Shown piece after piece: positions 1 to 64,000 of a stretch of DNA of 64,000 nucleotides. The notes under the pieces are model-generated. The model worked only from the letters and a program-made list of their open reading frames with translations, was not told the DNA's origin and searched no databases. A program made the translations under genes and the position numbers. Origin of the DNA: Nitrospirota bacterium. GTDB lineage: Bacteria > Nitrospirota > 9FT-COMBO-42-15 > HDB-SIOI813. Numbering within the stretch: the stretch's first letter is position 1; each line of letters begins with the position of its first letter. The stretch lies in NCBI GenBank assembly GCA_020846775.1, contig JADLDG010000023.1, positions 211,948 to 275,947 on the forward strand, written 5' to 3'.

Positions 1-1416
<1,416 letters not shown>

Positions 1417-1569
1417 TCAGCCCCCTTCTCCAGTTGCTGATATACGGTATGTCGTTGCAATGATTGCAGAAGTAACCCTAATTTTACCTTATTTCCAGAG
1501 GTGAGTGCAAACAGTTAAAGCGCACCCCAATGCTCTATAAATGAATATGGCATTAAACCGCTTCTTCAA

Positions 1570-2985
1570 TTAACCATGTTCCCAGTTTGTATGGAAATAA
1601 CGATTCTCATCAACACGCTCGTAAGTGTGTGCGCCGAAATCATCACGCTGGGCTTGTATCAGGTTTGCGGGAAGCCAGGCGCTGCGGTATGAATCGAAAT
1701 AGGCAAGGGACGCCATCAGTCCTGGAACTGGAATACCAAGTCTTGCAGCCTGGCCTACGACAGAGCGCAAATCTTCATCTTTGGAAATAACTACCTTGCT
1801 AAGATATTCATCATTGAGCAGGTTCGGCAGATCAGGGTGAGATTGAAACGCAGCCCGGATATCTTCGAGTAACGCGGCCCGGATAATGCAGCCGCCACGC
1901 CAGATGAGCGCCACATTTTCCAGTTCTATATTGAAGTCATATTTTTGGGAGGCAATGCGAAGCTGAGCCAAACCCTGGGCATATGTGATTATCATTGAGG
2001 CATAGATTGCGCCTTTGAGCCGGGTAAGAAATACAGCCTGATCACCGTCAAATTGCGGAAGGTGCAATACAAGTTTACTGCTGGCTGTCTCTCGTTCAGT
2101 TTTCATGGCTGACATATTTCTAACGGCGACAGCTGCATCTATTACCGGTATAGGAACCCGTATGTCCATAGCATCTTGTGATGCCCACATCCCTGTGCCT
2201 TTTTGTCCGGCTTTATCCAGGATCATATCGAGGAGCTTCTTCCCGGTTCGTTCATCAACCTTACGGAAAATGTTTGACGTTATTTCTATCAGATACGAAT
2301 TGAGTTCGGCATCATTCCATTGACTATAAACAACAGATAACTCATCATCAGACAGTTTAAGGCCGCGTTTCATCAGGTCGTAAGATTCAGCTATCAACTG
2401 CATCAAACCGTATTCGATTCCATTGTGGACCATTTTGACGTAATGACCAGCTGAACCCGGCCCGAGATAGGCAGAACAGGGCACTCCTGCCACGCGTGCT
2501 GCAATTGCCTCAAAGACAGGTCTGACACGCTCGTAGGCTTCTTTAGGACCACCCGGCATAAGGCTTGGACCGTGCCTCGCTCCTTCCTCGCCGCCGGATA
2601 CTCCGACCCCCATATACAATATTCCGATTTCAGCAAGCGACTTCGAACGCAGGTCCGTATCTTTGAAATGTGAGTTGCCTGCATCAATGATGAGATCGCC
2701 TCTTTCTATCTCAGGCATCAAATCATTGATCACGTTGTCAACCACTTTCCCGGCAGGGACCATCATCATAATGATACGCGGTCTGGAAAGTGCGCTGACA
2801 AATTCCTTCAGTCCTTTCGCGGCATGGATTGCACGGCTTCCGGTCTCTGTTTGAAGTTTCAGAACCTTTGACAAATCCTTATCATAACCGCTGACTGAGT
2901 ACCCATGATCCGCTATATTTAGTGTCAGGTTGCGCCCCATTACGCCAAGACCAATCATTCCGATTTCATATGTTTGTTGTCTCAT
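1570..2985 (-). CDS. gnd: NADP-dependent 6-phosphogluconate dehydrogenase
   Basis: GLGVMG Rossmann motif, GVSGGEEGA, KMVHNGIEY, QKGTG, ANLIQAQRD.FGAHTY; RBS GAGGAG. Confidence 0.97.
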   Translation of the reverse strand: MRQQTYEIGMIGLGVMGRNLTLNIADHGYSVSGYDKDLSKVLKLQTETGSRAIHAAKGLKEFVSALSRPRIIMMMVPAGKVVDNVINDLMPEIERGDLIIDAGNSHFKDTDLRSKSLAEIGILYMGVGVSGGEEGARHGPSLMPGGPKEAYERVRPVFEAIAARVAGVPCSAYLGPGSAGHYVKMVHNGIEYGLMQLIAESYDLMKRGLKLSDDELSVVYSQWNDAELNSYLIEITSNIFRKVDERTGKKLLDMILDKAGQKGTGMWASQDAMDIRVPIPVIDAAVAVRNMSAMKTERETASSKLVLHLPQFDGDQAVFLTRLKGAIYASMIITYAQGLAQLRIASQKYDFNIELENVALIWRGGCIIRAALLEDIRAAFQSHPDLPNLLNDEYLSKVVISKDEDLRSVVGQAARLGIPVPGLMASLAYFDSYRSAWLPANLIQAQRDDFGAHTYERVDENRYFHTNWEHG

Positions 2986-3031
2986 ATCTTTTTCTCCTCT
3001 GATTTATTTCGAGTTCTTAGAAGCCTTTCCG

Positions 3032-6000
3032 TCATAGTCCGGACCGTGATTGCCTTATACGCGTTTTCGAATTATTTAAAACGAAATTAAGTAATAAGTA
3101 AAGTGCAGGCATAACCATCAGAACGAGCGGTACAGCCAATAAAAGTCCCGATATGATGGCAATTGCAAGAGGAGCCTGCATCGCAGATCCGGAGCCAATT
3201 TTTAAAGCCAGAGGCATGAGCGCCAGAATAGCTATAATAGATGTCATGAGGATTGGGCGCATTCTCATGATTCCTGCGGTTATAAGCAGACCGGGTTCAT
3301 TTACAGTAATATCATCGAGCTCGGCAAAATAGAAGATGGCGATCTCAGTAACGATGCCAACTATCATTGTGATGCCCATCATCGCAGAGATGTTAAGCTC
3401 GGTGCCTGTAAGCCAGAGACCGAGAAAAGAGCCGCTCAGCGAAAGGAGGGTCGTAAAAAGGATGCTCAGTACCACCACAAACCGTTCATAGAGGAAAAGC
3501 AGGAGAATCCCCACCAGTAGAACAGCACTTACAAAAACCATAAGCAGGTCACGAAAAGACTTCTGTTGCTCCATGTACAGCCCGCCGTACTCGATATAGC
3601 TCCCCACCGGCAGCTTCATCCCGCTCATAGAGGACTTTATGTCCCTCATGGTCGAGCCCAGGTCCCTCCCTTCTATTCGGCCTGTCACGGCGATCATTTG
3701 CTTAAGATTCTCACGGTCTACCTGGACCTGTCCTTCAGCAATACTTATGCTCGCCACCCTCTTTAAGGGCAGGTAGTGACCGCCCGGAGACTTTAGAAGC
3801 AGTTCATCAATTAGCTGTATGCGGTCACGCAGGTTCGAAGGCGGCCAGACCCTCACGCCCACCATCTTTTCTCCGGACTGAACCTGGCTGGCAACATCTC
3901 CACCGAGCTGTTCGCTGATCTGCCCGGTCACGGCATCCGGATCAAGACCTTCGAGGGCTGCCCTGACCCTGTCAATACGTATTTCGATAGCATCTCCGAC
4001 TATTTTTATGCCGTCAAAGACCTCTACAACTCCAGGTATCCTGCCTATACGTTCTGCCACCTGAGGGGCTATTTTCATGAGTACAGAAGGGTCGTCGCTG
4101 AAAATCTTGATCTCTATAGGCTGGGGTACCGCAGTCAGGTCTCCGATGAGGTCTTCCATGAGCTGGAGGGTCTCTATCCTGAGCCCCGGAACTCCGGTCT
4201 CAATTCGTCTTCGGACCTCGGACATGATGGTCTCGATGTCCCTTCGCGGGAATGGCTTAAGATGTATAAAAAAATCTCCTTCGTTAGCCTCAGTCAGACC
4301 TCCTCCCAATTGCAGTCCTGTACGCCTTGAGTAGGTATCTACTTCCGGCGTATTGGTGACAATCTCCTCTACCTGACGCAATAGCCTGTCCGTTTCAGAC
4401 AGAGATGTGCCAGGAGCGGCCTTGTAGTCGAGAATAAAACCACCTTCGTCCATGTGCGGCATGAAGCCCGAACCTACCCGTGAATATGAGATGTAGCCAG
4501 CGGCGCAGAGCAATATGATGATGGGCAGGACCAGGCGGTTCCGTTTTAGAAAGCCGCTCATAAGCAGGCTGTATTTCCTGTGCATGTACCTCAGCATCCT
4601 GCCGGCCGTTTCCATGCGCTCGGCATCTCTACTTTTCAAAAAGATATCACCTAACAAAGGAATAGCCAAAAAGGCCACAAAAAAAGATATGACAAGGCTG
4701 GAGGCCATCGTGACGGCTAACGCCTTGAAAAAGCCGCCCGTAACCCCGCCCAGGAATGCAAGGGGAAGAAAGACAATAACGGTTGCAAGAGATGACCCGG
4801 ATAGCGGTCTCAACATCTCAGTAGCCGCGCTCAGTACCGGTCCGTGCGCTGGCTTTTCTCCTTTTTCCCCTTCACTCATCCGTCGCATGATGTACTCGAC
4901 CATCACCACCCCGTCATCAACTATCAGACCTACTGCCGCTGCCATGCCGCCAAGCGTCATGATATTGAAACTCATATTGAGTGCGTGCAGAAGAAGCACC
5001 GTGGCCGCCAACACGCTCGGAAGGACAACGGCTATGATCAGTGTGATCCTCAGATTACGCAGAAAGAAAAAGAGTATAAGTGCTGCGAGCGCCGCACCTA
5101 TTAAAATGGCATCGCGTACGCTGATGGCGGACGAGACCACCAGCTCGGACTGGTCGTAGTAAGGTTTTATACTTATGTCCGCCGGAATCTGGCCGCTGAA
5201 ATCAGACAAACGGGCTCTTACACTCCTCACTATCGCGACCGTGTTGTCCCCCGGCTGCTGCATAACGTTCATGAGTACGGCGTCCCTGCCATTTGCCGTG
5301 ACGCGGCTCCACTGCGGGATATAGCCAGAGTGCACATCAGCGACATCTCCAAGCTCTACTATGCCATTGGCGCCGCTTTTCAAAATAGTATGTCTGATGT
5401 CGTCAAGGTTTTTAAGGCTTGTATCAGAGAGCACCAGATAAAGACGATAATGGTCTTCTATACGACCTACAGCCGTCACTACGTTGTTTGCTGAGAGCGC
5501 CATAGCAACGTCCTTGAGGGTGAGTCCCGATGCCCTCAGCCGCGCCGGATCTGCCATCACCTGGTATTCTGCCTGATTTCCTCCCAGTATTTCCACCCCG
5601 GCGATCCCGGGTATGGACGAGATCAGCGGCCTTATCTGGAAGTAGGCGAAATCCCGAAGGCTGACGGGCTCCCGGTCGTTCGATGTGAGCGAAAGACCCA
5701 GAACAGGGAAGACAGTCGGGTCCATTCGCCTGGCCGAGAAAGACGTGCCGGCTGGCAGGCTGGAAAGCTCCCGGCTTACGGCTGATTCTACCTGCAGAAG
5801 CGCCGCCGTCATATCGCTTCCCCAGGCTAAGTTCACCGAAAGGTCTGCCGAACCGCGGCTGCTCGTGGAGCGGATCCCCTGCACATCAGGGACGCTCCTC
5901 AGAGCCTGCTCGAGAGGCTGTACTATCTCCACCACCATTCTGTCAACCGGGCGATCCCCTGAGTCTATGCTTACTACGATACGTGGAAACCGGATATCTG

Positions 6001-6109
6001 GAAATAGAGCTACCGGCAGGCTCCCTGATGTAAATACACCGCCAACGACGAGTACCACAAGAAGAAAAAGCAGTGAGCGGGTATGTCTCTGAAGCCATGG
6101 ACCGATCAT
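3032..6109 (-). CDS. RND efflux inner-membrane permease (AcrB/CusA/CzcA family)
   Basis: 1025 aa, two periplasmic domains, TM4 GLIVDDGVVMVE, TM11 RMRPILMTS, MAxAIISGL. Confidence 0.95.
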   Translation of the reverse strand: MIGPWLQRHTRSLLFLLVVLVVGGVFTSGSLPVALFPDIRFPRIVVSIDSGDRPVDRMVVEIVQPLEQALRSVPDVQGIRSTSSRGSADLSVNLAWGSDMTAALLQVESAVSRELSSLPAGTSFSARRMDPTVFPVLGLSLTSNDREPVSLRDFAYFQIRPLISSIPGIAGVEILGGNQAEYQVMADPARLRASGLTLKDVAMALSANNVVTAVGRIEDHYRLYLVLSDTSLKNLDDIRHTILKSGANGIVELGDVADVHSGYIPQWSRVTANGRDAVLMNVMQQPGDNTVAIVRSVRARLSDFSGQIPADISIKPYYDQSELVVSSAISVRDAILIGAALAALILFFFLRNLRITLIIAVVLPSVLAATVLLLHALNMSFNIMTLGGMAAAVGLIVDDGVVMVEYIMRRMSEGEKGEKPAHGPVLSAATEMLRPLSGSSLATVIVFLPLAFLGGVTGGFFKALAVTMASSLVISFFVAFLAIPLLGDIFLKSRDAERMETAGRMLRYMHRKYSLLMSGFLKRNRLVLPIIILLCAAGYISYSRVGSGFMPHMDEGGFILDYKAAPGTSLSETDRLLRQVEEIVTNTPEVDTYSRRTGLQLGGGLTEANEGDFFIHLKPFPRRDIETIMSEVRRRIETGVPGLRIETLQLMEDLIGDLTAVPQPIEIKIFSDDPSVLMKIAPQVAERIGRIPGVVEVFDGIKIVGDAIEIRIDRVRAALEGLDPDAVTGQISEQLGGDVASQVQSGEKMVGVRVWPPSNLRDRIQLIDELLLKSPGGHYLPLKRVASISIAEGQVQVDRENLKQMIAVTGRIEGRDLGSTMRDIKSSMSGMKLPVGSYIEYGGLYMEQQKSFRDLLMVFVSAVLLVGILLLFLYERFVVVLSILFTTLLSLSGSFLGLWLTGTELNISAMMGITMIVGIVTEIAIFYFAELDDITVNEPGLLITAGIMRMRPILMTSIIAILALMPLALKIGSGSAMQAPLAIAIISGLLLAVPLVLMVMPALYLLLNFVLNNSKTRIRQSRSGL

Positions 6110-7164
6110 TTATGACTTTCCTGACGTATGGCCATTCCATCGTCCAGTTCGTAGTTTCCAGACGTAACAACCATCTCGCCGGCAGAAAGACCTTTGCGTA
6201 TCTCCACGAACTTTCCGTTGTCCTCTCCGGCATCTACCCAGCGCAGATGCGCCTTGCCCTTATCGGCCACGAAGACGTAGGCCCTGCTGTTTTTGTAGAG
6301 GACGGATTCACGTGGTATGGCAAGTGCGCTGACACCCGACTTTATAGCAATTTCACCACGGACCATAGCCCCGGGTAGTATCCCTGTCGAAGTTTTCAGG
6401 GGCACTACCGCATCCACAAGGCGTGTATCGGGGTCAACCTTCCGGTAGACCTGACTTATAGTCCCCTTAACCTGAGAAGCCCCTGGATACAGAGGGGTTA
6501 TATCTACACGCTGACCCTCGCGGACGTGTTCTATGTCTTCCACCTCCACGCCGAACCTGACCCGCAGCTTGTTCGGGTCAGCCAGATGCAGCAGCACTAC
6601 ATCCGGAGCGACGATCTGACCTTCTTTTACGCTAAAAGATTCCACGACTCCATTCATTTCAGAACGCAGGGTAAGTCCGGAGTTGCCAATGTTTCGCTTG
6701 CTTACATTCGCAAGGATAGCCTCTGCCTTTGCCAGTACCTGCTCCGCTGCCTGTACCTCTGCATTAGTGGCAAGATTACTCGATCGAAGACTGATCAAAC
6801 GGTCCAGATCTTTACGGGAGTATTCCTTAGCTATTCTTGCGCTTTCTATTTCGAGACTGGCATTAGCTGTCGGCCGGACTGTAATAAGGGGGGTACCTTT
6901 ACGAACCTGCTCCCCTGCAGTGACGAAGACTCGCGTTACGATCCCCTCGCCTCGCAAACTCAATTCCCTGGTATACTCCGGTGAAAACTCTACTGTGCCA
7001 TATGCGGTAATGCTTTGCGACATCGGTATTGAATTAACGGTGGCAAGGCGAACAAGTACTACACTTCCTGTAATAGTCCCTTCCTCAGCAACCGTGGTCG
7101 CATCAAAAAACCAAATACTGAATAAAACCATGAGCAGAAGCCTTGTAACTATTTTGGGTATCAT
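6106..7164 (-). CDS. RND periplasmic adaptor (membrane fusion protein)
   Basis: N-terminal anchor, lipoyl-like GIVTRVFVTAGEQVRKG / GVVESFSVKEGQ, VDPDTR, LPGAMV, GLSAGEMVVTSG; ATGA overlap with the RND gene. Confidence 0.93.
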   Translation of the reverse strand: MIPKIVTRLLLMVLFSIWFFDATTVAEEGTITGSVVLVRLATVNSIPMSQSITAYGTVEFSPEYTRELSLRGEGIVTRVFVTAGEQVRKGTPLITVRPTANASLEIESARIAKEYSRKDLDRLISLRSSNLATNAEVQAAEQVLAKAEAILANVSKRNIGNSGLTLRSEMNGVVESFSVKEGQIVAPDVVLLHLADPNKLRVRFGVEVEDIEHVREGQRVDITPLYPGASQVKGTISQVYRKVDPDTRLVDAVVPLKTSTGILPGAMVRGEIAIKSGVSALAIPRESVLYKNSRAYVFVADKGKAHLRWVDAGEDNGKFVEIRKGLSAGEMVVTSGNYELDDGMAIRQESHK

Positions 7165-8603
7165 TTGTCAGTCTTCTCCTTCTCCATGAAATGCAATGGA
7201 GCGCCAGCTGCAAGCTGCAAAGCTATCAGCTGCTCAGAAGCGGCCTGCTCAAGGTACAGAAGCTTCAGCTCCTTGTCCAGCAGCGCTGCACGTACCGCTT
7301 CATAGCTGACTGAATCCACGTCTCCCCTTTCCATAGCAATACGCATGGCATCCTCTGAGCGTCTCAATGCGGGCAGCTCTTCATTCACAGCCGCTCTTTG
7401 GCGGTTAATATTTGAAATGTCCGTTGTCAGTCTTGAGATATCAGAGCGTGCCTGATGCAGCCTGGCAGCGTACTCCACTCGTAGTTGAGAGCGGGTGGCC
7501 CTGGCAACTGCAATAGCCCCCCGATTACGGGTAAATACCGGGATATCGATACTGACGCCTATCCCCACGGTATTTTCATTGCCTGTACCACGTGCGCGGC
7601 TAAAACCGAGGTTGAAGCCCGGGTACTGTCCCAGGATGGACACGTGAAGCCTTTCTTCCTGGGCTTCATAACCTTTCTGAAGGGCAATCAGATCAAGACG
7701 CTCATGACTGGCAAAAGCAAATATATCAATGGCATTTAGAGAAGGTATCTCATGAATTGGCCTCACATCAATGGATACCGATTCCTCAGGAGGCAGCCCC
7801 AGAAGATAGTTCAACTCCTGTCTGGTTGCTTCTTTTTCCCTTGAAAGGGCAAGGGCTGTGTCATGTGTGTCTACATATGCGGCCTGTCTTAATCCCACCA
7901 CGTCTATTTTTGCATCTCCGTGCTCGATACTTCTGCGCGCAGCCTCCAGCAGTTGGAGTTCGAAGGCCAAAGCCTCGTTAGCGACAGATTCCCTTTTACC
8001 CAGATACACCATGCGTTCAGCGAGGAGTTGGGCCTGGTTTGCCACCATCCACTCCTGCCATGCTACATCATAATGGGTCTGCTCGCTTTCTGCAATGGCT
8101 GCACGGCGCTCTGACGATCGGGTTATAATGCTGCCAATGTTCCAGCTTAAAGCAACGTTATAGGCGTTCACAAGGCCCTGGGTCGAGCCTATTGGATGAT
8201 CAAGGCCGGCAGAGAGTTGAGGGTCAGGCAATAGTCCTGCGCTGAAGACCTGGGCCCCGGCAACCTCCTCTCTGGCCCTCACGGCCTTGAGGTCCGGATT
8301 GACAAGCACCGCTATTACGGACAGCTCGTCAGGAGTGAGGGGTCTTGAGAAGTCCAGCACGATTGAAGCAATTCTCGGGTGGCGAAAGCTTGCAGCCTCA
8401 CTCGCAAGCTCTTTTTTATCAGGAACGGCAATGGCTTCTTTCAAACCTTTATCCGTGAGAGGTGCGGGGTTATAAACGGCGCAGCCCACTAATATGATGC
8501 TTAAAAATGTCATGAAAACAGGTTTATTTATCGCCCTCCAAAATAACCTTATTTGTTCCAATGCTAACATCATTATAAATGATTTCATCAGCTCATGCGT
8601 CAC
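7161..8603 (-). CDS. TolC-family outer-membrane channel, probable lipoprotein
   Basis: Lipobox LVGC, LLPDPQLS, IDIPVFTRNRG, coiled-coil repeats; ATGA overlap with MFP; start may be a downstream ATG. Confidence 0.9.
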   Translation of the reverse strand: MTHELMKSFIMMLALEQIRLFWRAINKPVFMTFLSIILVGCAVYNPAPLTDKGLKEAIAVPDKKELASEAASFRHPRIASIVLDFSRPLTPDELSVIAVLVNPDLKAVRAREEVAGAQVFSAGLLPDPQLSAGLDHPIGSTQGLVNAYNVALSWNIGSIITRSSERRAAIAESEQTHYDVAWQEWMVANQAQLLAERMVYLGKRESVANEALAFELQLLEAARRSIEHGDAKIDVVGLRQAAYVDTHDTALALSREKEATRQELNYLLGLPPEESVSIDVRPIHEIPSLNAIDIFAFASHERLDLIALQKGYEAQEERLHVSILGQYPGFNLGFSRARGTGNENTVGIGVSIDIPVFTRNRGAIAVARATRSQLRVEYAARLHQARSDISRLTTDISNINRQRAAVNEELPALRRSEDAMRIAMERGDVDSVSYEAVRAALLDKELKLLYLEQAASEQLIALQLAAGAPLHFMEKEKTDK

Positions 8604-10024
8604 CGTATTTCCCTCAGGATCGTATCGCCCAGTTTTTTGTAGTCTCCTCCGTAATGGTGCCCGCCCTTGAGTGGAATAATATCAGCTTTATCCATTTTCA
8701 ACACTCTGCAAAGCGAATCATTCTCTTCCTCTCCATAAAAACAGAGGATTTTTTTTACTTTTATTTTTTCTACTTCAGGAAGAACAGGCGCCGCCGTCTT
8801 TCGTGACGACCTGCCCAGCCAATCGGTTACGTGAAACTCAAAGTCCACTTCATGTCCCGGACCGACAAGGACAGCCAACGGAACATGTCCAAGGATTTCA
8901 GCCGGCAACCTGTTAATCATAAAAGGAAGTACGTCCGCCCCCAATGAATATCCAATCAAAACCGCATTCTCCTTATTCCATGCAGTGAGGTAATGGTTCA
9001 GCACTCTGTTAAGATCGTCTGCGGCTGTATCAGGTGTGCGTCTTGACCAGAAGTATTGAAGCGAATTAAACCCGACAACGTCAATATCACTGTTCGACAA
9101 AATGTCTCCTATTTCACGATCAATATTTGCCCACCCGCCGTCTCCGGAAATAATAACTGCCATGGTTTTCCTGTTGTTCTGTCTTGCCCGTACCTCAACC
9201 AGCGGCAGGTCTTTAAGATCTTCAACTTCTGCATACTTTTGCTGATCCTGTTTTTCAACCAGACTCCTGAACGCCTTCCTGAACTGCGGCATCCAGTGAC
9301 CCGTCACTGAGAAGCCATGACCGACTCTGGGTAACAGTACCATCTCACCTCTGTCAACCTTCTTGACATACGCCTCAACATCCATTGCATTACAGACCTG
9401 ATCAATATCACCCTGAAAGGCAATCCAGGGAATACTGAGATTCTTTGCCGGCAGAAAACTAAATCCTTTACCATGAGGACCCGTAGTCCATTCCAGTCCA
9501 CTACCTCTGCAAAAAGGCTTATTCAGCGGCAGGTCAGGACAGAATCCAAGGCTAATGGCCCCCCGAAAGGTGCCAGGCGGTGACTGGACAATTGTCGCAT
9601 AAACAAGGGTTGCTCCGGATGAATACCCGACAAGGATTGGAGGAATATATCTGGGAAAGTCAAGCTTCTTCTGAACGAATTTGCTTAATAGCTCAAAGTC
9701 CCCGGCAGGATATGAACACTTATCCTGATTACCTGACAGCTCCTTCAAATAATGAGTAATATCAACTCCTATCACCAGGGCATCCAGCGTGGCGAGTTCT
9801 CTTGCCATATCAACTACGCCAAGATTCCATCCCCCATCACCGGAAACGAATATAACGACCTGAGAAGGATGGACAGACTGCTGATAAAGTGTGACCTTGC
9901 CAAAAATGCCATACTCCAGGGTCGTCTCAGCAGCATAGCTATAATTAATCGCAAAAAGGATTACAGCCAGGGTAAACAATGACCTTTTCAACAAAGGGGA
10001 ATAGAGGGAACAGGAACAATTCAT
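8600..10024 (-). CDS. AcvB/VirJ-family tandem alpha/beta-hydrolase (aminoacyl-phosphatidylglycerol hydrolase-like)
   Basis: Signal peptide, two SGDGGW motifs, two nucleophile elbows GYSSGA and GYSLGA, C-terminal GGHHY; GTGA overlap with tolC-like gene. Confidence 0.88.
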   Translation of the reverse strand: MNCSCSLYSPLLKRSLFTLAVILFAINYSYAAETTLEYGIFGKVTLYQQSVHPSQVVIFVSGDGGWNLGVVDMARELATLDALVIGVDITHYLKELSGNQDKCSYPAGDFELLSKFVQKKLDFPRYIPPILVGYSSGATLVYATIVQSPPGTFRGAISLGFCPDLPLNKPFCRGSGLEWTTGPHGKGFSFLPAKNLSIPWIAFQGDIDQVCNAMDVEAYVKKVDRGEMVLLPRVGHGFSVTGHWMPQFRKAFRSLVEKQDQQKYAEVEDLKDLPLVEVRARQNNRKTMAVIISGDGGWANIDREIGDILSNSDIDVVGFNSLQYFWSRRTPDTAADDLNRVLNHYLTAWNKENAVLIGYSLGADVLPFMINRLPAEILGHVPLAVLVGPGHEVDFEFHVTDWLGRSSRKTAAPVLPEVEKIKVKKILCFYGEEENDSLCRVLKMDKADIIPLKGGHHYGGDYKKLGDTILREIR

Positions 10025-10165
10025 TTAGCAATAAGATCCTATAAAATAAGGCTTACAATGAATGCTGAGCTGAATCGCAAAACCATACTGGCAAAGATCG
10101 CAAGCATATATCCATAGCTCGCCGGATATTAACATATCTGCCGTCTTTCTCCGGTTCGAGTTTGT

Positions 10166-12715
10166 TCACCGCTGCCAGAGAATGTGACCATCCTCCATGG
10201 GAACCGAAACTCCGGAGCTGTGCGGTATCATACGCACCGTATAGTCCTTCTCCGGTCGGTCCGCAGGCACCGCAGCGCTGTAAATGTAGCCGCCCGACGC
10301 ACCCGACGACGTGTTGCTGACGCGCTTCATCTCCTGCCGAACCATACCAACGCCGTTGACTCCGTCGGCATAAAGCTCTACACGCACTGCTGCCGGGTCG
10401 AGGTCATTGAGATAGACCTGAACCTCGAATAAATGCTGGTTCCCTTTGGTCTCCATCTTCATTTCACCTAAGCGGAGTGTCCCCCATTTTTGCTGGATCG
10501 TATGCTGCCACTCAACCACCTGTCTTCCAACGGCACCTTTATCAGCAGCTCGTTTACGATAGTTTATGGCAGCAGGAAGGTAGTGTTGCTCAGTATATTC
10601 ACGCACGGAGCGGTTGGCGGAAAAGCGAGGTGTCAACAGCGCCATGCTTTCCCGCATCCTGGCCAGCCAGTCCCTGGGGATGCCATCTTTGTCCCGGTTA
10701 TAGAACTCTGGAATTACCTCGTGTTCTAACAGGTCGTAGAGTGCCCCTGCTTCAACTGCATCCCAGACCGGATCGTCGTCATGTTCCAGGCCGTCTCCCA
10801 ATGCCCATCCCACTTCTGGCGTGTAGGCCTCTGCCCACCAGCCGTCCAATTCCGATAAATTTATACCGCCATTGACGAGGACCTTCATTCCGCTTGTACC
10901 GCAAGCCTCCCAGGGCCGGCGCGGAGTGTTGATCCAGACATCTACCCCCTGCACCAGGTGTTCAGTCAGCAGCATGTCATAGTCACTCAGGAAGATCACA
11001 CGGCTGCGCGCCTCAGGCTGTTTGATGAAATGGTTCCACTGCTGTATCATAGACTGTCCCGCCTGGTCCTCCGGATGGGCCTTGCCGGCAATGATAAGCT
11101 GCACCGGGCGCTCCGGACTGGTTAACAGGCGAAGCAATCGTTCCGGATCATGCAACAATAGATTTGGTCTCTTATAGGTTGCGAAGCGCCTGGCAAAGCC
11201 CAGGGTCAATGAATTGGGATCAAATAAATGCTTCGTCCCGGCAACCTCCACTGTGGACGCACCGGAAGCAGCCAGTTCCCTGGACAAACGCTCACGAGCA
11301 TATTCAACAAGAGACTTGCTTGCCGCAATACGAAATTGCCAAAGTCTGGTGTCGGAGATAAGGTAAATGTCCTTCGCGAGGGTTTCCGTCGTCCACAGCC
11401 AGCGATCTTTTCCACAGGCTTCCGTCCAAAGATCGTCGGCCGGCGCCGAGTCCCAGCTCGGCATGTGAACTCCGTTGGTCACATGTCCTACCGGCACTTC
11501 GTCTATCGGCCAGCGCGGAAAAAGAGGCTCAAAGAGCTGCCTGCTTACTTTTCCATGCAGGCGGCTTACCCCATTGACCGCACCGCTTCCGCGGATTGCC
11601 AGATAGGCCATGTTGAAACTCTCCGATGGGTCGTTCGGATTCTGACGGCCCATGGCGAGCAAGTCGTGGAGTGATATGCCGAGCTTCTGTTCGGCATATC
11701 CACCCAGGTATTGCTCGATGAGGGCCGGATCAAAGCGGTCAAAGCCGGCAGTCACTGCCGTGTGAGTGGTAAAGAGATTACCAGCTCTGGTGACAGCCAG
11801 TGCGACTTCGAAGGGCTGTCCGGTCTCATTCATAAAACTCCGGGCTCGTTCCAAAATGGCGAAGGCAGCATGTCCCTCATTCAGATGACAGACCTCCGGC
11901 TTAATACCAAGTGCGCAAAGAAGGCGCCATCCGCCAATCCCAAGCATCATCTCCTGTTTCAGCCTTAACTCCGGTCCTCCCCCGTAGAGCTCACTGGTAA
12001 TGCCACGGTGAGCGGGAAGGTTCGCAGGGTCATTGCTGTCAAGCAGGTAAAGGCGCACCCGGCCGACCTGGACCTGCCAGGCGCGCAGCCAGACCGGGTA
12101 TCCGGGCAAGTCGAGCTTCAGCCGCAACCACTCCCCATTCGCCTGACGGAGCGGTGTGATGGGCAATTGTCCCGGATCATTGTAGGGGAAAAGGGCCTGT
12201 TGCGCTCCCTCTTTGTCTATCACTTGCCGGAAATAACCTTGCTGGTAAAGCAGTCCCACACCTACCACCGGCACTCCCAGATCACTCGCCGATTTGAGCT
12301 GATCGCCTGCCACATTACCAAGTCCGCCGGAATAGATTGGCAGCGCTTCACTCAACATGAATTCCATGCTGAAATATGCAGCACAGGTAAGTTGAGACTT
12401 CGAATGCTCTTGCTGAAACCATGCAGGGGTTTTCGCTGCCTTACGCATGGCGTGCAAGAGGTCATCCACTATTTTGCGGAAATATGGATCGGATAATACT
12501 CTCTTAAGCTTATCCCTGGAAACCGTCTGCAGAACCGCCCAGGGGTTGTACGTAAGCTCCCACAGATCAGGATCAAGCTGCTGCCAGACTTTATCAGCAG
12601 TATGACTCCACGACCAGCGCAGATCAAGGGCAAGCTCGGCCAGGGATTCGAATCCCTCGACTTCCGCGGGCAGAAGGCTGTATATCGGATGTCTGACACC
12701 TGTTCTATTGCTCAC
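10166..12715 (-). CDS. glgP: Alpha-glucan (glycogen) phosphorylase
   Basis: YFSMEF, YSGGLG, HLNEGH, VTNGVH, FARRFATYKR, EACGTSGMK PLP-lysine motif; RBS AAAGGAG before GTG. Confidence 0.97.
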   Translation of the reverse strand: MSNRTGVRHPIYSLLPAEVEGFESLAELALDLRWSWSHTADKVWQQLDPDLWELTYNPWAVLQTVSRDKLKRVLSDPYFRKIVDDLLHAMRKAAKTPAWFQQEHSKSQLTCAAYFSMEFMLSEALPIYSGGLGNVAGDQLKSASDLGVPVVGVGLLYQQGYFRQVIDKEGAQQALFPYNDPGQLPITPLRQANGEWLRLKLDLPGYPVWLRAWQVQVGRVRLYLLDSNDPANLPAHRGITSELYGGGPELRLKQEMMLGIGGWRLLCALGIKPEVCHLNEGHAAFAILERARSFMNETGQPFEVALAVTRAGNLFTTHTAVTAGFDRFDPALIEQYLGGYAEQKLGISLHDLLAMGRQNPNDPSESFNMAYLAIRGSGAVNGVSRLHGKVSRQLFEPLFPRWPIDEVPVGHVTNGVHMPSWDSAPADDLWTEACGKDRWLWTTETLAKDIYLISDTRLWQFRIAASKSLVEYARERLSRELAASGASTVEVAGTKHLFDPNSLTLGFARRFATYKRPNLLLHDPERLLRLLTSPERPVQLIIAGKAHPEDQAGQSMIQQWNHFIKQPEARSRVIFLSDYDMLLTEHLVQGVDVWINTPRRPWEACGTSGMKVLVNGGINLSELDGWWAEAYTPEVGWALGDGLEHDDDPVWDAVEAGALYDLLEHEVIPEFYNRDKDGIPRDWLARMRESMALLTPRFSANRSVREYTEQHYLPAAINYRKRAADKGAVGRQVVEWQHTIQQKWGTLRLGEMKMETKGNQHLFEVQVYLNDLDPAAVRVELYADGVNGVGMVRQEMKRVSNTSSGASGGYIYSAAVPADRPEKDYTVRMIPHSSGVSVPMEDGHILWQR

Positions 12716-12886
12716 TTTCGCTCCTTTCTTTTCCTGTCTATTATACTCTCATGCCTTGATCCAACTCAAGCCGCTTAGCGTATTGTATACGAAGATTGCA
12801 GAGCGTGATAAGGTCTTTCTCCTTTTCATGATAACTGTTATGAATAATATTACCCTGTTTTCATGTGTGATTACAATGAGTATCAA

Positions 12887-14296
12887 TTAGACTGATTGTG
12901 GGAGCCTGACCCTGAATGTACTCCCGGCATTGACCTCACTTTCTGCTTCAATTAATCCTCCATGTGACCTGACAATAAGCTGACAGATGGAAAGGCCCAA
13001 TCCGCTCCCCGCATTTTTTCGGGTGCTGTCATTATCTACACGGTAAAATCTCTCAAAAATGTGCGGCAGGTCTTCAACGGGAATGCCGATGCCATTATCG
13101 CTGACTTCCACAACTGCCCATTTCGACTCCAGATAAAGAGAGACATCAATATTACCTTTCTGATCTGTATATTTGACGGCATTATCAAGCAGGTTAAAAA
13201 AGAGTTGATATAAACGCATCTTGTCTGCCTGTATAGATACCGGAGTCAGCCCTTTGATATTGATTTTCTGTTTTTTTATTGACGCCATCATGCCGGCATC
13301 GGTGATTACTTCCTGCAATAGTTCATCCAGTTGCAGTGTAGTAAAATCAAAATTTGTTTGTATCGCCTCAACTTGACTAAGCATTAACAGGCTGTTAATT
13401 GTATGACTCAGCCTGGAGATTGTTTCAACATCCTGAACAAGTTTTTCCTTCATCGTTAGTGTCAACCCGGGATTATTCAATTCATTCTCCCAGTGAGCAC
13501 GCAGTATGGACAAGGGTGTCTTAAGCTCGTGAGCGGCGTCTGCCATAAACTGTTTCTGACTCTCAAATGCCTCCTGCAGACGTCCCAGCAGGCTATTGAG
13601 TACCATTGAAAGTTGCCCTAATTCATCCTCCTTATGATGAACGATGATCCTCTCACCCAAATTACTATGGCTGATCTGATTTGCCTTTTGGGTAATTTTG
13701 TTTATAGGATTCAGGAGCTGGCGCGTAAGAAAATAACTGCCGGTCCCGACCAGTATGAGGGTCAAAACAATTCCTCCAAGCAGCACTCTCAGCAATTTCT
13801 CCATGGATTCTTTAATTCTTTCAATCGGCACCCCAACTATGACCTCCCCTATTAGATGATTTTTATAATACATCGTTCGTGAAATAGCCCTGAATGTAAT
13901 CTCCCCTTTTACATTCGAACTGAAAAATGAGATGTTTCCCGGCACCCTGACATCAATTGTAAAGGCTTTCTTAGTCCTGTCTTTGGCGCCATGTACTTCG
14001 AATGATATGATTCGTGTCATAGGGGAGGCAAAGATGGTATTTCCAGAGGTATCATGGACAATGACATAATATTCCAGATAGCGGTTTAAGTTGTCCGGAG
14101 AGATGGTCAGGCTGATAAACTCATTAAAAAACGGGTCATAGGCTCTTTCAATGGAATCGGCAATATAATTGAGTTCGTCATCAATAGCCCTGAATAAAAA
14201 ACTTCTCATGCCCCAGTATGCCCCAAGACTGAACATAAGCACGATGGCAAGCGTGATCGTAATATAGAGCAGGGTCAGCCGCAGACGGATCTTCAT
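12887..14296 (-). CDS. Sensor histidine kinase (2 TM, HAMP, HisKA, HATPase_c)
   Basis: H-box FMADAAHELKTP, N-box NLLDNAVKY, DNGIG, FERFYR, GSGLGLSI; TAATG coupling to upstream RR. Confidence 0.95.
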   Translation of the reverse strand: MKIRLRLTLLYITITLAIVLMFSLGAYWGMRSFLFRAIDDELNYIADSIERAYDPFFNEFISLTISPDNLNRYLEYYVIVHDTSGNTIFASPMTRIISFEVHGAKDRTKKAFTIDVRVPGNISFFSSNVKGEITFRAISRTMYYKNHLIGEVIVGVPIERIKESMEKLLRVLLGGIVLTLILVGTGSYFLTRQLLNPINKITQKANQISHSNLGERIIVHHKEDELGQLSMVLNSLLGRLQEAFESQKQFMADAAHELKTPLSILRAHWENELNNPGLTLTMKEKLVQDVETISRLSHTINSLLMLSQVEAIQTNFDFTTLQLDELLQEVITDAGMMASIKKQKINIKGLTPVSIQADKMRLYQLFFNLLDNAVKYTDQKGNIDVSLYLESKWAVVEVSDNGIGIPVEDLPHIFERFYRVDNDSTRKNAGSGLGLSICQLIVRSHGGLIEAESEVNAGSTFRVRLPQSV

Positions 14297-14973
14297 TATT
14301 CATCCCTGATGAGATAACCTACTCCACGAATCGTTTGAATGAGCCTCTTTTCTTTGTCATCATTAATCTTCTTACGGAGGTTTTTGATATGTACATCCAC
14401 AAAGTTGGTCATCGAAAAGAGATCGAAACTATCCCCCCAGACATGTTCTGCAATTGAAAGCCGTGACAATAAGCGGTTCTTATTGTAAAGAAGAAATTCC
14501 AGGATTGCATATTCTTTTGTGGTCAGATTCACAAGTCTCCCTGAAATTGTGACCTGGTGAGTATTCGTATTGACTTCAAGGTCTCCGGCGCTCAGTGCAG
14601 CGGACTTCACTTCACTTGTACGCCTCAATAAAGATCTGGTCCTGGCCAGTAGTTCCGGAATAGCAAAAGGCTTCGTTAAATAATCATCTGCGCCCGCATC
14701 AAGTCCAATTACTTTATCTTCAACGTTATTTCTGACAGTCAGCAAAAGAACCGGGACTGTTAACCTCCCTTTGCGAACTTCTTTTAACACCTCGATTCCA
14801 TTCATTTTAGGAAGTAATACATCCAGTATAATCAGGTCGTATTCTTCCTCAAAAGCCTTATCGAGTCCGTCCATTCCATTGGATGCTATTCCAACATGAT
14901 AGCCTTCACTCTCTAAAATATTCCTGACCTGTGAGGCCAGTGCCTCCTCATCTTCGACGACCAAGATTCTCAT
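14296..14973 (-). CDS. OmpR/PhoB-family response regulator
   Basis: MRILVVEDE, DLIILD, GADDYLTKPF, winged-helix VDVHIKNLRKKI...IQTIRGVGY; start set at ATG 14973. Confidence 0.95.
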   Translation of the reverse strand: MRILVVEDEEALASQVRNILESEGYHVGIASNGMDGLDKAFEEEYDLIILDVLLPKMNGIEVLKEVRKGRLTVPVLLLTVRNNVEDKVIGLDAGADDYLTKPFAIPELLARTRSLLRRTSEVKSAALSAGDLEVNTNTHQVTISGRLVNLTTKEYAILEFLLYNKNRLLSRLSIAEHVWGDSFDLFSMTNFVDVHIKNLRKKINDDKEKRLIQTIRGVGYLIRDE

Positions 14974-15024
14974 TTTTATTCCTGAATCTATATTATACAA
15001 AATATCATCGCGGGTATCAGGAAA

Positions 15025-16545
15025 TTATTTTTCTGGCATAGTAAAGGCCAGGAATAAGTTGCCGCCGGAACGGTACAGTTGAAACAACATGCCTTCTCCC
15101 GGTTTGACCTTTTTTATTGAATTATTAAATTCGATCGCAGAATGGACCTGCTTTTTATTGAATTTCGTTATTAAATCACCTTCCTTAAAACCAACCTGTG
15201 CAGCAATACCTTCAGGATCAACGCTGACGACAACGACCCCCATTTCTTTTTCCGGGATCTGGTATCTTCCGGCCAGATCATGGTTTATGTCAGAGACATT
15301 AAGCCCGATCTTTGAGTTGCCGGTGTCACGTTGTGACTGCTGCTCTGCCTCAGGACTCAATTCGCCTAATGTAACTGAAACATCCATTAACCTGTTGTCT
15401 CTTAATATTCCAAGAGTCACGGATGATCCCGGAGACATACCTGCAATGTGGGTGCTTAATTCCATAGAGTTATCAACAACCTTTCCGTTCATTTTAAGTA
15501 TAACATCCTCAATTTTAAGCTCCGCTTTTTCAGCAGGACTGTTTTCCTGGATATTGCTTATAATAACCCCTTTTGCTGAATCTAATTTAAGCGCCTTGGC
15601 GATTTCCGGAGTGACATCCTGGATATAGACCCCCAGCCAGCCTCTCTGCACTTTCCCTTTCTCAATGATATCCTGCATTACCTTCTGCGCAAGTTTTGAA
15701 GGAATAGCAAAACCGACCCCCATGTACCCACCTGTGCCGCTGGCTATTGCTGTATTGATTCCAATTAATTCACCCCGAAGATTGACGAGGGCTCCACCTG
15801 AATTTCCGGGATTTATAGCCGCATCTGTCTGAATAAAGTCCTCGTATTGACTTATTCCCACGCCTCTTCTCCCTTTTCCGCTGACGATTCCTGCCGTCAC
15901 TGTATGTTCGAGTTGCGGATTAAAAGGAGAGCCAATCGCCAGGACCCATTCTCCGACCCTGGCCGCGTCAGAATTTCCTATTTGGATAGGTTGCAGGTTA
16001 TGGGACTTTATGGTAATAACCGCCAGGTCTGTCTGTGCGTCTCTTCCTTTCACTTTTGCTTCATACTCCTCTCCATTCAGCAGCTTTACCTTGATATTGT
16101 CAGCACCATCCACGACATGATTATTGGTTAAAATAATTCCGTCCGCGTCTATAATAACTCCTGATCCCAATCCCATCTGTTTTAAATTACCCTGAGGCTG
16201 TCTGTCCTGAAAAAATCGTTTAAAGAAATCATCTCCAAAAAACTGATCAAACGGCATCCCCTTGAAAGGCTGCTGCACTTTGACATTTGACTCCGTGAAT
16301 ATTGTCACTACTGACGGATTCACTTTTTTTGCAACCCCGGCGAAGACATTGCTAAACTGTTCGGCCGCAGCTACATCAGATGGATTGACCGATGCTGCAT
16401 CTGTCCCCTGCCGGACTTTAATAATCCCTGTCGGCTCTGCATTGCTTATACTATCCCAATGAATCACCGCTGCGTTTATCAGGCCGGCTGCAATAATTGC
16501 GATAAACAATACACACCTTTTTTTTACGAACTCTTTGTAATTCAT
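15025..16545 (-). CDS. degP: DegP/HtrA (Do) serine protease with two PDZ domains
   Basis: LTNNHV, DLAV, QTDAAINPGNSGG, PDZ RGWLGV; RBS GGAGG before ATG 16545. Confidence 0.93.
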   Translation of the reverse strand: MNYKEFVKKRCVLFIAIIAAGLINAAVIHWDSISNAEPTGIIKVRQGTDAASVNPSDVAAAEQFSNVFAGVAKKVNPSVVTIFTESNVKVQQPFKGMPFDQFFGDDFFKRFFQDRQPQGNLKQMGLGSGVIIDADGIILTNNHVVDGADNIKVKLLNGEEYEAKVKGRDAQTDLAVITIKSHNLQPIQIGNSDAARVGEWVLAIGSPFNPQLEHTVTAGIVSGKGRRGVGISQYEDFIQTDAAINPGNSGGALVNLRGELIGINTAIASGTGGYMGVGFAIPSKLAQKVMQDIIEKGKVQRGWLGVYIQDVTPEIAKALKLDSAKGVIISNIQENSPAEKAELKIEDVILKMNGKVVDNSMELSTHIAGMSPGSSVTLGILRDNRLMDVSVTLGELSPEAEQQSQRDTGNSKIGLNVSDINHDLAGRYQIPEKEMGVVVVSVDPEGIAAQVGFKEGDLITKFNKKQVHSAIEFNNSIKKVKPGEGMLFQLYRSGGNLFLAFTMPEK

Positions 16546-16612
16546 TCTTTTTTCCTCCATGCTGATAGATTAACTGTTGATAGATCCGGACTGACCGATT
16601 ATGCTATTTTGA

Positions 16613-16646
16613 ATCTTAGCATTGATGTATGAAGATTTGATGAAGA
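16613..16646 (-). promoter_or_regulatory. Putative OmpR-family box (TCTTCAT direct repeat, 11-bp period) plus -10 TAAGAT for degP-RR-HK
   Basis: Plus-strand ATGAAGA at 16629-16635 and 16640-16646; -10 (ATCTTA on plus, 16613-16618) lies 10 nt downstream on the minus strand. Confidence 0.6.
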
Positions 16647-16742
16647 GATAGCGGTTTGGATGCCTGTTCTGCATGAGCAGTTCGAGTGGAAATCCCCTTT
16701 GCCAGACTCAACTCCAGCGCCGCGACTAAAAAATAAAAAAAA

Positions 16743-16814
16743 TCAACACTGTCGTAGTCTGCACAGTCTGTCACTCCCATGACCTTCGTTATCCTCCGCA
16801 GTTACGATACGCAT
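16743..16814 (-). pseudogene. 23-codon ORF coupled to tkt, possible decayed 5' end of rpiB
   Basis: TAATG overlap with tkt stop, SD GGGAGG; [12 protein letters not shown] resembles the RpiB N-terminal pattern MRIxxAxDHxG. Confidence 0.25.
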
Positions 16815-18901
16815 TACGTTGCCTCCCTTTTCCGGTTTACTAACTCCAGTGCATGTCTGCGGATATTATCAACAGTGAAACCATATTCGCTCATCAGGAC
16901 CTTTCCCGGGGCCGATGCGCCGAAACGATCCACTCCAATCACAGTACCCTTGTCGCCCACATACTTGCACCAACCCTGAGTCGCTCCCGCTTCAACGGCA
17001 AGTCGTGCCCGTGTTGTTGGAGGAAGAACCGAGTCTCGATAACCTCGGGATTGGGCATCAAACAATTCCCAGCATGGCATGGCTACTATCCGAACGTTGA
17101 TCTTGCTCTCGGTCAGTTTTTGGCGGGCCTCAACGATCAGGCTGACTTCCGACCCGGAAGCGATCAGGATGATGTCCGGTTTGCCATTGGGCGCATCGGC
17201 CAAAACATATGCACCGCGTTGCAAACCATCTGCCGCAGCGAACTGTGTGCGGTCAAGCGTGGGCACATCCTGCCGTGTCAAAATAAGCGCGACCGGTCGA
17301 TCCCGTGTCTGAATCGCTACGCGCCACGCCACGGCAGTCTCGTTCGCATCGCATGGGCGGACGACGAGCAGGTTTGGGATCGCGCGCAGCGAGGCCAATT
17401 GCTCAATCGGCTGATGAGTTGGGCCATCTTCGCCAACAGCAATGCTGTCGTGGGTGAAAACGAAGATCACCCCCTGTTCCATAAGCGCCGTCAGTCGAAT
17501 CGGTGGCCGCATATAGTCCGAGAAAATGAGAAACGTTGACGTGAACGCAATGACCCCGCCGTGCACCGCCAACCCATTCGCGATTGATCCCATCGCATGC
17601 TCGCGAACACCAAAGTGCAGGTTGCGTCCCGCATAACTCCAGCCGCCGCCCGTCGATCCCTGCAAATTGCCGGTCTCCTCGAGTGGGTTTCCAAAATCAC
17701 CCATCATTTTAAGCCCTGTCCGGGTGGACGGATCTAAATCTGCGGAGCCACCGATCAAAGCTGGAAGTTTCTTGGCTATCGAGTTCAGTACGTTGCCCGA
17801 AGCGGCGCGTGTTGCCAAACCTTTCGGGTCGGCCGGAAAGACCGGGATATCGGCGTCCCAGCCCTGGGGCAATTCTCCGGTCATCCCCTGCTGAAATTCT
17901 TTGGCGAGGTCTGGAAACGCTTTCGAATACTCCGAGAATCCCACTTCCCATTCTGCTTCGGCCTGTTTGCCATTTTCAAGGGCAAGACGGAAATGCGCGA
18001 GTGCATTATCTGGAATGTAAAACTCCGGATTGAGTGGCCAGCCCAACGCCTGCTTTGTCAATCTCACTTCTTCCCTGCCAAGTGGCGAGCCGTGCGCTTT
18101 AAAAGTGTCCTGCTTGTGCGGTGAGCCATAGCCTATATGCGTGCGCACAAGAATCAGCGAGGGGCGTTCCTTCTCGGATTGTGCCGTACGCAGCGCGTGG
18201 TCAATCACCTCAAGATCATTTCCATCCTCAACCGTCTGCGTGTGCCAGCCGTACGCCTCGAAACGCCTGGCGCGATCTTCTGTGAATGTGATGTGAGTCG
18301 AGGCGGAAAGCGTGATGTGATTGTCGTCGTAGAGGCAAATCAGTTTGCCGAGCTTCAAATGACCAGCGAGCGACGCTGCCTCAGAAGACACGCCTTCCAT
18401 TAAATCGCCATCGCTGACCAGCACGTAAGTGAAATGATTGACGATATGGTGTCCGGGCCGGTTGTAGTGTGCCGCAAGATAATATTCCGCGATTGCCATG
18501 CCGACGCCGTTGGCGAATCCCTGGCCGAGGGGACCGGTCGTCGTCTCGATGCCCGGCGTCAGTCCGCGCTCGGGGTGTCCCGGAGACCTGCTGCCCCATT
18601 GGCGGAATTGCTTGATTTGCTCCAGCGGCAAATCGTAGCCAGTCAGATGCAGCAAGCTGTAGATCAACATCGAACCGTGTCCGGCCGACAGGACAAACCG
18701 GTCCCGATTGAACCAATGCGGGTTGATCGGATTGTGCCGAAGAAACCGCGTCCACAATACATAGGCCATCGGCGCAGCACCGAGGGGCAACCCAGGGTGG
18801 CCGCTATCGGCCTTTTCAATGGCATCCACGGACAGGAAACGAATCGTGTTGATCGCCAGTTGATCCATTTGCCCTGGATCGAGACTTGAAAAGGTTGTCA
18901 T
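16814..18901 (-). CDS. tkt: Transketolase
   Basis: [58 protein letters not shown]. Confidence 0.98.
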
Positions 18902-19191
18902 GCTGATCTCCTTTCAATTGCGGCATTGTATTCGGCACAGGAGTGGCCTTTGTATAATATGTCTAATACATTACCATAGTGTCCACTTTTACCATCTTAC
19001 CTCAGTTCTGTGTGAAACTACAGTAAATATTGTTTGATCTTATTATGAAGTGGGAGTATCATATTAAAGCCAACCTTATATTATGGATAGTAAAATTGTA
19101 ACCAAATAAGAGCTATGATAATACAGAGCATCCTGCTACCTTATACAGAAAATTAAAAATTCCTGTTATATTATGAAAAGGGGAGCTTTTA

Positions 19192-22028
19192 ATGAATAAT
19201 TTATTAAAACTGATCGATTACGGACAGAGCTATTGGTTGGATAATCTAACCCGTAAAAAAATTAAAAGCGGCGAACTGAAAAAAAGAGTAACTCAATTCG
19301 GACTACGAGGTATTACATCAAATCCGGCAATTTTTAACAAAGCAATATCGAAAAGCACCGATTACGATCAACAGATTAAACAGTTAGTAAATAAAAACAA
19401 AACCGTCAAAGAAATATATGAAGCACTAACAACGAAAGATGTTCAGGATGCCTGCGATGTTTTAATGCCGGTTTATGATCTATCAAATGGAATTGATGGA
19501 TTTGTAAGTCTTGAAGTTTCACCTTATTTAGCTCATGATTCGGAAGGTACTATGGCGGAGGCAAGAAAATTATTCAAAGCCGTAAACAGGCCGAATTGTT
19601 TTATTAAAATTCCGGGGACAAATGAAGGAATTCCCGCAATTGAACAGATGCTTTATGAGGGAATTAACATCAATATCACTTTACTCTTTTCAATTGAGAG
19701 TTACGAAGCCGTTACAAATGCCTATATCAGAGCATTGGAGAAAAGGTCAGCAGAAGGCAAACCGGTTGATGAAATTGCCTCCGTGGCAAGCTTCTTTTTA
19801 AGCAGAATAGATGTATTGGTTGATCAGTTATTAGGTCACTTGATTATTCCGGAAAGAACGACCAGTGTTGAAATCAGTCCGGAGCTTTTATTGGGTAAAT
19901 CCGGGATTGCCAGTGCAAAATTAGCTTATCAAAGTTTTAAAAAGATTTTCAATGGTGAGAGATGGAATAATTTAGCAGCCAAGGGCGCACGTGTGCAAAG
20001 ACCTCTTTGGGCAAGCACCAGCACGAAAGATCCGCTTTACAGCGACGTTAAATATGTTGAAACCTTAATTGGCCCCAACACAGTAAACACCTTACCTGAT
20101 CAAACAATCGACGCATTTTATGATCACGGAAAACCTGAAGATAATACGATAGAAAAAGACCTGGATGAATCTTATAAAGTTTTTTCCAATCTCCGAAGTT
20201 TAGGGATCAATATGGATTTTGTTACAACACAATTAGTCAATGAAGGAGTCCAGAAATTTATCGATCCCTATGATGAATTCATGGAAACAATTGCAAAGAG
20301 AAGAAGAGCCTTTTTAGCAGATAAAACAGGGCGACAGGAAATTAATTTTGCCGCTTCTAAATCGGAAGTTGGGGCTGCGCTCAAATCATTGGATGAAAAA
20401 CGGTATTCGCGCAGGCTTTATGCTAAAGATCCCTTTTTATGGAAAACTGACCACAAACAAACCGAAGAAATCCGCAATAGATTGGGCTGGTTGAACGTTG
20501 AAGGTTTTATAAATCGATCGGATGAAATAAACGATTTTGCTAAAAAAGTTAAAGCGGATAAAATTAAATTTATTGTGCTGTTAGGAATGGGTGGAAGCAG
20601 TCTATGTCCTGAAGTATGCAGGGAGACTTTTAAGTCAGCTAATGGTTATCCCGAATTACTTGTTCTTGACAATACTTCTCCGGAAGCAGTGAAAGAAGTC
20701 GAATCAAATATTGATTTAAAGAAAACTTTATTTATCGTTGCCAGTAAATCAGGCACTACAATTGAGACATTGAGCTTTTACAGACATTTTTATTCAAAGT
20801 TAAGTGATACCGGAGTTCAATCTCCAGGCAACCATTTCATCGCAATTACCGATCCCGGAACTTCACTTGAAAAAGAGGCAAAATCGAAAAGCTTCAGACA
20901 TGTATTCAATAACCCGGAAGATTACGGAGGAAGATATTCGGCACTTTCATATTTTGGTTTAGTTCCAATGGCATTGATTGGAATGGATATAAAAAAGATA
21001 TTGGATTATGCCCATCAAATGAAAATAAGTTGCGGTGAATTTATTCCTTCGGAGGCAAGTCCGGCAGTAAGTCTGGGAACTTTGCTGGGAATAAATCAGA
21101 AATCTGGCAGAGACAAAGTTACATTTGTCCTTTCAAAATCTATAAGCGCTTATGGATATTGGGTTGAACAATTGATAGCAGAAAGTACAGGGAAAGAAGA
21201 TAAAGGATTAATCCCGATCGAAAGCGAAGATTTAGGAAAACCAGAACAATATGATAAGGACAGGGTATTTGTTTATCTCCACGCTTCTGGCGATGATACT
21301 CAAACCGATGAAAGAAAATTAGCTTCTCTTGAAAAGAATGCTCATCCTGTTGTTAGAATAGAATTAAAAAATAATTATGCAATTGGTGCGGAATTTTTAC
21401 GCTGGGAAATAGCCACTGCAACAGCGGGAAAAATAATCGGTGTCAATCCTTTTAACGAACCTAATGTTGCAGAAAGCAAAAAGAACAGTAATGACCTTTT
21501 AAACGAATGGAAGGAAAGAGGATCATTCTCCGAGGGTGAACCTCTGGTATCACATAATGGTCTTTCAATTTATGCAGATACAAATCATAGTTGGTTCCCG
21601 AAGTACCATAAAAATCATTAAAAGCATTTATTAAAGCTTTTGTGAAACTTGCAAAAACATCGGACTATTTTTCCTTATTAGCTTATATGTTAAAAACTCC
21701 CTCCAGAGAGAAAAACCTGCAAAGTATCAGAATGAAATTACGCAACAATTTAAAAGTTGCAACGACACTAGGATATGGACCAAGATATTTGCACTCAACC
21801 GGACAATTGCATAAAGGCGGACCAAATAAAGGTGTTTATATTATTTTCACTGCAGATGCAAGATATGATATCCCAATTCCTGACGAAGATTACGGATTTG
21901 CTACTTTACAAAGGGCACAAGTGCTTGGTGATTTTAGATCGCTTAACAATAAAGAAAGAAGAGTGGTCCGGGTTCATCTGGGAAGTGATATTGAAAGAGG
22001 CTTAAAACAATTCTTAGAATTATTATAA
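19192..22028 (+). pseudogene. tal-pgi: Bifunctional transaldolase / glucose-6-phosphate isomerase, split by a 1-nt frameshift at about 21610-21614
   Basis: TAL motifs WLDN, TSNPAIF, FIKIP, RPLWAST; PGI motifs LGMGGSS, SKSGTT, GGRYS, AESTGK, EPNVAESK in 19192-21621; C-terminal GPRYLHSTGQLHKGG in the -1 frame ending 22028; one extra A in the A5 run restores one ORF. Confidence 0.88.
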
Positions 22029-22106
22029 ATTCTTCTACTTGAGAGGTAGACATTAAAGACTTGACGGCATATATGCTAAACTTGAATTGAGCAAGGAGGC
22101 TTCTCT

Positions 22107-23630
22107 GTGCCTGTCCCAAATATTAAGAAACAAGGGTTGAATACAGTTTTCGTCCTATTCGGTGCTCTCGGGGATCTCTCCCATCGCCTTATTCTGCCGG
22201 CCCTGTATAATCTTTATCTGGAAAGGCAGCTGCCGGAGCGTTTTTCACTACTTGGTATCGATCGCCAGGAATCTAATGATGCAATGCTCTCTGAGCATTG
22301 TCGAAAGAGCGTAGATGAATTCTCAAGGAGCGGCACCACTCATGAGAACGAATGGAATGATTTTGCTAAGTGCCTTAGTTATATGCAGGCTGATATTACC
22401 AATCAGCAAATTTATACTCAACTTAAGGAGCGACTTGATAAGCAGGAGAAAGTATCGGGTGGAAAACTGGAAAAGGTTTTCTACCTCGCAACACCGCCTT
22501 CGCTTTATGAGCCCATTGCTGCTGGATTGGGGACGGCTGGATCAGCGATGGACCGGGCCGGCTCCCGCATTGTCGTGGAGAAACCCATTGGGCACAATCT
22601 GGAGTCGTTTCAGTCTATTAACAATACCCTGAACCGGTTCTTCACAGAGCCTCAGATCTATCGTATTGATCACTTCCTGGGTAAGGAAACGGTTCAAAAC
22701 ATCTTAGCCATGCGTTTCGCCAACCCTATTTTTGAGCCGATCTGGAACCGGCGTTATATAGATCACGTGACTATCAGTATTCCAGAGACCCTGGGAGTTG
22801 AACATCGCGGCAGGTACTACGAACATGCAGGGGCGCTCCGCGATATGGTACAAAACCACCTCATCCAACTCCTGTGTCTGGTGGCCATGGAACCTCCTGT
22901 GGCATATGATGCAGAGGATATCCGCAATAAGAAAATAGATATCCTGCGCGCACTGCGGCCTATTCCACCCGATATGGTAAACGAGTTTGCCGCCCGTGGC
23001 CAGTATGGAAGCGGTTGGCTCAACGGTGAAAAAGTCCCTGCCTATCGAGAAGAAGTTGATGTGAATCCCGCATCTAATGCCGAGACCTACGCTGCGCTGA
23101 AACTCTATGTGGACAACTGGCGTTGGCAGGATGTGCCGTTCTACTTGCGCACCGGAAAACGCCTGGCGGCAAATCTCTGGGAGATATCAATCCGCTTCCG
23201 AAACGTGCCCCACAGATCCTTTCCCGCCTCTGTCGGCCTCAATGAACAACCCACGCGCCTGATAATCCAGATGCAGCCTGAACAGGGTATCATCCTGAAA
23301 TTCACAGCGAAGGAACCTGGCTCTCAATTCCGTCTTCGTCCGGTGGACATGCGGTTCAGTTATAAAGAAGCATTTAATATACCTACGCCGGATGCCTACG
23401 AGACGCTCCTCTGGGACACTATGATCGGAGATGCCACCCTGTTCATGCGGGCGGATCAGGTAGAGGCGGCCTGGCGATTGCTGATGCCTGTGATTGAGGC
23501 CTGGGAAAATAATCCGGCTCCGGATTTCCCGAATTATGCAGCTGGGTCCTGGGGACCGGAATCTGCCGAGGGGCTCATCGCTCGGGATGGAAGGAGCTGG
23601 CTGACTCCTACAGCCGTAAGAAAACCATGA
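22107..23630 (+). CDS. zwf: Glucose-6-phosphate 1-dehydrogenase
   Basis: FGALGDL, VEKPIG, RIDHFLGKE, RDMVQNH, WQDVPFYLRTGK, AYETLL; RBS AAGGAGG before GTG. Confidence 0.97.
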   Translation: MPVPNIKKQGLNTVFVLFGALGDLSHRLILPALYNLYLERQLPERFSLLGIDRQESNDAMLSEHCRKSVDEFSRSGTTHENEWNDFAKCLSYMQADITNQQIYTQLKERLDKQEKVSGGKLEKVFYLATPPSLYEPIAAGLGTAGSAMDRAGSRIVVEKPIGHNLESFQSINNTLNRFFTEPQIYRIDHFLGKETVQNILAMRFANPIFEPIWNRRYIDHVTISIPETLGVEHRGRYYEHAGALRDMVQNHLIQLLCLVAMEPPVAYDAEDIRNKKIDILRALRPIPPDMVNEFAARGQYGSGWLNGEKVPAYREEVDVNPASNAETYAALKLYVDNWRWQDVPFYLRTGKRLAANLWEISIRFRNVPHRSFPASVGLNEQPTRLIIQMQPEQGIILKFTAKEPGSQFRLRPVDMRFSYKEAFNIPTPDAYETLLWDTMIGDATLFMRADQVEAAWRLLMPVIEAWENNPAPDFPNYAAGSWGPESAEGLIARDGRSWLTPTAVRKP

Positions 23631-23679
23631 TGCCAATGAAGTGTGTAACTAATATGTAATTTTTCATAACGATAAGCTA

Positions 23680-24255
23680 TTAAACTCCAAACTTTCTTAA
23701 TTCCTTCATTAAGGCATTTACAGGAAGGCCCACGACATTATTATACTCTCCCTCGATCTTTTTGACCATAGCCGCCCCAAGCCCCTGAATAGCATAAGCC
23801 CCTGCCTTATCCAGCGGCTCGCCGGTTCTGACATATGCATCTATCTCTTTAATTGTCATCTGCTTAAAATAGACCTTTGTAACTACGGACCTCGACGCGC
23901 ATTGACCCTCTTTCGTATCTATAATGGTAAATCCCGTAATAACATCATGAGCCCTGCCATTGAGAATATTAAGGATCCTTTTTGCATCACTATCATTATG
24001 CGGCTTTCCAAATACTTTGCCATTAAAAGAAATAATGGTGTCGGCGGCTATAATGACAGCATCCCTGTACCTGCTTGCTACATCCCTGGCCTTTTCAGAG
24101 GATAATAACCTTGCAAGACGTCTTGCAGGTATACGAAGACTCAGGTCTTCTTCATAATCACTTGCGTCTACCACAAACTTTATCCCGGTTTTTCCCAGGA
24201 GTTCTTTTCTCCTCGGAGATGCAGATGCAAGAATGATTTTTTTATACTTATACAT
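23680..24255 (-). CDS. maf: Maf-family nucleoside triphosphate pyrophosphatase
   Basis: ILASASPRR, ADT, GKP, DKAGAYAIQG, NVVGLP; start set at ATG 24255 overlapping upstream gene. Confidence 0.93.
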   Translation of the reverse strand: MYKYKKIILASASPRRKELLGKTGIKFVVDASDYEEDLSLRIPARRLARLLSSEKARDVASRYRDAVIIAADTIISFNGKVFGKPHNDSDAKRILNILNGRAHDVITGFTIIDTKEGQCASRSVVTKVYFKQMTIKEIDAYVRTGEPLDKAGAYAIQGLGAAMVKKIEGEYNNVVGLPVNALMKELRKFGV

Positions 24256-25435
24256 ACTGCCCTGCTGCATAACCTGATGCCCATGCCCAGTGAAGATTAT
24301 ATCCGCCAAGCTGTCCGGTCACATCAATCACCTCTCCCGTGAAATACAGTCCCGGCACCTTCTTTGACTCCATCGTCTTTGATGATAACTCGTCCGTATC
24401 AACACCTCCTCCAGTGACCTCGGCATTTTCGTATCCTTCAGTACCAGCAGGCACAATCGTCCAATTTTTTAGCATGACGGCAATCTCACCGAGTTCCTTT
24501 TCTGGATACTGATTCAGGGGCCTTGATCGAATATTCTGCTCACACCATATATCGGCTAATCGTGACGGCATAAATCCGGATAAAAGATTCTTCATCTCCA
24601 CACTGCGCCCTCTCTCCCTGACAAAAATCGCATTTATGTCATAATCCGGCAACAGATTAACAGTAATATTGTTCCCCACTTCCCAGTATGATGACAATTG
24701 CAGTATAACAGGACCGCTCAATCCGCGGTGCGTAAATAACATCATCCCCTTGAAACGCCTATCCTTACACTCAACTTCTGACTTTACAGAAACACCACGA
24801 AGTTTACTGAAGAACCTGACATCTGTCTTGGTAAAGATGAACGGAACAAGTGCAGGTCTTAACGGGGTAACCTTCAGTTTAAATTGCCTCGCAATCTTAT
24901 AACCCAAATCCGATGCACCCAACTGCGAATACGACAGGCCCCCTGTAGCTACAACCAGTGAGTCTGCAATGAAAACATTCTTATTAGTCCTGACAATAAA
25001 CTTGCCTTCTTTAATTGATAAGTCCGTTATCCGGCAATTCAATAAAATCTCCACACCATGCCTGCTGCATTCAGAGGAAAGCATATGTACTATGTCTCGT
25101 GAACTGCCGGAACAAAATAACTGCCCGTCGTCTTTCTCAATATACCTGATCTCGTGATTTTTCATCATAATGGTGAAATCATGGGGTGTAAAACGTGCTA
25201 ATGCAGATTTACAAAAATGAGGGTTATGAGAAGTGTAGTAATTTTCATGAGATACATTCCTGTTCGTAAAATTACAATGCCCGCCTCCTGATATCCTGAT
25301 CTTATTTCCAATCCTTGCGGAATGATCGAGAACTATTACAGAACGTCTTCTCATACCGGCTTGCGCAGCACAAAAAAGACCGGATGCCCCTGCACCAATA
25401 ATAACTACATCAGTAAATACACTCACCGAAATCAC
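24248..25435 (-). CDS. HI0933/YhiN-family NAD(P)/FAD-dependent oxidoreductase
   Basis: IIGAGASG, KIRISGGGHCNFTN, ATGG, FTHRGLSGP, AEVTGGGV, GGYNLHWAWASG; start could be GTG 25426. Confidence 0.93.
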   Translation of the reverse strand: MISVSVFTDVVIIGAGASGLFCAAQAGMRRRSVIVLDHSARIGNKIRISGGGHCNFTNRNVSHENYYTSHNPHFCKSALARFTPHDFTIMMKNHEIRYIEKDDGQLFCSGSSRDIVHMLSSECSRHGVEILLNCRITDLSIKEGKFIVRTNKNVFIADSLVVATGGLSYSQLGASDLGYKIARQFKLKVTPLRPALVPFIFTKTDVRFFSKLRGVSVKSEVECKDRRFKGMMLFTHRGLSGPVILQLSSYWEVGNNITVNLLPDYDINAIFVRERGRSVEMKNLLSGFMPSRLADIWCEQNIRSRPLNQYPEKELGEIAVMLKNWTIVPAGTEGYENAEVTGGGVDTDELSSKTMESKKVPGLYFTGEVIDVTGQLGGYNLHWAWASGYAAGQYV

Positions 25436-25571
25436 CTTTTATTTTCTTAATCTCTTTTACCAGCCTTATATATTATTCCGCACTTCTTCGATCGTCAACT
25501 CTTGACCCTAACCTATAAATGATTACATATATTTCAAGACATATAACAATTAATGAAAGGAGGTGGTAAAG

Positions 25572-26018
25572 ATGGCTTTAGTAAGGTGGAACCCTTTTGC
25601 TGAACTCATTAATATGCAGGATCAGGTGAACAGGTTTTTTGGTGATAGATATCTTAAACCATCTATTGGTGAGAGGGAGGTCAGTGATGAGTGGTCTCCG
25701 TCAGTTGACATTTACGAAGATGCAGATGGGGTTGTACTCAAAGTGGAGCTTCCTGAGATGGAGATGAAAGATATTGACGTCAAGATTGAAGATAATACCC
25801 TCACTGTACGGGGAGAGAGGAAGCTGGACAAAGAAGACAAGAAAGATAACTACCACCGTATTGAAAGATATTACGGTTTATTCAGCCGGTCTTTTACTCT
25901 CCCATCCACGGTGGATCAGGAAAAGGTTAAGGCATCTTATGATCGCGGAGTTTTACGGATAAACCTTCCTAAGAAGGAGGATACCAAACCGAAGAAGATC
26001 AAGATAGATGTAACTTGA
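25572..26018 (+). CDS. Hsp20/alpha-crystallin small heat-shock protein
   Basis: WSPSVDIYE, ELP, IERYYGLFSRSFTLP, ASYDRGVLRINLPK; strong RBS AAAGGAGG. Confidence 0.95.
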   Translation: MALVRWNPFAELINMQDQVNRFFGDRYLKPSIGEREVSDEWSPSVDIYEDADGVVLKVELPEMEMKDIDVKIEDNTLTVRGERKLDKEDKKDNYHRIERYYGLFSRSFTLPSTVDQEKVKASYDRGVLRINLPKKEDTKPKKIKIDVT

Positions 26019-26025
26019 CATTAAG

Positions 26026-26057
26026 GGGCAGAGGAGGTATTACAACCTGCTCTGCCC
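26026..26057 (+). terminator. Stem-loop downstream of hsp20 (candidate terminator)
   Basis: GGGCAGAG (26026-26033) pairs with CTCTGCCC (26050-26057), inner AGGT/ACCT; U-tract weak. Confidence 0.55.
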
Positions 26058-26083
26058 TGTTCATTAAAAGACCGAAAACACGC

Positions 26084-26112
26084 TTGACAACTGATCCATA
26101 AAGAAGTAGTTT
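26084..26112 (+). promoter_or_regulatory. Sigma70-type promoter for PilZ gene (likely leaderless mRNA)
   Basis: TTGACA-17nt-TAGTTT, then 7 nt to ATG 26120, no SD. Confidence 0.6.
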
Positions 26113-26119
26113 AATCTTC

Positions 26120-26467
26120 ATGAACGATCAACGTCAATCCCCGCGCTATGGCATTGCTTCAATGGCTGAAATTACCTTTTCGGACTCGGATGAAGTAATG
26201 AAGGCATTGATAAGCAGTATCAGCAAGGGGGGGCTTGGTATCTATTCCCCTTCCCTTCTGACAGTGGGAAGGGAACTTGATATAAAGATAAGTTTCCTGC
26301 AGACTAATGGGAATGAAGAAATAACTGAAATAATTCCAGGCAAAGTTGTATGGACTAAGAAATTCCATAATAATTTTGTAATCGGGATAGCATTTCTGAC
26401 CTTCGATAATTCAAGACATTCAATTCTTTTAAGCTATTTAGAGGCTGCATCACAAGGTTCAGCATAG
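26120..26467 (+). CDS. Stand-alone PilZ-domain protein
   Basis: RQSPR (RxxxR) and SISKGG motifs, C-terminal IGIAF; 115 aa. Confidence 0.8.
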   Translation: MNDQRQSPRYGIASMAEITFSDSDEVMKALISSISKGGLGIYSPSLLTVGRELDIKISFLQTNGNEEITEIIPGKVVWTKKFHNNFVIGIAFLTFDNSRHSILLSYLEAASQGSA

Positions 26468-26477
26468 AGAGACTCAA

Positions 26478-27926
26478 ATGATATTTGATTTGGGAATGCT
26501 TATTAATGGTGAATGGAAATTCCCTGCTAAAGAAGGGTCCTCAGCAAGGCTTATTAATGTTAAGTCTCCTTATGATGGTACGATAATAGGAAATATCCCT
26601 CAAGCCGGCAAGGATGATGTGGAAAATGCAATAGCAGCAGCAGATTCTGCATTTAAAAAAACAAGGCTCTCACCACATGAACGATATGAGATCCTTTTTA
26701 AGACATCGGAACTGTTAAAAGAGCAGACAGAAGACATTGCCAGGACGCTTGCCCTGGAGTCTGGTAAACCTATACGAGATGCGAGGGCTGAAGTTAGCCG
26801 GGCTGTCCAGACTTTCCTCATTTCTGCAGAAGAGGCGAAACGGATACATGGTGAAGGCATTCCTGTTGACGCTGCAAAAGGCTCTGAGAACCGGCTGGCG
26901 TTTACTATCAGGGTACCGGTAGGCCCTATCTGCGCTATCTCTCCATTTAATTTTCCTCTGAACCTCGTAGCCCATAAGGTAGCACCTGCTGTCGCAGCCG
27001 GGAATACCGTTGTGCTTAAACCAGCAGAGCTTACACCCATAACTGCAATCAATCTGGGCAGGATAATGATGGAGGCAGGCCTTCCCCCCGGTTATCTTAA
27101 TATCATATTTGGTCCTGGCAATCCGGTTGGTGAGTGGCTTCTCGCAGATCCCAGATTTGCCCTTTACACATTTACCGGGAGCCCTTCGGTTGGAAAACGC
27201 CTGCGTGAGGTCACGGGACTGAGACGTTCAATCCTGGAACTTGGTTCAAATTCGGCAGTTATCGTTCATAAAGACTGTGATATTGACAAGGCCGTAAATC
27301 TATGCGTACGATCAGCGTTTGCCTATGCCGGACAGGTCTGCATATCACTGCAGAGGATATTGTTGCACAGGGATATATCTGAAGAATTTATCAGCAAATT
27401 TATCCCTGCCGTTGAGGCCCTCAGGCTTGGAGATCCATTGAATGAGGATACAGACGTGGGACCTATGATAACTGAGGACTCGGCAATTAAGGCCCATGAA
27501 TGGATTAATGAGGCAGTGTCCAAGGGGGCAAATCTGCTTGCAGGCGGGGAGAGGAATGGGAACATGCTGAAACCTGCCGTACTGAAAGATGTGAGCCGGG
27601 AGATGAAAGTTGTCTGCTATGAAGTTTTTGCACCTATAGTGAGCATACAGGAATATGCAGAAATAGAAGATGCCATTAATATTGTTAACGATTCTGATTT
27701 TGGACTTCAGGCCGGTATCTTCACGTCAGACGTAAACCTTGCTTTAAAAGCAGCCAGGGAACTTCAGGTCGGCGGTGTAATGATAAATGACACATCAATG
27801 TACCGTGTTGATGCGATGCCTTACGGCGGAGTAAAGCAAAGCGGAATCGGAAGGGAGGGGCCGAGGTACGCTATTGAGGAGATGACTGATTTAAAAATAA
27901 TAGTATTTAATACATCTCAGAGTTGA
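26478..27926 (+). CDS. NAD(P)-dependent aldehyde dehydrogenase family protein
   Basis: ISPFNFP, VLKPAE, FTGS, LELGSN (Glu), GQVCIS (Cys), EVFAP, PYGGVKQSGIGREG. Confidence 0.95.
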   Translation: MIFDLGMLINGEWKFPAKEGSSARLINVKSPYDGTIIGNIPQAGKDDVENAIAAADSAFKKTRLSPHERYEILFKTSELLKEQTEDIARTLALESGKPIRDARAEVSRAVQTFLISAEEAKRIHGEGIPVDAAKGSENRLAFTIRVPVGPICAISPFNFPLNLVAHKVAPAVAAGNTVVLKPAELTPITAINLGRIMMEAGLPPGYLNIIFGPGNPVGEWLLADPRFALYTFTGSPSVGKRLREVTGLRRSILELGSNSAVIVHKDCDIDKAVNLCVRSAFAYAGQVCISLQRILLHRDISEEFISKFIPAVEALRLGDPLNEDTDVGPMITEDSAIKAHEWINEAVSKGANLLAGGERNGNMLKPAVLKDVSREMKVVCYEVFAPIVSIQEYAEIEDAINIVNDSDFGLQAGIFTSDVNLALKAARELQVGGVMINDTSMYRVDAMPYGGVKQSGIGREGPRYAIEEMTDLKIIVFNTSQS

Positions 27927-29343
27927 CTATTTCCGCTTCTTTCTTAAACCCCTTTTTCTTAACAGCCTCCCACCTGCTCGGTTTTACAAGCACATGTAAC
28001 AATGCCCTCGCGCGCCACCATGAGTTAATCTGTCTGTATCCAAGGTTTTCTACAATAGATAACGAGATAAGTCGAAGCATATCACCCCACCTGGGATATC
28101 TTTTGTATGTTATCTCTTCAAGTAATACCGCCCCTGCAGACAGGAATATGCTGTACACAATGGCTAATAACAGAAAAAGTATGAAGAATCTCCAGCTTAT
28201 AATACCTATTACAAAAGACAAAACAACTACCAGATATCCTATAATCTCTATAAGCGGAGAAAATACTTCAATCAAGACCTGATATGGCATGGCAAACAGG
28301 CCAATCCTGCCGTATCTGGGATTAAATAACATAGATATATTCATGAGCAGAGACTCTACAAGTCCCCTATGCCAACGGATCCTCTGCTTTTTCAACATCT
28401 TAAGTGTTGATGGTACCTCCGTCCACCCTACAGGATCAGATATGAATACTACTCTGTATGGTTTCCTGCTCTTTCTCATAAACCGGTGAAGCCTTACCAC
28501 CATCTCCATATCCTCTGATACCGTCTTACTGCTGAATCCGCCAATTTGCTGAACACTTCTTTTATGAAACAAAGAAAAGGCCCCTGAAATAAGCATCAGG
28601 CTGTTTATCGCACTCCACCCTGCCCTGCCAAACAAAAAGGCCCTCAGATACTCAATGATCTGGAGCCGCGACAGGAGGTCGCCGGGAAGTGCGATCTTTG
28701 TAACCTCTCCATTCCGGACAGTGCATCCATTCGCGATCCTTAATATCCCCCCGCAGGCTACGACAGGCTCTTTGCTTTCGATTATAGGTCTCACCAACCT
28801 CAGGAAGGCATCCTTTTCTATAAGGGTATCAGCATCTATGCAACAAAAGTATGGATATCTGGCAACATTAACCCCAACGTTCAGGGAATCTGACTTACCA
28901 CTTTTAGGTTTATTGATTACGGTCAGGTTAGGGTGTATCGAGCTGACATAAAAGTCTTTAATGATATTAGTCTTTATGACAGGTCTGTAAATCTGATTAA
29001 CTGAACGAAGAGAAAAACTCCTTGACAGATGTTCAAGTGTGTCGTCATTTGAACCATCATTGATGACAATTACCTCAAATGATGGATAGTTTAGCGCAAG
29101 TAAGGCCTTGACGTTCTCCACTATTGACTGGGCTTCATTATGTGCAGGGACAATTATCGAGACAGGGGGGGTCTGCGATGAGTTGAATATGTCTTTGTAA
29201 CCACCATATTCAATCCTGTAAATGTGTCTGGTAGTAACTACAGCGGCAATTACCATTAGTACTGTATACAACAGGTTTACGGTAGTGTAATATGCCAGGA
29301 TAAAATGATTAAACCCTATTATGAATGAAGCCAGTGAAGGCAT
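27907..29343 (-). CDS. Processive membrane glycosyltransferase family 2 (PgaC/IcaA/YaiP-like synthase)
   Basis: N-terminal TM, PAHNE, DGS, GKSDSLN, DAD, SED, QRIRW (QxxRW), C-terminal TMs; start set at ATG 29343. Confidence 0.92.
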   Translation of the reverse strand: MPSLASFIIGFNHFILAYYTTVNLLYTVLMVIAAVVTTRHIYRIEYGGYKDIFNSSQTPPVSIIVPAHNEAQSIVENVKALLALNYPSFEVIVINDGSNDDTLEHLSRSFSLRSVNQIYRPVIKTNIIKDFYVSSIHPNLTVINKPKSGKSDSLNVGVNVARYPYFCCIDADTLIEKDAFLRLVRPIIESKEPVVACGGILRIANGCTVRNGEVTKIALPGDLLSRLQIIEYLRAFLFGRAGWSAINSLMLISGAFSLFHKRSVQQIGGFSSKTVSEDMEMVVRLHRFMRKSRKPYRVVFISDPVGWTEVPSTLKMLKKQRIRWHRGLVESLLMNISMLFNPRYGRIGLFAMPYQVLIEVFSPLIEIIGYLVVVLSFVIGIISWRFFILFLLLAIVYSIFLSAGAVLLEEITYKRYPRWGDMLRLISLSIVENLGYRQINSWWRARALLHVLVKPSRWEAVKKKGFKKEAEIVNSEMY

Positions 29344-29365
29344 TAAAAACCTCGCTATAATAACT

Positions 29366-30715
29366 TTACAAGCATAAAGAAGCATTTTCTATGGCAGAGC
29401 ATGCTGCTTCCCGCACATCCCTGTCACTATCATTCTCTGAAACCATCCGGAGTATATTTTCTGCATCATCATTAACAATAAGCTTAATTACATGTACTAA
29501 CATCCTTCTTACCCTTGGGTTCTTGTGCTCCCTGACGGCCTTTGCAATAATATCCCACGCCCCGCAATTCCCTGCAGCAACCAGCAATAGCGAAGCTGTC
29601 TCACGATCCTTCAAATCAGCAGAACATAACATGTCAAACTGATTATTAAGAATCTCTGTCGTCAGCAATACTTCAATTACCTGTTCCCTTGCATATCTGT
29701 CTTTCAACAATAAGAGCGCCTTTAGCAGTTCAGGATTAGCTATGCTGCCGAGTGAGCTGATTGTCTTTACGGCTGCCTCCCGGACCTGCCAGTATAGATC
29801 AGACAGAAGTTCAACAAGGTGGGGCACGGCCTGACTCCCCCCGACATTACCCAGTGTCTTTGCAACCTGTAGTCTTACAATCCAGGACGGATCATCTATC
29901 ATGCGGGCCATAGGCTGGAATGCATCTGAGCGCTTAATCTTTCCAAGGGCCTTGACAGCCTTGATCCTTACATCCGGCTCTGTATCTCCAAGCATAGGAA
30001 GAAGATGTCTGACAGTAGATGAATCAGAAATTTCACCGATGATATCTGCTGCTTGTCCCCTGACCCTCCAGGAGCTGTGTTTAAGTATGGGTATTAAAAA
30101 AGGAAAAGCATTTTCATAGAAATTCGTTATAGATGTCTTCACTACCCTCAGGGGCAATAGCTGCGGGTCTTGAGCTGATAACACCAATTTGTCTATCAAT
30201 GGTTCAACAGCCCTAAGGTCCCTGATTTTACCCAGAGACCTTGCTGCAACTGTCCTTACATCCCTCTCATGATCATTCAGGGCTCCGATAAGATATTCTG
30301 TTGCCTGAGGAGCCTTAAGTCTGCCAAGCTTGTCTGCAGCCAGTGCCCGTCTGTGTTTTTTCCCCTTGACGAGATCTTCTATATAAGTCTCGACATAACC
30401 AAGACGATCAAATATCTGTGTAACCACCTCTTCTGTCGCCCGTTTATCAGTGATAGCATGAAACAGGACATCTTCTATTGCCTTCCATTCAGTGGAATTC
30501 TTTTTTACATTAAAAGAGTTATAGTCAATACAGGCTTGTTGTTGGAGAAATTGTCGAAACATCACTTCATAATTTTCTCTCGCAATATCAAGCTTTCTAT
30601 AAGACAGATACTTAACTAGTCTCCTGATATTTACTGCTATAAAAAGGCATGCGATCAGTGCGGTAACTGATATAATTGAAATAATGATAATTTTATCTAA
30701 ATCCATAGGAAACAT
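29366..30715 (-). CDS. Membrane-anchored HEAT-repeat protein
   Basis: N-terminal TM then repeats such as LNDHERDVRTVAARSLGKI, LGDTEPDVRIKAVKALGKI, DDPSWIVRLQVAKTLGNV. Confidence 0.9.
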   Translation of the reverse strand: MFPMDLDKIIIISIISVTALIACLFIAVNIRRLVKYLSYRKLDIARENYEVMFRQFLQQQACIDYNSFNVKKNSTEWKAIEDVLFHAITDKRATEEVVTQIFDRLGYVETYIEDLVKGKKHRRALAADKLGRLKAPQATEYLIGALNDHERDVRTVAARSLGKIRDLRAVEPLIDKLVLSAQDPQLLPLRVVKTSITNFYENAFPFLIPILKHSSWRVRGQAADIIGEISDSSTVRHLLPMLGDTEPDVRIKAVKALGKIKRSDAFQPMARMIDDPSWIVRLQVAKTLGNVGGSQAVPHLVELLSDLYWQVREAAVKTISSLGSIANPELLKALLLLKDRYAREQVIEVLLTTEILNNQFDMLCSADLKDRETASLLLVAAGNCGAWDIIAKAVREHKNPRVRRMLVHVIKLIVNDDAENILRMVSENDSDRDVREAACSAIENASLCL

Positions 30716-30817
30716 TTAATACCTTTAATCGGTAAAATTGAATAATTATAAACTAAGATTCAATTCAGTCTGCAGGTTAACAACTCAGGATATGTAAGAC
30801 TTAAACCGAAATCTAAA

Positions 30818-30846
30818 TTGACAGGTAACTATTATGTTGCTACTGT
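30818..30846 (+). promoter_or_regulatory. Sigma70-type promoter for YaiO-like gene
   Basis: TTGACA-17nt-TACTGT. Confidence 0.55.
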
Positions 30847-30907
30847 ACCACGAATAATCGAGTGCTGGCACAGATAATGAAAATTATAAGGATAGGTCAA
30901 TAGTATT

Positions 30908-31783
30908 ATGATTCTTCTGGTATTGGGTCTTGCCGCTGTTATGACTGATAATACCCCGTCAGCGAATCCGGAATATCGTGAACCTGCCGCACAGTATCGC
31001 CTCGCAGATCTTGAAGTAAATCCCGGGCTGTACGACTCAGATGTCATATTTGATAAAAATCCTGAAGTTAAAGGAGAACCTGATCAATACAAATGGGCGC
31101 TGAGTCTGTCCTATGGTCTCAGCGACTTCTCGCCAAACCGAGGCCAGTGGAACGATTACAGTGTCACACTGCGGCACTATTGGGAAAATGCCTCTCTGGG
31201 ATTGGAATATCTAAGTGCCGAACGGTTCGATCACAACGCCGACGCCTTAGCTCTGGATGCATACGTTGATTACTGGCGCCGGGCATATGCTAATCTTCGG
31301 TATCAGTATGCATTGGATCCTGACCACTACCCTGACTATTCCTACCGAATGGAGATTTTTCAGGGGGTTGGAAAGGGATGGGAACTTGCCGGCAGTTATG
31401 ACCACCTTAATTTCGACGGCAACAGCGTTGATCTCTACGGCGCCGGCCTCGGGAAATACACAGGCAACTGGTACCTTCGCTGGAGGACACTATTTGTCCC
31501 TTCCACTGCAAGACTGGGAATATCCCACCGCGCCTTAGCCCGATATTACTATGCCGGCAACGGAGATGATTATATGGAAATAAATGGCGGTTTCAGCAGG
31601 GGTGGAGAATTCATAAGGGGGACCAGGATCGTCGAAACAACAAAGAGCCGGTCCATTGGAGCGGCTTTCCAGAAGTATTTTCATCCGCGCTGGGGTATTA
31701 AATTATCAGCCGGCTATGACGATGACAAGGATTCCTATGTTGAGAGGAGTTTCTCCATTGGCATCTTCACCCGATGGTTATGA
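30908..31783 (+). CDS. YaiO-family outer-membrane beta-barrel protein
   Basis: Hydrophobic N-terminus, alternating aromatic strands (RRAYANLRY, FQGVGKGWE, GKYTGNWYLRWR), C-terminal aromatic (FTRWL). Confidence 0.78.
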   Translation: MILLVLGLAAVMTDNTPSANPEYREPAAQYRLADLEVNPGLYDSDVIFDKNPEVKGEPDQYKWALSLSYGLSDFSPNRGQWNDYSVTLRHYWENASLGLEYLSAERFDHNADALALDAYVDYWRRAYANLRYQYALDPDHYPDYSYRMEIFQGVGKGWELAGSYDHLNFDGNSVDLYGAGLGKYTGNWYLRWRTLFVPSTARLGISHRALARYYYAGNGDDYMEINGGFSRGGEFIRGTRIVETTKSRSIGAAFQKYFHPRWGIKLSAGYDDDKDSYVERSFSIGIFTRWL

Positions 31784-31828
31784 TGCCTTCAGTTCCAATG
31801 GCATACAAATGTTGTATAATACCTTAGC

Positions 31829-33877
31829 ATGAACAATGTATTGTATGAAAAACAACATCACTCACTTTCCGATAAGTTCAAAAACTGCGCTGTACAGTTT
31901 ATAAACCTTTCAACCGCCTTTCTGATAGCATTCCTGGCAGTGCGTGTAATGGAAATCCTGTACATATCCATGACAAATAATATTCCGCTCGATTTCTGGA
32001 ATGTAATTGGTCAGGCATTGTTGTTCGATATAATCTCGTTTCTAAAAATGCTCCCCTTTCTGTTCATCCCGTTCCTCATGATATACCTTATATCCGGAAC
32101 CATGAAGCCCGGTTACATGACATATGTCGCCGGAGGATCGCTTGGTATTATCCTTTATGCCGCGCTTGTAAAATATTTTGCCACTGCAGGAGTACCCATG
32201 GCCGCTGACCTCTTCGGCTATGCCATGAAAGATATAGAAATTACCCTTAAAGGCAGCACAACAATGGACCTATTATCAATCTTCCTGTTCATCATACCGC
32301 TATCCCTGTTCTTGATTTCCCAGTTTTTTTTATATCCACGCAAAGGTTTGAAACCATCTTATGCATTGTTCATATTGGGTACAGGCACCGTCATGTTATT
32401 CACGGTGCCTGCATTACCTTCCTCCACGTCGTTTAAATCGGAATTTTCTTATAATCTGGCCGTGAACAAAATGACTTTTTTTACCTTGAAATCTTATACC
32501 TATTTTACCCGTTCATCCAGCGACATGGTCCATGCCATGATCCCTCGCAATGGAGGGAATCCTGGATACAGTCCTGAATTTAAGTATGTCAGTCCGGAAT
32601 ATCCTTTTTTAAGAACCGATGAAACTCCGGACGTTTTGGGTGAATTCTTCAATGTGAATACCGGCCAGCCTCCTAACATTGTTATTATTCTGGTGGAAGG
32701 ACTTGGCAAGGCCTTCAGTGGACCGAATGCCTATCTGGGGAGTTTTACACCTTTTCTTGATGAGCTTGCTGGCAGGAGTCTGTACTGGGAAAATTTTCTG
32801 GCCTCGCAGGGACGAACGTTTGCCTCACTTCCGTCTATACTTGCCTCGCTGCCCTTTGCCCAGCAGGGGTTTAATGAACTTAAAGAACACATGCCAGGGC
32901 ATTTATCTCTAATCAGCATCCTGAAACACAATGGATATCGCAGCAAGTATTATTCAGGCAGTGACCTGGATTTTGATAATCAGCGTTATTTTCTAAAACA
33001 GCAGGGAGTAGATGTTCTTATTGGTGATGACGACTACAGTCATGATTATGTGAAAAGCCCGAACAATAGCTGGGGTTATCCAGACAGGGACCTTATGCGT
33101 AAAGCGATTGAAATGGATCAACGGGATTCACGGCAGCCATACATATCATTCCTGCAAACTATCAGCATGCATACGCCATATTCAGTACCGGATCAGGGAA
33201 AATACATCAGGCTATTTGAAAAGCGAATGGACGAATTAGGCTTTGACGAGACACAAAAAGAACGCCATCGCACCTACAAAGAGATATATTCAACAATAAT
33301 GCACACGGATGATGCATTGAGATTCTTTTTTGAGGAATATGCCAAACTTCCGGCATATGGGAATACCCTGTTTATCATTACAGGAGATCACCGCCTGCCC
33401 GAGATACCATTGTCTACCAAGATTGATCGTTTCCATGTTCCCTTGATCATATACTCACCAATGCTCAAGCGTTCAGCACACATCGAGTCAATCTCATCTC
33501 ATCTCGACATTACACCTTCACTCCTGGCCTTCCTGAAGAAGAACTACAACCTGGACACACCATCTACCGTTTCCTGGGTTGGCTCCGGGCTGGATACAGA
33601 TCCTTCTTTCAGGAATATCCACAGCTACCCTCTAAAACATACAATAAACAATCTGATTGACTATATTTCAGGGATGTATTTCCTTAACGAGGATACCTTG
33701 TTCTCAATCGGAAAATTCATGGATCTTGAGCCGATACAGGATGATGGGAAAAAAGATGAGCTGATCGCAGAATTCAACCAGTACAAATCAATGAATAATC
33801 GTTTCTCGCGTGAGCTGAAACTGATACCGGATAGCCTGTACGAGCAATACAAGCCGAAACCCAATAAACAATTTTGA
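31829..33877 (+). CDS. LtaS/sulfatase-family (alkaline phosphatase superfamily) membrane phosphotransferase
   Basis: About 5 N-terminal TMs, ILVEG, GRT (Thr nucleophile position), SMHTPY, TGDH metal motif, SSHLDITPS. Confidence 0.88.
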   Translation: MNNVLYEKQHHSLSDKFKNCAVQFINLSTAFLIAFLAVRVMEILYISMTNNIPLDFWNVIGQALLFDIISFLKMLPFLFIPFLMIYLISGTMKPGYMTYVAGGSLGIILYAALVKYFATAGVPMAADLFGYAMKDIEITLKGSTTMDLLSIFLFIIPLSLFLISQFFLYPRKGLKPSYALFILGTGTVMLFTVPALPSSTSFKSEFSYNLAVNKMTFFTLKSYTYFTRSSSDMVHAMIPRNGGNPGYSPEFKYVSPEYPFLRTDETPDVLGEFFNVNTGQPPNIVIILVEGLGKAFSGPNAYLGSFTPFLDELAGRSLYWENFLASQGRTFASLPSILASLPFAQQGFNELKEHMPGHLSLISILKHNGYRSKYYSGSDLDFDNQRYFLKQQGVDVLIGDDDYSHDYVKSPNNSWGYPDRDLMRKAIEMDQRDSRQPYISFLQTISMHTPYSVPDQGKYIRLFEKRMDELGFDETQKERHRTYKEIYSTIMHTDDALRFFFEEYAKLPAYGNTLFIITGDHRLPEIPLSTKIDRFHVPLIIYSPMLKRSAHIESISSHLDITPSLLAFLKKNYNLDTPSTVSWVGSGLDTDPSFRNIHSYPLKHTINNLIDYISGMYFLNEDTLFSIGKFMDLEPIQDDGKKDELIAEFNQYKSMNNRFSRELKLIPDSLYEQYKPKPNKQF

Positions 33878-34282
33878 CCATAGATTGATGAAATCAAACG
33901 CCGCCTGCACGGGTTCATCCTCAATTCAGAAGGTATTGGCTACACGGCACGTCAAACAATCGCGGATTAGCTGGTCGGTACGAGCCTTTCTGTCGGGAGG
34001 GGTAAACTATACTGTCTCCTCCTGCCACATTCTGAGGCTTTAATTCCTCCCAGTTTAAGATATATTCGATGTCTATGAGCCTACCTTAGGCAAGATATGA
34101 GACAAAAGCAGCTAATACAGTAGAAGCCATTAAAAGGGCAACTCGGAACATGGCATATATTCTGATGTGGGGATACATTATCCGCAACATCTTTAAAGTA
34201 AGCTAACAGGACGCCAACGTTCGTCGTTACTTTTCTGAACCATACCCGTCACTACATAGCCAGATGTGTCCCATGAGAATAA

Positions 34283-34311
34283 TTGACAATAACACCCAAT
34301 AAGCCTAAAAT
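34283..34311 (+). promoter_or_regulatory. Sigma70-type promoter of dnaE-accA operon
   Basis: TTGACA-17nt-TAAAAT; a hairpin AGCCTC-N7-GAGGCT follows in the leader. Confidence 0.7.
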
Positions 34312-34403
34312 ATGCAGCATAATAAGCCTCGCAATTTGAGGCTGTTTACCATAGCTATCCGCACTTATCACAATATATAGACGGGGTTTATTTAGGGGCA
34401 AAT

Positions 34404-37400
34404 ATGCACCACTCTGATTTTGTTCATTTACATCTGCATACGAAATACAGTCTCCTTGATGGCGCCAACAGGATTGAAGCTATTGTTGATGCAGCAGATA
34501 AATACAGGATGCCTGCCCTTGCCATAACTGACCATGGGAATATGTATGGCGCTATTGAATTTTACCGTACCGCCGTAAAAAAAGGGATAAAGCCTATTAT
34601 AGGATGTGAAGGTTATATCGCACCAAAGAGCCGACTTGACAAGAAAGATTCATACGGGATTACGAATGCGTCATTTCACATTATTCTTCTTGCATCAAGC
34701 CTGACAGGATATAAAAACCTCCTGAAACTCGTAAGCAGCGCTCATCTTGACGGGTTTTACTACAGACCCAGAATAGATAAGGAGCTGCTTGCGAGGCATA
34801 GCGAGGGACTGATAATACTCACTTCATGCCTCAAGGGTGAAATTCCATACAGGATTCGGGAAGGTAATTCAAATGAAGCCCTGAAGGCTGCAGGCGAGTA
34901 TATAGAAATAGTCGGCAAAGATAACTTTTACTTTGAGATACAGGACAACGGGATTGAGGAGCAGGTTAAGGTAAACAAAGAGCTTATTTCGCTATCAAAG
35001 AAACTTGATGTTCAGGTTGTTGCAACAGGAGACTGCCACTATCTGAAAAAAGAAGATTCTAAAGCACATGACATACTTCTATGCATACAGACCGGGGCCA
35101 ATATTAATAATCCAAACAGACTGAAATTCTCAACTGACGAGTTCTATATGAAGTCGCCTGATGAGATGCATAAGGCATTTGCAGAGATACCTGAGGCAAT
35201 ATTAAACACAAAATTGATTGCGGAGCGGTGCAATGTAGAACTTGAACTCGGCAAGTTCTACCTGCCTGAATATAACGTTCCGGAAGGTTATTCAAAGGAG
35301 GACTATCTTGGAGAGCTTGTGACTAAAGGTCTGTCAGAGAGGCTCCGGCAGAAGGATTGTGCTGATATACCAAGAGACACCTATGAGACACGTCTAAGTC
35401 AGGAACTCAAGGTAATAACATCAATGGGATATTCCGGTTACTTCCTGATCGTCTGGGATTTCATAAACTTTGCAAAGGCAAATCACATACCGGTCGGACC
35501 TGGAAGGGGTTCTGCCGCTGGAAGTCTGGCAGCATATTGTCTCAGGATAACGGATATCAACCCGCTTGCACACGGCCTCCTCTTTGAGCGTTTCCTCAAT
35601 CCTGAGAGAATAAGCATGCCTGACATTGACATAGACTTCTGTATGGACGGGAGGGATCAGGTAATCCAATATGTTACGAATAAATATGGAATTGACCATG
35701 TCGCACAGATCATTACATTCGGGACAATGGCTGCCCGCGCGGCTATTAGAGATGTAGGACGCAGCCTTGACATACCATACGCTGAAGTGGACAGGGTAGC
35801 AAAACTGATCCCTGAAGGAGCTAATGTAACTATCGAAGACTCACTCAAATCAGAACCCAAGTTAAAAGAGTTAATCAATACAGACTTAAGGATTAAAGAA
35901 CTGATTGAGTATGCAACTGCACTTGAGGGCCTGACAAGACATGCGTCAACACATGCAGCAGGTATAGTAATATCAAAAGAGCCACTCACAGAATATGTCC
36001 CCCTCTCCCGCGGCACCAACGGGGAAGTGGTAACACAGTTCTCTATGGAAGATGTTGAGAAGGTCGGCCTTGTGAAGTTTGATTTTCTCGGACTTAAGAC
36101 ACTCACAGTCATAGACCGGTCAGTTAAACTGATACATCAATCAACAGGTGGAGGGGATAAGTTAGAGATCTCTGCAGTACCGCTTGACGACAAGGCTACT
36201 TATGAACTGCTTTCTTCCGGAAATACTGCCGGCATCTTCCAGCTTGAAAGTTCCGGTATGCGGGATATCCTTGTCAAGATAAAACCGGACCACTTTGAAG
36301 ACCTTGTAGCAATCCTTGCACTCTACCGGCCTGGACCCCTTGGGAGCGGTATGGTTGATGATTACATCAAGAGATGCAGGGGCCTCATCCCTGTTAAATA
36401 TGAAACACCGGAATTAAAGGACATCCTTAAAGAGACCCAGGGTGTAATTGTCTATCAGGAACAGGCGATGAAGATTGCCAATGTACTTGCAGGATTCAGC
36501 CTCGGAGAGGCAGATCTGCTCAGAAGGGCCATGGGTAAGAAAGACCCTGAGACCATGGCAAATTTGAAATCCAGGTTTGTTGAAGGCGCGAAAAAGAACG
36601 GTACATCAGAAAAAAAAGCAGAGAAAATATTTGATCTTATAGAATATTTTGCCGGATATGGTTTCAATAAATCTCACAGTGCTGCCTATGCCCTCATAAC
36701 TTACCAAACTGCATATCTGAAGGCCCATTACCCTGTTGATTATATGGCCGCGATGCTGACATGCGAGATGGGGAAGATGGACAAGGTAACCGCAGGGATA
36801 CGTGAGTGCAAGGATATGGGAATATCAATACTCCCCCCTGATGTTAATGAGAGCGCTATGGATTTTACAGTATCAGGCAAGGCAATAAGATTTGGCCTGG
36901 TCGCTATAAAGAACATAGGTGAATCCGCTATAGAATCTGTTATTAAAACAAGAAATGAAGGCGGCAGGTATAGCTCTATATTTGACTTTTGCAAACGGGT
37001 TGACCTTAGAAAAGTAAACAAAAGGGCTATAGAATCGCTGATCAAGAGCGGTGCATTTGATACTACAGGCGCCAGGCGGTCTCAGCTCCTTGACGTCCTC
37101 GATAAAGCTATGGCAATAGGCGGCGCCCGTCAGAGAGAGAAAAATCAGGTCAGTATCTTTGAGGCCCTTGAGGCTAAGGGAAACAGTCCTACCGGCGAGC
37201 TTTTGCCTGATATACCCGAATGGGAAGAGCATATCCTCCTTAAAAATGAGAAAGACACCGTAGGTTTTTATATTACAGGTCATCCGCTTGCAAGATTTGA
37301 ATCAAAGATAAGGAGGTTTTCATCGTTTTCTTCAAAAGACCTGGCAAACACAGATGATGGAAAAGATGTCACTATTTGTGGTATCATAACAGAAATTCGT

Positions 37401-37856
37401 ACTACCCTTACGAGGAAGGGTGACAAAATGGCATATGTAAGATTAGAAGATATGGAGGGGGGGGTGGAATTAATTATATTTCCGGAACTATTCCGCTCAT
37501 CATCATCAATGCTTACAGAGGACAGACCGGTGCTGGCAGCCGGTACAGTGAACAAGACAGATTCGGGTGTTAAACTGAAGACGACACGGATATCTGACCT
37601 TGAAGATATAGCTGAAAGGGTTACGAGTCAGGTTGATATCAGCCTTCATTCGGTAGGCCTGACTTCTGATGACTTAAAGGGTTTGAAAGAGATTCTTATG
37701 TCCCACATTGGACGTTGCCCTGTCTATCTTCACCTGATATCGAATCAAAAGGAATATGTAGTTGCTGTTGATGAGGGTTTAAGCATTAATCCATCATATG
37801 ATTTTGTGAAAACGATAGAAAAAAGGTTTGGAAAGGATACAGTCTCCTTCAACTAA
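34404..37856 (+). CDS. dnaE: DNA polymerase III alpha subunit
   Basis: [50 protein letters not shown]-terminal OB fold; no intein-sized insertion. Confidence 0.98.
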
Positions 37857-37857
37857 C

Positions 37858-38817
37858 ATGCTCAGAGAACTGCTTGAATTTGAAAAACCTTTAGTTGAGA
37901 TAGAAGAGAAGATTGAAAAACTTCGAAGCTATGTCAAGGGGGATGATCCTCGCGTGCATGCAGAGATTGACAAGCTTACAAAACGATCGCAATCTCTGCT
38001 GGAGAGATTATATGCAAACCTTACCCCATGGCAGAAGACTCAGGTAGCAAGACACCCGTCCCGCCCCACTACTTCAGATTATATCAATGCATTTATCAGT
38101 GATTTTATTGAACTTCATGGAGACCGACGTTTCGCAAATGACCCTGCAATAATCGGCGGAATTGGTAACCTTGGGCAAAGGCCAGTAGTTGTAATTGGAC
38201 ATCAGAAAGGAACAGGGACGCGGGACAAGATCTACAGGAATTTCGGCATGCCTAACCCTGAAGGTTACAGAAAGGCGCTTCGGCTGATGCGCCTCGCTGA
38301 GAAGTTCCATAAACCTATTATTACATTTATTGATACACCTGGGGCCTATCCTGGTATAGGGGCTGAGGAACGTGGGCAGGCAGAGGCTATTGCAAGAAAT
38401 CTGTTTGAAATGTGCCGTCTGAAGGTGCCTATTATTGTATCTGTAATTGGAGAAGGAGGCAGTGGAGGCGCACTCGCGATCGGTGTAGGAGACCGAATTA
38501 TGATGCTCGAACATGCAATTTACTCTGTCATATCACCGGAAGGTTGTGCAGCAATCCTGTGGGGTGACGGAACTCGTGCAATGGAAGCAGCGGAGACACT
38601 TAAATTGACGGCACAGAACCTAAAAAAACTCGGGGTCATAGATATTATCGTAAAAGAGCCGCTTGGCGGCGCGCACAGGGATGCATTTATTGCAGCTGAA
38701 AATTTGAAAGAGTCAATGTTAAAGGCCCTGAAGGAGATCGAGACCATTCCAGGAGATAAACTCGCTGCTATGCGATATGAGAAATTCAAAAAGATGGGGA
38801 CGTATAAAGAAGAGTGA
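37858..38817 (+). CDS. accA: Acetyl-CoA carboxylase carboxyltransferase alpha subunit
   Basis: [49 protein letters not shown]; ATG 1 nt after dnaE stop. Confidence 0.97.
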
Positions 38818-38867
38818 ATACCTTGTTGATTAAAGCAAAGTGTTTATTAACTACATAGGAGGGAATT

Positions 38868-39140
38868 ATGCCGAAGACAGTAGGACCTATTTGCCAGAGC
38901 TGTGGTATGTCAATTCAGGATCCAAAAGATTTCGGGACAACAGAATCCGGCGCCAAGAATCTTAGTTACTGCCGATTCTGCTTCCGGAATGGCGCCTTTA
39001 CAGAACCTGATCTGACACTGGAACAGATGATTGAGAAGTGTACTGGTATAGCCGCTACAAAGAGGAATATGTCAGAAGATAAAGCCAGAGAGATTGTCAA
39101 TGATTACATGCCAAAGCTCAAGAGATGGTTTAAGAAATAA
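38868..39140 (+). CDS. Putative zinc-ribbon domain protein
   Basis: CQSCGM...YCRFC, ends LKRW; RBS GGAGG. Confidence 0.85.
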   Translation: MPKTVGPICQSCGMSIQDPKDFGTTESGAKNLSYCRFCFRNGAFTEPDLTLEQMIEKCTGIAATKRNMSEDKAREIVNDYMPKLKRWFKK

Positions 39141-39152
39141 CGTGCAGCTCGG

Positions 39153-39809
39153 ATGACCGGCGACAATATCAACAACATTATCAGCATACTGAAAAAAGAA
39201 GTAAAAAAATGGAAAGCACCTGCAGTAACAAAGGTTGCAGAAAAGACTAAAGATCCCTTTAAGATACTAATATCCTGCATCCTCAGCCTCCGGACTAAAG
39301 ACGTCACTACAGAAGCGGCAAGTCTCAGGCTTTTCTCTCTTGCCAGTACCCCGGATGATATGCTTATAATCCCACCCGGAAAGATCGAGCAGGCCATCTA
39401 CCCGGTAGGCTTTTACAGGACTAAAGCCAGGAGCATAATAGAGATCTGCAGGACTCTCAAAGATGATTACAACTCCATAGTACCTGACTCTATAGATGAA
39501 CTGATGAAACTGAAGGGTGTGGGCAGAAAGACTGCAAATCTTGTGGTAACTACAGGGTATGATAAGGATGGCATATGTGTTGATACCCATGTCCACAGGA
39601 TATCAAACCGCTGGGGTTACATAAATACAAAGACACCTGAACAGTCCGAAGCCGCACTCCGCGGCAAGTTACCCCGAAAATACTGGAAGATCTACAATGA
39701 CCTGCTGGTCACCTTCGGACAAAACCTGTGTAAACCAATATCCCCTTTATGCAGTCGTTGTAAGATTGCCGTTTATTGTAAAAAAATTGGGGTCAAATTT
39801 AGCCGATGA
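39153..39809 (+). CDS. nth: Endonuclease III
   Basis: HhH LKGVGRKTAN, VDTHV, [4Fe-4S] Cys motif C..ISPLC.RC.I..YC. Confidence 0.95.
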   Translation: MTGDNINNIISILKKEVKKWKAPAVTKVAEKTKDPFKILISCILSLRTKDVTTEAASLRLFSLASTPDDMLIIPPGKIEQAIYPVGFYRTKARSIIEICRTLKDDYNSIVPDSIDELMKLKGVGRKTANLVVTTGYDKDGICVDTHVHRISNRWGYINTKTPEQSEAALRGKLPRKYWKIYNDLLVTFGQNLCKPISPLCSRCKIAVYCKKIGVKFSR

Positions 39810-39854
39810 ACTGCAGGAACAAATGATCAGGATACTAATAACAATGAGTAATGA

Positions 39855-40259
39855 TCAAAGTTGAAAGAAGTAAATGAGCCAGCCTGTTGCTGCAACATAT
39901 AACCATACAGCTGCCGTATAAGGAGCAGTCTTTTTGTGTCTGTCAAATCGTCCCCTGAACCCCGAATACAATGTCATGACGGCCAACGGAAGATTAACAA
40001 CTGACAGAAATGTGTGAGACCACAGGGTAGTCAGATAAAGACCCCTTAAACTTCCCTCATATTTTGTATGAGGAAAGATTGTGGTCCTTATCATATATAA
40101 TCCAACAAAGATAATTGCAAAAAAAGATGCAGAAAGCATTGCCCATTTATGTTTTTCTCTCAGGTTCAGCTTTATAAGAAATAATCCTGATACGACACAG
40201 AGCCCGCTTATACCGATTGTTAAAAGACTGCTATATAGTAATGTCGTGTATAGATTCAA
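39855..40259 (-). CDS. DUF420/CtaM-family membrane protein (oxidase assembly factor candidate)
   Basis: 4 TMs, HKWAM, LWSHTFLS, HKK.A.YTAAVWLYVAATG. Confidence 0.82.
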   Translation of the reverse strand: MNLYTTLLYSSLLTIGISGLCVVSGLFLIKLNLREKHKWAMLSASFFAIIFVGLYMIRTTIFPHTKYEGSLRGLYLTTLWSHTFLSVVNLPLAVMTLYSGFRGRFDRHKKTAPYTAAVWLYVAATGWLIYFFQL

Positions 40260-40274
40260 ACCTTACTACCTCAA

Positions 40275-40394
40275 CTATAGTCTCCAGGACAGTACAAGCG
40301 CATCAACAAGTAATAATGCGATTAAACCAAGTACCAGGTATATGACAAAGTACATTTTCTTATTTTTACCCTCAGCTTCATTCTGATAATCCAT
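40275..40394 (-). CDS. Unannotated 39-aa single-TM protein
   Basis: MDYQNEAEGKNKKMYFVIYLVLGLIALLLVDALVLSWRL; RBS GGAGGGAG; overlaps the end of the COX1-like gene; not in ORF track. Confidence 0.7.
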   Translation of the reverse strand: MDYQNEAEGKNKKMYFVIYLVLGLIALLLVDALVLSWRL

Positions 40395-41682
40395 ATTTTC
40401 TCCCTCCCTTGACTATCGTAACAGATATATAAGACACGAAAATAATCCCTCCTATTACCGCCAGTATTGTTCCCACACCCATAATAGTTAGTGACGCAAG
40501 AACAACCGGGTCAGATGTAAAGGCAATGCCATAGGTCTTTCGAGGTGCGCCAAAAGCACCCGAGATAAAGAGCCCAAGGATAAACAGAAACATCCCTCCC
40601 CCATAAATAGCAGGCTGATACCTGGCAAGATGCTCTCCATAAACCCTTTGCCTCATGTCTCTTATAATATAATACGAAAGTCCCATAAGGGCCAATGTCA
40701 GACTTGTCACCGCTCCATGATAGTGGGCAGGAACCCGGAGGTCATTGGCAAAACCACCATATGCGATTGCAATACCAAAGGTATAAATTATCATGGAAAG
40801 CAATAAGGCAACATAGGCCACGCCGAATTCACTCCTCTTAAGATTTCTTATGATATTTGCAATGTGCAGAAAGACCGGAATACCTAATCCCACTGCATAA
40901 GTAATCTCTGCTGCCACTTTAGATGCTTTATTTAACGGATCATAGATAAATTGAAGACCAAAGATAAAGAGCGCCGATAATAAAAGCAATACATTTGCAT
41001 ACCTGAGCAACCGCCATGTACTGAATTCTCCATTATGTTTTCGCAATAAGCTATACCAGGCTATAATTAGCATAGAGCCGTTTAATATCTGCTGAATGTG
41101 ACCCGTGGTCCAGAAAAGTCTCTCAAAAAAGACAAGCGGCTCTGCAGGTCCCCTGTTAAGCAGTATTGAGCAGACCATGGATAATATCATCAAGAGACTG
41201 ATTAACAAAGACATCACTACTGTATTCATAAGGATGTCCTTTGAGAATAAATACCTAATGCTTTTCTTTAAGTACCCTATCGCATTTATTGAGAACCCTG
41301 TAATAAACAAGGCCAGACCAATGAAAAATAGAGGATCAATTATGGTAGGCACGTAGTTGTTTGTGACTACCTTTCCATTACCTGTCACAACAGAAATTGT
41401 CACAAGCAATGGTCCCATGAGTGCGATTTTATGTGATAAACCTCTAAAGCGGATATTATCGCCATTACCCAGGTAAATATCCCACAACACAACTGTAAAT
41501 GACAGAAGCCAGAGTAGTATGGCCAGCACAACATGTCCTGCCAGTGCGTGATACATATAATAAGGCGGAAAGTACTTGTATCCAAACGGAGTCCTGCTCA
41601 TAGCGACCAGAAAGGCAAATCCCCCGCCTATGCCTAAAGATAATATTGCAAGATAGAACCAACCGTATGCAGACTTATTCAT
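40378..41682 (-). CDS. Heme-copper oxidase subunit I-like protein lacking CuB ligands
   Basis: 12-TM-like; MSR (TM1 Arg), AGH (TM2 His), NNYVP, LFWTTGH (TM6 His, no Tyr), VPAHYHG (TM10 HxH), GAPRK; no TM7 HH. Confidence 0.8.
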   Translation of the reverse strand: MNKSAYGWFYLAILSLGIGGGFAFLVAMSRTPFGYKYFPPYYMYHALAGHVVLAILLWLLSFTVVLWDIYLGNGDNIRFRGLSHKIALMGPLLVTISVVTGNGKVVTNNYVPTIIDPLFFIGLALFITGFSINAIGYLKKSIRYLFSKDILMNTVVMSLLISLLMILSMVCSILLNRGPAEPLVFFERLFWTTGHIQQILNGSMLIIAWYSLLRKHNGEFSTWRLLRYANVLLLLSALFIFGLQFIYDPLNKASKVAAEITYAVGLGIPVFLHIANIIRNLKRSEFGVAYVALLLSMIIYTFGIAIAYGGFANDLRVPAHYHGAVTSLTLALMGLSYYIIRDMRQRVYGEHLARYQPAIYGGGMFLFILGLFISGAFGAPRKTYGIAFTSDPVVLASLTIMGVGTILAVIGGIIFVSYISVTIVKGGRKYGLSE

Positions 41683-41782
41683 GGAATAACACCATCGCCA
41701 CTCCTTCAACTTCTCTCAGCCCCAATTCATCATTTCTGATTTTCCCTAACTCATTGCTCATTGCTTCTTCTATTGTTTGCAT
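41675..41782 (-). CDS. 35-aa ORF overlapping start of COX1-like gene (peptide or frameshifted N-terminus)
   Basis: RBS GGAGA + ATG 41782: MQTIEEAMSNELGKIRNDELGLREVEGVAMVLFHE; stop overlaps ATG 41682. Confidence 0.35.
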   Translation of the reverse strand: MQTIEEAMSNELGKIRNDELGLREVEGVAMVLFHE

Positions 41783-41796
41783 GCTTATCTCCTGCA

Positions 41797-42684
41797 TCAT
41801 GCCATATCCAGGATCATTGCAGTAAAAATAACCAATATGTATAGAATAGAAAAGAAAAAAAGAAACATGTCACAATCACGTTTAGACATCATAAATTTAA
41901 CGGCAATTCCAAGATAGTAGATCCCTGCAACTATTGCAATTATAAGATAGATCCAACCTGTCATGCCTGAGATATATGGAGTAATACTCACAACCAGAAG
42001 CAGTGCAGTGTATATGAAAATCCGTATTTTTGTTGACCGGACTCCCTTGGCAACTGGAATTACAGGTATGCGGGCAGACTCATACTGGTCCCTGTACTTG
42101 AGCGCTATACTCAAGGCATGAGGATGCTGCCAAATCGCTGAGATGGCAAACAATATGACAGCAGTCAGATCAATCCTTTGTGTCACCGCTACATAACCTA
42201 TGACTGGCGGGAGTGCACCTGCGATTCCTCCAATCTGGTTTGCATAGGATGAGCGTCGTTTCAGGATTATCGTATAAAGGACAACATAACCAAATACAGC
42301 AGCTCCGGTCAGTGTCGCAGTCATCAAGTTAACATTTGCTGATAAAAACAGTACAGAGAAGACCACCAACAGAATTCCTGTAATTACTGTCTTCCCTGGT
42401 GAAAATGCCTCAACTGCCAATGCCCTGCTCCGGGTCCTCTCCATGATGGCATCAATGTCCCTGTCAACATAATTATTCAGAATTGCTGACCCTGCTGTTG
42501 CCAAAGCAATACCTGTCATGACAGAAATGGTAATCCATATATCCGGCAGTCCCCTGCTGGCAATACACAGACCCGTCAGTGTAGACATCATGACGAGGGA
42601 TACGATGCCTGGTTTGGCAAGGACTAAGTAGTCTCCTATTGCATGGCTTGCTGGAATTGCACTTTCTATCACATATTCTTTCAT
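41797..42684 (-). CDS. ctaB: Protoheme IX farnesyltransferase (heme O synthase)
   Basis: LAKP, NNYVDRDIDAIMERTRSR, GGIAGALPPVIG, WQHPH, Y..DY-type motif; RBS GGGAGG before ATG 42684. Confidence 0.95.
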   Translation of the reverse strand: MKEYVIESAIPASHAIGDYLVLAKPGIVSLVMMSTLTGLCIASRGLPDIWITISVMTGIALATAGSAILNNYVDRDIDAIMERTRSRALAVEAFSPGKTVITGILLVVFSVLFLSANVNLMTATLTGAAVFGYVVLYTIILKRRSSYANQIGGIAGALPPVIGYVAVTQRIDLTAVILFAISAIWQHPHALSIALKYRDQYESARIPVIPVAKGVRSTKIRIFIYTALLLVVSITPYISGMTGWIYLIIAIVAGIYYLGIAVKFMMSKRDCDMFLFFFSILYILVIFTAMILDMA

Positions 42685-42714
42685 ATCTGCCTCCCCGGAC
42701 ACAGCGCGCGTAAC

Positions 42715-42747
42715 CCCATTCCCCCCACTCCCCCCTTGATTAGGGGG
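42715..42747. repeat. G/C-rich REP-like hairpin between ctaA and ctaB
   Basis: CCCCCT-TGATT-AGGGGG (42731-42747) preceded by further C-runs. Confidence 0.5.
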
Positions 42748-42762
42748 CAATTTATCCTGCTG

Positions 42763-43680
42763 CTACCTGCTGCCGGCAACCTGCATATTCCACAGGATGT
42801 CTCTCTTTGAAAACAAAAATGGCGCCGACTGATACGCCAGCCAGCCAAGCAACAGGAATCCTGTGGCGCCATGCAAAATGATAACAGGCAGAAACAAACC
42901 TGTTAAGATTAATGATATACCCAGGACAACCTGCATGATAACCAGACTCATTGTTATTGCTGCAACCCTGATCCCACTGCCCATCTTAATTGCCTTATAC
43001 AACATAAATATAGTAAACAACAGTACAGCACCCGCCGTAACCCTGTGTATAAAGTGCAGGGCTACAGCACCGTTACCAAGGAATGGTATTATCTGTCCCT
43101 GACACAGGGGAAAATCCGGGCAGGCCAGTGAGGCCTTGGAATAACGGACTAATATACCCAGAATTACCTGAAGATATACAAGGCAGAAGAGGAAAAAGGC
43201 ATAGCCCTTTTCTGCGACATTATTGTTGCCGCTTATTTTTCTCAGTGTAAAGATCAGAGATGTCAACACCATCGTTGCAATAATAAGATGTGATGATACG
43301 AGAGCAACCCTGAAGATATTATCAAGATAAGGCGCCTCTGTCAGCACAGTTACGCCGCCAATCAGAACACCGAGAAACAAAAGCCCCAGGATTAATGCAG
43401 TAAGGATGCGGGCTGCCCCCTTATACCTTATCCAGACATACGCTGTAGACATGATCAGCAGCGACCCTGTTAAAGCACCGAGAAGCCTGTGCCCCCACTC
43501 AAACCATATGTGCATCCTGAACGGCGGCCTGACACTGCCATAGCAAAGCGGCCAGTCAGGACAGGCAAGGCCCGAGCCTGTCGAGGTCACGAATGCACCC
43601 ATTATCATAAGAAGATAGAGAAACAAAATAGTTATCCCTATTGGATACGTTGGATTTATTGCTTCTATAATCTTTTTCAT
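42763..43680 (-). CDS. ctaA: Heme A synthase (CtaA/COX15)
   Basis: GSGLACPDWPLC, EWGHRL, H in TM4, ACPDFPLC, HFIHR, LHG. Confidence 0.95.
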   Translation of the reverse strand: MKKIIEAINPTYPIGITILFLYLLMIMGAFVTSTGSGLACPDWPLCYGSVRPPFRMHIWFEWGHRLLGALTGSLLIMSTAYVWIRYKGAARILTALILGLLFLGVLIGGVTVLTEAPYLDNIFRVALVSSHLIIATMVLTSLIFTLRKISGNNNVAEKGYAFFLFCLVYLQVILGILVRYSKASLACPDFPLCQGQIIPFLGNGAVALHFIHRVTAGAVLLFTIFMLYKAIKMGSGIRVAAITMSLVIMQVVLGISLILTGLFLPVIILHGATGFLLLGWLAYQSAPFLFSKRDILWNMQVAGSR

Positions 43681-43696
43681 AAAACCTCCACCTTGT

Positions 43697-43717
43697 CCCT
43701 CCCCTTGAAGGGGAAGG
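43697..43717. repeat. G/C-rich REP-like hairpin between coxA and ctaA
   Basis: CCCTCCCCTT-G-AAGGGGAAGG. Confidence 0.5.
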
Positions 43718-43725
43718 AATTCTCA

Positions 43726-45339
43726 TCATGAATTTCCATATCCATACGGATGCCAGTCTTCAGACAATTCCGGAATTGGGTGGAAATTTCCCGGCGGCGG
43801 AGGAGTCGTAGTCATCCACTCAATTGACCTCGACGACCATGGATTATCATCCGCCTTTTTCCCTGCAGCAAGTCCATGAATCCATGCTATGAGATTAATC
43901 AGAGCGCCCAGACCAATAATGAATGCTCCTATGGTAACTATAAAGTGAAGTCCCTCAAGCTGGGGGAACTGCTGATAATCAAAGTATCTCCTCGGCATGC
44001 CCTTAATTCCGACTATCATCATGGTAAAGAAGGTAACGTTCACCCCAATGAAGGAAATAATAAACCCTGATTTCCCAAGGGTCTCGTTGTACATCTTTCC
44101 GGTCATCTTTGGAAAGAGGTAATATATGCTTCCAAATATAGCAAAGGTAGTTGATACCGCCATTACATAATGAAAGTGCCCTACAATAAAATGCGTATCA
44201 TGAATGGCAAGGTCTATAGCTGTCATTGCATTCGGGATACCGGTCAATCCTCCAATAAGGAACAGAAATATGAATCCGACTGCATATAGCATCGGCGTAG
44301 TATATTGGATAGCGGCCTTATAAAGCGTACCTATAAGACCAATCATTAAGAGACCTACAGGAATGCTGATCATCAGTGTACTTACCATCATCCCAAGCCT
44401 GATCCAGTCGGGCATACCGGAAGTAAAAAGGTGATGTATCCAAACCTCGCCGCTAAGAAGGACGACACCCCCAATACCGCCATAAACCACCATCTTGTAG
44501 TTAAAGACACGATTCTTTGAAAAAGTAGCGACTATTTCATAGATTATCCCCATGGTAGGCAACAGGATTACATACACTGCCGGATGCGAGTAGAACCAGA
44601 ACAGGTTTTGATATAAGAGTACGTCGCCCCCTGCGGATGGATCAAAGAAATGTGTCCCTATATATTTGTCAAAAAGGAGCATCGTAACTGCTGCGGCTAA
44701 AACAGGTATGAAAATCAACTGTAATATAAATGCGCCGAGTGTGCTCCAGACAAAAATATTCAACTTACCCCATGTCAAGCCTGGGGCACGCATATAGATG
44801 ACCGTGGTAATCAGGTTTATTCCTCCTACAATGGATGAAAAACCCATGAGGTGTACGGTAAATACGTAGAAGGCCGTGTTGCCTCCGCTTCTGAGAGAAT
44901 ACGGAGGGTATCCGGTCCACATAATATCCGGTGAGTCAGGAATTACAAAGGTTAGAAGCGCAACAACGATGCCTGCCCAGAATAACCAGAGACTCAGGGC
45001 ATTGAGCCTCGGAAAGGCCATATCCTTTGCCCCTATCATAAGTGGAATAAGATAGTTCGCAAGAAACCCTGTGAGCGCCGGTATCTGAAATGCAAGTATC
45101 ATGGCTGCACCATGAAAATATAACCAGGTATTATATGTCTGTGGGTTTGTAATCGTCGGACCTATAGATCCCAGTTCTATCCTGATAAGTATTGCCATTA
45201 GACCGGCAACAGCAAATGCTGCCAGCGAACCGATTAAATAGAGGATACCAATCCTCTTGTGGTCTATTGTAAAAATCCATTCTTTAAGTGTCTGTCCGTA
45301 ACCAACCTTGTGTGCCATTGAGTGCGATGCTGTACTCAT
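43726..45339 (-). CDS. coxA: Cytochrome c oxidase subunit I, A2-type (YS motif)
   Basis: DHKRIG, FHG, KDMAFPRLN, FWFYSHPAVY, WIHH, HDT, VGHFHY, GMPRRY. Confidence 0.97.
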   Translation of the reverse strand: MSTASHSMAHKVGYGQTLKEWIFTIDHKRIGILYLIGSLAAFAVAGLMAILIRIELGSIGPTITNPQTYNTWLYFHGAAMILAFQIPALTGFLANYLIPLMIGAKDMAFPRLNALSLWLFWAGIVVALLTFVIPDSPDIMWTGYPPYSLRSGGNTAFYVFTVHLMGFSSIVGGINLITTVIYMRAPGLTWGKLNIFVWSTLGAFILQLIFIPVLAAAVTMLLFDKYIGTHFFDPSAGGDVLLYQNLFWFYSHPAVYVILLPTMGIIYEIVATFSKNRVFNYKMVVYGGIGGVVLLSGEVWIHHLFTSGMPDWIRLGMMVSTLMISIPVGLLMIGLIGTLYKAAIQYTTPMLYAVGFIFLFLIGGLTGIPNAMTAIDLAIHDTHFIVGHFHYVMAVSTTFAIFGSIYYLFPKMTGKMYNETLGKSGFIISFIGVNVTFFTMMIVGIKGMPRRYFDYQQFPQLEGLHFIVTIGAFIIGLGALINLIAWIHGLAAGKKADDNPWSSRSIEWMTTTPPPPGNFHPIPELSEDWHPYGYGNS

Positions 45340-45342
45340 GAT

Positions 45343-46089
45343 TTATGCACCCCCTTTCGCTTCTTCTTCAGCTAAAGCTCTTTTCTCATCTTCGATCCAT
45401 TTGTTAAACTCATCCTTAGGCAACGCAATTATTGTCCCCCTCATACTTGAGTGAAGGACACCGCAAAATTCTGCACATGTGATAAGATGTTCACCAGGTT
45501 CTTTCGGGTAGAACCAGAGATAGGTCACCCTGCCAGGCATGAGGTCTTCCTTGACCTTAAAGTCAGGAAGGAAGAAGCTGTGAATGACATCCCGGCTTGT
45601 CATTCGAACAAGAACAGGGGTACCCGCCGGAACCCTTAATTCATTAACCGTCTCCACGCCTTCAGGATATTTGAAGTTCCAGCTCCACATTTGTCCTTCA
45701 AGTTTAACTTCATAGGCATTCTCCGGCACTGTCCTGTAATCATTGAAAAGAGTCCAACCTTCAGCAGCCAGATAAAGATCATCTGCCATAAAGATAAAGG
45801 CGGGAATTAACGCCCATCCAATGGCTGCTGCGATGCTGAGCCTGGGCGGTCTACCCTCCTGCCCTGCATACCTTCTCCTGTATCTGATCAAAAAGTAGAT
45901 CGTAATTCCGGCAAAGATGACTCCGATCACCGTTATGTCAATAAGCATCTCATTGAACAAATGCTGCCACCCTCCGGGAAGATCGGGAATTTTTCCAAAT
46001 CCTCTCACTTCATGCTCCGCATACGATGTAGAAGCTGCCGCAAGCATAAGGAACGAGAGACATATTACATTTATTATTTTCCTGATCAT
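45343..46089 (-). CDS. coxB: Cytochrome c oxidase subunit II (CuA, no fused cytochrome c)
   Basis: GQMWSW, DVIHSF, CAEFCGVLHSSM. Confidence 0.96.
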   Translation of the reverse strand: MIRKIINVICLSFLMLAAASTSYAEHEVRGFGKIPDLPGGWQHLFNEMLIDITVIGVIFAGITIYFLIRYRRRYAGQEGRPPRLSIAAAIGWALIPAFIFMADDLYLAAEGWTLFNDYRTVPENAYEVKLEGQMWSWNFKYPEGVETVNELRVPAGTPVLVRMTSRDVIHSFFLPDFKVKEDLMPGRVTYLWFYPKEPGEHLITCAEFCGVLHSSMRGTIIALPKDEFNKWIEDEKRALAEEEAKGGA

Positions 46090-46922
46090 GGCCTTGCCTC
46101 CTTTCTCTTTCTAAAATAGATGATTGGTGTAAAAATAAAGATCGCACCCAATATAAATGCCCCGACTCCAACAAACAGGGGATAATTCAACGTATATTTT
46201 CCCTCCTTGTAGTTATAGCTGTAGCAAGCCATTGTCAGGAGGTCTATAACTTTTGAATGCCTGTTCCTGTTATACGCCGCTTCTGTAACTGCAAGTTCAA
46301 CATCCTTGCTATCAAGAGGTGACCCGTAGATATAGCGTGCTATCCTGAGATCCGGAGACAAAAATATATAAGCGTACGTATGCAGAAAAGTCCTGTCACG
46401 AGGCGACCAGAAGAATTTATAACCTGCACTCTTTGTCAAAGCTGCGATGTCTTCCTTGTTCTTCATAACAGCTATTTTCCAATAATCACCCTTACTGCCT
46501 CTTATTCCTGTCATTTCAGTAAACACATTCAGTTGACGCAAATCATCTTTTTTATCAAATGAAACTGTCAGTACGTTATAATCTTTTCCCGGAATCAGCC
46601 CGGTTATCCCTGAGAGTGCATCCCTCAAGTGTACGTTGATTGATGGACATGCCCCGTCACATGAAAAATAGGAAAATACAAGGATAAGCGGTTTACCCGA
46701 CATATCTTTGAGTTTGAACTCCTCACCGTCCTTATCCAGCAGAATCAATTCTCCATCCAATCTGGCTCCGAGGTATGCGTCCTCGTCAATCCTCATGATT
46801 GAGGGATCCAAAGTTGACTCAGAGATTGTTCCGCTTTTTGCATATACTGAACGAGCCCCAATCGCAATTAATATAGACAGGATCATGAAAAAGATTAACT
46901 TGTAGTTTTCAGCTCTTAACAT
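46086..46922 (-). CDS. SCO/SenC-family copper chaperone
   Basis: CDGAC (CxxxC), conserved His (FLHT), C-terminal TM; ATGA overlap with coxB. Confidence 0.88.
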   Translation of the reverse strand: MLRAENYKLIFFMILSILIAIGARSVYAKSGTISESTLDPSIMRIDEDAYLGARLDGELILLDKDGEEFKLKDMSGKPLILVFSYFSCDGACPSINVHLRDALSGITGLIPGKDYNVLTVSFDKKDDLRQLNVFTEMTGIRGSKGDYWKIAVMKNKEDIAALTKSAGYKFFWSPRDRTFLHTYAYIFLSPDLRIARYIYGSPLDSKDVELAVTEAAYNRNRHSKVIDLLTMACYSYNYKEGKYTLNYPLFVGVGAFILGAIFIFTPIIYFRKRKEARP

Positions 46923-46936
46923 TAGTACCTCCAGAC

Positions 46937-47767
46937 CTACGACCAGAGATAGACCTGAGTCAAAACAAAAAACCAGATAATATCAACAAAGTGCCAGTAC
47001 ATGGATGCAGACTTAACAAAGGACTTGCTCATCTTCCCCATGAGCGCAGGTATTAGTATGCAAATAAACATTCCTACACCAACCAGTACATGAGAGAAAT
47101 GAAAGCCTGTAATTGTGTAATAGGCAGTGCTGTAGATGTTTGTCTTGAAGTTGAATCCTTCTGTCATCAGATGAGAATACTCATTTATCGTAATCAGCAT
47201 GAAGACTGTTCCAAGTACTATAGTGGCGATCAGCCATGTTAGAAATCCACTTCTGTCTCCCTTTTCCATTCTTACTTCACTGTGATGGATAGTAAAACTT
47301 GATGACACAAGGACAGCTGTCATAATCAGCGGCGTCGTCACAGATATATCCGGTGTGCCTTCAGGCGGCCAGCCTGCAGACTTAAGCCTTACGACCCAAT
47401 AGCCCGCAAAAAAAGCAATAAAGATGAATGCCTCAGCCAATATAAAGAAAGGCATTGCTGTAACAACATACCCAGGCTCATCTTTTTGTCCCACACCTTC
47501 ACTGATCCAGCCTGCTATTGCTATGACTGTAAGCGGCACTCCAATACCAAGCGATAACATTGCCGTTAATGGCCTTGCATAAACGTAATAGAGTGCAAAT
47601 GAAAAGGGTATCAGGAATAAAATCCCGATGACCAGGACAAGGGGCCAAGGGCTTGTCTCCCAGTGGTGACCATGCGCCGGGTCATCCCCATCGGATTGAG
47701 CGTACGATCTACTTTGTACAGCACCTGCCCCCCACGTCACATCCTGACTAATTGTTTGCTTAGACAT
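46937..47767 (-). CDS. coxC: Cytochrome c oxidase subunit III
   Basis: SPWP, LAEAFIF..FF, WPP, SSS, TGFHFSHV, YWHFVDIIW; RBS GGGAGG before ATG 47767. Confidence 0.95.
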   Translation of the reverse strand: MSKQTISQDVTWGAGAVQSRSYAQSDGDDPAHGHHWETSPWPLVLVIGILFLIPFSFALYYVYARPLTAMLSLGIGVPLTVIAIAGWISEGVGQKDEPGYVVTAMPFFILAEAFIFIAFFAGYWVVRLKSAGWPPEGTPDISVTTPLIMTAVLVSSSFTIHHSEVRMEKGDRSGFLTWLIATIVLGTVFMLITINEYSHLMTEGFNFKTNIYSTAYYTITGFHFSHVLVGVGMFICILIPALMGKMSKSFVKSASMYWHFVDIIWFFVLTQVYLWS

Positions 47768-47859
47768 TTTTTTCACCTCCCTTTTAAACTATTAAACTAC
47801 CCTTACCGGACCTATCGGACCTTATATATCCTGTTTCAGTATAAAAAAATGCTGACAGT

Positions 47860-48297
47860 TTATTTCATTAACGATTCTTTCTTAGCTATTGCATCTTTCA
47901 CGAGCTGCTCAAATGAACAACCACCCAGGTAATCAATCAATACCTTCTGGGCGCCAGCCCAAACATCATGCACTGAACAGAACTTATCCCTGTCGCAGTA
48001 ACCCTCATATATAAGACAGTAATTCAGGAATATAGGGCCCTCCATTGCCTCAATCACATCCAGCAGCTTAATATCTTTTGGCTGTCTGGTTAATGCAAAT
48101 CCGCCTTTCTGACCCTTAAACGACTTTACAAATCCTTTTCTAACAAGTAATTGCAGGAGTTTGGCAAGATATGCAGGAGGTGTATCAGTTGATTTGGCAA
48201 TCTCATCTATATCACATAACTTGTCTTCAGAATAGTGGATAGATAAGTGCAGCAACCCTCTTATTGAATATTCAGCAGCCTTGCTTAATCTAAACAT
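47860..48297 (-). CDS. Rrf2-family (IscR-like) Fe-S transcriptional regulator
   Basis: YLAKLLQ.L...G, GQKGGF, C-X6-C-X5-C-X2-H (CLIYEGYCDRDKFCSVH). Confidence 0.93.
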   Translation of the reverse strand: MFRLSKAAEYSIRGLLHLSIHYSEDKLCDIDEIAKSTDTPPAYLAKLLQLLVRKGFVKSFKGQKGGFALTRQPKDIKLLDVIEAMEGPIFLNYCLIYEGYCDRDKFCSVHDVWAGAQKVLIDYLGGCSFEQLVKDAIAKKESLMK

Positions 48298-48308
48298 CAA
48301 CCACCTCT

Positions 48309-48359
48309 ATACAAGACCAGTACAGTCTTGTTTCATACAAGACTATTTATATCCCTTTT
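48309..48359. promoter_or_regulatory. Tandem putative Rrf2 operators
   Basis: ATACAAGAC-N7-GTCTTGTTT (48309-48333) and ATACAAGAC-N7-ATCCCTTTT (48335-48359); second overlaps the rrf2 -10. Confidence 0.65.
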
Positions 48360-48374
48360 CAAAAACCATGTCAA
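48346..48374 (-). promoter_or_regulatory. Sigma70-type promoter of rrf2
   Basis: Minus strand TTGACA (48374-48369)-17nt-TATAAA (48351-48346). Confidence 0.65.
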
Positions 48375-48402
48375 GATCTTTTTTTTTCTTGAAATAATTG
48401 TT

Positions 48403-48431
48403 TTGACAATGAGTAAAAATCAAATTAATAT
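48403..48431 (+). promoter_or_regulatory. Sigma70-type promoter of cytochrome c gene
   Basis: TTGACA-17nt-TAATAT. Confidence 0.65.
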
Positions 48432-48465
48432 ACAACTATTCATGAAGGGAAAGGGGGTGAATTGA

Positions 48466-48795
48466 ATGAAAACACATTTAATTATAGTTATAATCTTAGC
48501 GGCGTTTATTTGTAGTGTTTCGGCTTTTGCTGCAGATGGTTCTAAAGTCTATAAAGAAAAATGCTCATTATGTCATGGCCCTGCAGGAGGTGGTACCCCA
48601 ATGGGACCGTCTTTTAAGGGAAATGAATTCATAACGAAGGGCAAAGCAGCTGATATTAAGATCGTCATTTTGGAAGGACGGTCAGGATCAAATAAGAAAT
48701 ACGCAAAGATCTCTATGGACATGCCTAAGATTTCCATGTCAGACGAAGATGTTCAGGCGCTCATCTCTTACATGCAGGTAGACCTGCAGAAATAA
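48466..48795 (+). CDS. Class I monoheme c-type cytochrome
   Basis: Signal peptide ending AFA, CSLCH, distal Met (MDMP). Confidence 0.93.
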   Translation: MKTHLIIVIILAAFICSVSAFAADGSKVYKEKCSLCHGPAGGGTPMGPSFKGNEFITKGKAADIKIVILEGRSGSNKKYAKISMDMPKISMSDEDVQALISYMQVDLQK

Positions 48796-48822
48796 TTTTT
48801 ATAACATCACGATTATCTTCAC

Positions 48823-48841
48823 AGCCTGAATAGTTCAGGCT
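48823..48841. terminator. Hairpin between convergent cytochrome c and NUDIX genes
   Basis: AGCCTGAA-TAG-TTCAGGCT, 8-bp perfect stem. Confidence 0.5.
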
Positions 48842-48935
48842 TGTCATTTAATGTATCAAACATTCGAATATTCTGAAGTATGATAAATCTATTCTGCAAA
48901 TAAATATGGCCACTGATCACAACAGGGCGAATTAC

Positions 48936-49370
48936 CTACAGCCCTCGCAGTATCTCTCCTGCCTTCTGCAGGATCCCTTTTTCATCCTTGTATTCTGCAA
49001 GTTCGATAGCCTCGTCAAGCGGAAACCACCTGCAGTCAACCACCTCACTATCATGTTCTGTCACATCTCCGCCTGTGCATTCCATTAAAAAGAAATAGAC
49101 GATCTTGAATATACGCTTAGTCTCCTCTTCTTCTTTACTGACATAGAAATAATGTATATTGCCGATCAATTTAATAATCTTTCCATCAAGACCTGTCTCT
49201 TCCCTGACCTCTCTGTGTGCAGTCCTGGCAATGTTCTCACCCTTTTCAACGAGCCCTTTTGGCAGGCACCATACCTTCCCGTCTTTAACCGAAATCAGGG
49301 CAACATACACCTCGCCTTTATCTAATCGAAAAACTACACCGCCTGCAGATATGTGACGCTCTGTTTTCAT
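48936..49370 (-). CDS. NUDIX hydrolase (Ap4A hydrolase-like)
   Basis: SAGGVV, LPKG, Nudix box GENIARTAHREVREETG. Confidence 0.92.
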   Translation of the reverse strand: MKTERHISAGGVVFRLDKGEVYVALISVKDGKVWCLPKGLVEKGENIARTAHREVREETGLDGKIIKLIGNIHYFYVSKEEEETKRIFKIVYFFLMECTGGDVTEHDSEVVDCRWFPLDEAIELAEYKDEKGILQKAGEILRGL

Positions 49371-49536
49371 TCTACAGTCTACCCTCATAATCCTACCTTA
49401 CAATCATTTGCCATCAATTACCATAGATTTGTGTACTGTGTCAAATGCAATTAGTTATAGTTTCTTTTTTTTAAGAATCCTTTATAATCACATGACTCAA
49501 TTTAAATACATATTGCTCGAAAGGAACATTGATAAA

Positions 49537-50325
49537 ATGATTTATGTTAACAACTTATCACCTGAAATTGTGAGAATTGGATCGTTTGCAATCAGATGGT
49601 ACGGGTTTTTGTTTTCGTCCGGAATAATAGTTAATTATCTGCTGCTGCGATGGATATTCAAACGGGAGAACTATCCTGTCATTGATTTAGATAGTGTGAT
49701 TACTTATCTATTCTTCGGACTGATCATAGGAGCAAGGCTCGGAGAAGTTTTCTTCTACGAACCTGGATTCTACTTAAGAGATCCTGTTGAAATCCTTAAA
49801 ATCTGGAATGGAGGTTTATCCAGTCATGGGGCAACCATCGGTGTTTTTGTTTCCTACGTAATCTGGACAAGGGTTCATAATGTGAAATTCACAAAATACG
49901 CTGACGTCCTGGTACTCGGAATGCCGGGAACCGCTGCCTTTGTAAGGACTGGCAACTTTTTTAATTCTGAGATCGTTGGAATCCCTACCAGGGATAATTG
50001 GGGAGTTGTCTTTAGCAGATTGGGAGAGGATTTCCCCCGGCATCCGGTACAACTCTATGAGGCCATTTTAAGTATCATCGTGTTAGCCATCCTCCTCTAC
50101 ATATACAAGAATTATTACATGAAGACACCTCCCCTCTTTTTTATGTTCCTCTATATGATTCTCTACTTTGGAGGAAGATTCATTCTTGAATTCTGGAAAG
50201 ACCTTCATGTACTGCCGGGCTGGTTCCCATTATCCATGGGGCAGGTATTGAGTGTTTTACCTGTGCTGCTGGCAGCCGGATATTTTTTATTTGTATTCCC
50301 CAGACAGGAGCGTAAACGACAGTAA
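49537..50325 (+). CDS. lgt: Prolipoprotein diacylglyceryl transferase
   Basis: IRWYG, GARLG, GGLSSHG, R.GNFFNSE, RHPVQLYE, RFILEF; RBS AAAGGA before ATG 49537. Confidence 0.95.
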   Translation: MIYVNNLSPEIVRIGSFAIRWYGFLFSSGIIVNYLLLRWIFKRENYPVIDLDSVITYLFFGLIIGARLGEVFFYEPGFYLRDPVEILKIWNGGLSSHGATIGVFVSYVIWTRVHNVKFTKYADVLVLGMPGTAAFVRTGNFFNSEIVGIPTRDNWGVVFSRLGEDFPRHPVQLYEAILSIIVLAILLYIYKNYYMKTPPLFFMFLYMILYFGGRFILEFWKDLHVLPGWFPLSMGQVLSVLPVLLAAGYFLFVFPRQERKRQ

Positions 50326-50360
50326 CCAGTCATCATGCGTTCAGCAAATTAAATCATGAT

Positions 50361-50540
50361 TTAGAAAATATTGAAGAAACCTGACAGTACTGTAGTAAAA
50401 AGGTAATATGCTGAAGCAGAAAAAACCATGATAAAAATGATTAGCCCTATAGGAATGAGATTCCATAAAGTTTTCAAATAGTAAGTAAACGACGGATAAT
50501 ACGCATTATTCTTTGCCAACAATTGTTCGTGACGGTTCAT
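50361..50540 (-). CDS. Small membrane protein (59 aa) coupled to ATP-grasp gene
   Basis: RBS AGGAGG, ATGA overlap with upstream stop; hydrophobic C-terminal half. Confidence 0.6.
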   Translation of the reverse strand: MNRHEQLLAKNNAYYPSFTYYLKTLWNLIPIGLIIFIMVFSASAYYLFTTVLSGFFNIF

Positions 50541-51427
50541 CTGTAACCTCCTGTCAACAACGACCTCTTCCATCCATCAAGGAGGCAGTCCAATATGTCC
50601 CATGCAAAAAGAACATTGCTGCCAAGCCTTGCATTTATATCCAAGAGCACCGGGGTAAAATTATCTCTAAGCCCAAAATCCATTTCAACAGGCCCCTCAA
50701 AATTGAGTATCCCTGCAACCTTTGTCCCCTTCTTGACAATATCATGCCGTTCTACCCTTTCAACGGCAGAGGAATAATCTCCTTCCGTCTTTTTTAAGAC
50801 GGTCTTCTTCAGGACAACTGCTGACAGTACATCTCCTCCCTTCTCAATATACATATTAAGATTATAGACAGCGCCAGAGATATATTCCTGAAATATGAGA
50901 CCATCTTTAGACTTGTCAAAGAGATCTTCATATCTCATGTACATCACATCATCATTTCTGCGACTTCTAAAGCGATGTCTGGAGTGCAGGGGGAATCCCA
51001 ATCTGTCTGCGATTATGTTTACCGGCGTCACTTCATCACAATACTTTGGTACTTCTATGCCATGTCCAGCCATTATCATTAAAGTCTTCAATCTGTCGTT
51101 GGCAATATCTATGGCCGTTCGAGACGATATCAATACATTACATCCTTCCCACTCTATTTCCCTCTTCAAGGAAGAGATTACAGGGAGCTCTTCCGTAACT
51201 GTTGGTATCAGGAGAGATGGACGCTCTCTTCTGATTATCTCCATAAGAATTGTCGTGTAACCAAGATCATCAGCCTCAGGTACAACATAGAAGGAATCAA
51301 CAGGGCGTTTAATTTCTCTGACATCAGTCCCTATTATTGGAAATGACTTGGCCTTAAAATATGTTACAGCAGAGCGTCCGGCCGGCCTGCCTATACCTGT
51401 AATCATGATATTTTTATGATGGATCAT
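50537..51427 (-). CDS. ATP-grasp domain protein (atypical)
   Basis: NIMITGIG, LIPTVTEEL, ANDRL, FQEYISG, DINARLG; start set at ATG 51427 (or 51430) overlapping DUF5666 gene end. Confidence 0.8.
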   Translation of the reverse strand: MIHHKNIMITGIGRPAGRSAVTYFKAKSFPIIGTDVREIKRPVDSFYVVPEADDLGYTTILMEIIRRERPSLLIPTVTEELPVISSLKREIEWEGCNVLISSRTAIDIANDRLKTLMIMAGHGIEVPKYCDEVTPVNIIADRLGFPLHSRHRFRSRRNDDVMYMRYEDLFDKSKDGLIFQEYISGAVYNLNMYIEKGGDVLSAVVLKKTVLKKTEGDYSSAVERVERHDIVKKGTKVAGILNFEGPVEMDFGLRDNFTPVLLDINARLGSNVLFAWDILDCLLDGWKRSLLTGGYR

Positions 51428-52574
51428 CATCACCTTCTTTGTGATCATCATGTTGATTGTCAGAGCTGTCACCAGATGCAGAGGAGTCATGATGTGAGTC
51501 ATCATCAGAACCCGAATCGTTGGATTCAATCTTTATCTTATCTGCAACAAGAACACCCAGTGAATCAACAGTACCTTCAACCTCAAGTTGATCGTTTACC
51601 TTGATATCAGCAACATTAACAATACTGCCATCCGAATATTGTGTCGTTGAAAGGACCCGGACGGTCTGTCCCGATAGTTCAAACGTTCCGTCTGTAAATA
51701 ATGCTGTAACATAACCTCCAACCTTGAATTTGTCATTATCTTTAAAGTTGTAGCCATGATCCTCACGTTCTATCCTGCTTGCAATCAGCGACCCACCTGA
51801 AAAACCGTCAGTACTTTTTACCTCAACATACAATCCGTCTTTCAAGTCATAAATTGTCATATCCTTAAAGCCAGCAATATTGTAGTCAATCAGCAAACTC
51901 CCAATCTGGAAAGTGCCAGGGATCGAATCAAGGTTAGCAACATTCCCTTTTAGTTCGATCTCACTCCCCTTGTCAAAAGATGATTTCTTAAGTGCGATGT
52001 AACTTGCCTGAATAACACCATTTGAGTCTACAAAGCCGCTGACCTCAACTATATTTCCTGTCTCTATGTCGCTCACATCAATCATGCCATCGCTATTTTT
52101 ATCTGAAACACTGTTATAGATAGTCAGACTGCTGACACTGACTGTCTGCCCAAGTACAAACAGCGTATTAGAAAGGGGGTCAACGTAATCAACAATGCCT
52201 TCAAGCAGATCATCGAACTCAACATTAACCGCTACCCCGGTTAAACCATCGTCATTAAAGGTCCCATCAACTGTAACAACCATTCCAGGCTGCAAACTGC
52301 TAATATCGCCCGGCGTTCCATCTAAAGTAACAGCCGCCATAGTTGTTTCAAATGAAACCCCGTTTACACTCACCGACGTATTATCTATTGATTTTATCCT
52401 GCCAATACTGATCCCGGTGCCACCAATACCACCTCCGGCATAATCGTTGGTCGCGCCTGTCCCCCCAATTCCTCCGCCTGCAAGATCGTTGTAACCGGTC
52501 GTTGTACCGCATGATGATACAGTTAAGAGTATTAAACAGATGATAAATATATTGTGCATAAACCGGCGTTTCAC
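51414..52574 (-). CDS. DUF5666-repeat lipoprotein
   Basis: Lipobox VSSC, GGIGGTG motifs, four repeats ending V.V.G...A..I, Asp/His/Ser-rich tail. Confidence 0.8.
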   Translation of the reverse strand: MKRRFMHNIFIICLILLTVSSCGTTTGYNDLAGGGIGGTGATNDYAGGGIGGTGISIGRIKSIDNTSVSVNGVSFETTMAAVTLDGTPGDISSLQPGMVVTVDGTFNDDGLTGVAVNVEFDDLLEGIVDYVDPLSNTLFVLGQTVSVSSLTIYNSVSDKNSDGMIDVSDIETGNIVEVSGFVDSNGVIQASYIALKKSSFDKGSEIELKGNVANLDSIPGTFQIGSLLIDYNIAGFKDMTIYDLKDGLYVEVKSTDGFSGGSLIASRIEREDHGYNFKDNDKFKVGGYVTALFTDGTFELSGQTVRVLSTTQYSDGSIVNVADIKVNDQLEVEGTVDSLGVLVADKIKIESNDSGSDDDSHHDSSASGDSSDNQHDDHKEGDDDPS

Positions 52575-53404
52575 TGTCCTTCACCCCTCTTCATTGTGTC
52601 ATCTTCAAAATAGTAGATGCCTATACCGGCCCTCTGCCTCCCCGTGCCAACGACTGTTGGATTGACATCCCTGTCATGTTGTGATAATACGGCATCCAGC
52701 TCCTCTAAAAGCAATTGCCCCTTCTCAGCAGAAAGCCGTCTGATTTCTGGAAGGACTTCCTGAGGCAGATTGTCATAAGATACTTTTCTCTGCAGAAATC
52801 TCGACCCTGGATCTTTCGTAATGTTATTATCTATAGTTGAAATAAGGTCTCTGACATCGGTTCCGAGAATAGCAAGTTTTTCGACATTGCCTTCTGCAGG
52901 TATGTATGCCCTTTCAATCAGCCTTATACGTCCGTTCGGCCGCCGGTCAATCGCCCCGACACGGTCAAGCTCATCCAGTACTGCCCTGACAGGCATGTCA
53001 CCACTGTATGTTCGTACAAGTTCACTGAATGACACACCTGGCCCCTCAATCTTCAGATCTGCCGGGTTACCATGATTGTCACAGAATATGCTGTCACGTA
53101 CCCAGCCGGTTATAACCCTTGCAGCCCTGTTATAACGATTAATTGTCTCTTCATTTCCAGTGTCAGAAACACCCTCTACCCGGCTGACCTCTTTACGGGT
53201 CAATCCCGTAAGTATGGAGACACGGGAGGCGGTTTGTTTTCTGTTCGGCAAGCCAAATTCTTCCATCGCCACTTTCACATAAACATTCTTGGCAAGATCA
53301 ACAAATGTTCCGTAGGGGACACCATTACGCAATAGTATCCTGACCAATGGCTGTAAGAGGCTTACTATTGCTGAAAGCAGTGTCTTTTTTTCATTCTGCC
53401 TCAT
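52571..53404 (-). CDS. DUF6502-family protein, putative DNA-binding regulator
   Basis: L.PLVRILLRNG, HTH-like SRVSILTGLTRKEVSR, RVITGW, SGDMPVRAVLDEL, GIYYFE; start set at ATG 53404 because the TTG of the ORF track is the -35 box. Confidence 0.78.
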   Translation of the reverse strand: MRQNEKKTLLSAIVSLLQPLVRILLRNGVPYGTFVDLAKNVYVKVAMEEFGLPNRKQTASRVSILTGLTRKEVSRVEGVSDTGNEETINRYNRAARVITGWVRDSIFCDNHGNPADLKIEGPGVSFSELVRTYSGDMPVRAVLDELDRVGAIDRRPNGRIRLIERAYIPAEGNVEKLAILGTDVRDLISTIDNNITKDPGSRFLQRKVSYDNLPQEVLPEIRRLSAEKGQLLLEELDAVLSQHDRDVNPTVVGTGRQRAGIGIYYFEDDTMKRGEGQ

Positions 53405-53440
53405 ATTTGGGATTTTATTCCCAATTGACCGCTTTGTCAA
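53405..53440 (-). promoter_or_regulatory. Promoter of DUF6502 operon with overlapping palindrome
   Basis: TTGACA-17nt-TAAAAT-7nt-ATG; TTGGGA-N6-TCCCAA (53407-53424) overlaps -10. Confidence 0.7.
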
Positions 53441-53489
53441 TACTTTATTTCTATGTCACATTTTTGTAATTTTAGATAAAATAAATGGG

Positions 53490-55133
53490 CTACTTAAGGA
53501 CACTTAGAATCCTTGGAACAAGCTGTTTCTTTCTTGACAGTACCCCTTTTAGTTCAGCCAGGTTAGGGGCCATAAGTGGATAACCTATCTTCGTTACAAT
53601 ACCGGAATCACCGGCAAAAAGCAGCAGGCTGTTTTCATATATGATGTCTGATACCAGAAGGCAGGCAAGGGTTAATCTGTCTTCAAGCAGTATCTTGTTT
53701 AGTGATGTCAGAAGAGCCTCTCTTATTTTTTCAAATGTCAGCATCTCTATTATCTCGATCTGACCTATCCCTATCTTCTCTTTTCCAACCTCATAGATTT
53801 TATAATCTGTCTTGATAATCTCCTCCGGCGTCTTCTTCAAAAGGTCTGAGCTTGCGTTGAACATATCTTCCCCCAGCTTTTGAATGTCAATGCCTGCTAT
53901 ACCTGCAAGATACGCAGCAACCTTCCGGTCTCTTTCAGTCGTCGTTGGAGACTTCATGATAACTGTGTCTGACAATATTGCAGACAGCATAATTCCCGCA
54001 TATGGAGGCTCGGGCTCTACTCCATATTTCAAATAAAGCTCTGCAACAAGCGTATTAGTACAGCCTACAGGTTCTACTACAAAAAGGATCGGATGAAGTG
54101 TCTGAAAACTTCCTATCCTGTGATGATCCAGTACCTCAATCACCTCGGCCTCCTCTATGCCAGGGATAGCCTGACTGGCCTCATTATGGTCAACGAGGAT
54201 AACCTTCTTTCGAAAGTCCCTGAGCATGTCGCTCCTTGTCAGGATCCCGGTAAGCCTGCCGTCGGTTTCTACAACCGGACATCCTCGAAGGGCTGAATCA
54301 CGCATCTTTGCCTTGACATCGAGCAGCAGGTCATGCGGGGATACCGAGTAGAAATCACTTGAGAACACCTCTCTGGCAGGAGTGCTAAGGTGCATTAATC
54401 TTACGGTTGTTGCTGTATCATATGGCGATGAAATAACACTGACCTTGTTTTTTTGCGCCATATCGAGGATCGCCTTGTCAGGCAGAAACCCGCCGGTTAC
54501 GATCAGGCATCTTGCATGACTTTCAATGGAATGTCTCTGTATCTCCCTGCGGTCTCCTACTATGACAACACAACCTTCCTCGGAATAATACTTCATCACC
54601 TGCCGGAATCCTTCATTTTCCATAGCTCCTACAACTATCCTGCCTGTCCTCGTTTCATTTTCATCAAACAGGAATAGCGAATTCCCCTGAATTGCCTTGG
54701 CTATTCCGGTGAGCGAGGCGACTATTCTATTAGAAGTCGCGGCATCGGCATGACGGGCATAGAATCTGGCAAGGTCCTGAAGGGTGATAGCCCCTCTGTA
54801 ATGACCACCCCTGTCAGTTACAGGTACCATAAGCAGGTCATAGCTGTTCATAAAATCAAGGACATCGCCTACTGACATATCCATATGAACTGATAATGAC
54901 TCTGAGGTCATGACATCCTTTACCCTGACCTTAACATCCGGCAGATAAAGCGGGAGGTCCAGCCCGAATGCTTTGAGAACATACTCAGTCTGCAAATTTA
55001 TCTCCCCAGCCCTGGCCGCTATAACACTGGCATGGCCGGTAAGTTGCTTGAGCCGTGCATAAGCAAGTGCCGCACAAATAGAATCCGTATCAGGATTCCT
55101 GTGACCAATAACATATATGTTCTGATCAGACAT
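53490..55133 (-). CDS. ppaC: Family II (Mn/Co-dependent) inorganic pyrophosphatase with CBS-DRTGG-CBS insert
   Basis: GHRNPDTDS, CBS and DRTGG (VGDR) insert, LVDHNE, LDHH, SDT, SRKKQ. Confidence 0.93.
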   Translation of the reverse strand: MSDQNIYVIGHRNPDTDSICAALAYARLKQLTGHASVIAARAGEINLQTEYVLKAFGLDLPLYLPDVKVRVKDVMTSESLSVHMDMSVGDVLDFMNSYDLLMVPVTDRGGHYRGAITLQDLARFYARHADAATSNRIVASLTGIAKAIQGNSLFLFDENETRTGRIVVGAMENEGFRQVMKYYSEEGCVVIVGDRREIQRHSIESHARCLIVTGGFLPDKAILDMAQKNKVSVISSPYDTATTVRLMHLSTPAREVFSSDFYSVSPHDLLLDVKAKMRDSALRGCPVVETDGRLTGILTRSDMLRDFRKKVILVDHNEASQAIPGIEEAEVIEVLDHHRIGSFQTLHPILFVVEPVGCTNTLVAELYLKYGVEPEPPYAGIMLSAILSDTVIMKSPTTTERDRKVAAYLAGIAGIDIQKLGEDMFNASSDLLKKTPEEIIKTDYKIYEVGKEKIGIGQIEIIEMLTFEKIREALLTSLNKILLEDRLTLACLLVSDIIYENSLLLFAGDSGIVTKIGYPLMAPNLAELKGVLSRKKQLVPRILSVLK

Positions 55134-55141
55134 TGTTCCCT

Positions 55142-55912
55142 CTATAATGCGACTGAAAATATAGCGCCGAGGATGTATCCAATCCCTGCGGCGATAGACC
55201 CCAGTAATACAGTCTCCGCACTGCTTTTTAGCCAGTGCCTTTTCGTCAACATGGTCTTGCCGATCCCTATACCGAGCAGGATGGCAAGGGCTATCGCGAT
55301 GCTGAGTTTAAGCGCATAAAGTGAGTCATCAAAAAATATATAAGGTATTATGAGCGGCAGCCCGCCTATAATAAATGATACACCCATTATCATACCTACT
55401 TTTAATGAACTTTCAAAGTCTTCATCAACAATGCCAAGCTCATCACGGATCATGAATTTAATCCACCTGTCCTTGTCTGCAGTGACCCTGTGAACTATCA
55501 TCTCCACTTCATCCGGGGTAAATCCATGGTCGGTAAATATTTCCCTTATCTCCTGTCTCTCTTTATCAGGAAACTCTATGATCTCTCTTTTTTCACGATC
55601 TATCTCCCGTTCAAAAAATTCCCTCTGCGATTTTGATGCAAGATAGGCGCCGAGAAACATAGAAACAGCGCCGGCTGTTATTGCTGCCATACCGGTCATG
55701 AATACAATCCGGCTGTTATTGACGGACCCTGTCACTCCAGCCACGAACCCCACTGTACTAACAAGCCCGTCATTCATTCCAAAGACTACTTCCCTGATCT
55801 GTCTCCCCCTTGGGGTATGCCAGTCCTCATCATGATACTTCTTATGAGGATGCTGGGCAATATCATTGTTCTTAAACCAGGTTTTTACGAATTGGGGTAA
55901 TGTAAGTTGCAC
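55142..55912 (-). CDS. VIT1/CCC1-family metal transporter
   Basis: VFGMNDGLVST, AGAVSMFLGAY, Glu-rich cytosolic domain, M...ELG; His-rich N-terminus. Confidence 0.92.
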   Translation of the reverse strand: MQLTLPQFVKTWFKNNDIAQHPHKKYHDEDWHTPRGRQIREVVFGMNDGLVSTVGFVAGVTGSVNNSRIVFMTGMAAITAGAVSMFLGAYLASKSQREFFEREIDREKREIIEFPDKERQEIREIFTDHGFTPDEVEMIVHRVTADKDRWIKFMIRDELGIVDEDFESSLKVGMIMGVSFIIGGLPLIIPYIFFDDSLYALKLSIAIALAILLGIGIGKTMLTKRHWLKSSAETVLLGSIAAGIGYILGAIFSVAL

Positions 55913-55921
55913 AATGACTAA

Positions 55922-57325
55922 TTATATGGCATTTACAGTCATCTTGTACAGATCCAGTATTTGATCTGCGTCTTTTTTTGAGAGGATATCGTGTAGTGCA
56001 ATTAAATCCCTGACAGACTTGCCCGATGCAAGGGATTCTTTTACAATTTTGGCAGCTGCCTCATAACCTATTACCTGATTCAGGATTGTGGCAAGGCCGG
56101 GACTTTTTTCTGCAAATTCCATGCAGCGATCTTTGTTGGCCTCTATCCCATTTACGCACTTCTCAGTAAATACATTAATAACATTAATGAGCAGGTGAAT
56201 GGACTGCTGAAGATTGTAATTGATTACAGGCATCATTACATTCAACTCAAGCTGTCCGGCCTGTGCAGCCAGCGTAATGGCCGTGTCATTGCCAATAACT
56301 TGAAATGATGTCATATTCAAAACCTCGGCCATTACCGGGTTAACCTTACCGGGCATTATTGAGGATCCGGGCTGAACTGCCGGAAGGCGTATCTCGGCAA
56401 GACCCGTCAGAGGACCAGAGCTCATCAACCTCAAGTCATTGGCTATCTTGATTAGTTCAACTGCAAGCAGTCTCAATACACCGGAAAACAGGACAAAGTC
56501 TCCCATACTCTGCATAGAGGCTATCAGGTTTCTTGACCCTGTATATTTAGCGCCTGTAAGTCTCCTCAGATTTGAAATAATCTTCTTTTGATACAGATGG
56601 TGCGTATTCACACCTGTCCCTACCGCGGACCCGCCTATTCCAAGCGATAGAACGCGTTCCCTTGCCATCTTTATCTCTTTCATCACATTGTCAATTATTA
56701 CACCGTATGCCTCAAACTCCTGACCAAGCCTGATTGGAACGGCATCCTGCAGATGAGTACGCCCTGATTTTATGACCTTGTCAAACTCCCTTCCTTTTCT
56801 GTGAAATGCCTGAGATAACTTTTTCAAGACATCAATCAACTTATCAGAAGCAGATACAGCGGCAATACGCATTGCAGTTGGAAAGACATCGTTAGTAGAC
56901 TGGGACATATTTACATGATCGTTGGGGTGTATAACGGAATAGTCACCTTTAGCACCCCCAAGGACCTCTATTGCCCTGTTTGCAATTACCTCATTGACAT
57001 TCATGTTATGGGAAGTACCGGCGCCGGCCTGAAATACATCAACTTCGAATTGATCAGATAATTTACCCTCTATAATCTCTTCAGCTGCCTTTGAGATTGC
57101 ATTACCCCTGCGCTTGTCAAGTTTACCAAGGTCCATATTGGTCCGTGCAGCTGCTTTTTTAATCAGGGCTGTAGCTATAATAAATTCGCTGTACTGCCTG
57201 AGACCGCTGATTGGAAAGTTCTCAACTGCGCGTAAAGTCTGGATACCGTAGTAAGCATTCAGCGGCACCTCTTTTTCTCCAAGAGAGTCATGTTCTATTC
57301 TAAATTGCTTATTTTTTCTTTTCAC
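55922..57325 (-). CDS. aspA: Aspartate ammonia-lyase (fumarase/aspartase superfamily)
   Basis: QAGAGTS.NMN, QSTND, GRTHLQDA, GSSIMPGKVNP; class II fumarase not excluded. Confidence 0.75.
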   Translation of the reverse strand: MKRKNKQFRIEHDSLGEKEVPLNAYYGIQTLRAVENFPISGLRQYSEFIIATALIKKAAARTNMDLGKLDKRRGNAISKAAEEIIEGKLSDQFEVDVFQAGAGTSHNMNVNEVIANRAIEVLGGAKGDYSVIHPNDHVNMSQSTNDVFPTAMRIAAVSASDKLIDVLKKLSQAFHRKGREFDKVIKSGRTHLQDAVPIRLGQEFEAYGVIIDNVMKEIKMARERVLSLGIGGSAVGTGVNTHHLYQKKIISNLRRLTGAKYTGSRNLIASMQSMGDFVLFSGVLRLLAVELIKIANDLRLMSSGPLTGLAEIRLPAVQPGSSIMPGKVNPVMAEVLNMTSFQVIGNDTAITLAAQAGQLELNVMMPVINYNLQQSIHLLINVINVFTEKCVNGIEANKDRCMEFAEKSPGLATILNQVIGYEAAAKIVKESLASGKSVRDLIALHDILSKKDADQILDLYKMTVNAI

Positions 57326-59169
57326 TTTAAATATTGCCTTACTATCAGAACCCTCAAGCCATCACTCCCGGCTGCCATATATATATTTCCGTCTTCGCCG
57401 GCAAAGATGTTAGATATTGAGTCAACCTCATCAAACTCCAGGGACGAGGCAGGTTTATCCGGCATATTAGTATCATAGAGGAGAATCTTTCTATCACCTG
57501 TAATATACAGCTTGTCATCATTAATAACTATATCCTTGATATTGAAACCAACATTATTCCGTCTCTTTTTTTTGATCTTCTTTGGATCTGATACATCAAA
57601 CGTTAAAAGGATATCATGATCTGCAGCGTAGGCAAAAGCCCCCCTGATCTCCATATCGCTGATAGCTCCGGCCTGAAATTCATTTATTTTTACAGGCGCT
57701 TCGGGAATGCTGACATCAGCTATTTCTAACCACCCTTCACCCTCTGATATGAGAATATTACCCTTTGAGAATGATATCTTCCGGGGGATGGCACGCGTCA
57801 TAAATCTGGAAATGAGACGAGGTCTTGTTATGACTGAAAGATCCATTATTACAATACCATTTTCTCCATCAGCAAGGAAGGCATGTGTACCATCAACTAT
57901 TACATTGTTTGAGAAACCCCTCGTATCCAGACCGCCAACCCTAACAGGTCTGTATGGATCTGTGAAATCAACTATTTGAAGACCGGCATCTCCGGCGGCA
58001 ATAAATGCCAGGTTATCACGGATAAATAAATCCCTCGAATCACCTGGCAATTCCAGTTCTGCTATCCACGCAGGATTCTCGGGATTGCTCACGTCAATAA
58101 CCTGGAACCCCTTTGAACCTGCCGCAAGATAAGCATACTTACCCCTTACATACAGATCATGCGCAAAGCCATAATATCCGTATCCCCCTGTCTCAAAAGG
58201 ATGACCGGCATCCTTGATATTTATAACCTTTAAACCACCCTCCCAATCTGCCACATAAGCAAAATCATCCTTTACCTTCACATCCCATGCCATACCACTG
58301 GTGTCAACACTCCCTTTTGTCTCAGGGTTACGGGGATCACTAATATTCACTATCTGCAAACCTGCCTTCCAGTCAGCAATAAACGCATATTTGCCGGAGA
58401 CGGTAATACCCCTCGCGTTTCCCGGTGTCTTGATCTTACCAACTAACACGGGCTTAGCCGGATCTTTCACATCCAGGATGTGGAGTTCGGAATCATACGA
58501 AACAACAAAGGCAAGTCCATTCCTGACAAAAACATCCTCAGCGCCAGTCAATGCAGGATAAACCGCGGCAAGTACAGGTTTTTCAGGCGCATGCACATCA
58601 ATTATCAGGAGGCCTGACTTGTCTGCAGCGACGTATGCAAATCCGTCCATTACTGTTATACCCCAGGCAAGCCCTTTTGTCTCAAATCTGCTCATGAGTC
58701 GAGGTTGCGATGGGTCATTCACATCAAGAATAGACACCCCGCCCCTGTGGTCTGCCACATAAAGAATATCACCAACTACCTCTACAATGTAGGCAAGCCC
58801 CTGAGTCTGATAATGGCTGATTACCTTTGAATTGAGTGGATCACTGACATCTATAACCTGAAGGCCGTGATCGTCATCGCCAACATAGGCAATGTTATCT
58901 TTTACAAATATCCCCTTTGGTGAACCCGGGGTATGGATATTTGTCAGGTGTACAGGCTTATACGGATATGTTATATCATAGATATGCAGTCCTGAATACC
59001 AGTCTGCGAGATAGAGATAATTCCCGGTTATGAATATCTTCCTTGCATAACCTCCCTTGGTAATGTCGCTTAGAGCAGCGCTGTCTGACTTGGAAGATAT
59101 CAGCAGAATAATACTAGTTATTATCAGTGAAATGGCCCATCTAAGCTTAATCATAAACTCTCGCCTCAA
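57322..59169 (-). CDS. Secreted LVIVD-repeat beta-propeller protein
   Basis: Signal peptide plus 14 repeats of about 42 aa (AYVAD..GL.IIDVSDP..P); ATGA overlap with aspA. Confidence 0.9.
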   Translation of the reverse strand: MRREFMIKLRWAISLIITSIILLISSKSDSAALSDITKGGYARKIFITGNYLYLADWYSGLHIYDITYPYKPVHLTNIHTPGSPKGIFVKDNIAYVGDDDHGLQVIDVSDPLNSKVISHYQTQGLAYIVEVVGDILYVADHRGGVSILDVNDPSQPRLMSRFETKGLAWGITVMDGFAYVAADKSGLLIIDVHAPEKPVLAAVYPALTGAEDVFVRNGLAFVVSYDSELHILDVKDPAKPVLVGKIKTPGNARGITVSGKYAFIADWKAGLQIVNISDPRNPETKGSVDTSGMAWDVKVKDDFAYVADWEGGLKVINIKDAGHPFETGGYGYYGFAHDLYVRGKYAYLAAGSKGFQVIDVSNPENPAWIAELELPGDSRDLFIRDNLAFIAAGDAGLQIVDFTDPYRPVRVGGLDTRGFSNNVIVDGTHAFLADGENGIVIMDLSVITRPRLISRFMTRAIPRKISFSKGNILISEGEGWLEIADVSIPEAPVKINEFQAGAISDMEIRGAFAYAADHDILLTFDVSDPKKIKKKRRNNVGFNIKDIVINDDKLYITGDRKILLYDTNMPDKPASSLEFDEVDSISNIFAGEDGNIYMAAGSDGLRVLIVRQYLK

Positions 59170-59263
59170 AACTTAAGTGCGTTAATAGTGACTCCGATAT
59201 TTAAAAATGTTTTATCATGAAAAATACAATAAATTGTCCTGAAAAGCAAATAATGTCTGCCAG

Positions 59264-59686
59264 ATGAATACAGAATCACTTATAACTGAGTTATATAGCG
59301 GCCTTCAATTCATGAAGGCCAGTGCATTTCCCAAGAAATGCCAGAGTTGTGGCAAGGTTTATGACAACGCCAATGACTTCTTTATTCAAACGCAGTCACT
59401 CAGAGGCAAGAGCGGCCTCAGGCACTCTCTTGATGACGATGATAAGTCCCTTGTGGAATTATTCCGCAACTGTATCTGCGGTTCAACAATGATGGAGGAA
59501 TGCAGGGACAGAAGGGACACATCCGAAATGGGATTGCGAAGACGGGAGAAGTTCGGTCAGCTGCTTGATCTATTGAAAAACTCAGGGATAGATGCCGGGA
59601 TTGCACGTGAGGAACTTCTCAGGGTAATGCGCGGAGAACAAAGCGATGTTTTGCATCACCTTGGAGTGCCGATGAAAATCAGATAA
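59264..59686 (+). CDS. Conserved hypothetical protein with CxxC / CxC motifs
   Basis: FPKKCQSCG...FRNCICGST; 140 aa, fills the gap between LVIVD gene and cstA. Confidence 0.7.
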   Translation: MNTESLITELYSGLQFMKASAFPKKCQSCGKVYDNANDFFIQTQSLRGKSGLRHSLDDDDKSLVELFRNCICGSTMMEECRDRRDTSEMGLRRREKFGQLLDLLKNSGIDAGIAREELLRVMRGEQSDVLHHLGVPMKIR

Positions 59687-59715
59687 GTCCGCTAATACCA
59701 TATTCAGACCATCAA

Positions 59716-61656
59716 CTAATGAACCTCCAGGTCAGTTGCCCATTCAACTACTTCGCTCGTTACTATCTCTCTTTTCCCTGCCAGGTAGCCATACCATTTA
59801 ACAAATGAATCTGCTACAACAATAACCGCAAGTATCGCCATAGAGGCGACCAGTACTGCATCAAGCCTGAATGAAAATGCGTCAGAAGAGGCCGCTGAAT
59901 TTGCCGCCTTTACAAGAAACATATCCATCAGTTTATACGATGCAGTCATAGTCATGGTGAACATAAACAGCATCGGGATAAATGTGACCCATGCATACCG
60001 TAACTTACCCATCTTTATAATTACTGTCGTTCCGATACAAAACGCAAGCGCTGCAAGGAGCTGGTTAGCCACACCGAACATCGGCCAGATGGTAGATATG
60101 CTCCCTGAATATATCAAATAGCCCCATGCACCGACTACAATCAGGCTTGTCAGTATAGTTCCAGGAATCCAGTCAGACTTCGCTAACGGCTTATATGCAT
60201 ACCCCCCCAATTCCTGAATAATAAATCTCGCCACCCGAGTCCCTGTATCTACTGTCGTCAAAATAAATAGCGCCTCAAACATAAGGGCAAAGTTATACCA
60301 GTATGGCATGAGCCCCCTCATCCCTGGAAGGCTTGAGAATATATATGCCATTCCAACTGCAAGTGAGACCGCGCCCCCAGGACGCCCTGCTACATTCGTT
60401 CCTACCAATCCCGACAGCTCGTGTACCTTAGAAACAGGGAAACCCAACTGAGCCAGCGCATCAAATGACAATGTTGTATTGATGGCAAAATAATCTCCAG
60501 GTATTAATATAGTTGCTGCAACTACCGCGACAACAGCCACAAATCCCTCCATCAGCATAGCGCCAAAGCCAATAATCTTTATCTCTGACTCCTTTTGAAT
60601 CATCTTTGGTGTAGTACCTGAAGATATCAGTGAATGAAACCCTGAGACAGCGCCGCAGGCAATAGTTATAAACATGAAGGGGAAGATGGCGCCTGGGATA
60701 ACAGGCCCCCCGCCGCTGACAAAATGTGTTACCGCGGGCATCTGAATTTCAGGCGCCAGGAAAAGTACCCCCGCAGCAAGGAGTGCAACGGTTCCTATTT
60801 TCATGTATGTTGATAGATAATCTCTTGGACAGAGGAGCAGCCATACAGGAAGGACTGACGCAATAAATCCATACGCAGCCATACTGAATACGAGGGTATT
60901 GCGCGAAAGATTAAAATAAGGTTCAAGAAATGATCCCGGGATATATTGACCGGTTATAACTGCCAGCAGCAACAGTGTCACACCGATTACACTGACTTCT
61001 CCCACTCTGCCATATCTTATCTTATACAGATAAATGCCCATGAATAACGCGATAGGCATCGTCGCAGCTATAGTAAAGGTCCCCCATGTACTTCTGGTCA
61101 GTGCATTGACTACTGCCAATCCGAGACCGGCCAGCGCTACCAGGATGATAAAAAGTATTGCAAGGGCGGCAGTGATTCCTGCAACCGGACCGATCTCATC
61201 TTTTGCAATCTGTGCGAGGGATCGTCCGTTCCTTCTGACAGATGCTGTAAGAATGACAGTATCATGCACTGCGCCGCCAAGTGAGGCCCCTATCAATATC
61301 CAGAGAAACCCCGGAAGGTATCCGAATTGTGCGGCCAGGACGGGCCCAATCAAAGGCCCTGCGCCGGCAATAGCCGCAAAGTGATGGCCAAACAATACCC
61401 ATTTATGCGTTGGATGATAATCCCTTCCATCAGCCATTCTATTGGACGGGGTAAGTCTCCTGTCATTAAGTACAAGTACCTTAGAAGTAATAAATGAACC
61501 ATATAGCCGGTATGTGATTGTAAAGATACATGCAGCCGCCACCACAAGCCAAAGCGCATTAACCTTCTCTGCAGGATTAATTATCTGAGCAGCAACGGCA
61601 AGGGCAAATGCGCCGGTTACAGCAAGTATTACATTAATAATTGTTGATATTTTCAT
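59716..61656 (-). CDS. cstA: Carbon starvation protein A family transporter
   Basis: GHHFAAIAGAGP, LLCPRDYLS, TIACGAVSGFH, DTGTR, IWPMFGVANQL. Confidence 0.95.
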   Translation of the reverse strand: MKISTIINVILAVTGAFALAVAAQIINPAEKVNALWLVVAAACIFTITYRLYGSFITSKVLVLNDRRLTPSNRMADGRDYHPTHKWVLFGHHFAAIAGAGPLIGPVLAAQFGYLPGFLWILIGASLGGAVHDTVILTASVRRNGRSLAQIAKDEIGPVAGITAALAILFIILVALAGLGLAVVNALTRSTWGTFTIAATMPIALFMGIYLYKIRYGRVGEVSVIGVTLLLLAVITGQYIPGSFLEPYFNLSRNTLVFSMAAYGFIASVLPVWLLLCPRDYLSTYMKIGTVALLAAGVLFLAPEIQMPAVTHFVSGGGPVIPGAIFPFMFITIACGAVSGFHSLISSGTTPKMIQKESEIKIIGFGAMLMEGFVAVVAVVAATILIPGDYFAINTTLSFDALAQLGFPVSKVHELSGLVGTNVAGRPGGAVSLAVGMAYIFSSLPGMRGLMPYWYNFALMFEALFILTTVDTGTRVARFIIQELGGYAYKPLAKSDWIPGTILTSLIVVGAWGYLIYSGSISTIWPMFGVANQLLAALAFCIGTTVIIKMGKLRYAWVTFIPMLFMFTMTMTASYKLMDMFLVKAANSAASSDAFSFRLDAVLVASMAILAVIVVADSFVKWYGYLAGKREIVTSEVVEWATDLEVH

Positions 61657-61672
61657 TCGATAAAAGAGCCTC

Positions 61673-62470
61673 TCAATCACTCCTCACAGTATTCACTCTC
61701 TTGTACATTCCCGGCAGCAGTCTATCATATTTATTGCACAACTTTTCAAAAAAGATATCTGCAAGAGTTAAAAGGTTTTTAGTATCAGCCTCATTATATC
61801 TGACCAGCAAATCAAGTGCCTTGTTGTCGCCATGCATGTAGCGGTTCCACAGAATAACGGCATCATATCCGCTCATTCCTGTTACGTCTTCATCTCTGCC
61901 GATTCCAAGATATGTCTCAACCTTCTTGAGTCCTCCTTTCAGGCCCAGCTTGTGTCCCGCCGGACACAGATCAAAGTGTGGAAGATTTATACTGAATCCT
62001 GGAAAACACTTCTTAAGGAACGGAATATCGAAGCTGCGTCCGGCAAATGTTATAAGAAGCTTATATTGTGACATTACATCTGTTAATATCCTATGATCCA
62101 GATTTATGCCTTGAATAAATGTCTTCATACCACCGGAATCATATAATCCTACTATAGTTACGGCATTATCACCTGGGAAACTCCCCGTTGTCTCTATATC
62201 AAGACATACAGAATCCTTTCGAAATTCATTAAACATACGCCAATGCTCTGCATAGTCAAGCTTTGACAGAAAATAGACACTATCTGAATTGTTTAAAGCT
62301 GAAATAGCATCAGACAAATGGGTATCATACAGAGCCTTTCTTTCCAGGGATATACCACGGATATGTTTCATGCCAAGAAAGTCATCCCATGTGAATGCCC
62401 CTTCCCTCCAGATATGTCTTTCAAGCCTCGCCCCGATGCCGGGTAGAAAACAGAATGTTTTTCTTATCAT
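61673..62470 (-). CDS. YprB-like RNase H-fold (DEDD) exonuclease domain protein
   Basis: N-terminal HhH-like LPGIG, LDIETTG, SFDIPFL, GGLKKVE, YNEAD; start set at ATG 62470. Confidence 0.85.
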   Translation of the reverse strand: MIRKTFCFLPGIGARLERHIWREGAFTWDDFLGMKHIRGISLERKALYDTHLSDAISALNNSDSVYFLSKLDYAEHWRMFNEFRKDSVCLDIETTGSFPGDNAVTIVGLYDSGGMKTFIQGINLDHRILTDVMSQYKLLITFAGRSFDIPFLKKCFPGFSINLPHFDLCPAGHKLGLKGGLKKVETYLGIGRDEDVTGMSGYDAVILWNRYMHGDNKALDLLVRYNEADTKNLLTLADIFFEKLCNKYDRLLPGMYKRVNTVRSD

Positions 62471-62518
62471 CCTTTTGATTTTAATATCATAATGACGTTT
62501 AATCAAGGGTGTGATAAA

Positions 62519-64000
62519 ATGATATTTCTCATGATGTCCAGGAAACGATTCGGGATTCAATTCAAAATATTCATATCCCTCCTGATTGTGGGGCTGCTTT
62601 CCGGGTTGGTCTTCCTCTTCTTCACATTCATGACTGAGACGAGGGTTATTGAAGATTCATTTGGCCCTGTATTTCAGACAATTGCAACAGAGACCTCAAA
62701 GAAGATAGACATGGTTATTAACAAGAGGGCTCAGGATGCCAGGTCTCTCGCCATAATGCTGGGTACAAACTACAATTCATTATCCGGACCTGAAATAGAA
62801 AATTACATTGAACGATACCAGAGAGAAAGAGGTGATGAGGTAATCTCAATCCTGGTTAGAAATAATAACGGCACCAGGATAGCTTCTGCCAAAGGCGGGA
62901 CATATTCACAGAAACAATCAACCAGGACATTTGTTGAGAGATACTTCCTCAGTGAAATAGATTTTGATGAGGTTAAACAGACCTCATCAATCTCAATGTC
63001 TGTTCCCATTACCGATAGCCTTACAGGTGAAATTGAAGGATCTCTCAATGTACTATTTGACCTGAGAGAGGTCTTTGGAATAATCTACGACCTGAAGATA
63101 TGGAAGACCGGTCATACGGACCTTGTTGAATCTGACGGAACTCTGATAGCTTGTTCATTATCATCTTCGCCAACCCATAAGATCAGTAATTATCTTTTAT
63201 CCCAGGTCTCCTCATCGGAACCTGGCTGGAAGCGGGCGTATAATGAGGAACATAGCAGAACAAATAGTATAATTGGTTACTCTCCGGTTAAAACAACCAT
63301 TGATACTGCAAATTATTCTTTAAGAGGAAAGAGGCTGTATGTACTGGTTAGCCAATTCTATCAGGAGGCATATCCCACGTTATATAATCTCCTGTGGAAG
63401 GCATTACTATTAAGCCCTGCTGCAATTGTCATTCTCGCATTCCTGGTTTATATTACCGGGAAATGGATCGCAAAACCTATCAAAGTCCTGAGTGAGGGAG
63501 TTGAGTTGATGGGACAGGGACAACTCAATCATGACTTAAATATACATACAGGGGATGAGATTGAACAACTCGCTGATAATTTCACACAAATGGCGAAAAA
63601 CCTTGGACGCAAATTTGAAGAGATCCGCCTGGAGAAGGACAAGTTAAACACAGTAATGGACAATCTTGGCGACGGATTACTCATACTTGATCAGGACTGT
63701 AAGATCAGCCATATGAATTCGAAATTTGTTAAAGAATTGGGGATGGCTTCAATCGGGAAGTCATGCAGAGACGTTTTTGGATTTCGGGATGCCTTCTGTA
63801 ATGACTGTACTGTAAAAAAGGAAGTGGACTTCAGACCCCATACATTTGAGGCTGATACAAATAAAGGACGCTCATATATAATTACCCACTCGAGAATAAA
63901 GAACATTGATGGCACATTATCCACAGTGGAGGTCTTTACAGATATAACCGACCGGAAACGCCTTGAGCATCAACTCCTGTATACAGAGAGGATTTCAGCG
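62519..64000 (+). CDS. Sensor histidine kinase, N-terminal part (TM-Cache-like-TM-HAMP-PAS), runs off window
   Basis: Manually translated, 494 codons with no stop: MIFLMMSRKRFGIQFKIF..., HAMP KPIKVLSEG...TGDEIEQLADNF..M, PAS DNLGDGLLILD...DITDRK, ending LEHQLLYTERISA (start of DHp). Not in ORF track. Confidence 0.88.
   Translation, partial: MIFLMMSRKRFGIQFKIFISLLIVGLLSGLVFLFFTFMTETRVIEDSFGPVFQTIATETSKKIDMVINKRAQDARSLAIMLGTNYNSLSGPEIENYIERYQRERGDEVISILVRNNNGTRIASAKGGTYSQKQSTRTFVERYFLSEIDFDEVKQTSSISMSVPITDSLTGEIEGSLNVLFDLREVFGIIYDLKIWKTGHTDLVESDGTLIACSLSSSPTHKISNYLLSQVSSSEPGWKRAYNEEHSRTNSIIGYSPVKTTIDTANYSLRGKRLYVLVSQFYQEAYPTLYNLLWKALLLSPAAIVILAFLVYITGKWIAKPIKVLSEGVELMGQGQLNHDLNIHTGDEIEQLADNFTQMAKNLGRKFEEIRLEKDKLNTVMDNLGDGLLILDQDCKISHMNSKFVKELGMASIGKSCRDVFGFRDAFCNDCTVKKEVDFRPHTFEADTNKGRSYIITHSRIKNIDGTLSTVEVFTDITDRKRLEHQLLYTERISA

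Follow-up and report, generated by a model that had tools for sequence, protein, structure and literature searches.

How does an A-family oxidase supply protons to its binuclear centre when the side chains of the K channel are missing? This question is raised by an oxidase operon in the window, the whole stretch of 64,000 nucleotides of Nitrospirota DNA analysed here. In the R. sphaeroides enzyme, the K362M mutation nearly abolishes turnover. The role of the K pathway is debated: it may conduct protons, or it may serve the reduced binuclear centre as an electrostatic "dielectric well". To our knowledge, the evidence on this pathway comes solely from site-directed mutants that cripple the enzyme. 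The original prediction, made from the window sequence, held that K-channel residues had been lost together from subunits I and II of an otherwise intact A2-type oxidase.

The genes in question, together with their neighbours, are as follows.

48466..48795 (+): mono-haem cytochrome c, divergently transcribed (Pfam Cytochrom_C, E 3.4e-12)
47860..48300 (-): Rrf2-family regulator, upstream of the operon (Pfam Rrf2; the NCBIfam match is to the superfamily model only)
46937..47776 (-): coxC, subunit III, first gene of the operon (Pfam COX3, E 1.2e-24)
46086..46922 (-): SCO1/SenC-like copper chaperone with a CDGAC motif, between coxC and coxB (Pfam SCO1-SenC)
45343..46089 (-): coxB, subunit II, 248 amino acid residues, with a CuA site and without a cytochrome c domain (Pfam COX2)
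43726..45339 (-): coxA, subunit I, 537 amino acid residues, A2-type haem-copper oxidase (Pfam COX1, E 2.7e-137)
42763..43680 (-): ctaA, haem A synthase (Pfam COX15-CtaA, E 1.9e-35)
41797..42750 (-): ctaB, haem O synthase (NCBIfam TIGR01473, 275 bits, above the cutoff of 210)
40378..41709 (-): divergent COX1-like protein, a candidate part of the oxidase
39855..40259 (-): DUF420 membrane protein, end of the operon (Pfam DUF420, E 4.8e-32)

Of 80 related genome loci, about 70 share the gene order coxC-SCO-coxB-coxA, with the SCO gene in the same position, and an Rrf2 regulator lies upstream in loci L001-L005, L011, and L024 of the related-locus comparison. The divergently transcribed cytochrome c is a candidate electron donor of the oxidase. 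PDB sequence and profile searches with the COX1-like protein gave no match, and its hhalign alignment with coxA was limited to helices X-XII. An Rfam scan of the whole window gave no match.

The coxB product scored 167 bits against the NCBIfam CoxB model (cutoff 147.7), and coxA scored 582 bits against TIGR02891 (CtaD/CoxA), below the cutoff of 670.75. The latter is presumably why many subunit I proteins of the clade described below are named "cbb3-type cytochrome c oxidase subunit I" by NCBI; surveys of aerobic capacity that rely on such names would mis-file these oxidases. The closest PDB match of coxA in phmmer was the Thermus caa3 oxidase (2yev_A, E 1.4e-125), and the AF2 model of coxA had a pLDDT of 81 and a pTM of 0.87. 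The protein contains the A2 motif FWFYSHPAVY, in which a Tyr-Ser pair (YSHP) stands in place of Glu286 of helix VI, the mark of A2 enzymes in the classification of Pereira et al. With Thermus caa3 as the nearest structure, this motif confirms the predicted A2 type. Membership in the B family (ba3 type) was considered and rejected, as the D channel is present, helix VIII is hydrophobic, and the E value was about 1e-15 for ba3 compared with 1e-125 for caa3.

We compared coxA with 200 relatives (53-93% identity). The haem and CuB ligands (His76, His252, His302, His303, His388, and His390) and the cross-link Tyr256 were found in all 200 sequences. The D-channel residues Asp106, Asn95, Asn113, Ser169, and Asn175, compared with the R. 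sphaeroides set of Asp132, Asn121, Asn139, Ser201, and Asn207, were kept in 199-200 of the 200, as were Arg450 and Arg451. Tyr250, Ser251, and Ala254 of the A2 motif were invariant across the clade. In coxB, the CuA motif is intact (H...CAEFCGVLHSSM; H170...C-A-E-F-C-G-V-L-H-S-S-M, starting at residue 170). These alignments show full conservation of the D channel and of the active site for O2 reduction; the D-channel Asp and Asn, the YS motif, the Tyr of HPAVY, the His pair, and the CuA ligands, all predicted to be intact, are so in the translation and in the clade. The window thus has the six His and the Tyr, the D channel, the CuA-bearing subunit II, and the subunit III that define the A family, and the K channel is absent.

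The K-channel positions are encoded as follows.

44347..44358 (-): Val328-Gly-Leu-Leu331, helix VIII of coxA (translation and alignment)
44536..44541 (-): Tyr267-Glu268, helix VI of coxA; Tyr267 aligns with R. sphaeroides Ser299
45823..45825 (-): Ala89 of coxB, K-channel entry, at the position of R. sphaeroides Glu101 and P. denitrificans Glu78

Where canonical enzymes have IAVPTGxK, coxA reads ISIPVGLL, so that Val328 replaces R. sphaeroides Thr359 and Leu331 replaces Lys362; phmmer aligned IAVPTGVKLF of 2yev_A to ISIPVGLLMI of coxA. Two further polar residues are lost in coxA, Ser299 being replaced by Tyr267 and Ser365 by Gly334. In coxB, the segment AAAIGWALIP (residues 87-96, encoded by 45802-45831 on the minus strand) aligned with RLEVVWTLIP of Thermus caa3 subunit II and with PLAIAWTIVP of the R. 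sphaeroides chain 6ci0_B, which we take to be the E101A(II) mutant. Because 6ci0_B aligns there, Ala89 was placed at position 101. The predicted loss of Thr and Lys from helix VIII was therefore found at the very codons named (44347-44358), and the predicted loss of the entry Glu was found by alignment to solved structures. All classical polar positions of the K pathway, four in subunit I (Ser299, Thr359, Lys362, and Ser365) and one in subunit II (Glu101), are hydrophobic or Gly.

The same loss runs through the clade. Lys was absent from all 200 relatives, and Lys and Thr were both missing in 120 of the 120 closest protein clusters and 80 of 80 genome loci. Position 328 was Val in 190, Ile in 6, and Phe in 4 sequences, and position 331 was Leu in 98, Met in 65, Thr in 15, and Ile in 9 (n = 200). 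Position 267, which is Ser in 59 of 62 canonical sequences, was Phe in 93, Tyr in 86, and Met in 16, and position 268 was Glu or Asp in 100%. At the Glu101 position of coxB, Glu occurred in none of 118 pattern-scored clusters (Ala 72, Met 16, Val 14, Ser 7, Ile 4, Lys 3, Arg 1, and Gln 1), and it was also absent from the two clusters missed by the scoring pattern. Of the 72 loci in which coxA and coxB were both scorable, all lacked the coxA Lys and the coxB Glu. The concerted loss in subunits I and II is held by selection and does not reflect error, as had been argued from its occurrence in two genes: at least 200 sequences of many phyla show it without exception, with 100% conservation of catalytic and D-channel residues. 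The accompanying statement that A-family oxidases use both D and K channels was too strong: 49 of the 111 usable 50%-identity cluster representatives nearest to the query lack Lys, 32 having mostly hydrophobic residues and 17 Gln or His.

In a neighbour-joining distance tree, the clade was monophyletic with Aquificaceae as its sister, and Lys-less representatives from outside the clade fell elsewhere. The Aquificaceae sister has the same coxC-SCO-coxB-coxA order; its coxA has IAVPTGIK in helix VIII, a Ser equivalent to Ser299, and helix VII in the canonical form, and its coxB reads LEALLTLIP. Because this sister with the same gene order keeps Lys, Thr, and Glu, the K-channel loss is derived and concerted; on the distance tree it maps to the stem of the clade, together with the helix VII rebuild and Ser325 described below. 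Loci of the clade with 54-70% identity to coxA come from Sulfuritalea (66-68%), Thiomargarita, Mariprofundaceae, Terasakiella, and Thalassospiraceae, and a Sideroxydans locus (L059) is also a member. Thermodesulfobacteriota, Nitrospirae, denitrifying Rhodocyclaceae, and Candidatus Nitricoxidireducens are included in the clade, and most hosts are microaerophiles, denitrifiers, or iron oxidisers.

This clade has been described. The 'A2 subtype CyoCAB' operon was defined in 2019 by Degli Esposti et al. (PMC6431628), and the same COX1 and COX2 substitutions were tabulated in 2021, for example in Sulfuritalea, Magnetospira, and Mariprofundus (PMC8239418, Suppl. Table S1, table for Fig. S7). In the latter study, the CyoCAB K-channel is labelled 'most KC, hybrid or modified', COX2 is listed with a residue other than Glu, and such Lys-less enzymes are left in family A as 'modified/KC' variants. 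The window agrees with this subtype in its COX3-COX2-COX1 order with SCO inside, in its grouping with named members, and in its residue pattern: with Ala in COX2 in each case, the K/KC positions read Y Y L V G E N V G S in the window, Y Y M V G E N V G A in the Sulfuritalea row, and Y F M V G E N V G S in the Thiotrichaceae row. The original prediction implied novelty, which it would have given up if the subclade had already been described; since the two papers define and tabulate the clade, that novelty does not hold. The residue pattern and operon type are known, and the window is another, Nitrospirae-related member with correlated features. We found no biochemical characterisation of any clade member in the literature.

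The correlated features lie in two regions of coxA.

44446..44502 (-): loop and helix VII, remodelled from Asn280 to Glu298 (alignment with canonical enzymes)
44365..44367 (-): Ser325, equivalent to R. sphaeroides Ala356 and one helical turn up from the lost Thr

New here is that the K-channel loss coincides with remodelling of helix VII and with Ser325, and that Ser at this position recurs in independent Lys-less lineages. The window has Asn280, Gly287, Gly288, and Gly291 where canonical enzymes have Gly, Ala, Met, and Ile, and a one-residue insertion at 294, Ser296, Gly297, and Glu298 where they have no residue, Gly, Phe, and a hydrophobic residue. Asn280, Ser325, and Glu/Asp268 are conserved in about 99-100% of the clade, Asn280 and Ser325 being specific to it; Glu/Asp298 (74%), Ser296 (65%), and Ser334 (49%) are less frequent. 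Ser325 was found in 199 of 200 clade sequences, and 58 of 62 Lys-bearing representatives have Ala at this position. Ser was also found there in 22 of 32 other Lys-less representatives versus 1 of 62 Lys-bearing ones (raw counts that ignore kinship), and Ser/Thr325 was gained about six or seven times in Lys-less backgrounds and once in a Lys background. Val298 was enriched among sequences with Thr at the Lys position (13 of the 15 with Thr331). Relative to the CuB ligand His302, Asn280 lies at about -22, Gly287/288 at -15/-14, Gly291 at -11, and Glu298 at -4; from helical periodicity, ignoring the register shift of the 294 insertion, these residues may share the His302 face.

A compensating chain of Lys, Ser, or Thr had been named in the original prediction as evidence that would count against it. 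A conserved Ser325 does stand one turn up, but there is no Lys and no Ser/Thr chain that makes a normal K pathway. Glu298 was considered as a universal internal proton donor and rejected, since it is acidic in only 74% of the clade, and was kept as an optional element. A B-family-like channel through the Tyr at +11 from the cross-link Tyr (Tyr267 in the window), which we take to correspond to ba3 Tyr248, was also rejected, given the Phe, Tyr, and Met found at this position in the clade.

Considering these observations together, the operon encodes an aa3-type A2 CyoCAB oxidase, probably a working O2 reductase with a non-canonical, Lys-less supply of reductive-phase protons. The haem A and haem O synthases and the copper chaperone in the same operon were counted for the aa3-type A2 reading. 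As K362M cripples the R. sphaeroides enzyme, we inferred O2-reductase activity of the window oxidase from conservation. The Lys-less aa3 oxidase of Acidithiobacillus ferrooxidans has been purified and is an active enzyme. In the window enzyme, O2 would still be reduced to water, pumped and oxidative-phase protons would pass through the D channel, and the one or two reductive-phase protons that are normally Lys362's would reach Tyr256 and the binuclear centre without lysine.

In our judgement, there is nearly an even chance that these reductive-phase protons take a water-based route through the rebuilt region of helices VI, VII, and VIII. They would enter at Glu268/Asn280, pass along helix VII on its Gly-lined side, using Glu298 in those sequences that have it, and reach Tyr256 by way of Ser325. 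In favour of this route we count the conservation of Asn280, Ser325, and Glu/Asp268, the Gly substitutions in helix VII and their placing relative to His302, the repeated gains of Ser/Thr325 in Lys-less backgrounds, and the link between Val298 and Thr331. Against such a route, few candidate residues lie below Ser325, some of them are not universal, and the GGxxG of helix VII fits tighter packing, i.e. a closed cavity, equally well.

That closed cavity belongs to the main alternative, a rather unlikely one, in which the K region is sealed and all eight protons per O2, chemical and pumped, travel through the D channel to the Tyr-Ser pair. The invariance of the D-channel residues and of Tyr250-Ser251 speaks for it, as do the hydrophobic residue or Gly at every K-pathway position and the compatibility of GGxxG with tighter packing; D-channel retention in Lys-less A2 enzymes has also been noted by Degli Esposti et al. 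It leaves unexplained the invariant, clade-specific Ser325 and Asn280 and the recurrence of Ser325 with Lys loss in independent lineages. Moreover, it is established that the D channel does not rescue K362M in model enzymes.

It is improbable that the main role of the oxidase is other than energy-conserving O2 respiration, such as slow O2 scavenging, protection, or NO turnover, where a crippled reductive phase might be tolerated. The clade's occurrence in Thermodesulfobacteriota, Nitrospirae, denitrifying Rhodocyclaceae, and Candidatus Nitricoxidireducens fits this role, and so does the upstream regulator, the Rrf2 family including NO and Fe-S sensors. However, the Rrf2 protein in the window matches no specific subfamily model, NsrR included, and the D channel, required for pumping, shows no variation. 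The invariant cross-link Tyr and three CuB His are an O2-reductase signature, and the known NOR families lack the Tyr; because of these residues, the oxidase was not filed with the HCO-type NO reductases (cNOR, qNOR, eNOR, sNOR, gNOR, and nNOR), and its similarity is to A2 enzymes. The NOR families, including the loss of the cross-link Tyr and altered active-site ligands, are defined in PMC11214002.

Still less probable is uptake of the reductive-phase chemical protons from the P side as in cNOR, which would give a less electrogenic oxidase for micro-oxic or gradient organisms. The mostly microaerophilic, denitrifying, or iron-oxidising hosts are consistent with this, and position 380, which in R. 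sphaeroides is His411 of the Mg/Mn site, varies across the clade (Ser 111, His 31, Gln 18, and Gly 16), hinting at an altered water and exit region on the P side. However, the window enzyme retains His380-Asp381, no polar chain was identified on the P side, and the proposal is wholly speculative. Finally, a sequencing or assembly error or a decaying pseudogene is refuted by the intact reading frames and by the presence of these substitutions in over 200 independent sequences that are otherwise strongly conserved.

The water-based route remains our preferred reading for the window enzyme. Somewhat doubtfully, we extend it to a broader proposal: Lys-less CyoCAB oxidases and the convergent lineages may use a water wire of a third kind, with the helix VII rebuild and an Ala356-to-Ser cap beside the catalytic Tyr, or an all-D-channel cycle, and either would be a natural and widespread counter-example to the two-channel rule. 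As a clade with the active site and D channel but no K-pathway side chains, and with cultured hosts such as Sulfuritalea hydrogenivorans, Ideonella aquatica 4Y11, Paramagnetospirillum kuznetsovii LBB-42, Magnetospira sp. QH-2, and Mariprofundus micogutta, these enzymes offer a natural experimental system.

Among known systems, the closest is CyoCAB itself (Degli Esposti 2019, 2021). The window shares its COX3-(SCO)-COX2-COX1 order, in which SCO lies within the operon; a host range of Nitrospirae, Alpha-, Beta-, Gamma-, and Deltaproteobacteria, and Zetaproteobacteria, with Aquificae as sister; and the ten K/KC positions of the Sulfuritalea and Thiotrichaceae rows, except for Leu instead of Met at the Lys position, Leu being found in other CyoCAB rows. 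The published CyoCAB tables do not include the helix VII insertion, the Gly cluster, or the Ala356-to-Ser change; nothing essential differs. The canonical A2 oxidase, Thermus thermophilus caa3 (2yev), shares YSHPxVY, the D channel, all ligands, and the CuA site with the window, but it has the Thr, the Lys, the subunit II Glu, fused subunits I and III, and a subunit II cytochrome c domain, all of which the window lacks.

In A2-type oxidases of acidophilic iron oxidisers, K354 and E78 are lost together (preprint 10.1101/2020.03.01.968255). These rus-operon enzymes of Acidithiobacillus, Acidiferrobacter, and Acidihalobacter (same preprint and PMC8239418) resemble the window in having non-ionisable residues at both positions and a kept D channel, but they keep Thr351, belong to another operon, have two extra N-terminal helices, and read HPEVY, not HPAVY. 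Identity with this Lys-less clade was therefore rejected on Thr351, HPEVY, and the extra helices; it also forms a separate lineage in the neighbour-joining tree if P0289-like representatives stand for it. A 2026 preprint (10.64898/2026.01.22.701106) notes the same K-channel loss in the Ferrigenium straubiae oxidase, but the order it states is coxBA11C, not coxC-SCO-coxB-coxA.

The KC channel of the C family (cbb3) and the K-analogue channel of the B family (ba3) are precedents for Lys-free proton input, with Ser, Thr, Tyr, and waters along helices VI-VIII. S240, S244, H247, and Y255 of V. cholerae CcoN correspond to Asn280, Val284, Gly287, and Ser296 of the window, two of the four being polar, in a comparison of sequence and not of geometry. 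As for ba3, the position equivalent to its Tyr248, 267, is Phe, Tyr, or Met here, and the Ser and Thr of ba3 helix VIII are absent.

The K-channel residues in question lie in an oxidase operon on the minus strand of the window, in which an Rrf2-family regulator is followed by coxC, SCO, coxB, coxA, ctaA, ctaB, a COX1-like gene and a DUF420 gene:

48466-48795, divergent from the operon, small cytochrome c gene
47860-48300, minus strand, Rrf2-family regulator, directly upstream of coxC
46937-47776, minus strand, coxC (subunit III)
46086-46922, minus strand, SCO1/SenC-like copper chaperone with a CDGAC motif
45343-46089, minus strand, coxB (subunit II)
43726-45339, minus strand, coxA (subunit I)
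42763-43680, minus strand, ctaA (haem A synthase)
41797-42750, minus strand, ctaB (haem O synthase)
40378-41709, minus strand, divergent COX1-like gene
39855-40259, minus strand, DUF420 membrane protein, the last gene of the operon

Elsewhere the window carries the usual content of a bacterial chromosome (pentose-phosphate genes, RND efflux, a two-component system, DnaE, AccA, fumarase and CstA), and an RNA family scan of the window gave zero matches. A single ORF of 809 aa (19192-21621, plus strand) joins a transaldolase domain to a phosphoglucose isomerase domain, next to the pentose-phosphate genes for 6PGD, transketolase and G6PD.

The original prediction was that this A2-type oxidase had lost K-channel residues in both subunits I and II, and the translations and the phmmer alignments with solved structures agree on this loss. 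On the minus strand, 44347-44358 translates to VGLL in coxA and 45802-45831 to AAAIGWALIP in coxB; ISIPVGLLMI of coxA aligns to IAVPTGVKLF of Thermus caa3, and AAAIGWALIP of coxB to RLEVVWTLIP of Thermus. Thr359, Lys362, Ser299 and Ser365 of subunit I (R. sphaeroides numbering) correspond to Val328, Leu331, Tyr267 and Gly334, and Glu101(II) corresponds to Ala89. The R. sphaeroides chain 6ci0_B, in which position 101 is the equivalent of Ala89, has PLAIAW at this site; we take PDB 6ci0 to be the E101A(II) mutant. Each residue that had been called intact is present: the six His ligands, Tyr256 (HPAVY), Asp106, Asn95 and Asn113 of the D channel, and the A2 pair Tyr250-Ser251 in coxA, and the CuA motif in coxB. 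Arg450 and Arg451 of coxA are also kept.

The loss extends throughout the clade. Among the best 120 protein clusters (65-93% identity to coxA), the Lys position was hydrophobic or small in all 120 (L62, M32, T13, C6, I2, V2), and the Thr position was Val or Ile, again in all 120. At the Glu101(II) position, the 118 coxB clusters that could be scored by pattern had no Glu (A72, M16, V14, S7, I4, K3, R1, Q1), nor did the two clusters missed by the pattern. A genome scan, with one genome per species, gave 80 loci from Nitrospirae, Thermodesulfobacteriota/Deltaproteobacteria, Rhodocyclaceae (Sulfuritalea), Burkholderiales (Ideonella, Rubrivivax), Thiomargarita, Acidiferrobacterales, Magnetococcales, Nitrospinota, Rhodospirillales, Thalassospiraceae, Terasakiella, Methylocystaceae, Sideroxydans and Zetaproteobacteria. 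The Lys was absent from all 80, about 70 shared the order coxC-SCO-coxB-coxA, and wherever a locus allowed scoring of both genes (72 loci), Lys and Glu were both gone. Conservation in the 200 clade sequences was 199-200 for the six His, Tyr256, the D-channel residues and the Tyr-Ser and Arg-Arg pairs. These residues are nearly invariant while the same losses recur clade-wide: a working active site is under purifying selection, and neither error nor gene decay explains the pattern. The original argument for selection instead of error thus holds.

The nearest locus, in a Nitrospirae MAG, has 86% coxA identity. The Rrf2 gene upstream of coxC is kept in loci of Nitrospirae and Deltaproteobacteria/Thermodesulfobacteriota (L001-L005, L011, L024) and is not kept in the proteobacterial loci; the Rrf2 protein of the window scored below every cutoff of the NCBIfam subfamily models IscR, RirA, NsrR and CymR.

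Loss of the Lys is common, not rare, in family A: among the 50%-identity representatives closest to the query (P0241-P0390), 49 of 111 usable ones lacked it, with mostly hydrophobic replacements in 32 and Gln or His in 17, and parsimony on the neighbour-joining tree required at least 13 changes of state. Gln or His at this site occurs in one large group of about 840 aa, likely a fused subunit I+III.

Next in line among the library's 50%-identity cluster representatives was an Aquificaceae sequence, only 49% identical, that reads IAVPTGIKIF. Its locus, COX3-SCO-COX2-COX1, has the same order as the clade operon, its coxB retains the Glu (GLEALLTLIP), and in its coxA helix VII is canonical and the residue equivalent to 299 is Ser. 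In the neighbour-joining tree the Lys-less clade is monophyletic, with the Lys-bearing Aquificaceae as its sister. Since a sister with the same operon retains Lys, Glu, Ser299 and the canonical helix VII, the whole block of residues was, on this distance tree, altered together on the clade stem. In subunit I, Ser299 became Phe/Tyr, Ala356 became Ser, Thr359 became Val and Lys362 became Leu/Met; in subunit II, Glu101(II) became Ala. Further along coxA, Gly gave way to Asn at 280, and Ala, Met, Ile and Phe to Gly at 287, 288, 291 and 297. A one-residue insertion at 294, missing from all 62 canonical (Lys-bearing) representatives, belongs to the block as well. On the Aquificaceae contig (L081, 3692-10903), the sister operon is immediately followed by a second oxidase set that looks B-type, with a short COX2 of 149 aa, a COX1 of 589 aa and a further SCO.

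Judging from helical periodicity, Asn280, Gly287/288, Gly291 and Glu298 would share, roughly, the side of the helix that bears the CuB ligand His302 (offsets of about -22, -15/-14, -11 and -4, in a register that the insertion at 294 may shift); tighter helix packing is just as good a reading of the Gly cluster. Position 325, missing from the tabulated columns of the 2021 paper (PMC8239418), carries Ser in 199 of the 200 sequences from the clade versus Ala in 58 of the 62 Lys-bearing representatives, and is Ser/Thr in 22 of the 32 representatives with a mostly hydrophobic residue at the Lys site (Fisher's test, 8e-13, ignoring kinship among sequences). On the neighbour-joining tree, gains of Ser/Thr number about six or seven where the Lys is absent, against one where it is present. 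Ser325 is one turn above the lost Thr; from the helix geometry, this should bring it next to the catalytic Tyr and to the farnesyl hydroxyl of haem a3. Thr at the Lys position pairs with Val, not Glu, at 298 in 13 of 15 cases, a weak covariation that may be mere shared ancestry. The Asp beside the Mg/Mn-site His is often Gly in other Lys-less lineages (20/32).

With an intact O2-reducing centre, D channel and CuA entry site, and haem A biosynthesis genes in the operon, the enzyme is very probably a functional cytochrome c oxidase of the aa3 type. The K pathway of model enzymes delivers one or two chemical protons while the binuclear centre is reduced, and K362M is nearly inactive. None of the canonical polar side chains is left in the K region of the window enzyme; therefore, the clade must manage without this pathway. 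We tentatively favour a lysine-free, water-based candidate route, by which the reductive-phase protons would pass through the remodelled helix VI-VII-VIII region and end at Ser325 and Tyr256. Operation with the D channel only, the first option of the original prediction, seems rather unlikely. Proton supply from the periplasmic side is improbable: the variable Mg/Mn-site His (R. sphaeroides His411; coxA 380; S111/H31/Q18/G16 in the clade) is a faint hint of it, but the window's own enzyme retains His-Asp at 380-381 (44197-44202). We give as little weight to a role other than energy-conserving respiration.

The least-described item of the window is the COX1-like gene downstream of ctaB. Its product is divergent, with 12 helices (ORF of 443 aa, probably 434 aa); it matched Pfam COX1 with an E of 1.5e-15 only, and sequence and profile searches against PDB gave no match. 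The family comprises about 160 proteins from Nitrospirae, Thermodesulfobacteriota, Nitrospinota and Aquificaceae, and of the 80 loci, about 25 have its gene close to the CyoCAB-type operon. The best fold matches of the AF2 model (pLDDT 91) were to Thermus ba3 subunit I (TM-score 0.78). His59, His204, His329 and His331 are invariant and His282 is nearly so; the invariant His include a helix X pair that aligns with the haem ligands of coxA. With neither an HH pair nor a cross-link Tyr, the family could furnish an HCO-like site with just two CuB His instead of three; of these two candidates, one is nearly invariant. The protein departs from gNOR and nNOR as published (Asp in place of a His in gNOR, His/Met haem ligation in nNOR). 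In L053 and L058 (alphaproteobacterial loci from Methylocystaceae and Terasakiella), at about 500-4550, ctaA, DUF420, COX1-like, a short coxB-like gene and ctaB stand ahead of coxC-SCO-coxB-coxA; given this short coxB-like gene, a cupredoxin may serve as a dedicated partner of the COX1-like protein in some lineages. The DUF420 gene adjoins the COX1-like gene again in loci such as L005, L011, L050, L053, L058, L069 and L073; DUF420 has been proposed to be distantly related to the haem A synthase CtaA, and possibly its root (Degli Esposti et al. 2021, PMC8239418).

Many members of this A-family clade are named 'cbb3-type cytochrome c oxidase subunit I' by NCBI, which is a systematic mis-annotation. 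It presumably arises because they score too low for NCBIfam TIGR02891 (CtaD/CoxA), against which coxA reached 582 bits, below the curated cutoff of 670.75.

The claim of novelty does not hold, because both the subclade and its K-channel pattern have been published. The 'A2 type CyoCAB operon', with many SCO genes and kin to the Aquifex A2 oxidase, was defined in 2019 by Degli Esposti et al. in Magnetovibrio, Magnetospira and Terasakiella (PMC6431628). 'Subtype CyoCAB' appears in Supplementary Table S1 of Degli Esposti, Moya-Beltrán, Quatrini and Hederstedt 2021 (PMC8239418), with taxa from Aquificae, Zetaproteobacteria, Alpha-, Beta-, Gamma- and Deltaproteobacteria, and Nitrospirae. Concerted K354/E78 substitution with a retained D channel was described for A2-type oxidases of acidophilic iron oxidisers (2020 preprint, 10.1101/2020.03.01.968255), and Ferrigenium straubiae has a COX without a K channel in subunits I and II, the consequence of which its authors called unclear (2026 preprint). 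In the literature we came across no Lys-less enzyme of the CyoCAB type that had been characterised biochemically. Our analysis contributes the scale and strict pairing of the two-subunit loss, the head-to-head comparison with a Lys-bearing sister operon, the clade-specific rebuilding of helix VII, the Ser at 325 with its recurrence in other Lys-less representatives, and the weak covariation between the Lys position and 298. The table for Fig. S7 (PMC8239418) lists Sulfuritalea hydrogenivorans as Y Y M V G E N V G A with COX2 Ala ('modified') and Thiotrichaceae UWMA-0225 as Y F M V G E N V G S with Ala ('KC-channel'); Hydrogenobacter and Ca. Magnetobacterium casensis retain K, T and E. The window enzyme (Y256, Y267, L331, V328, G334, E268, N280, V284, G287 and S296, with Ala89) has the CyoCAB pattern of the Sulfuritalea and Thiotrichaceae rows, and is another Nitrospirae-related member of the published CyoCAB clade.
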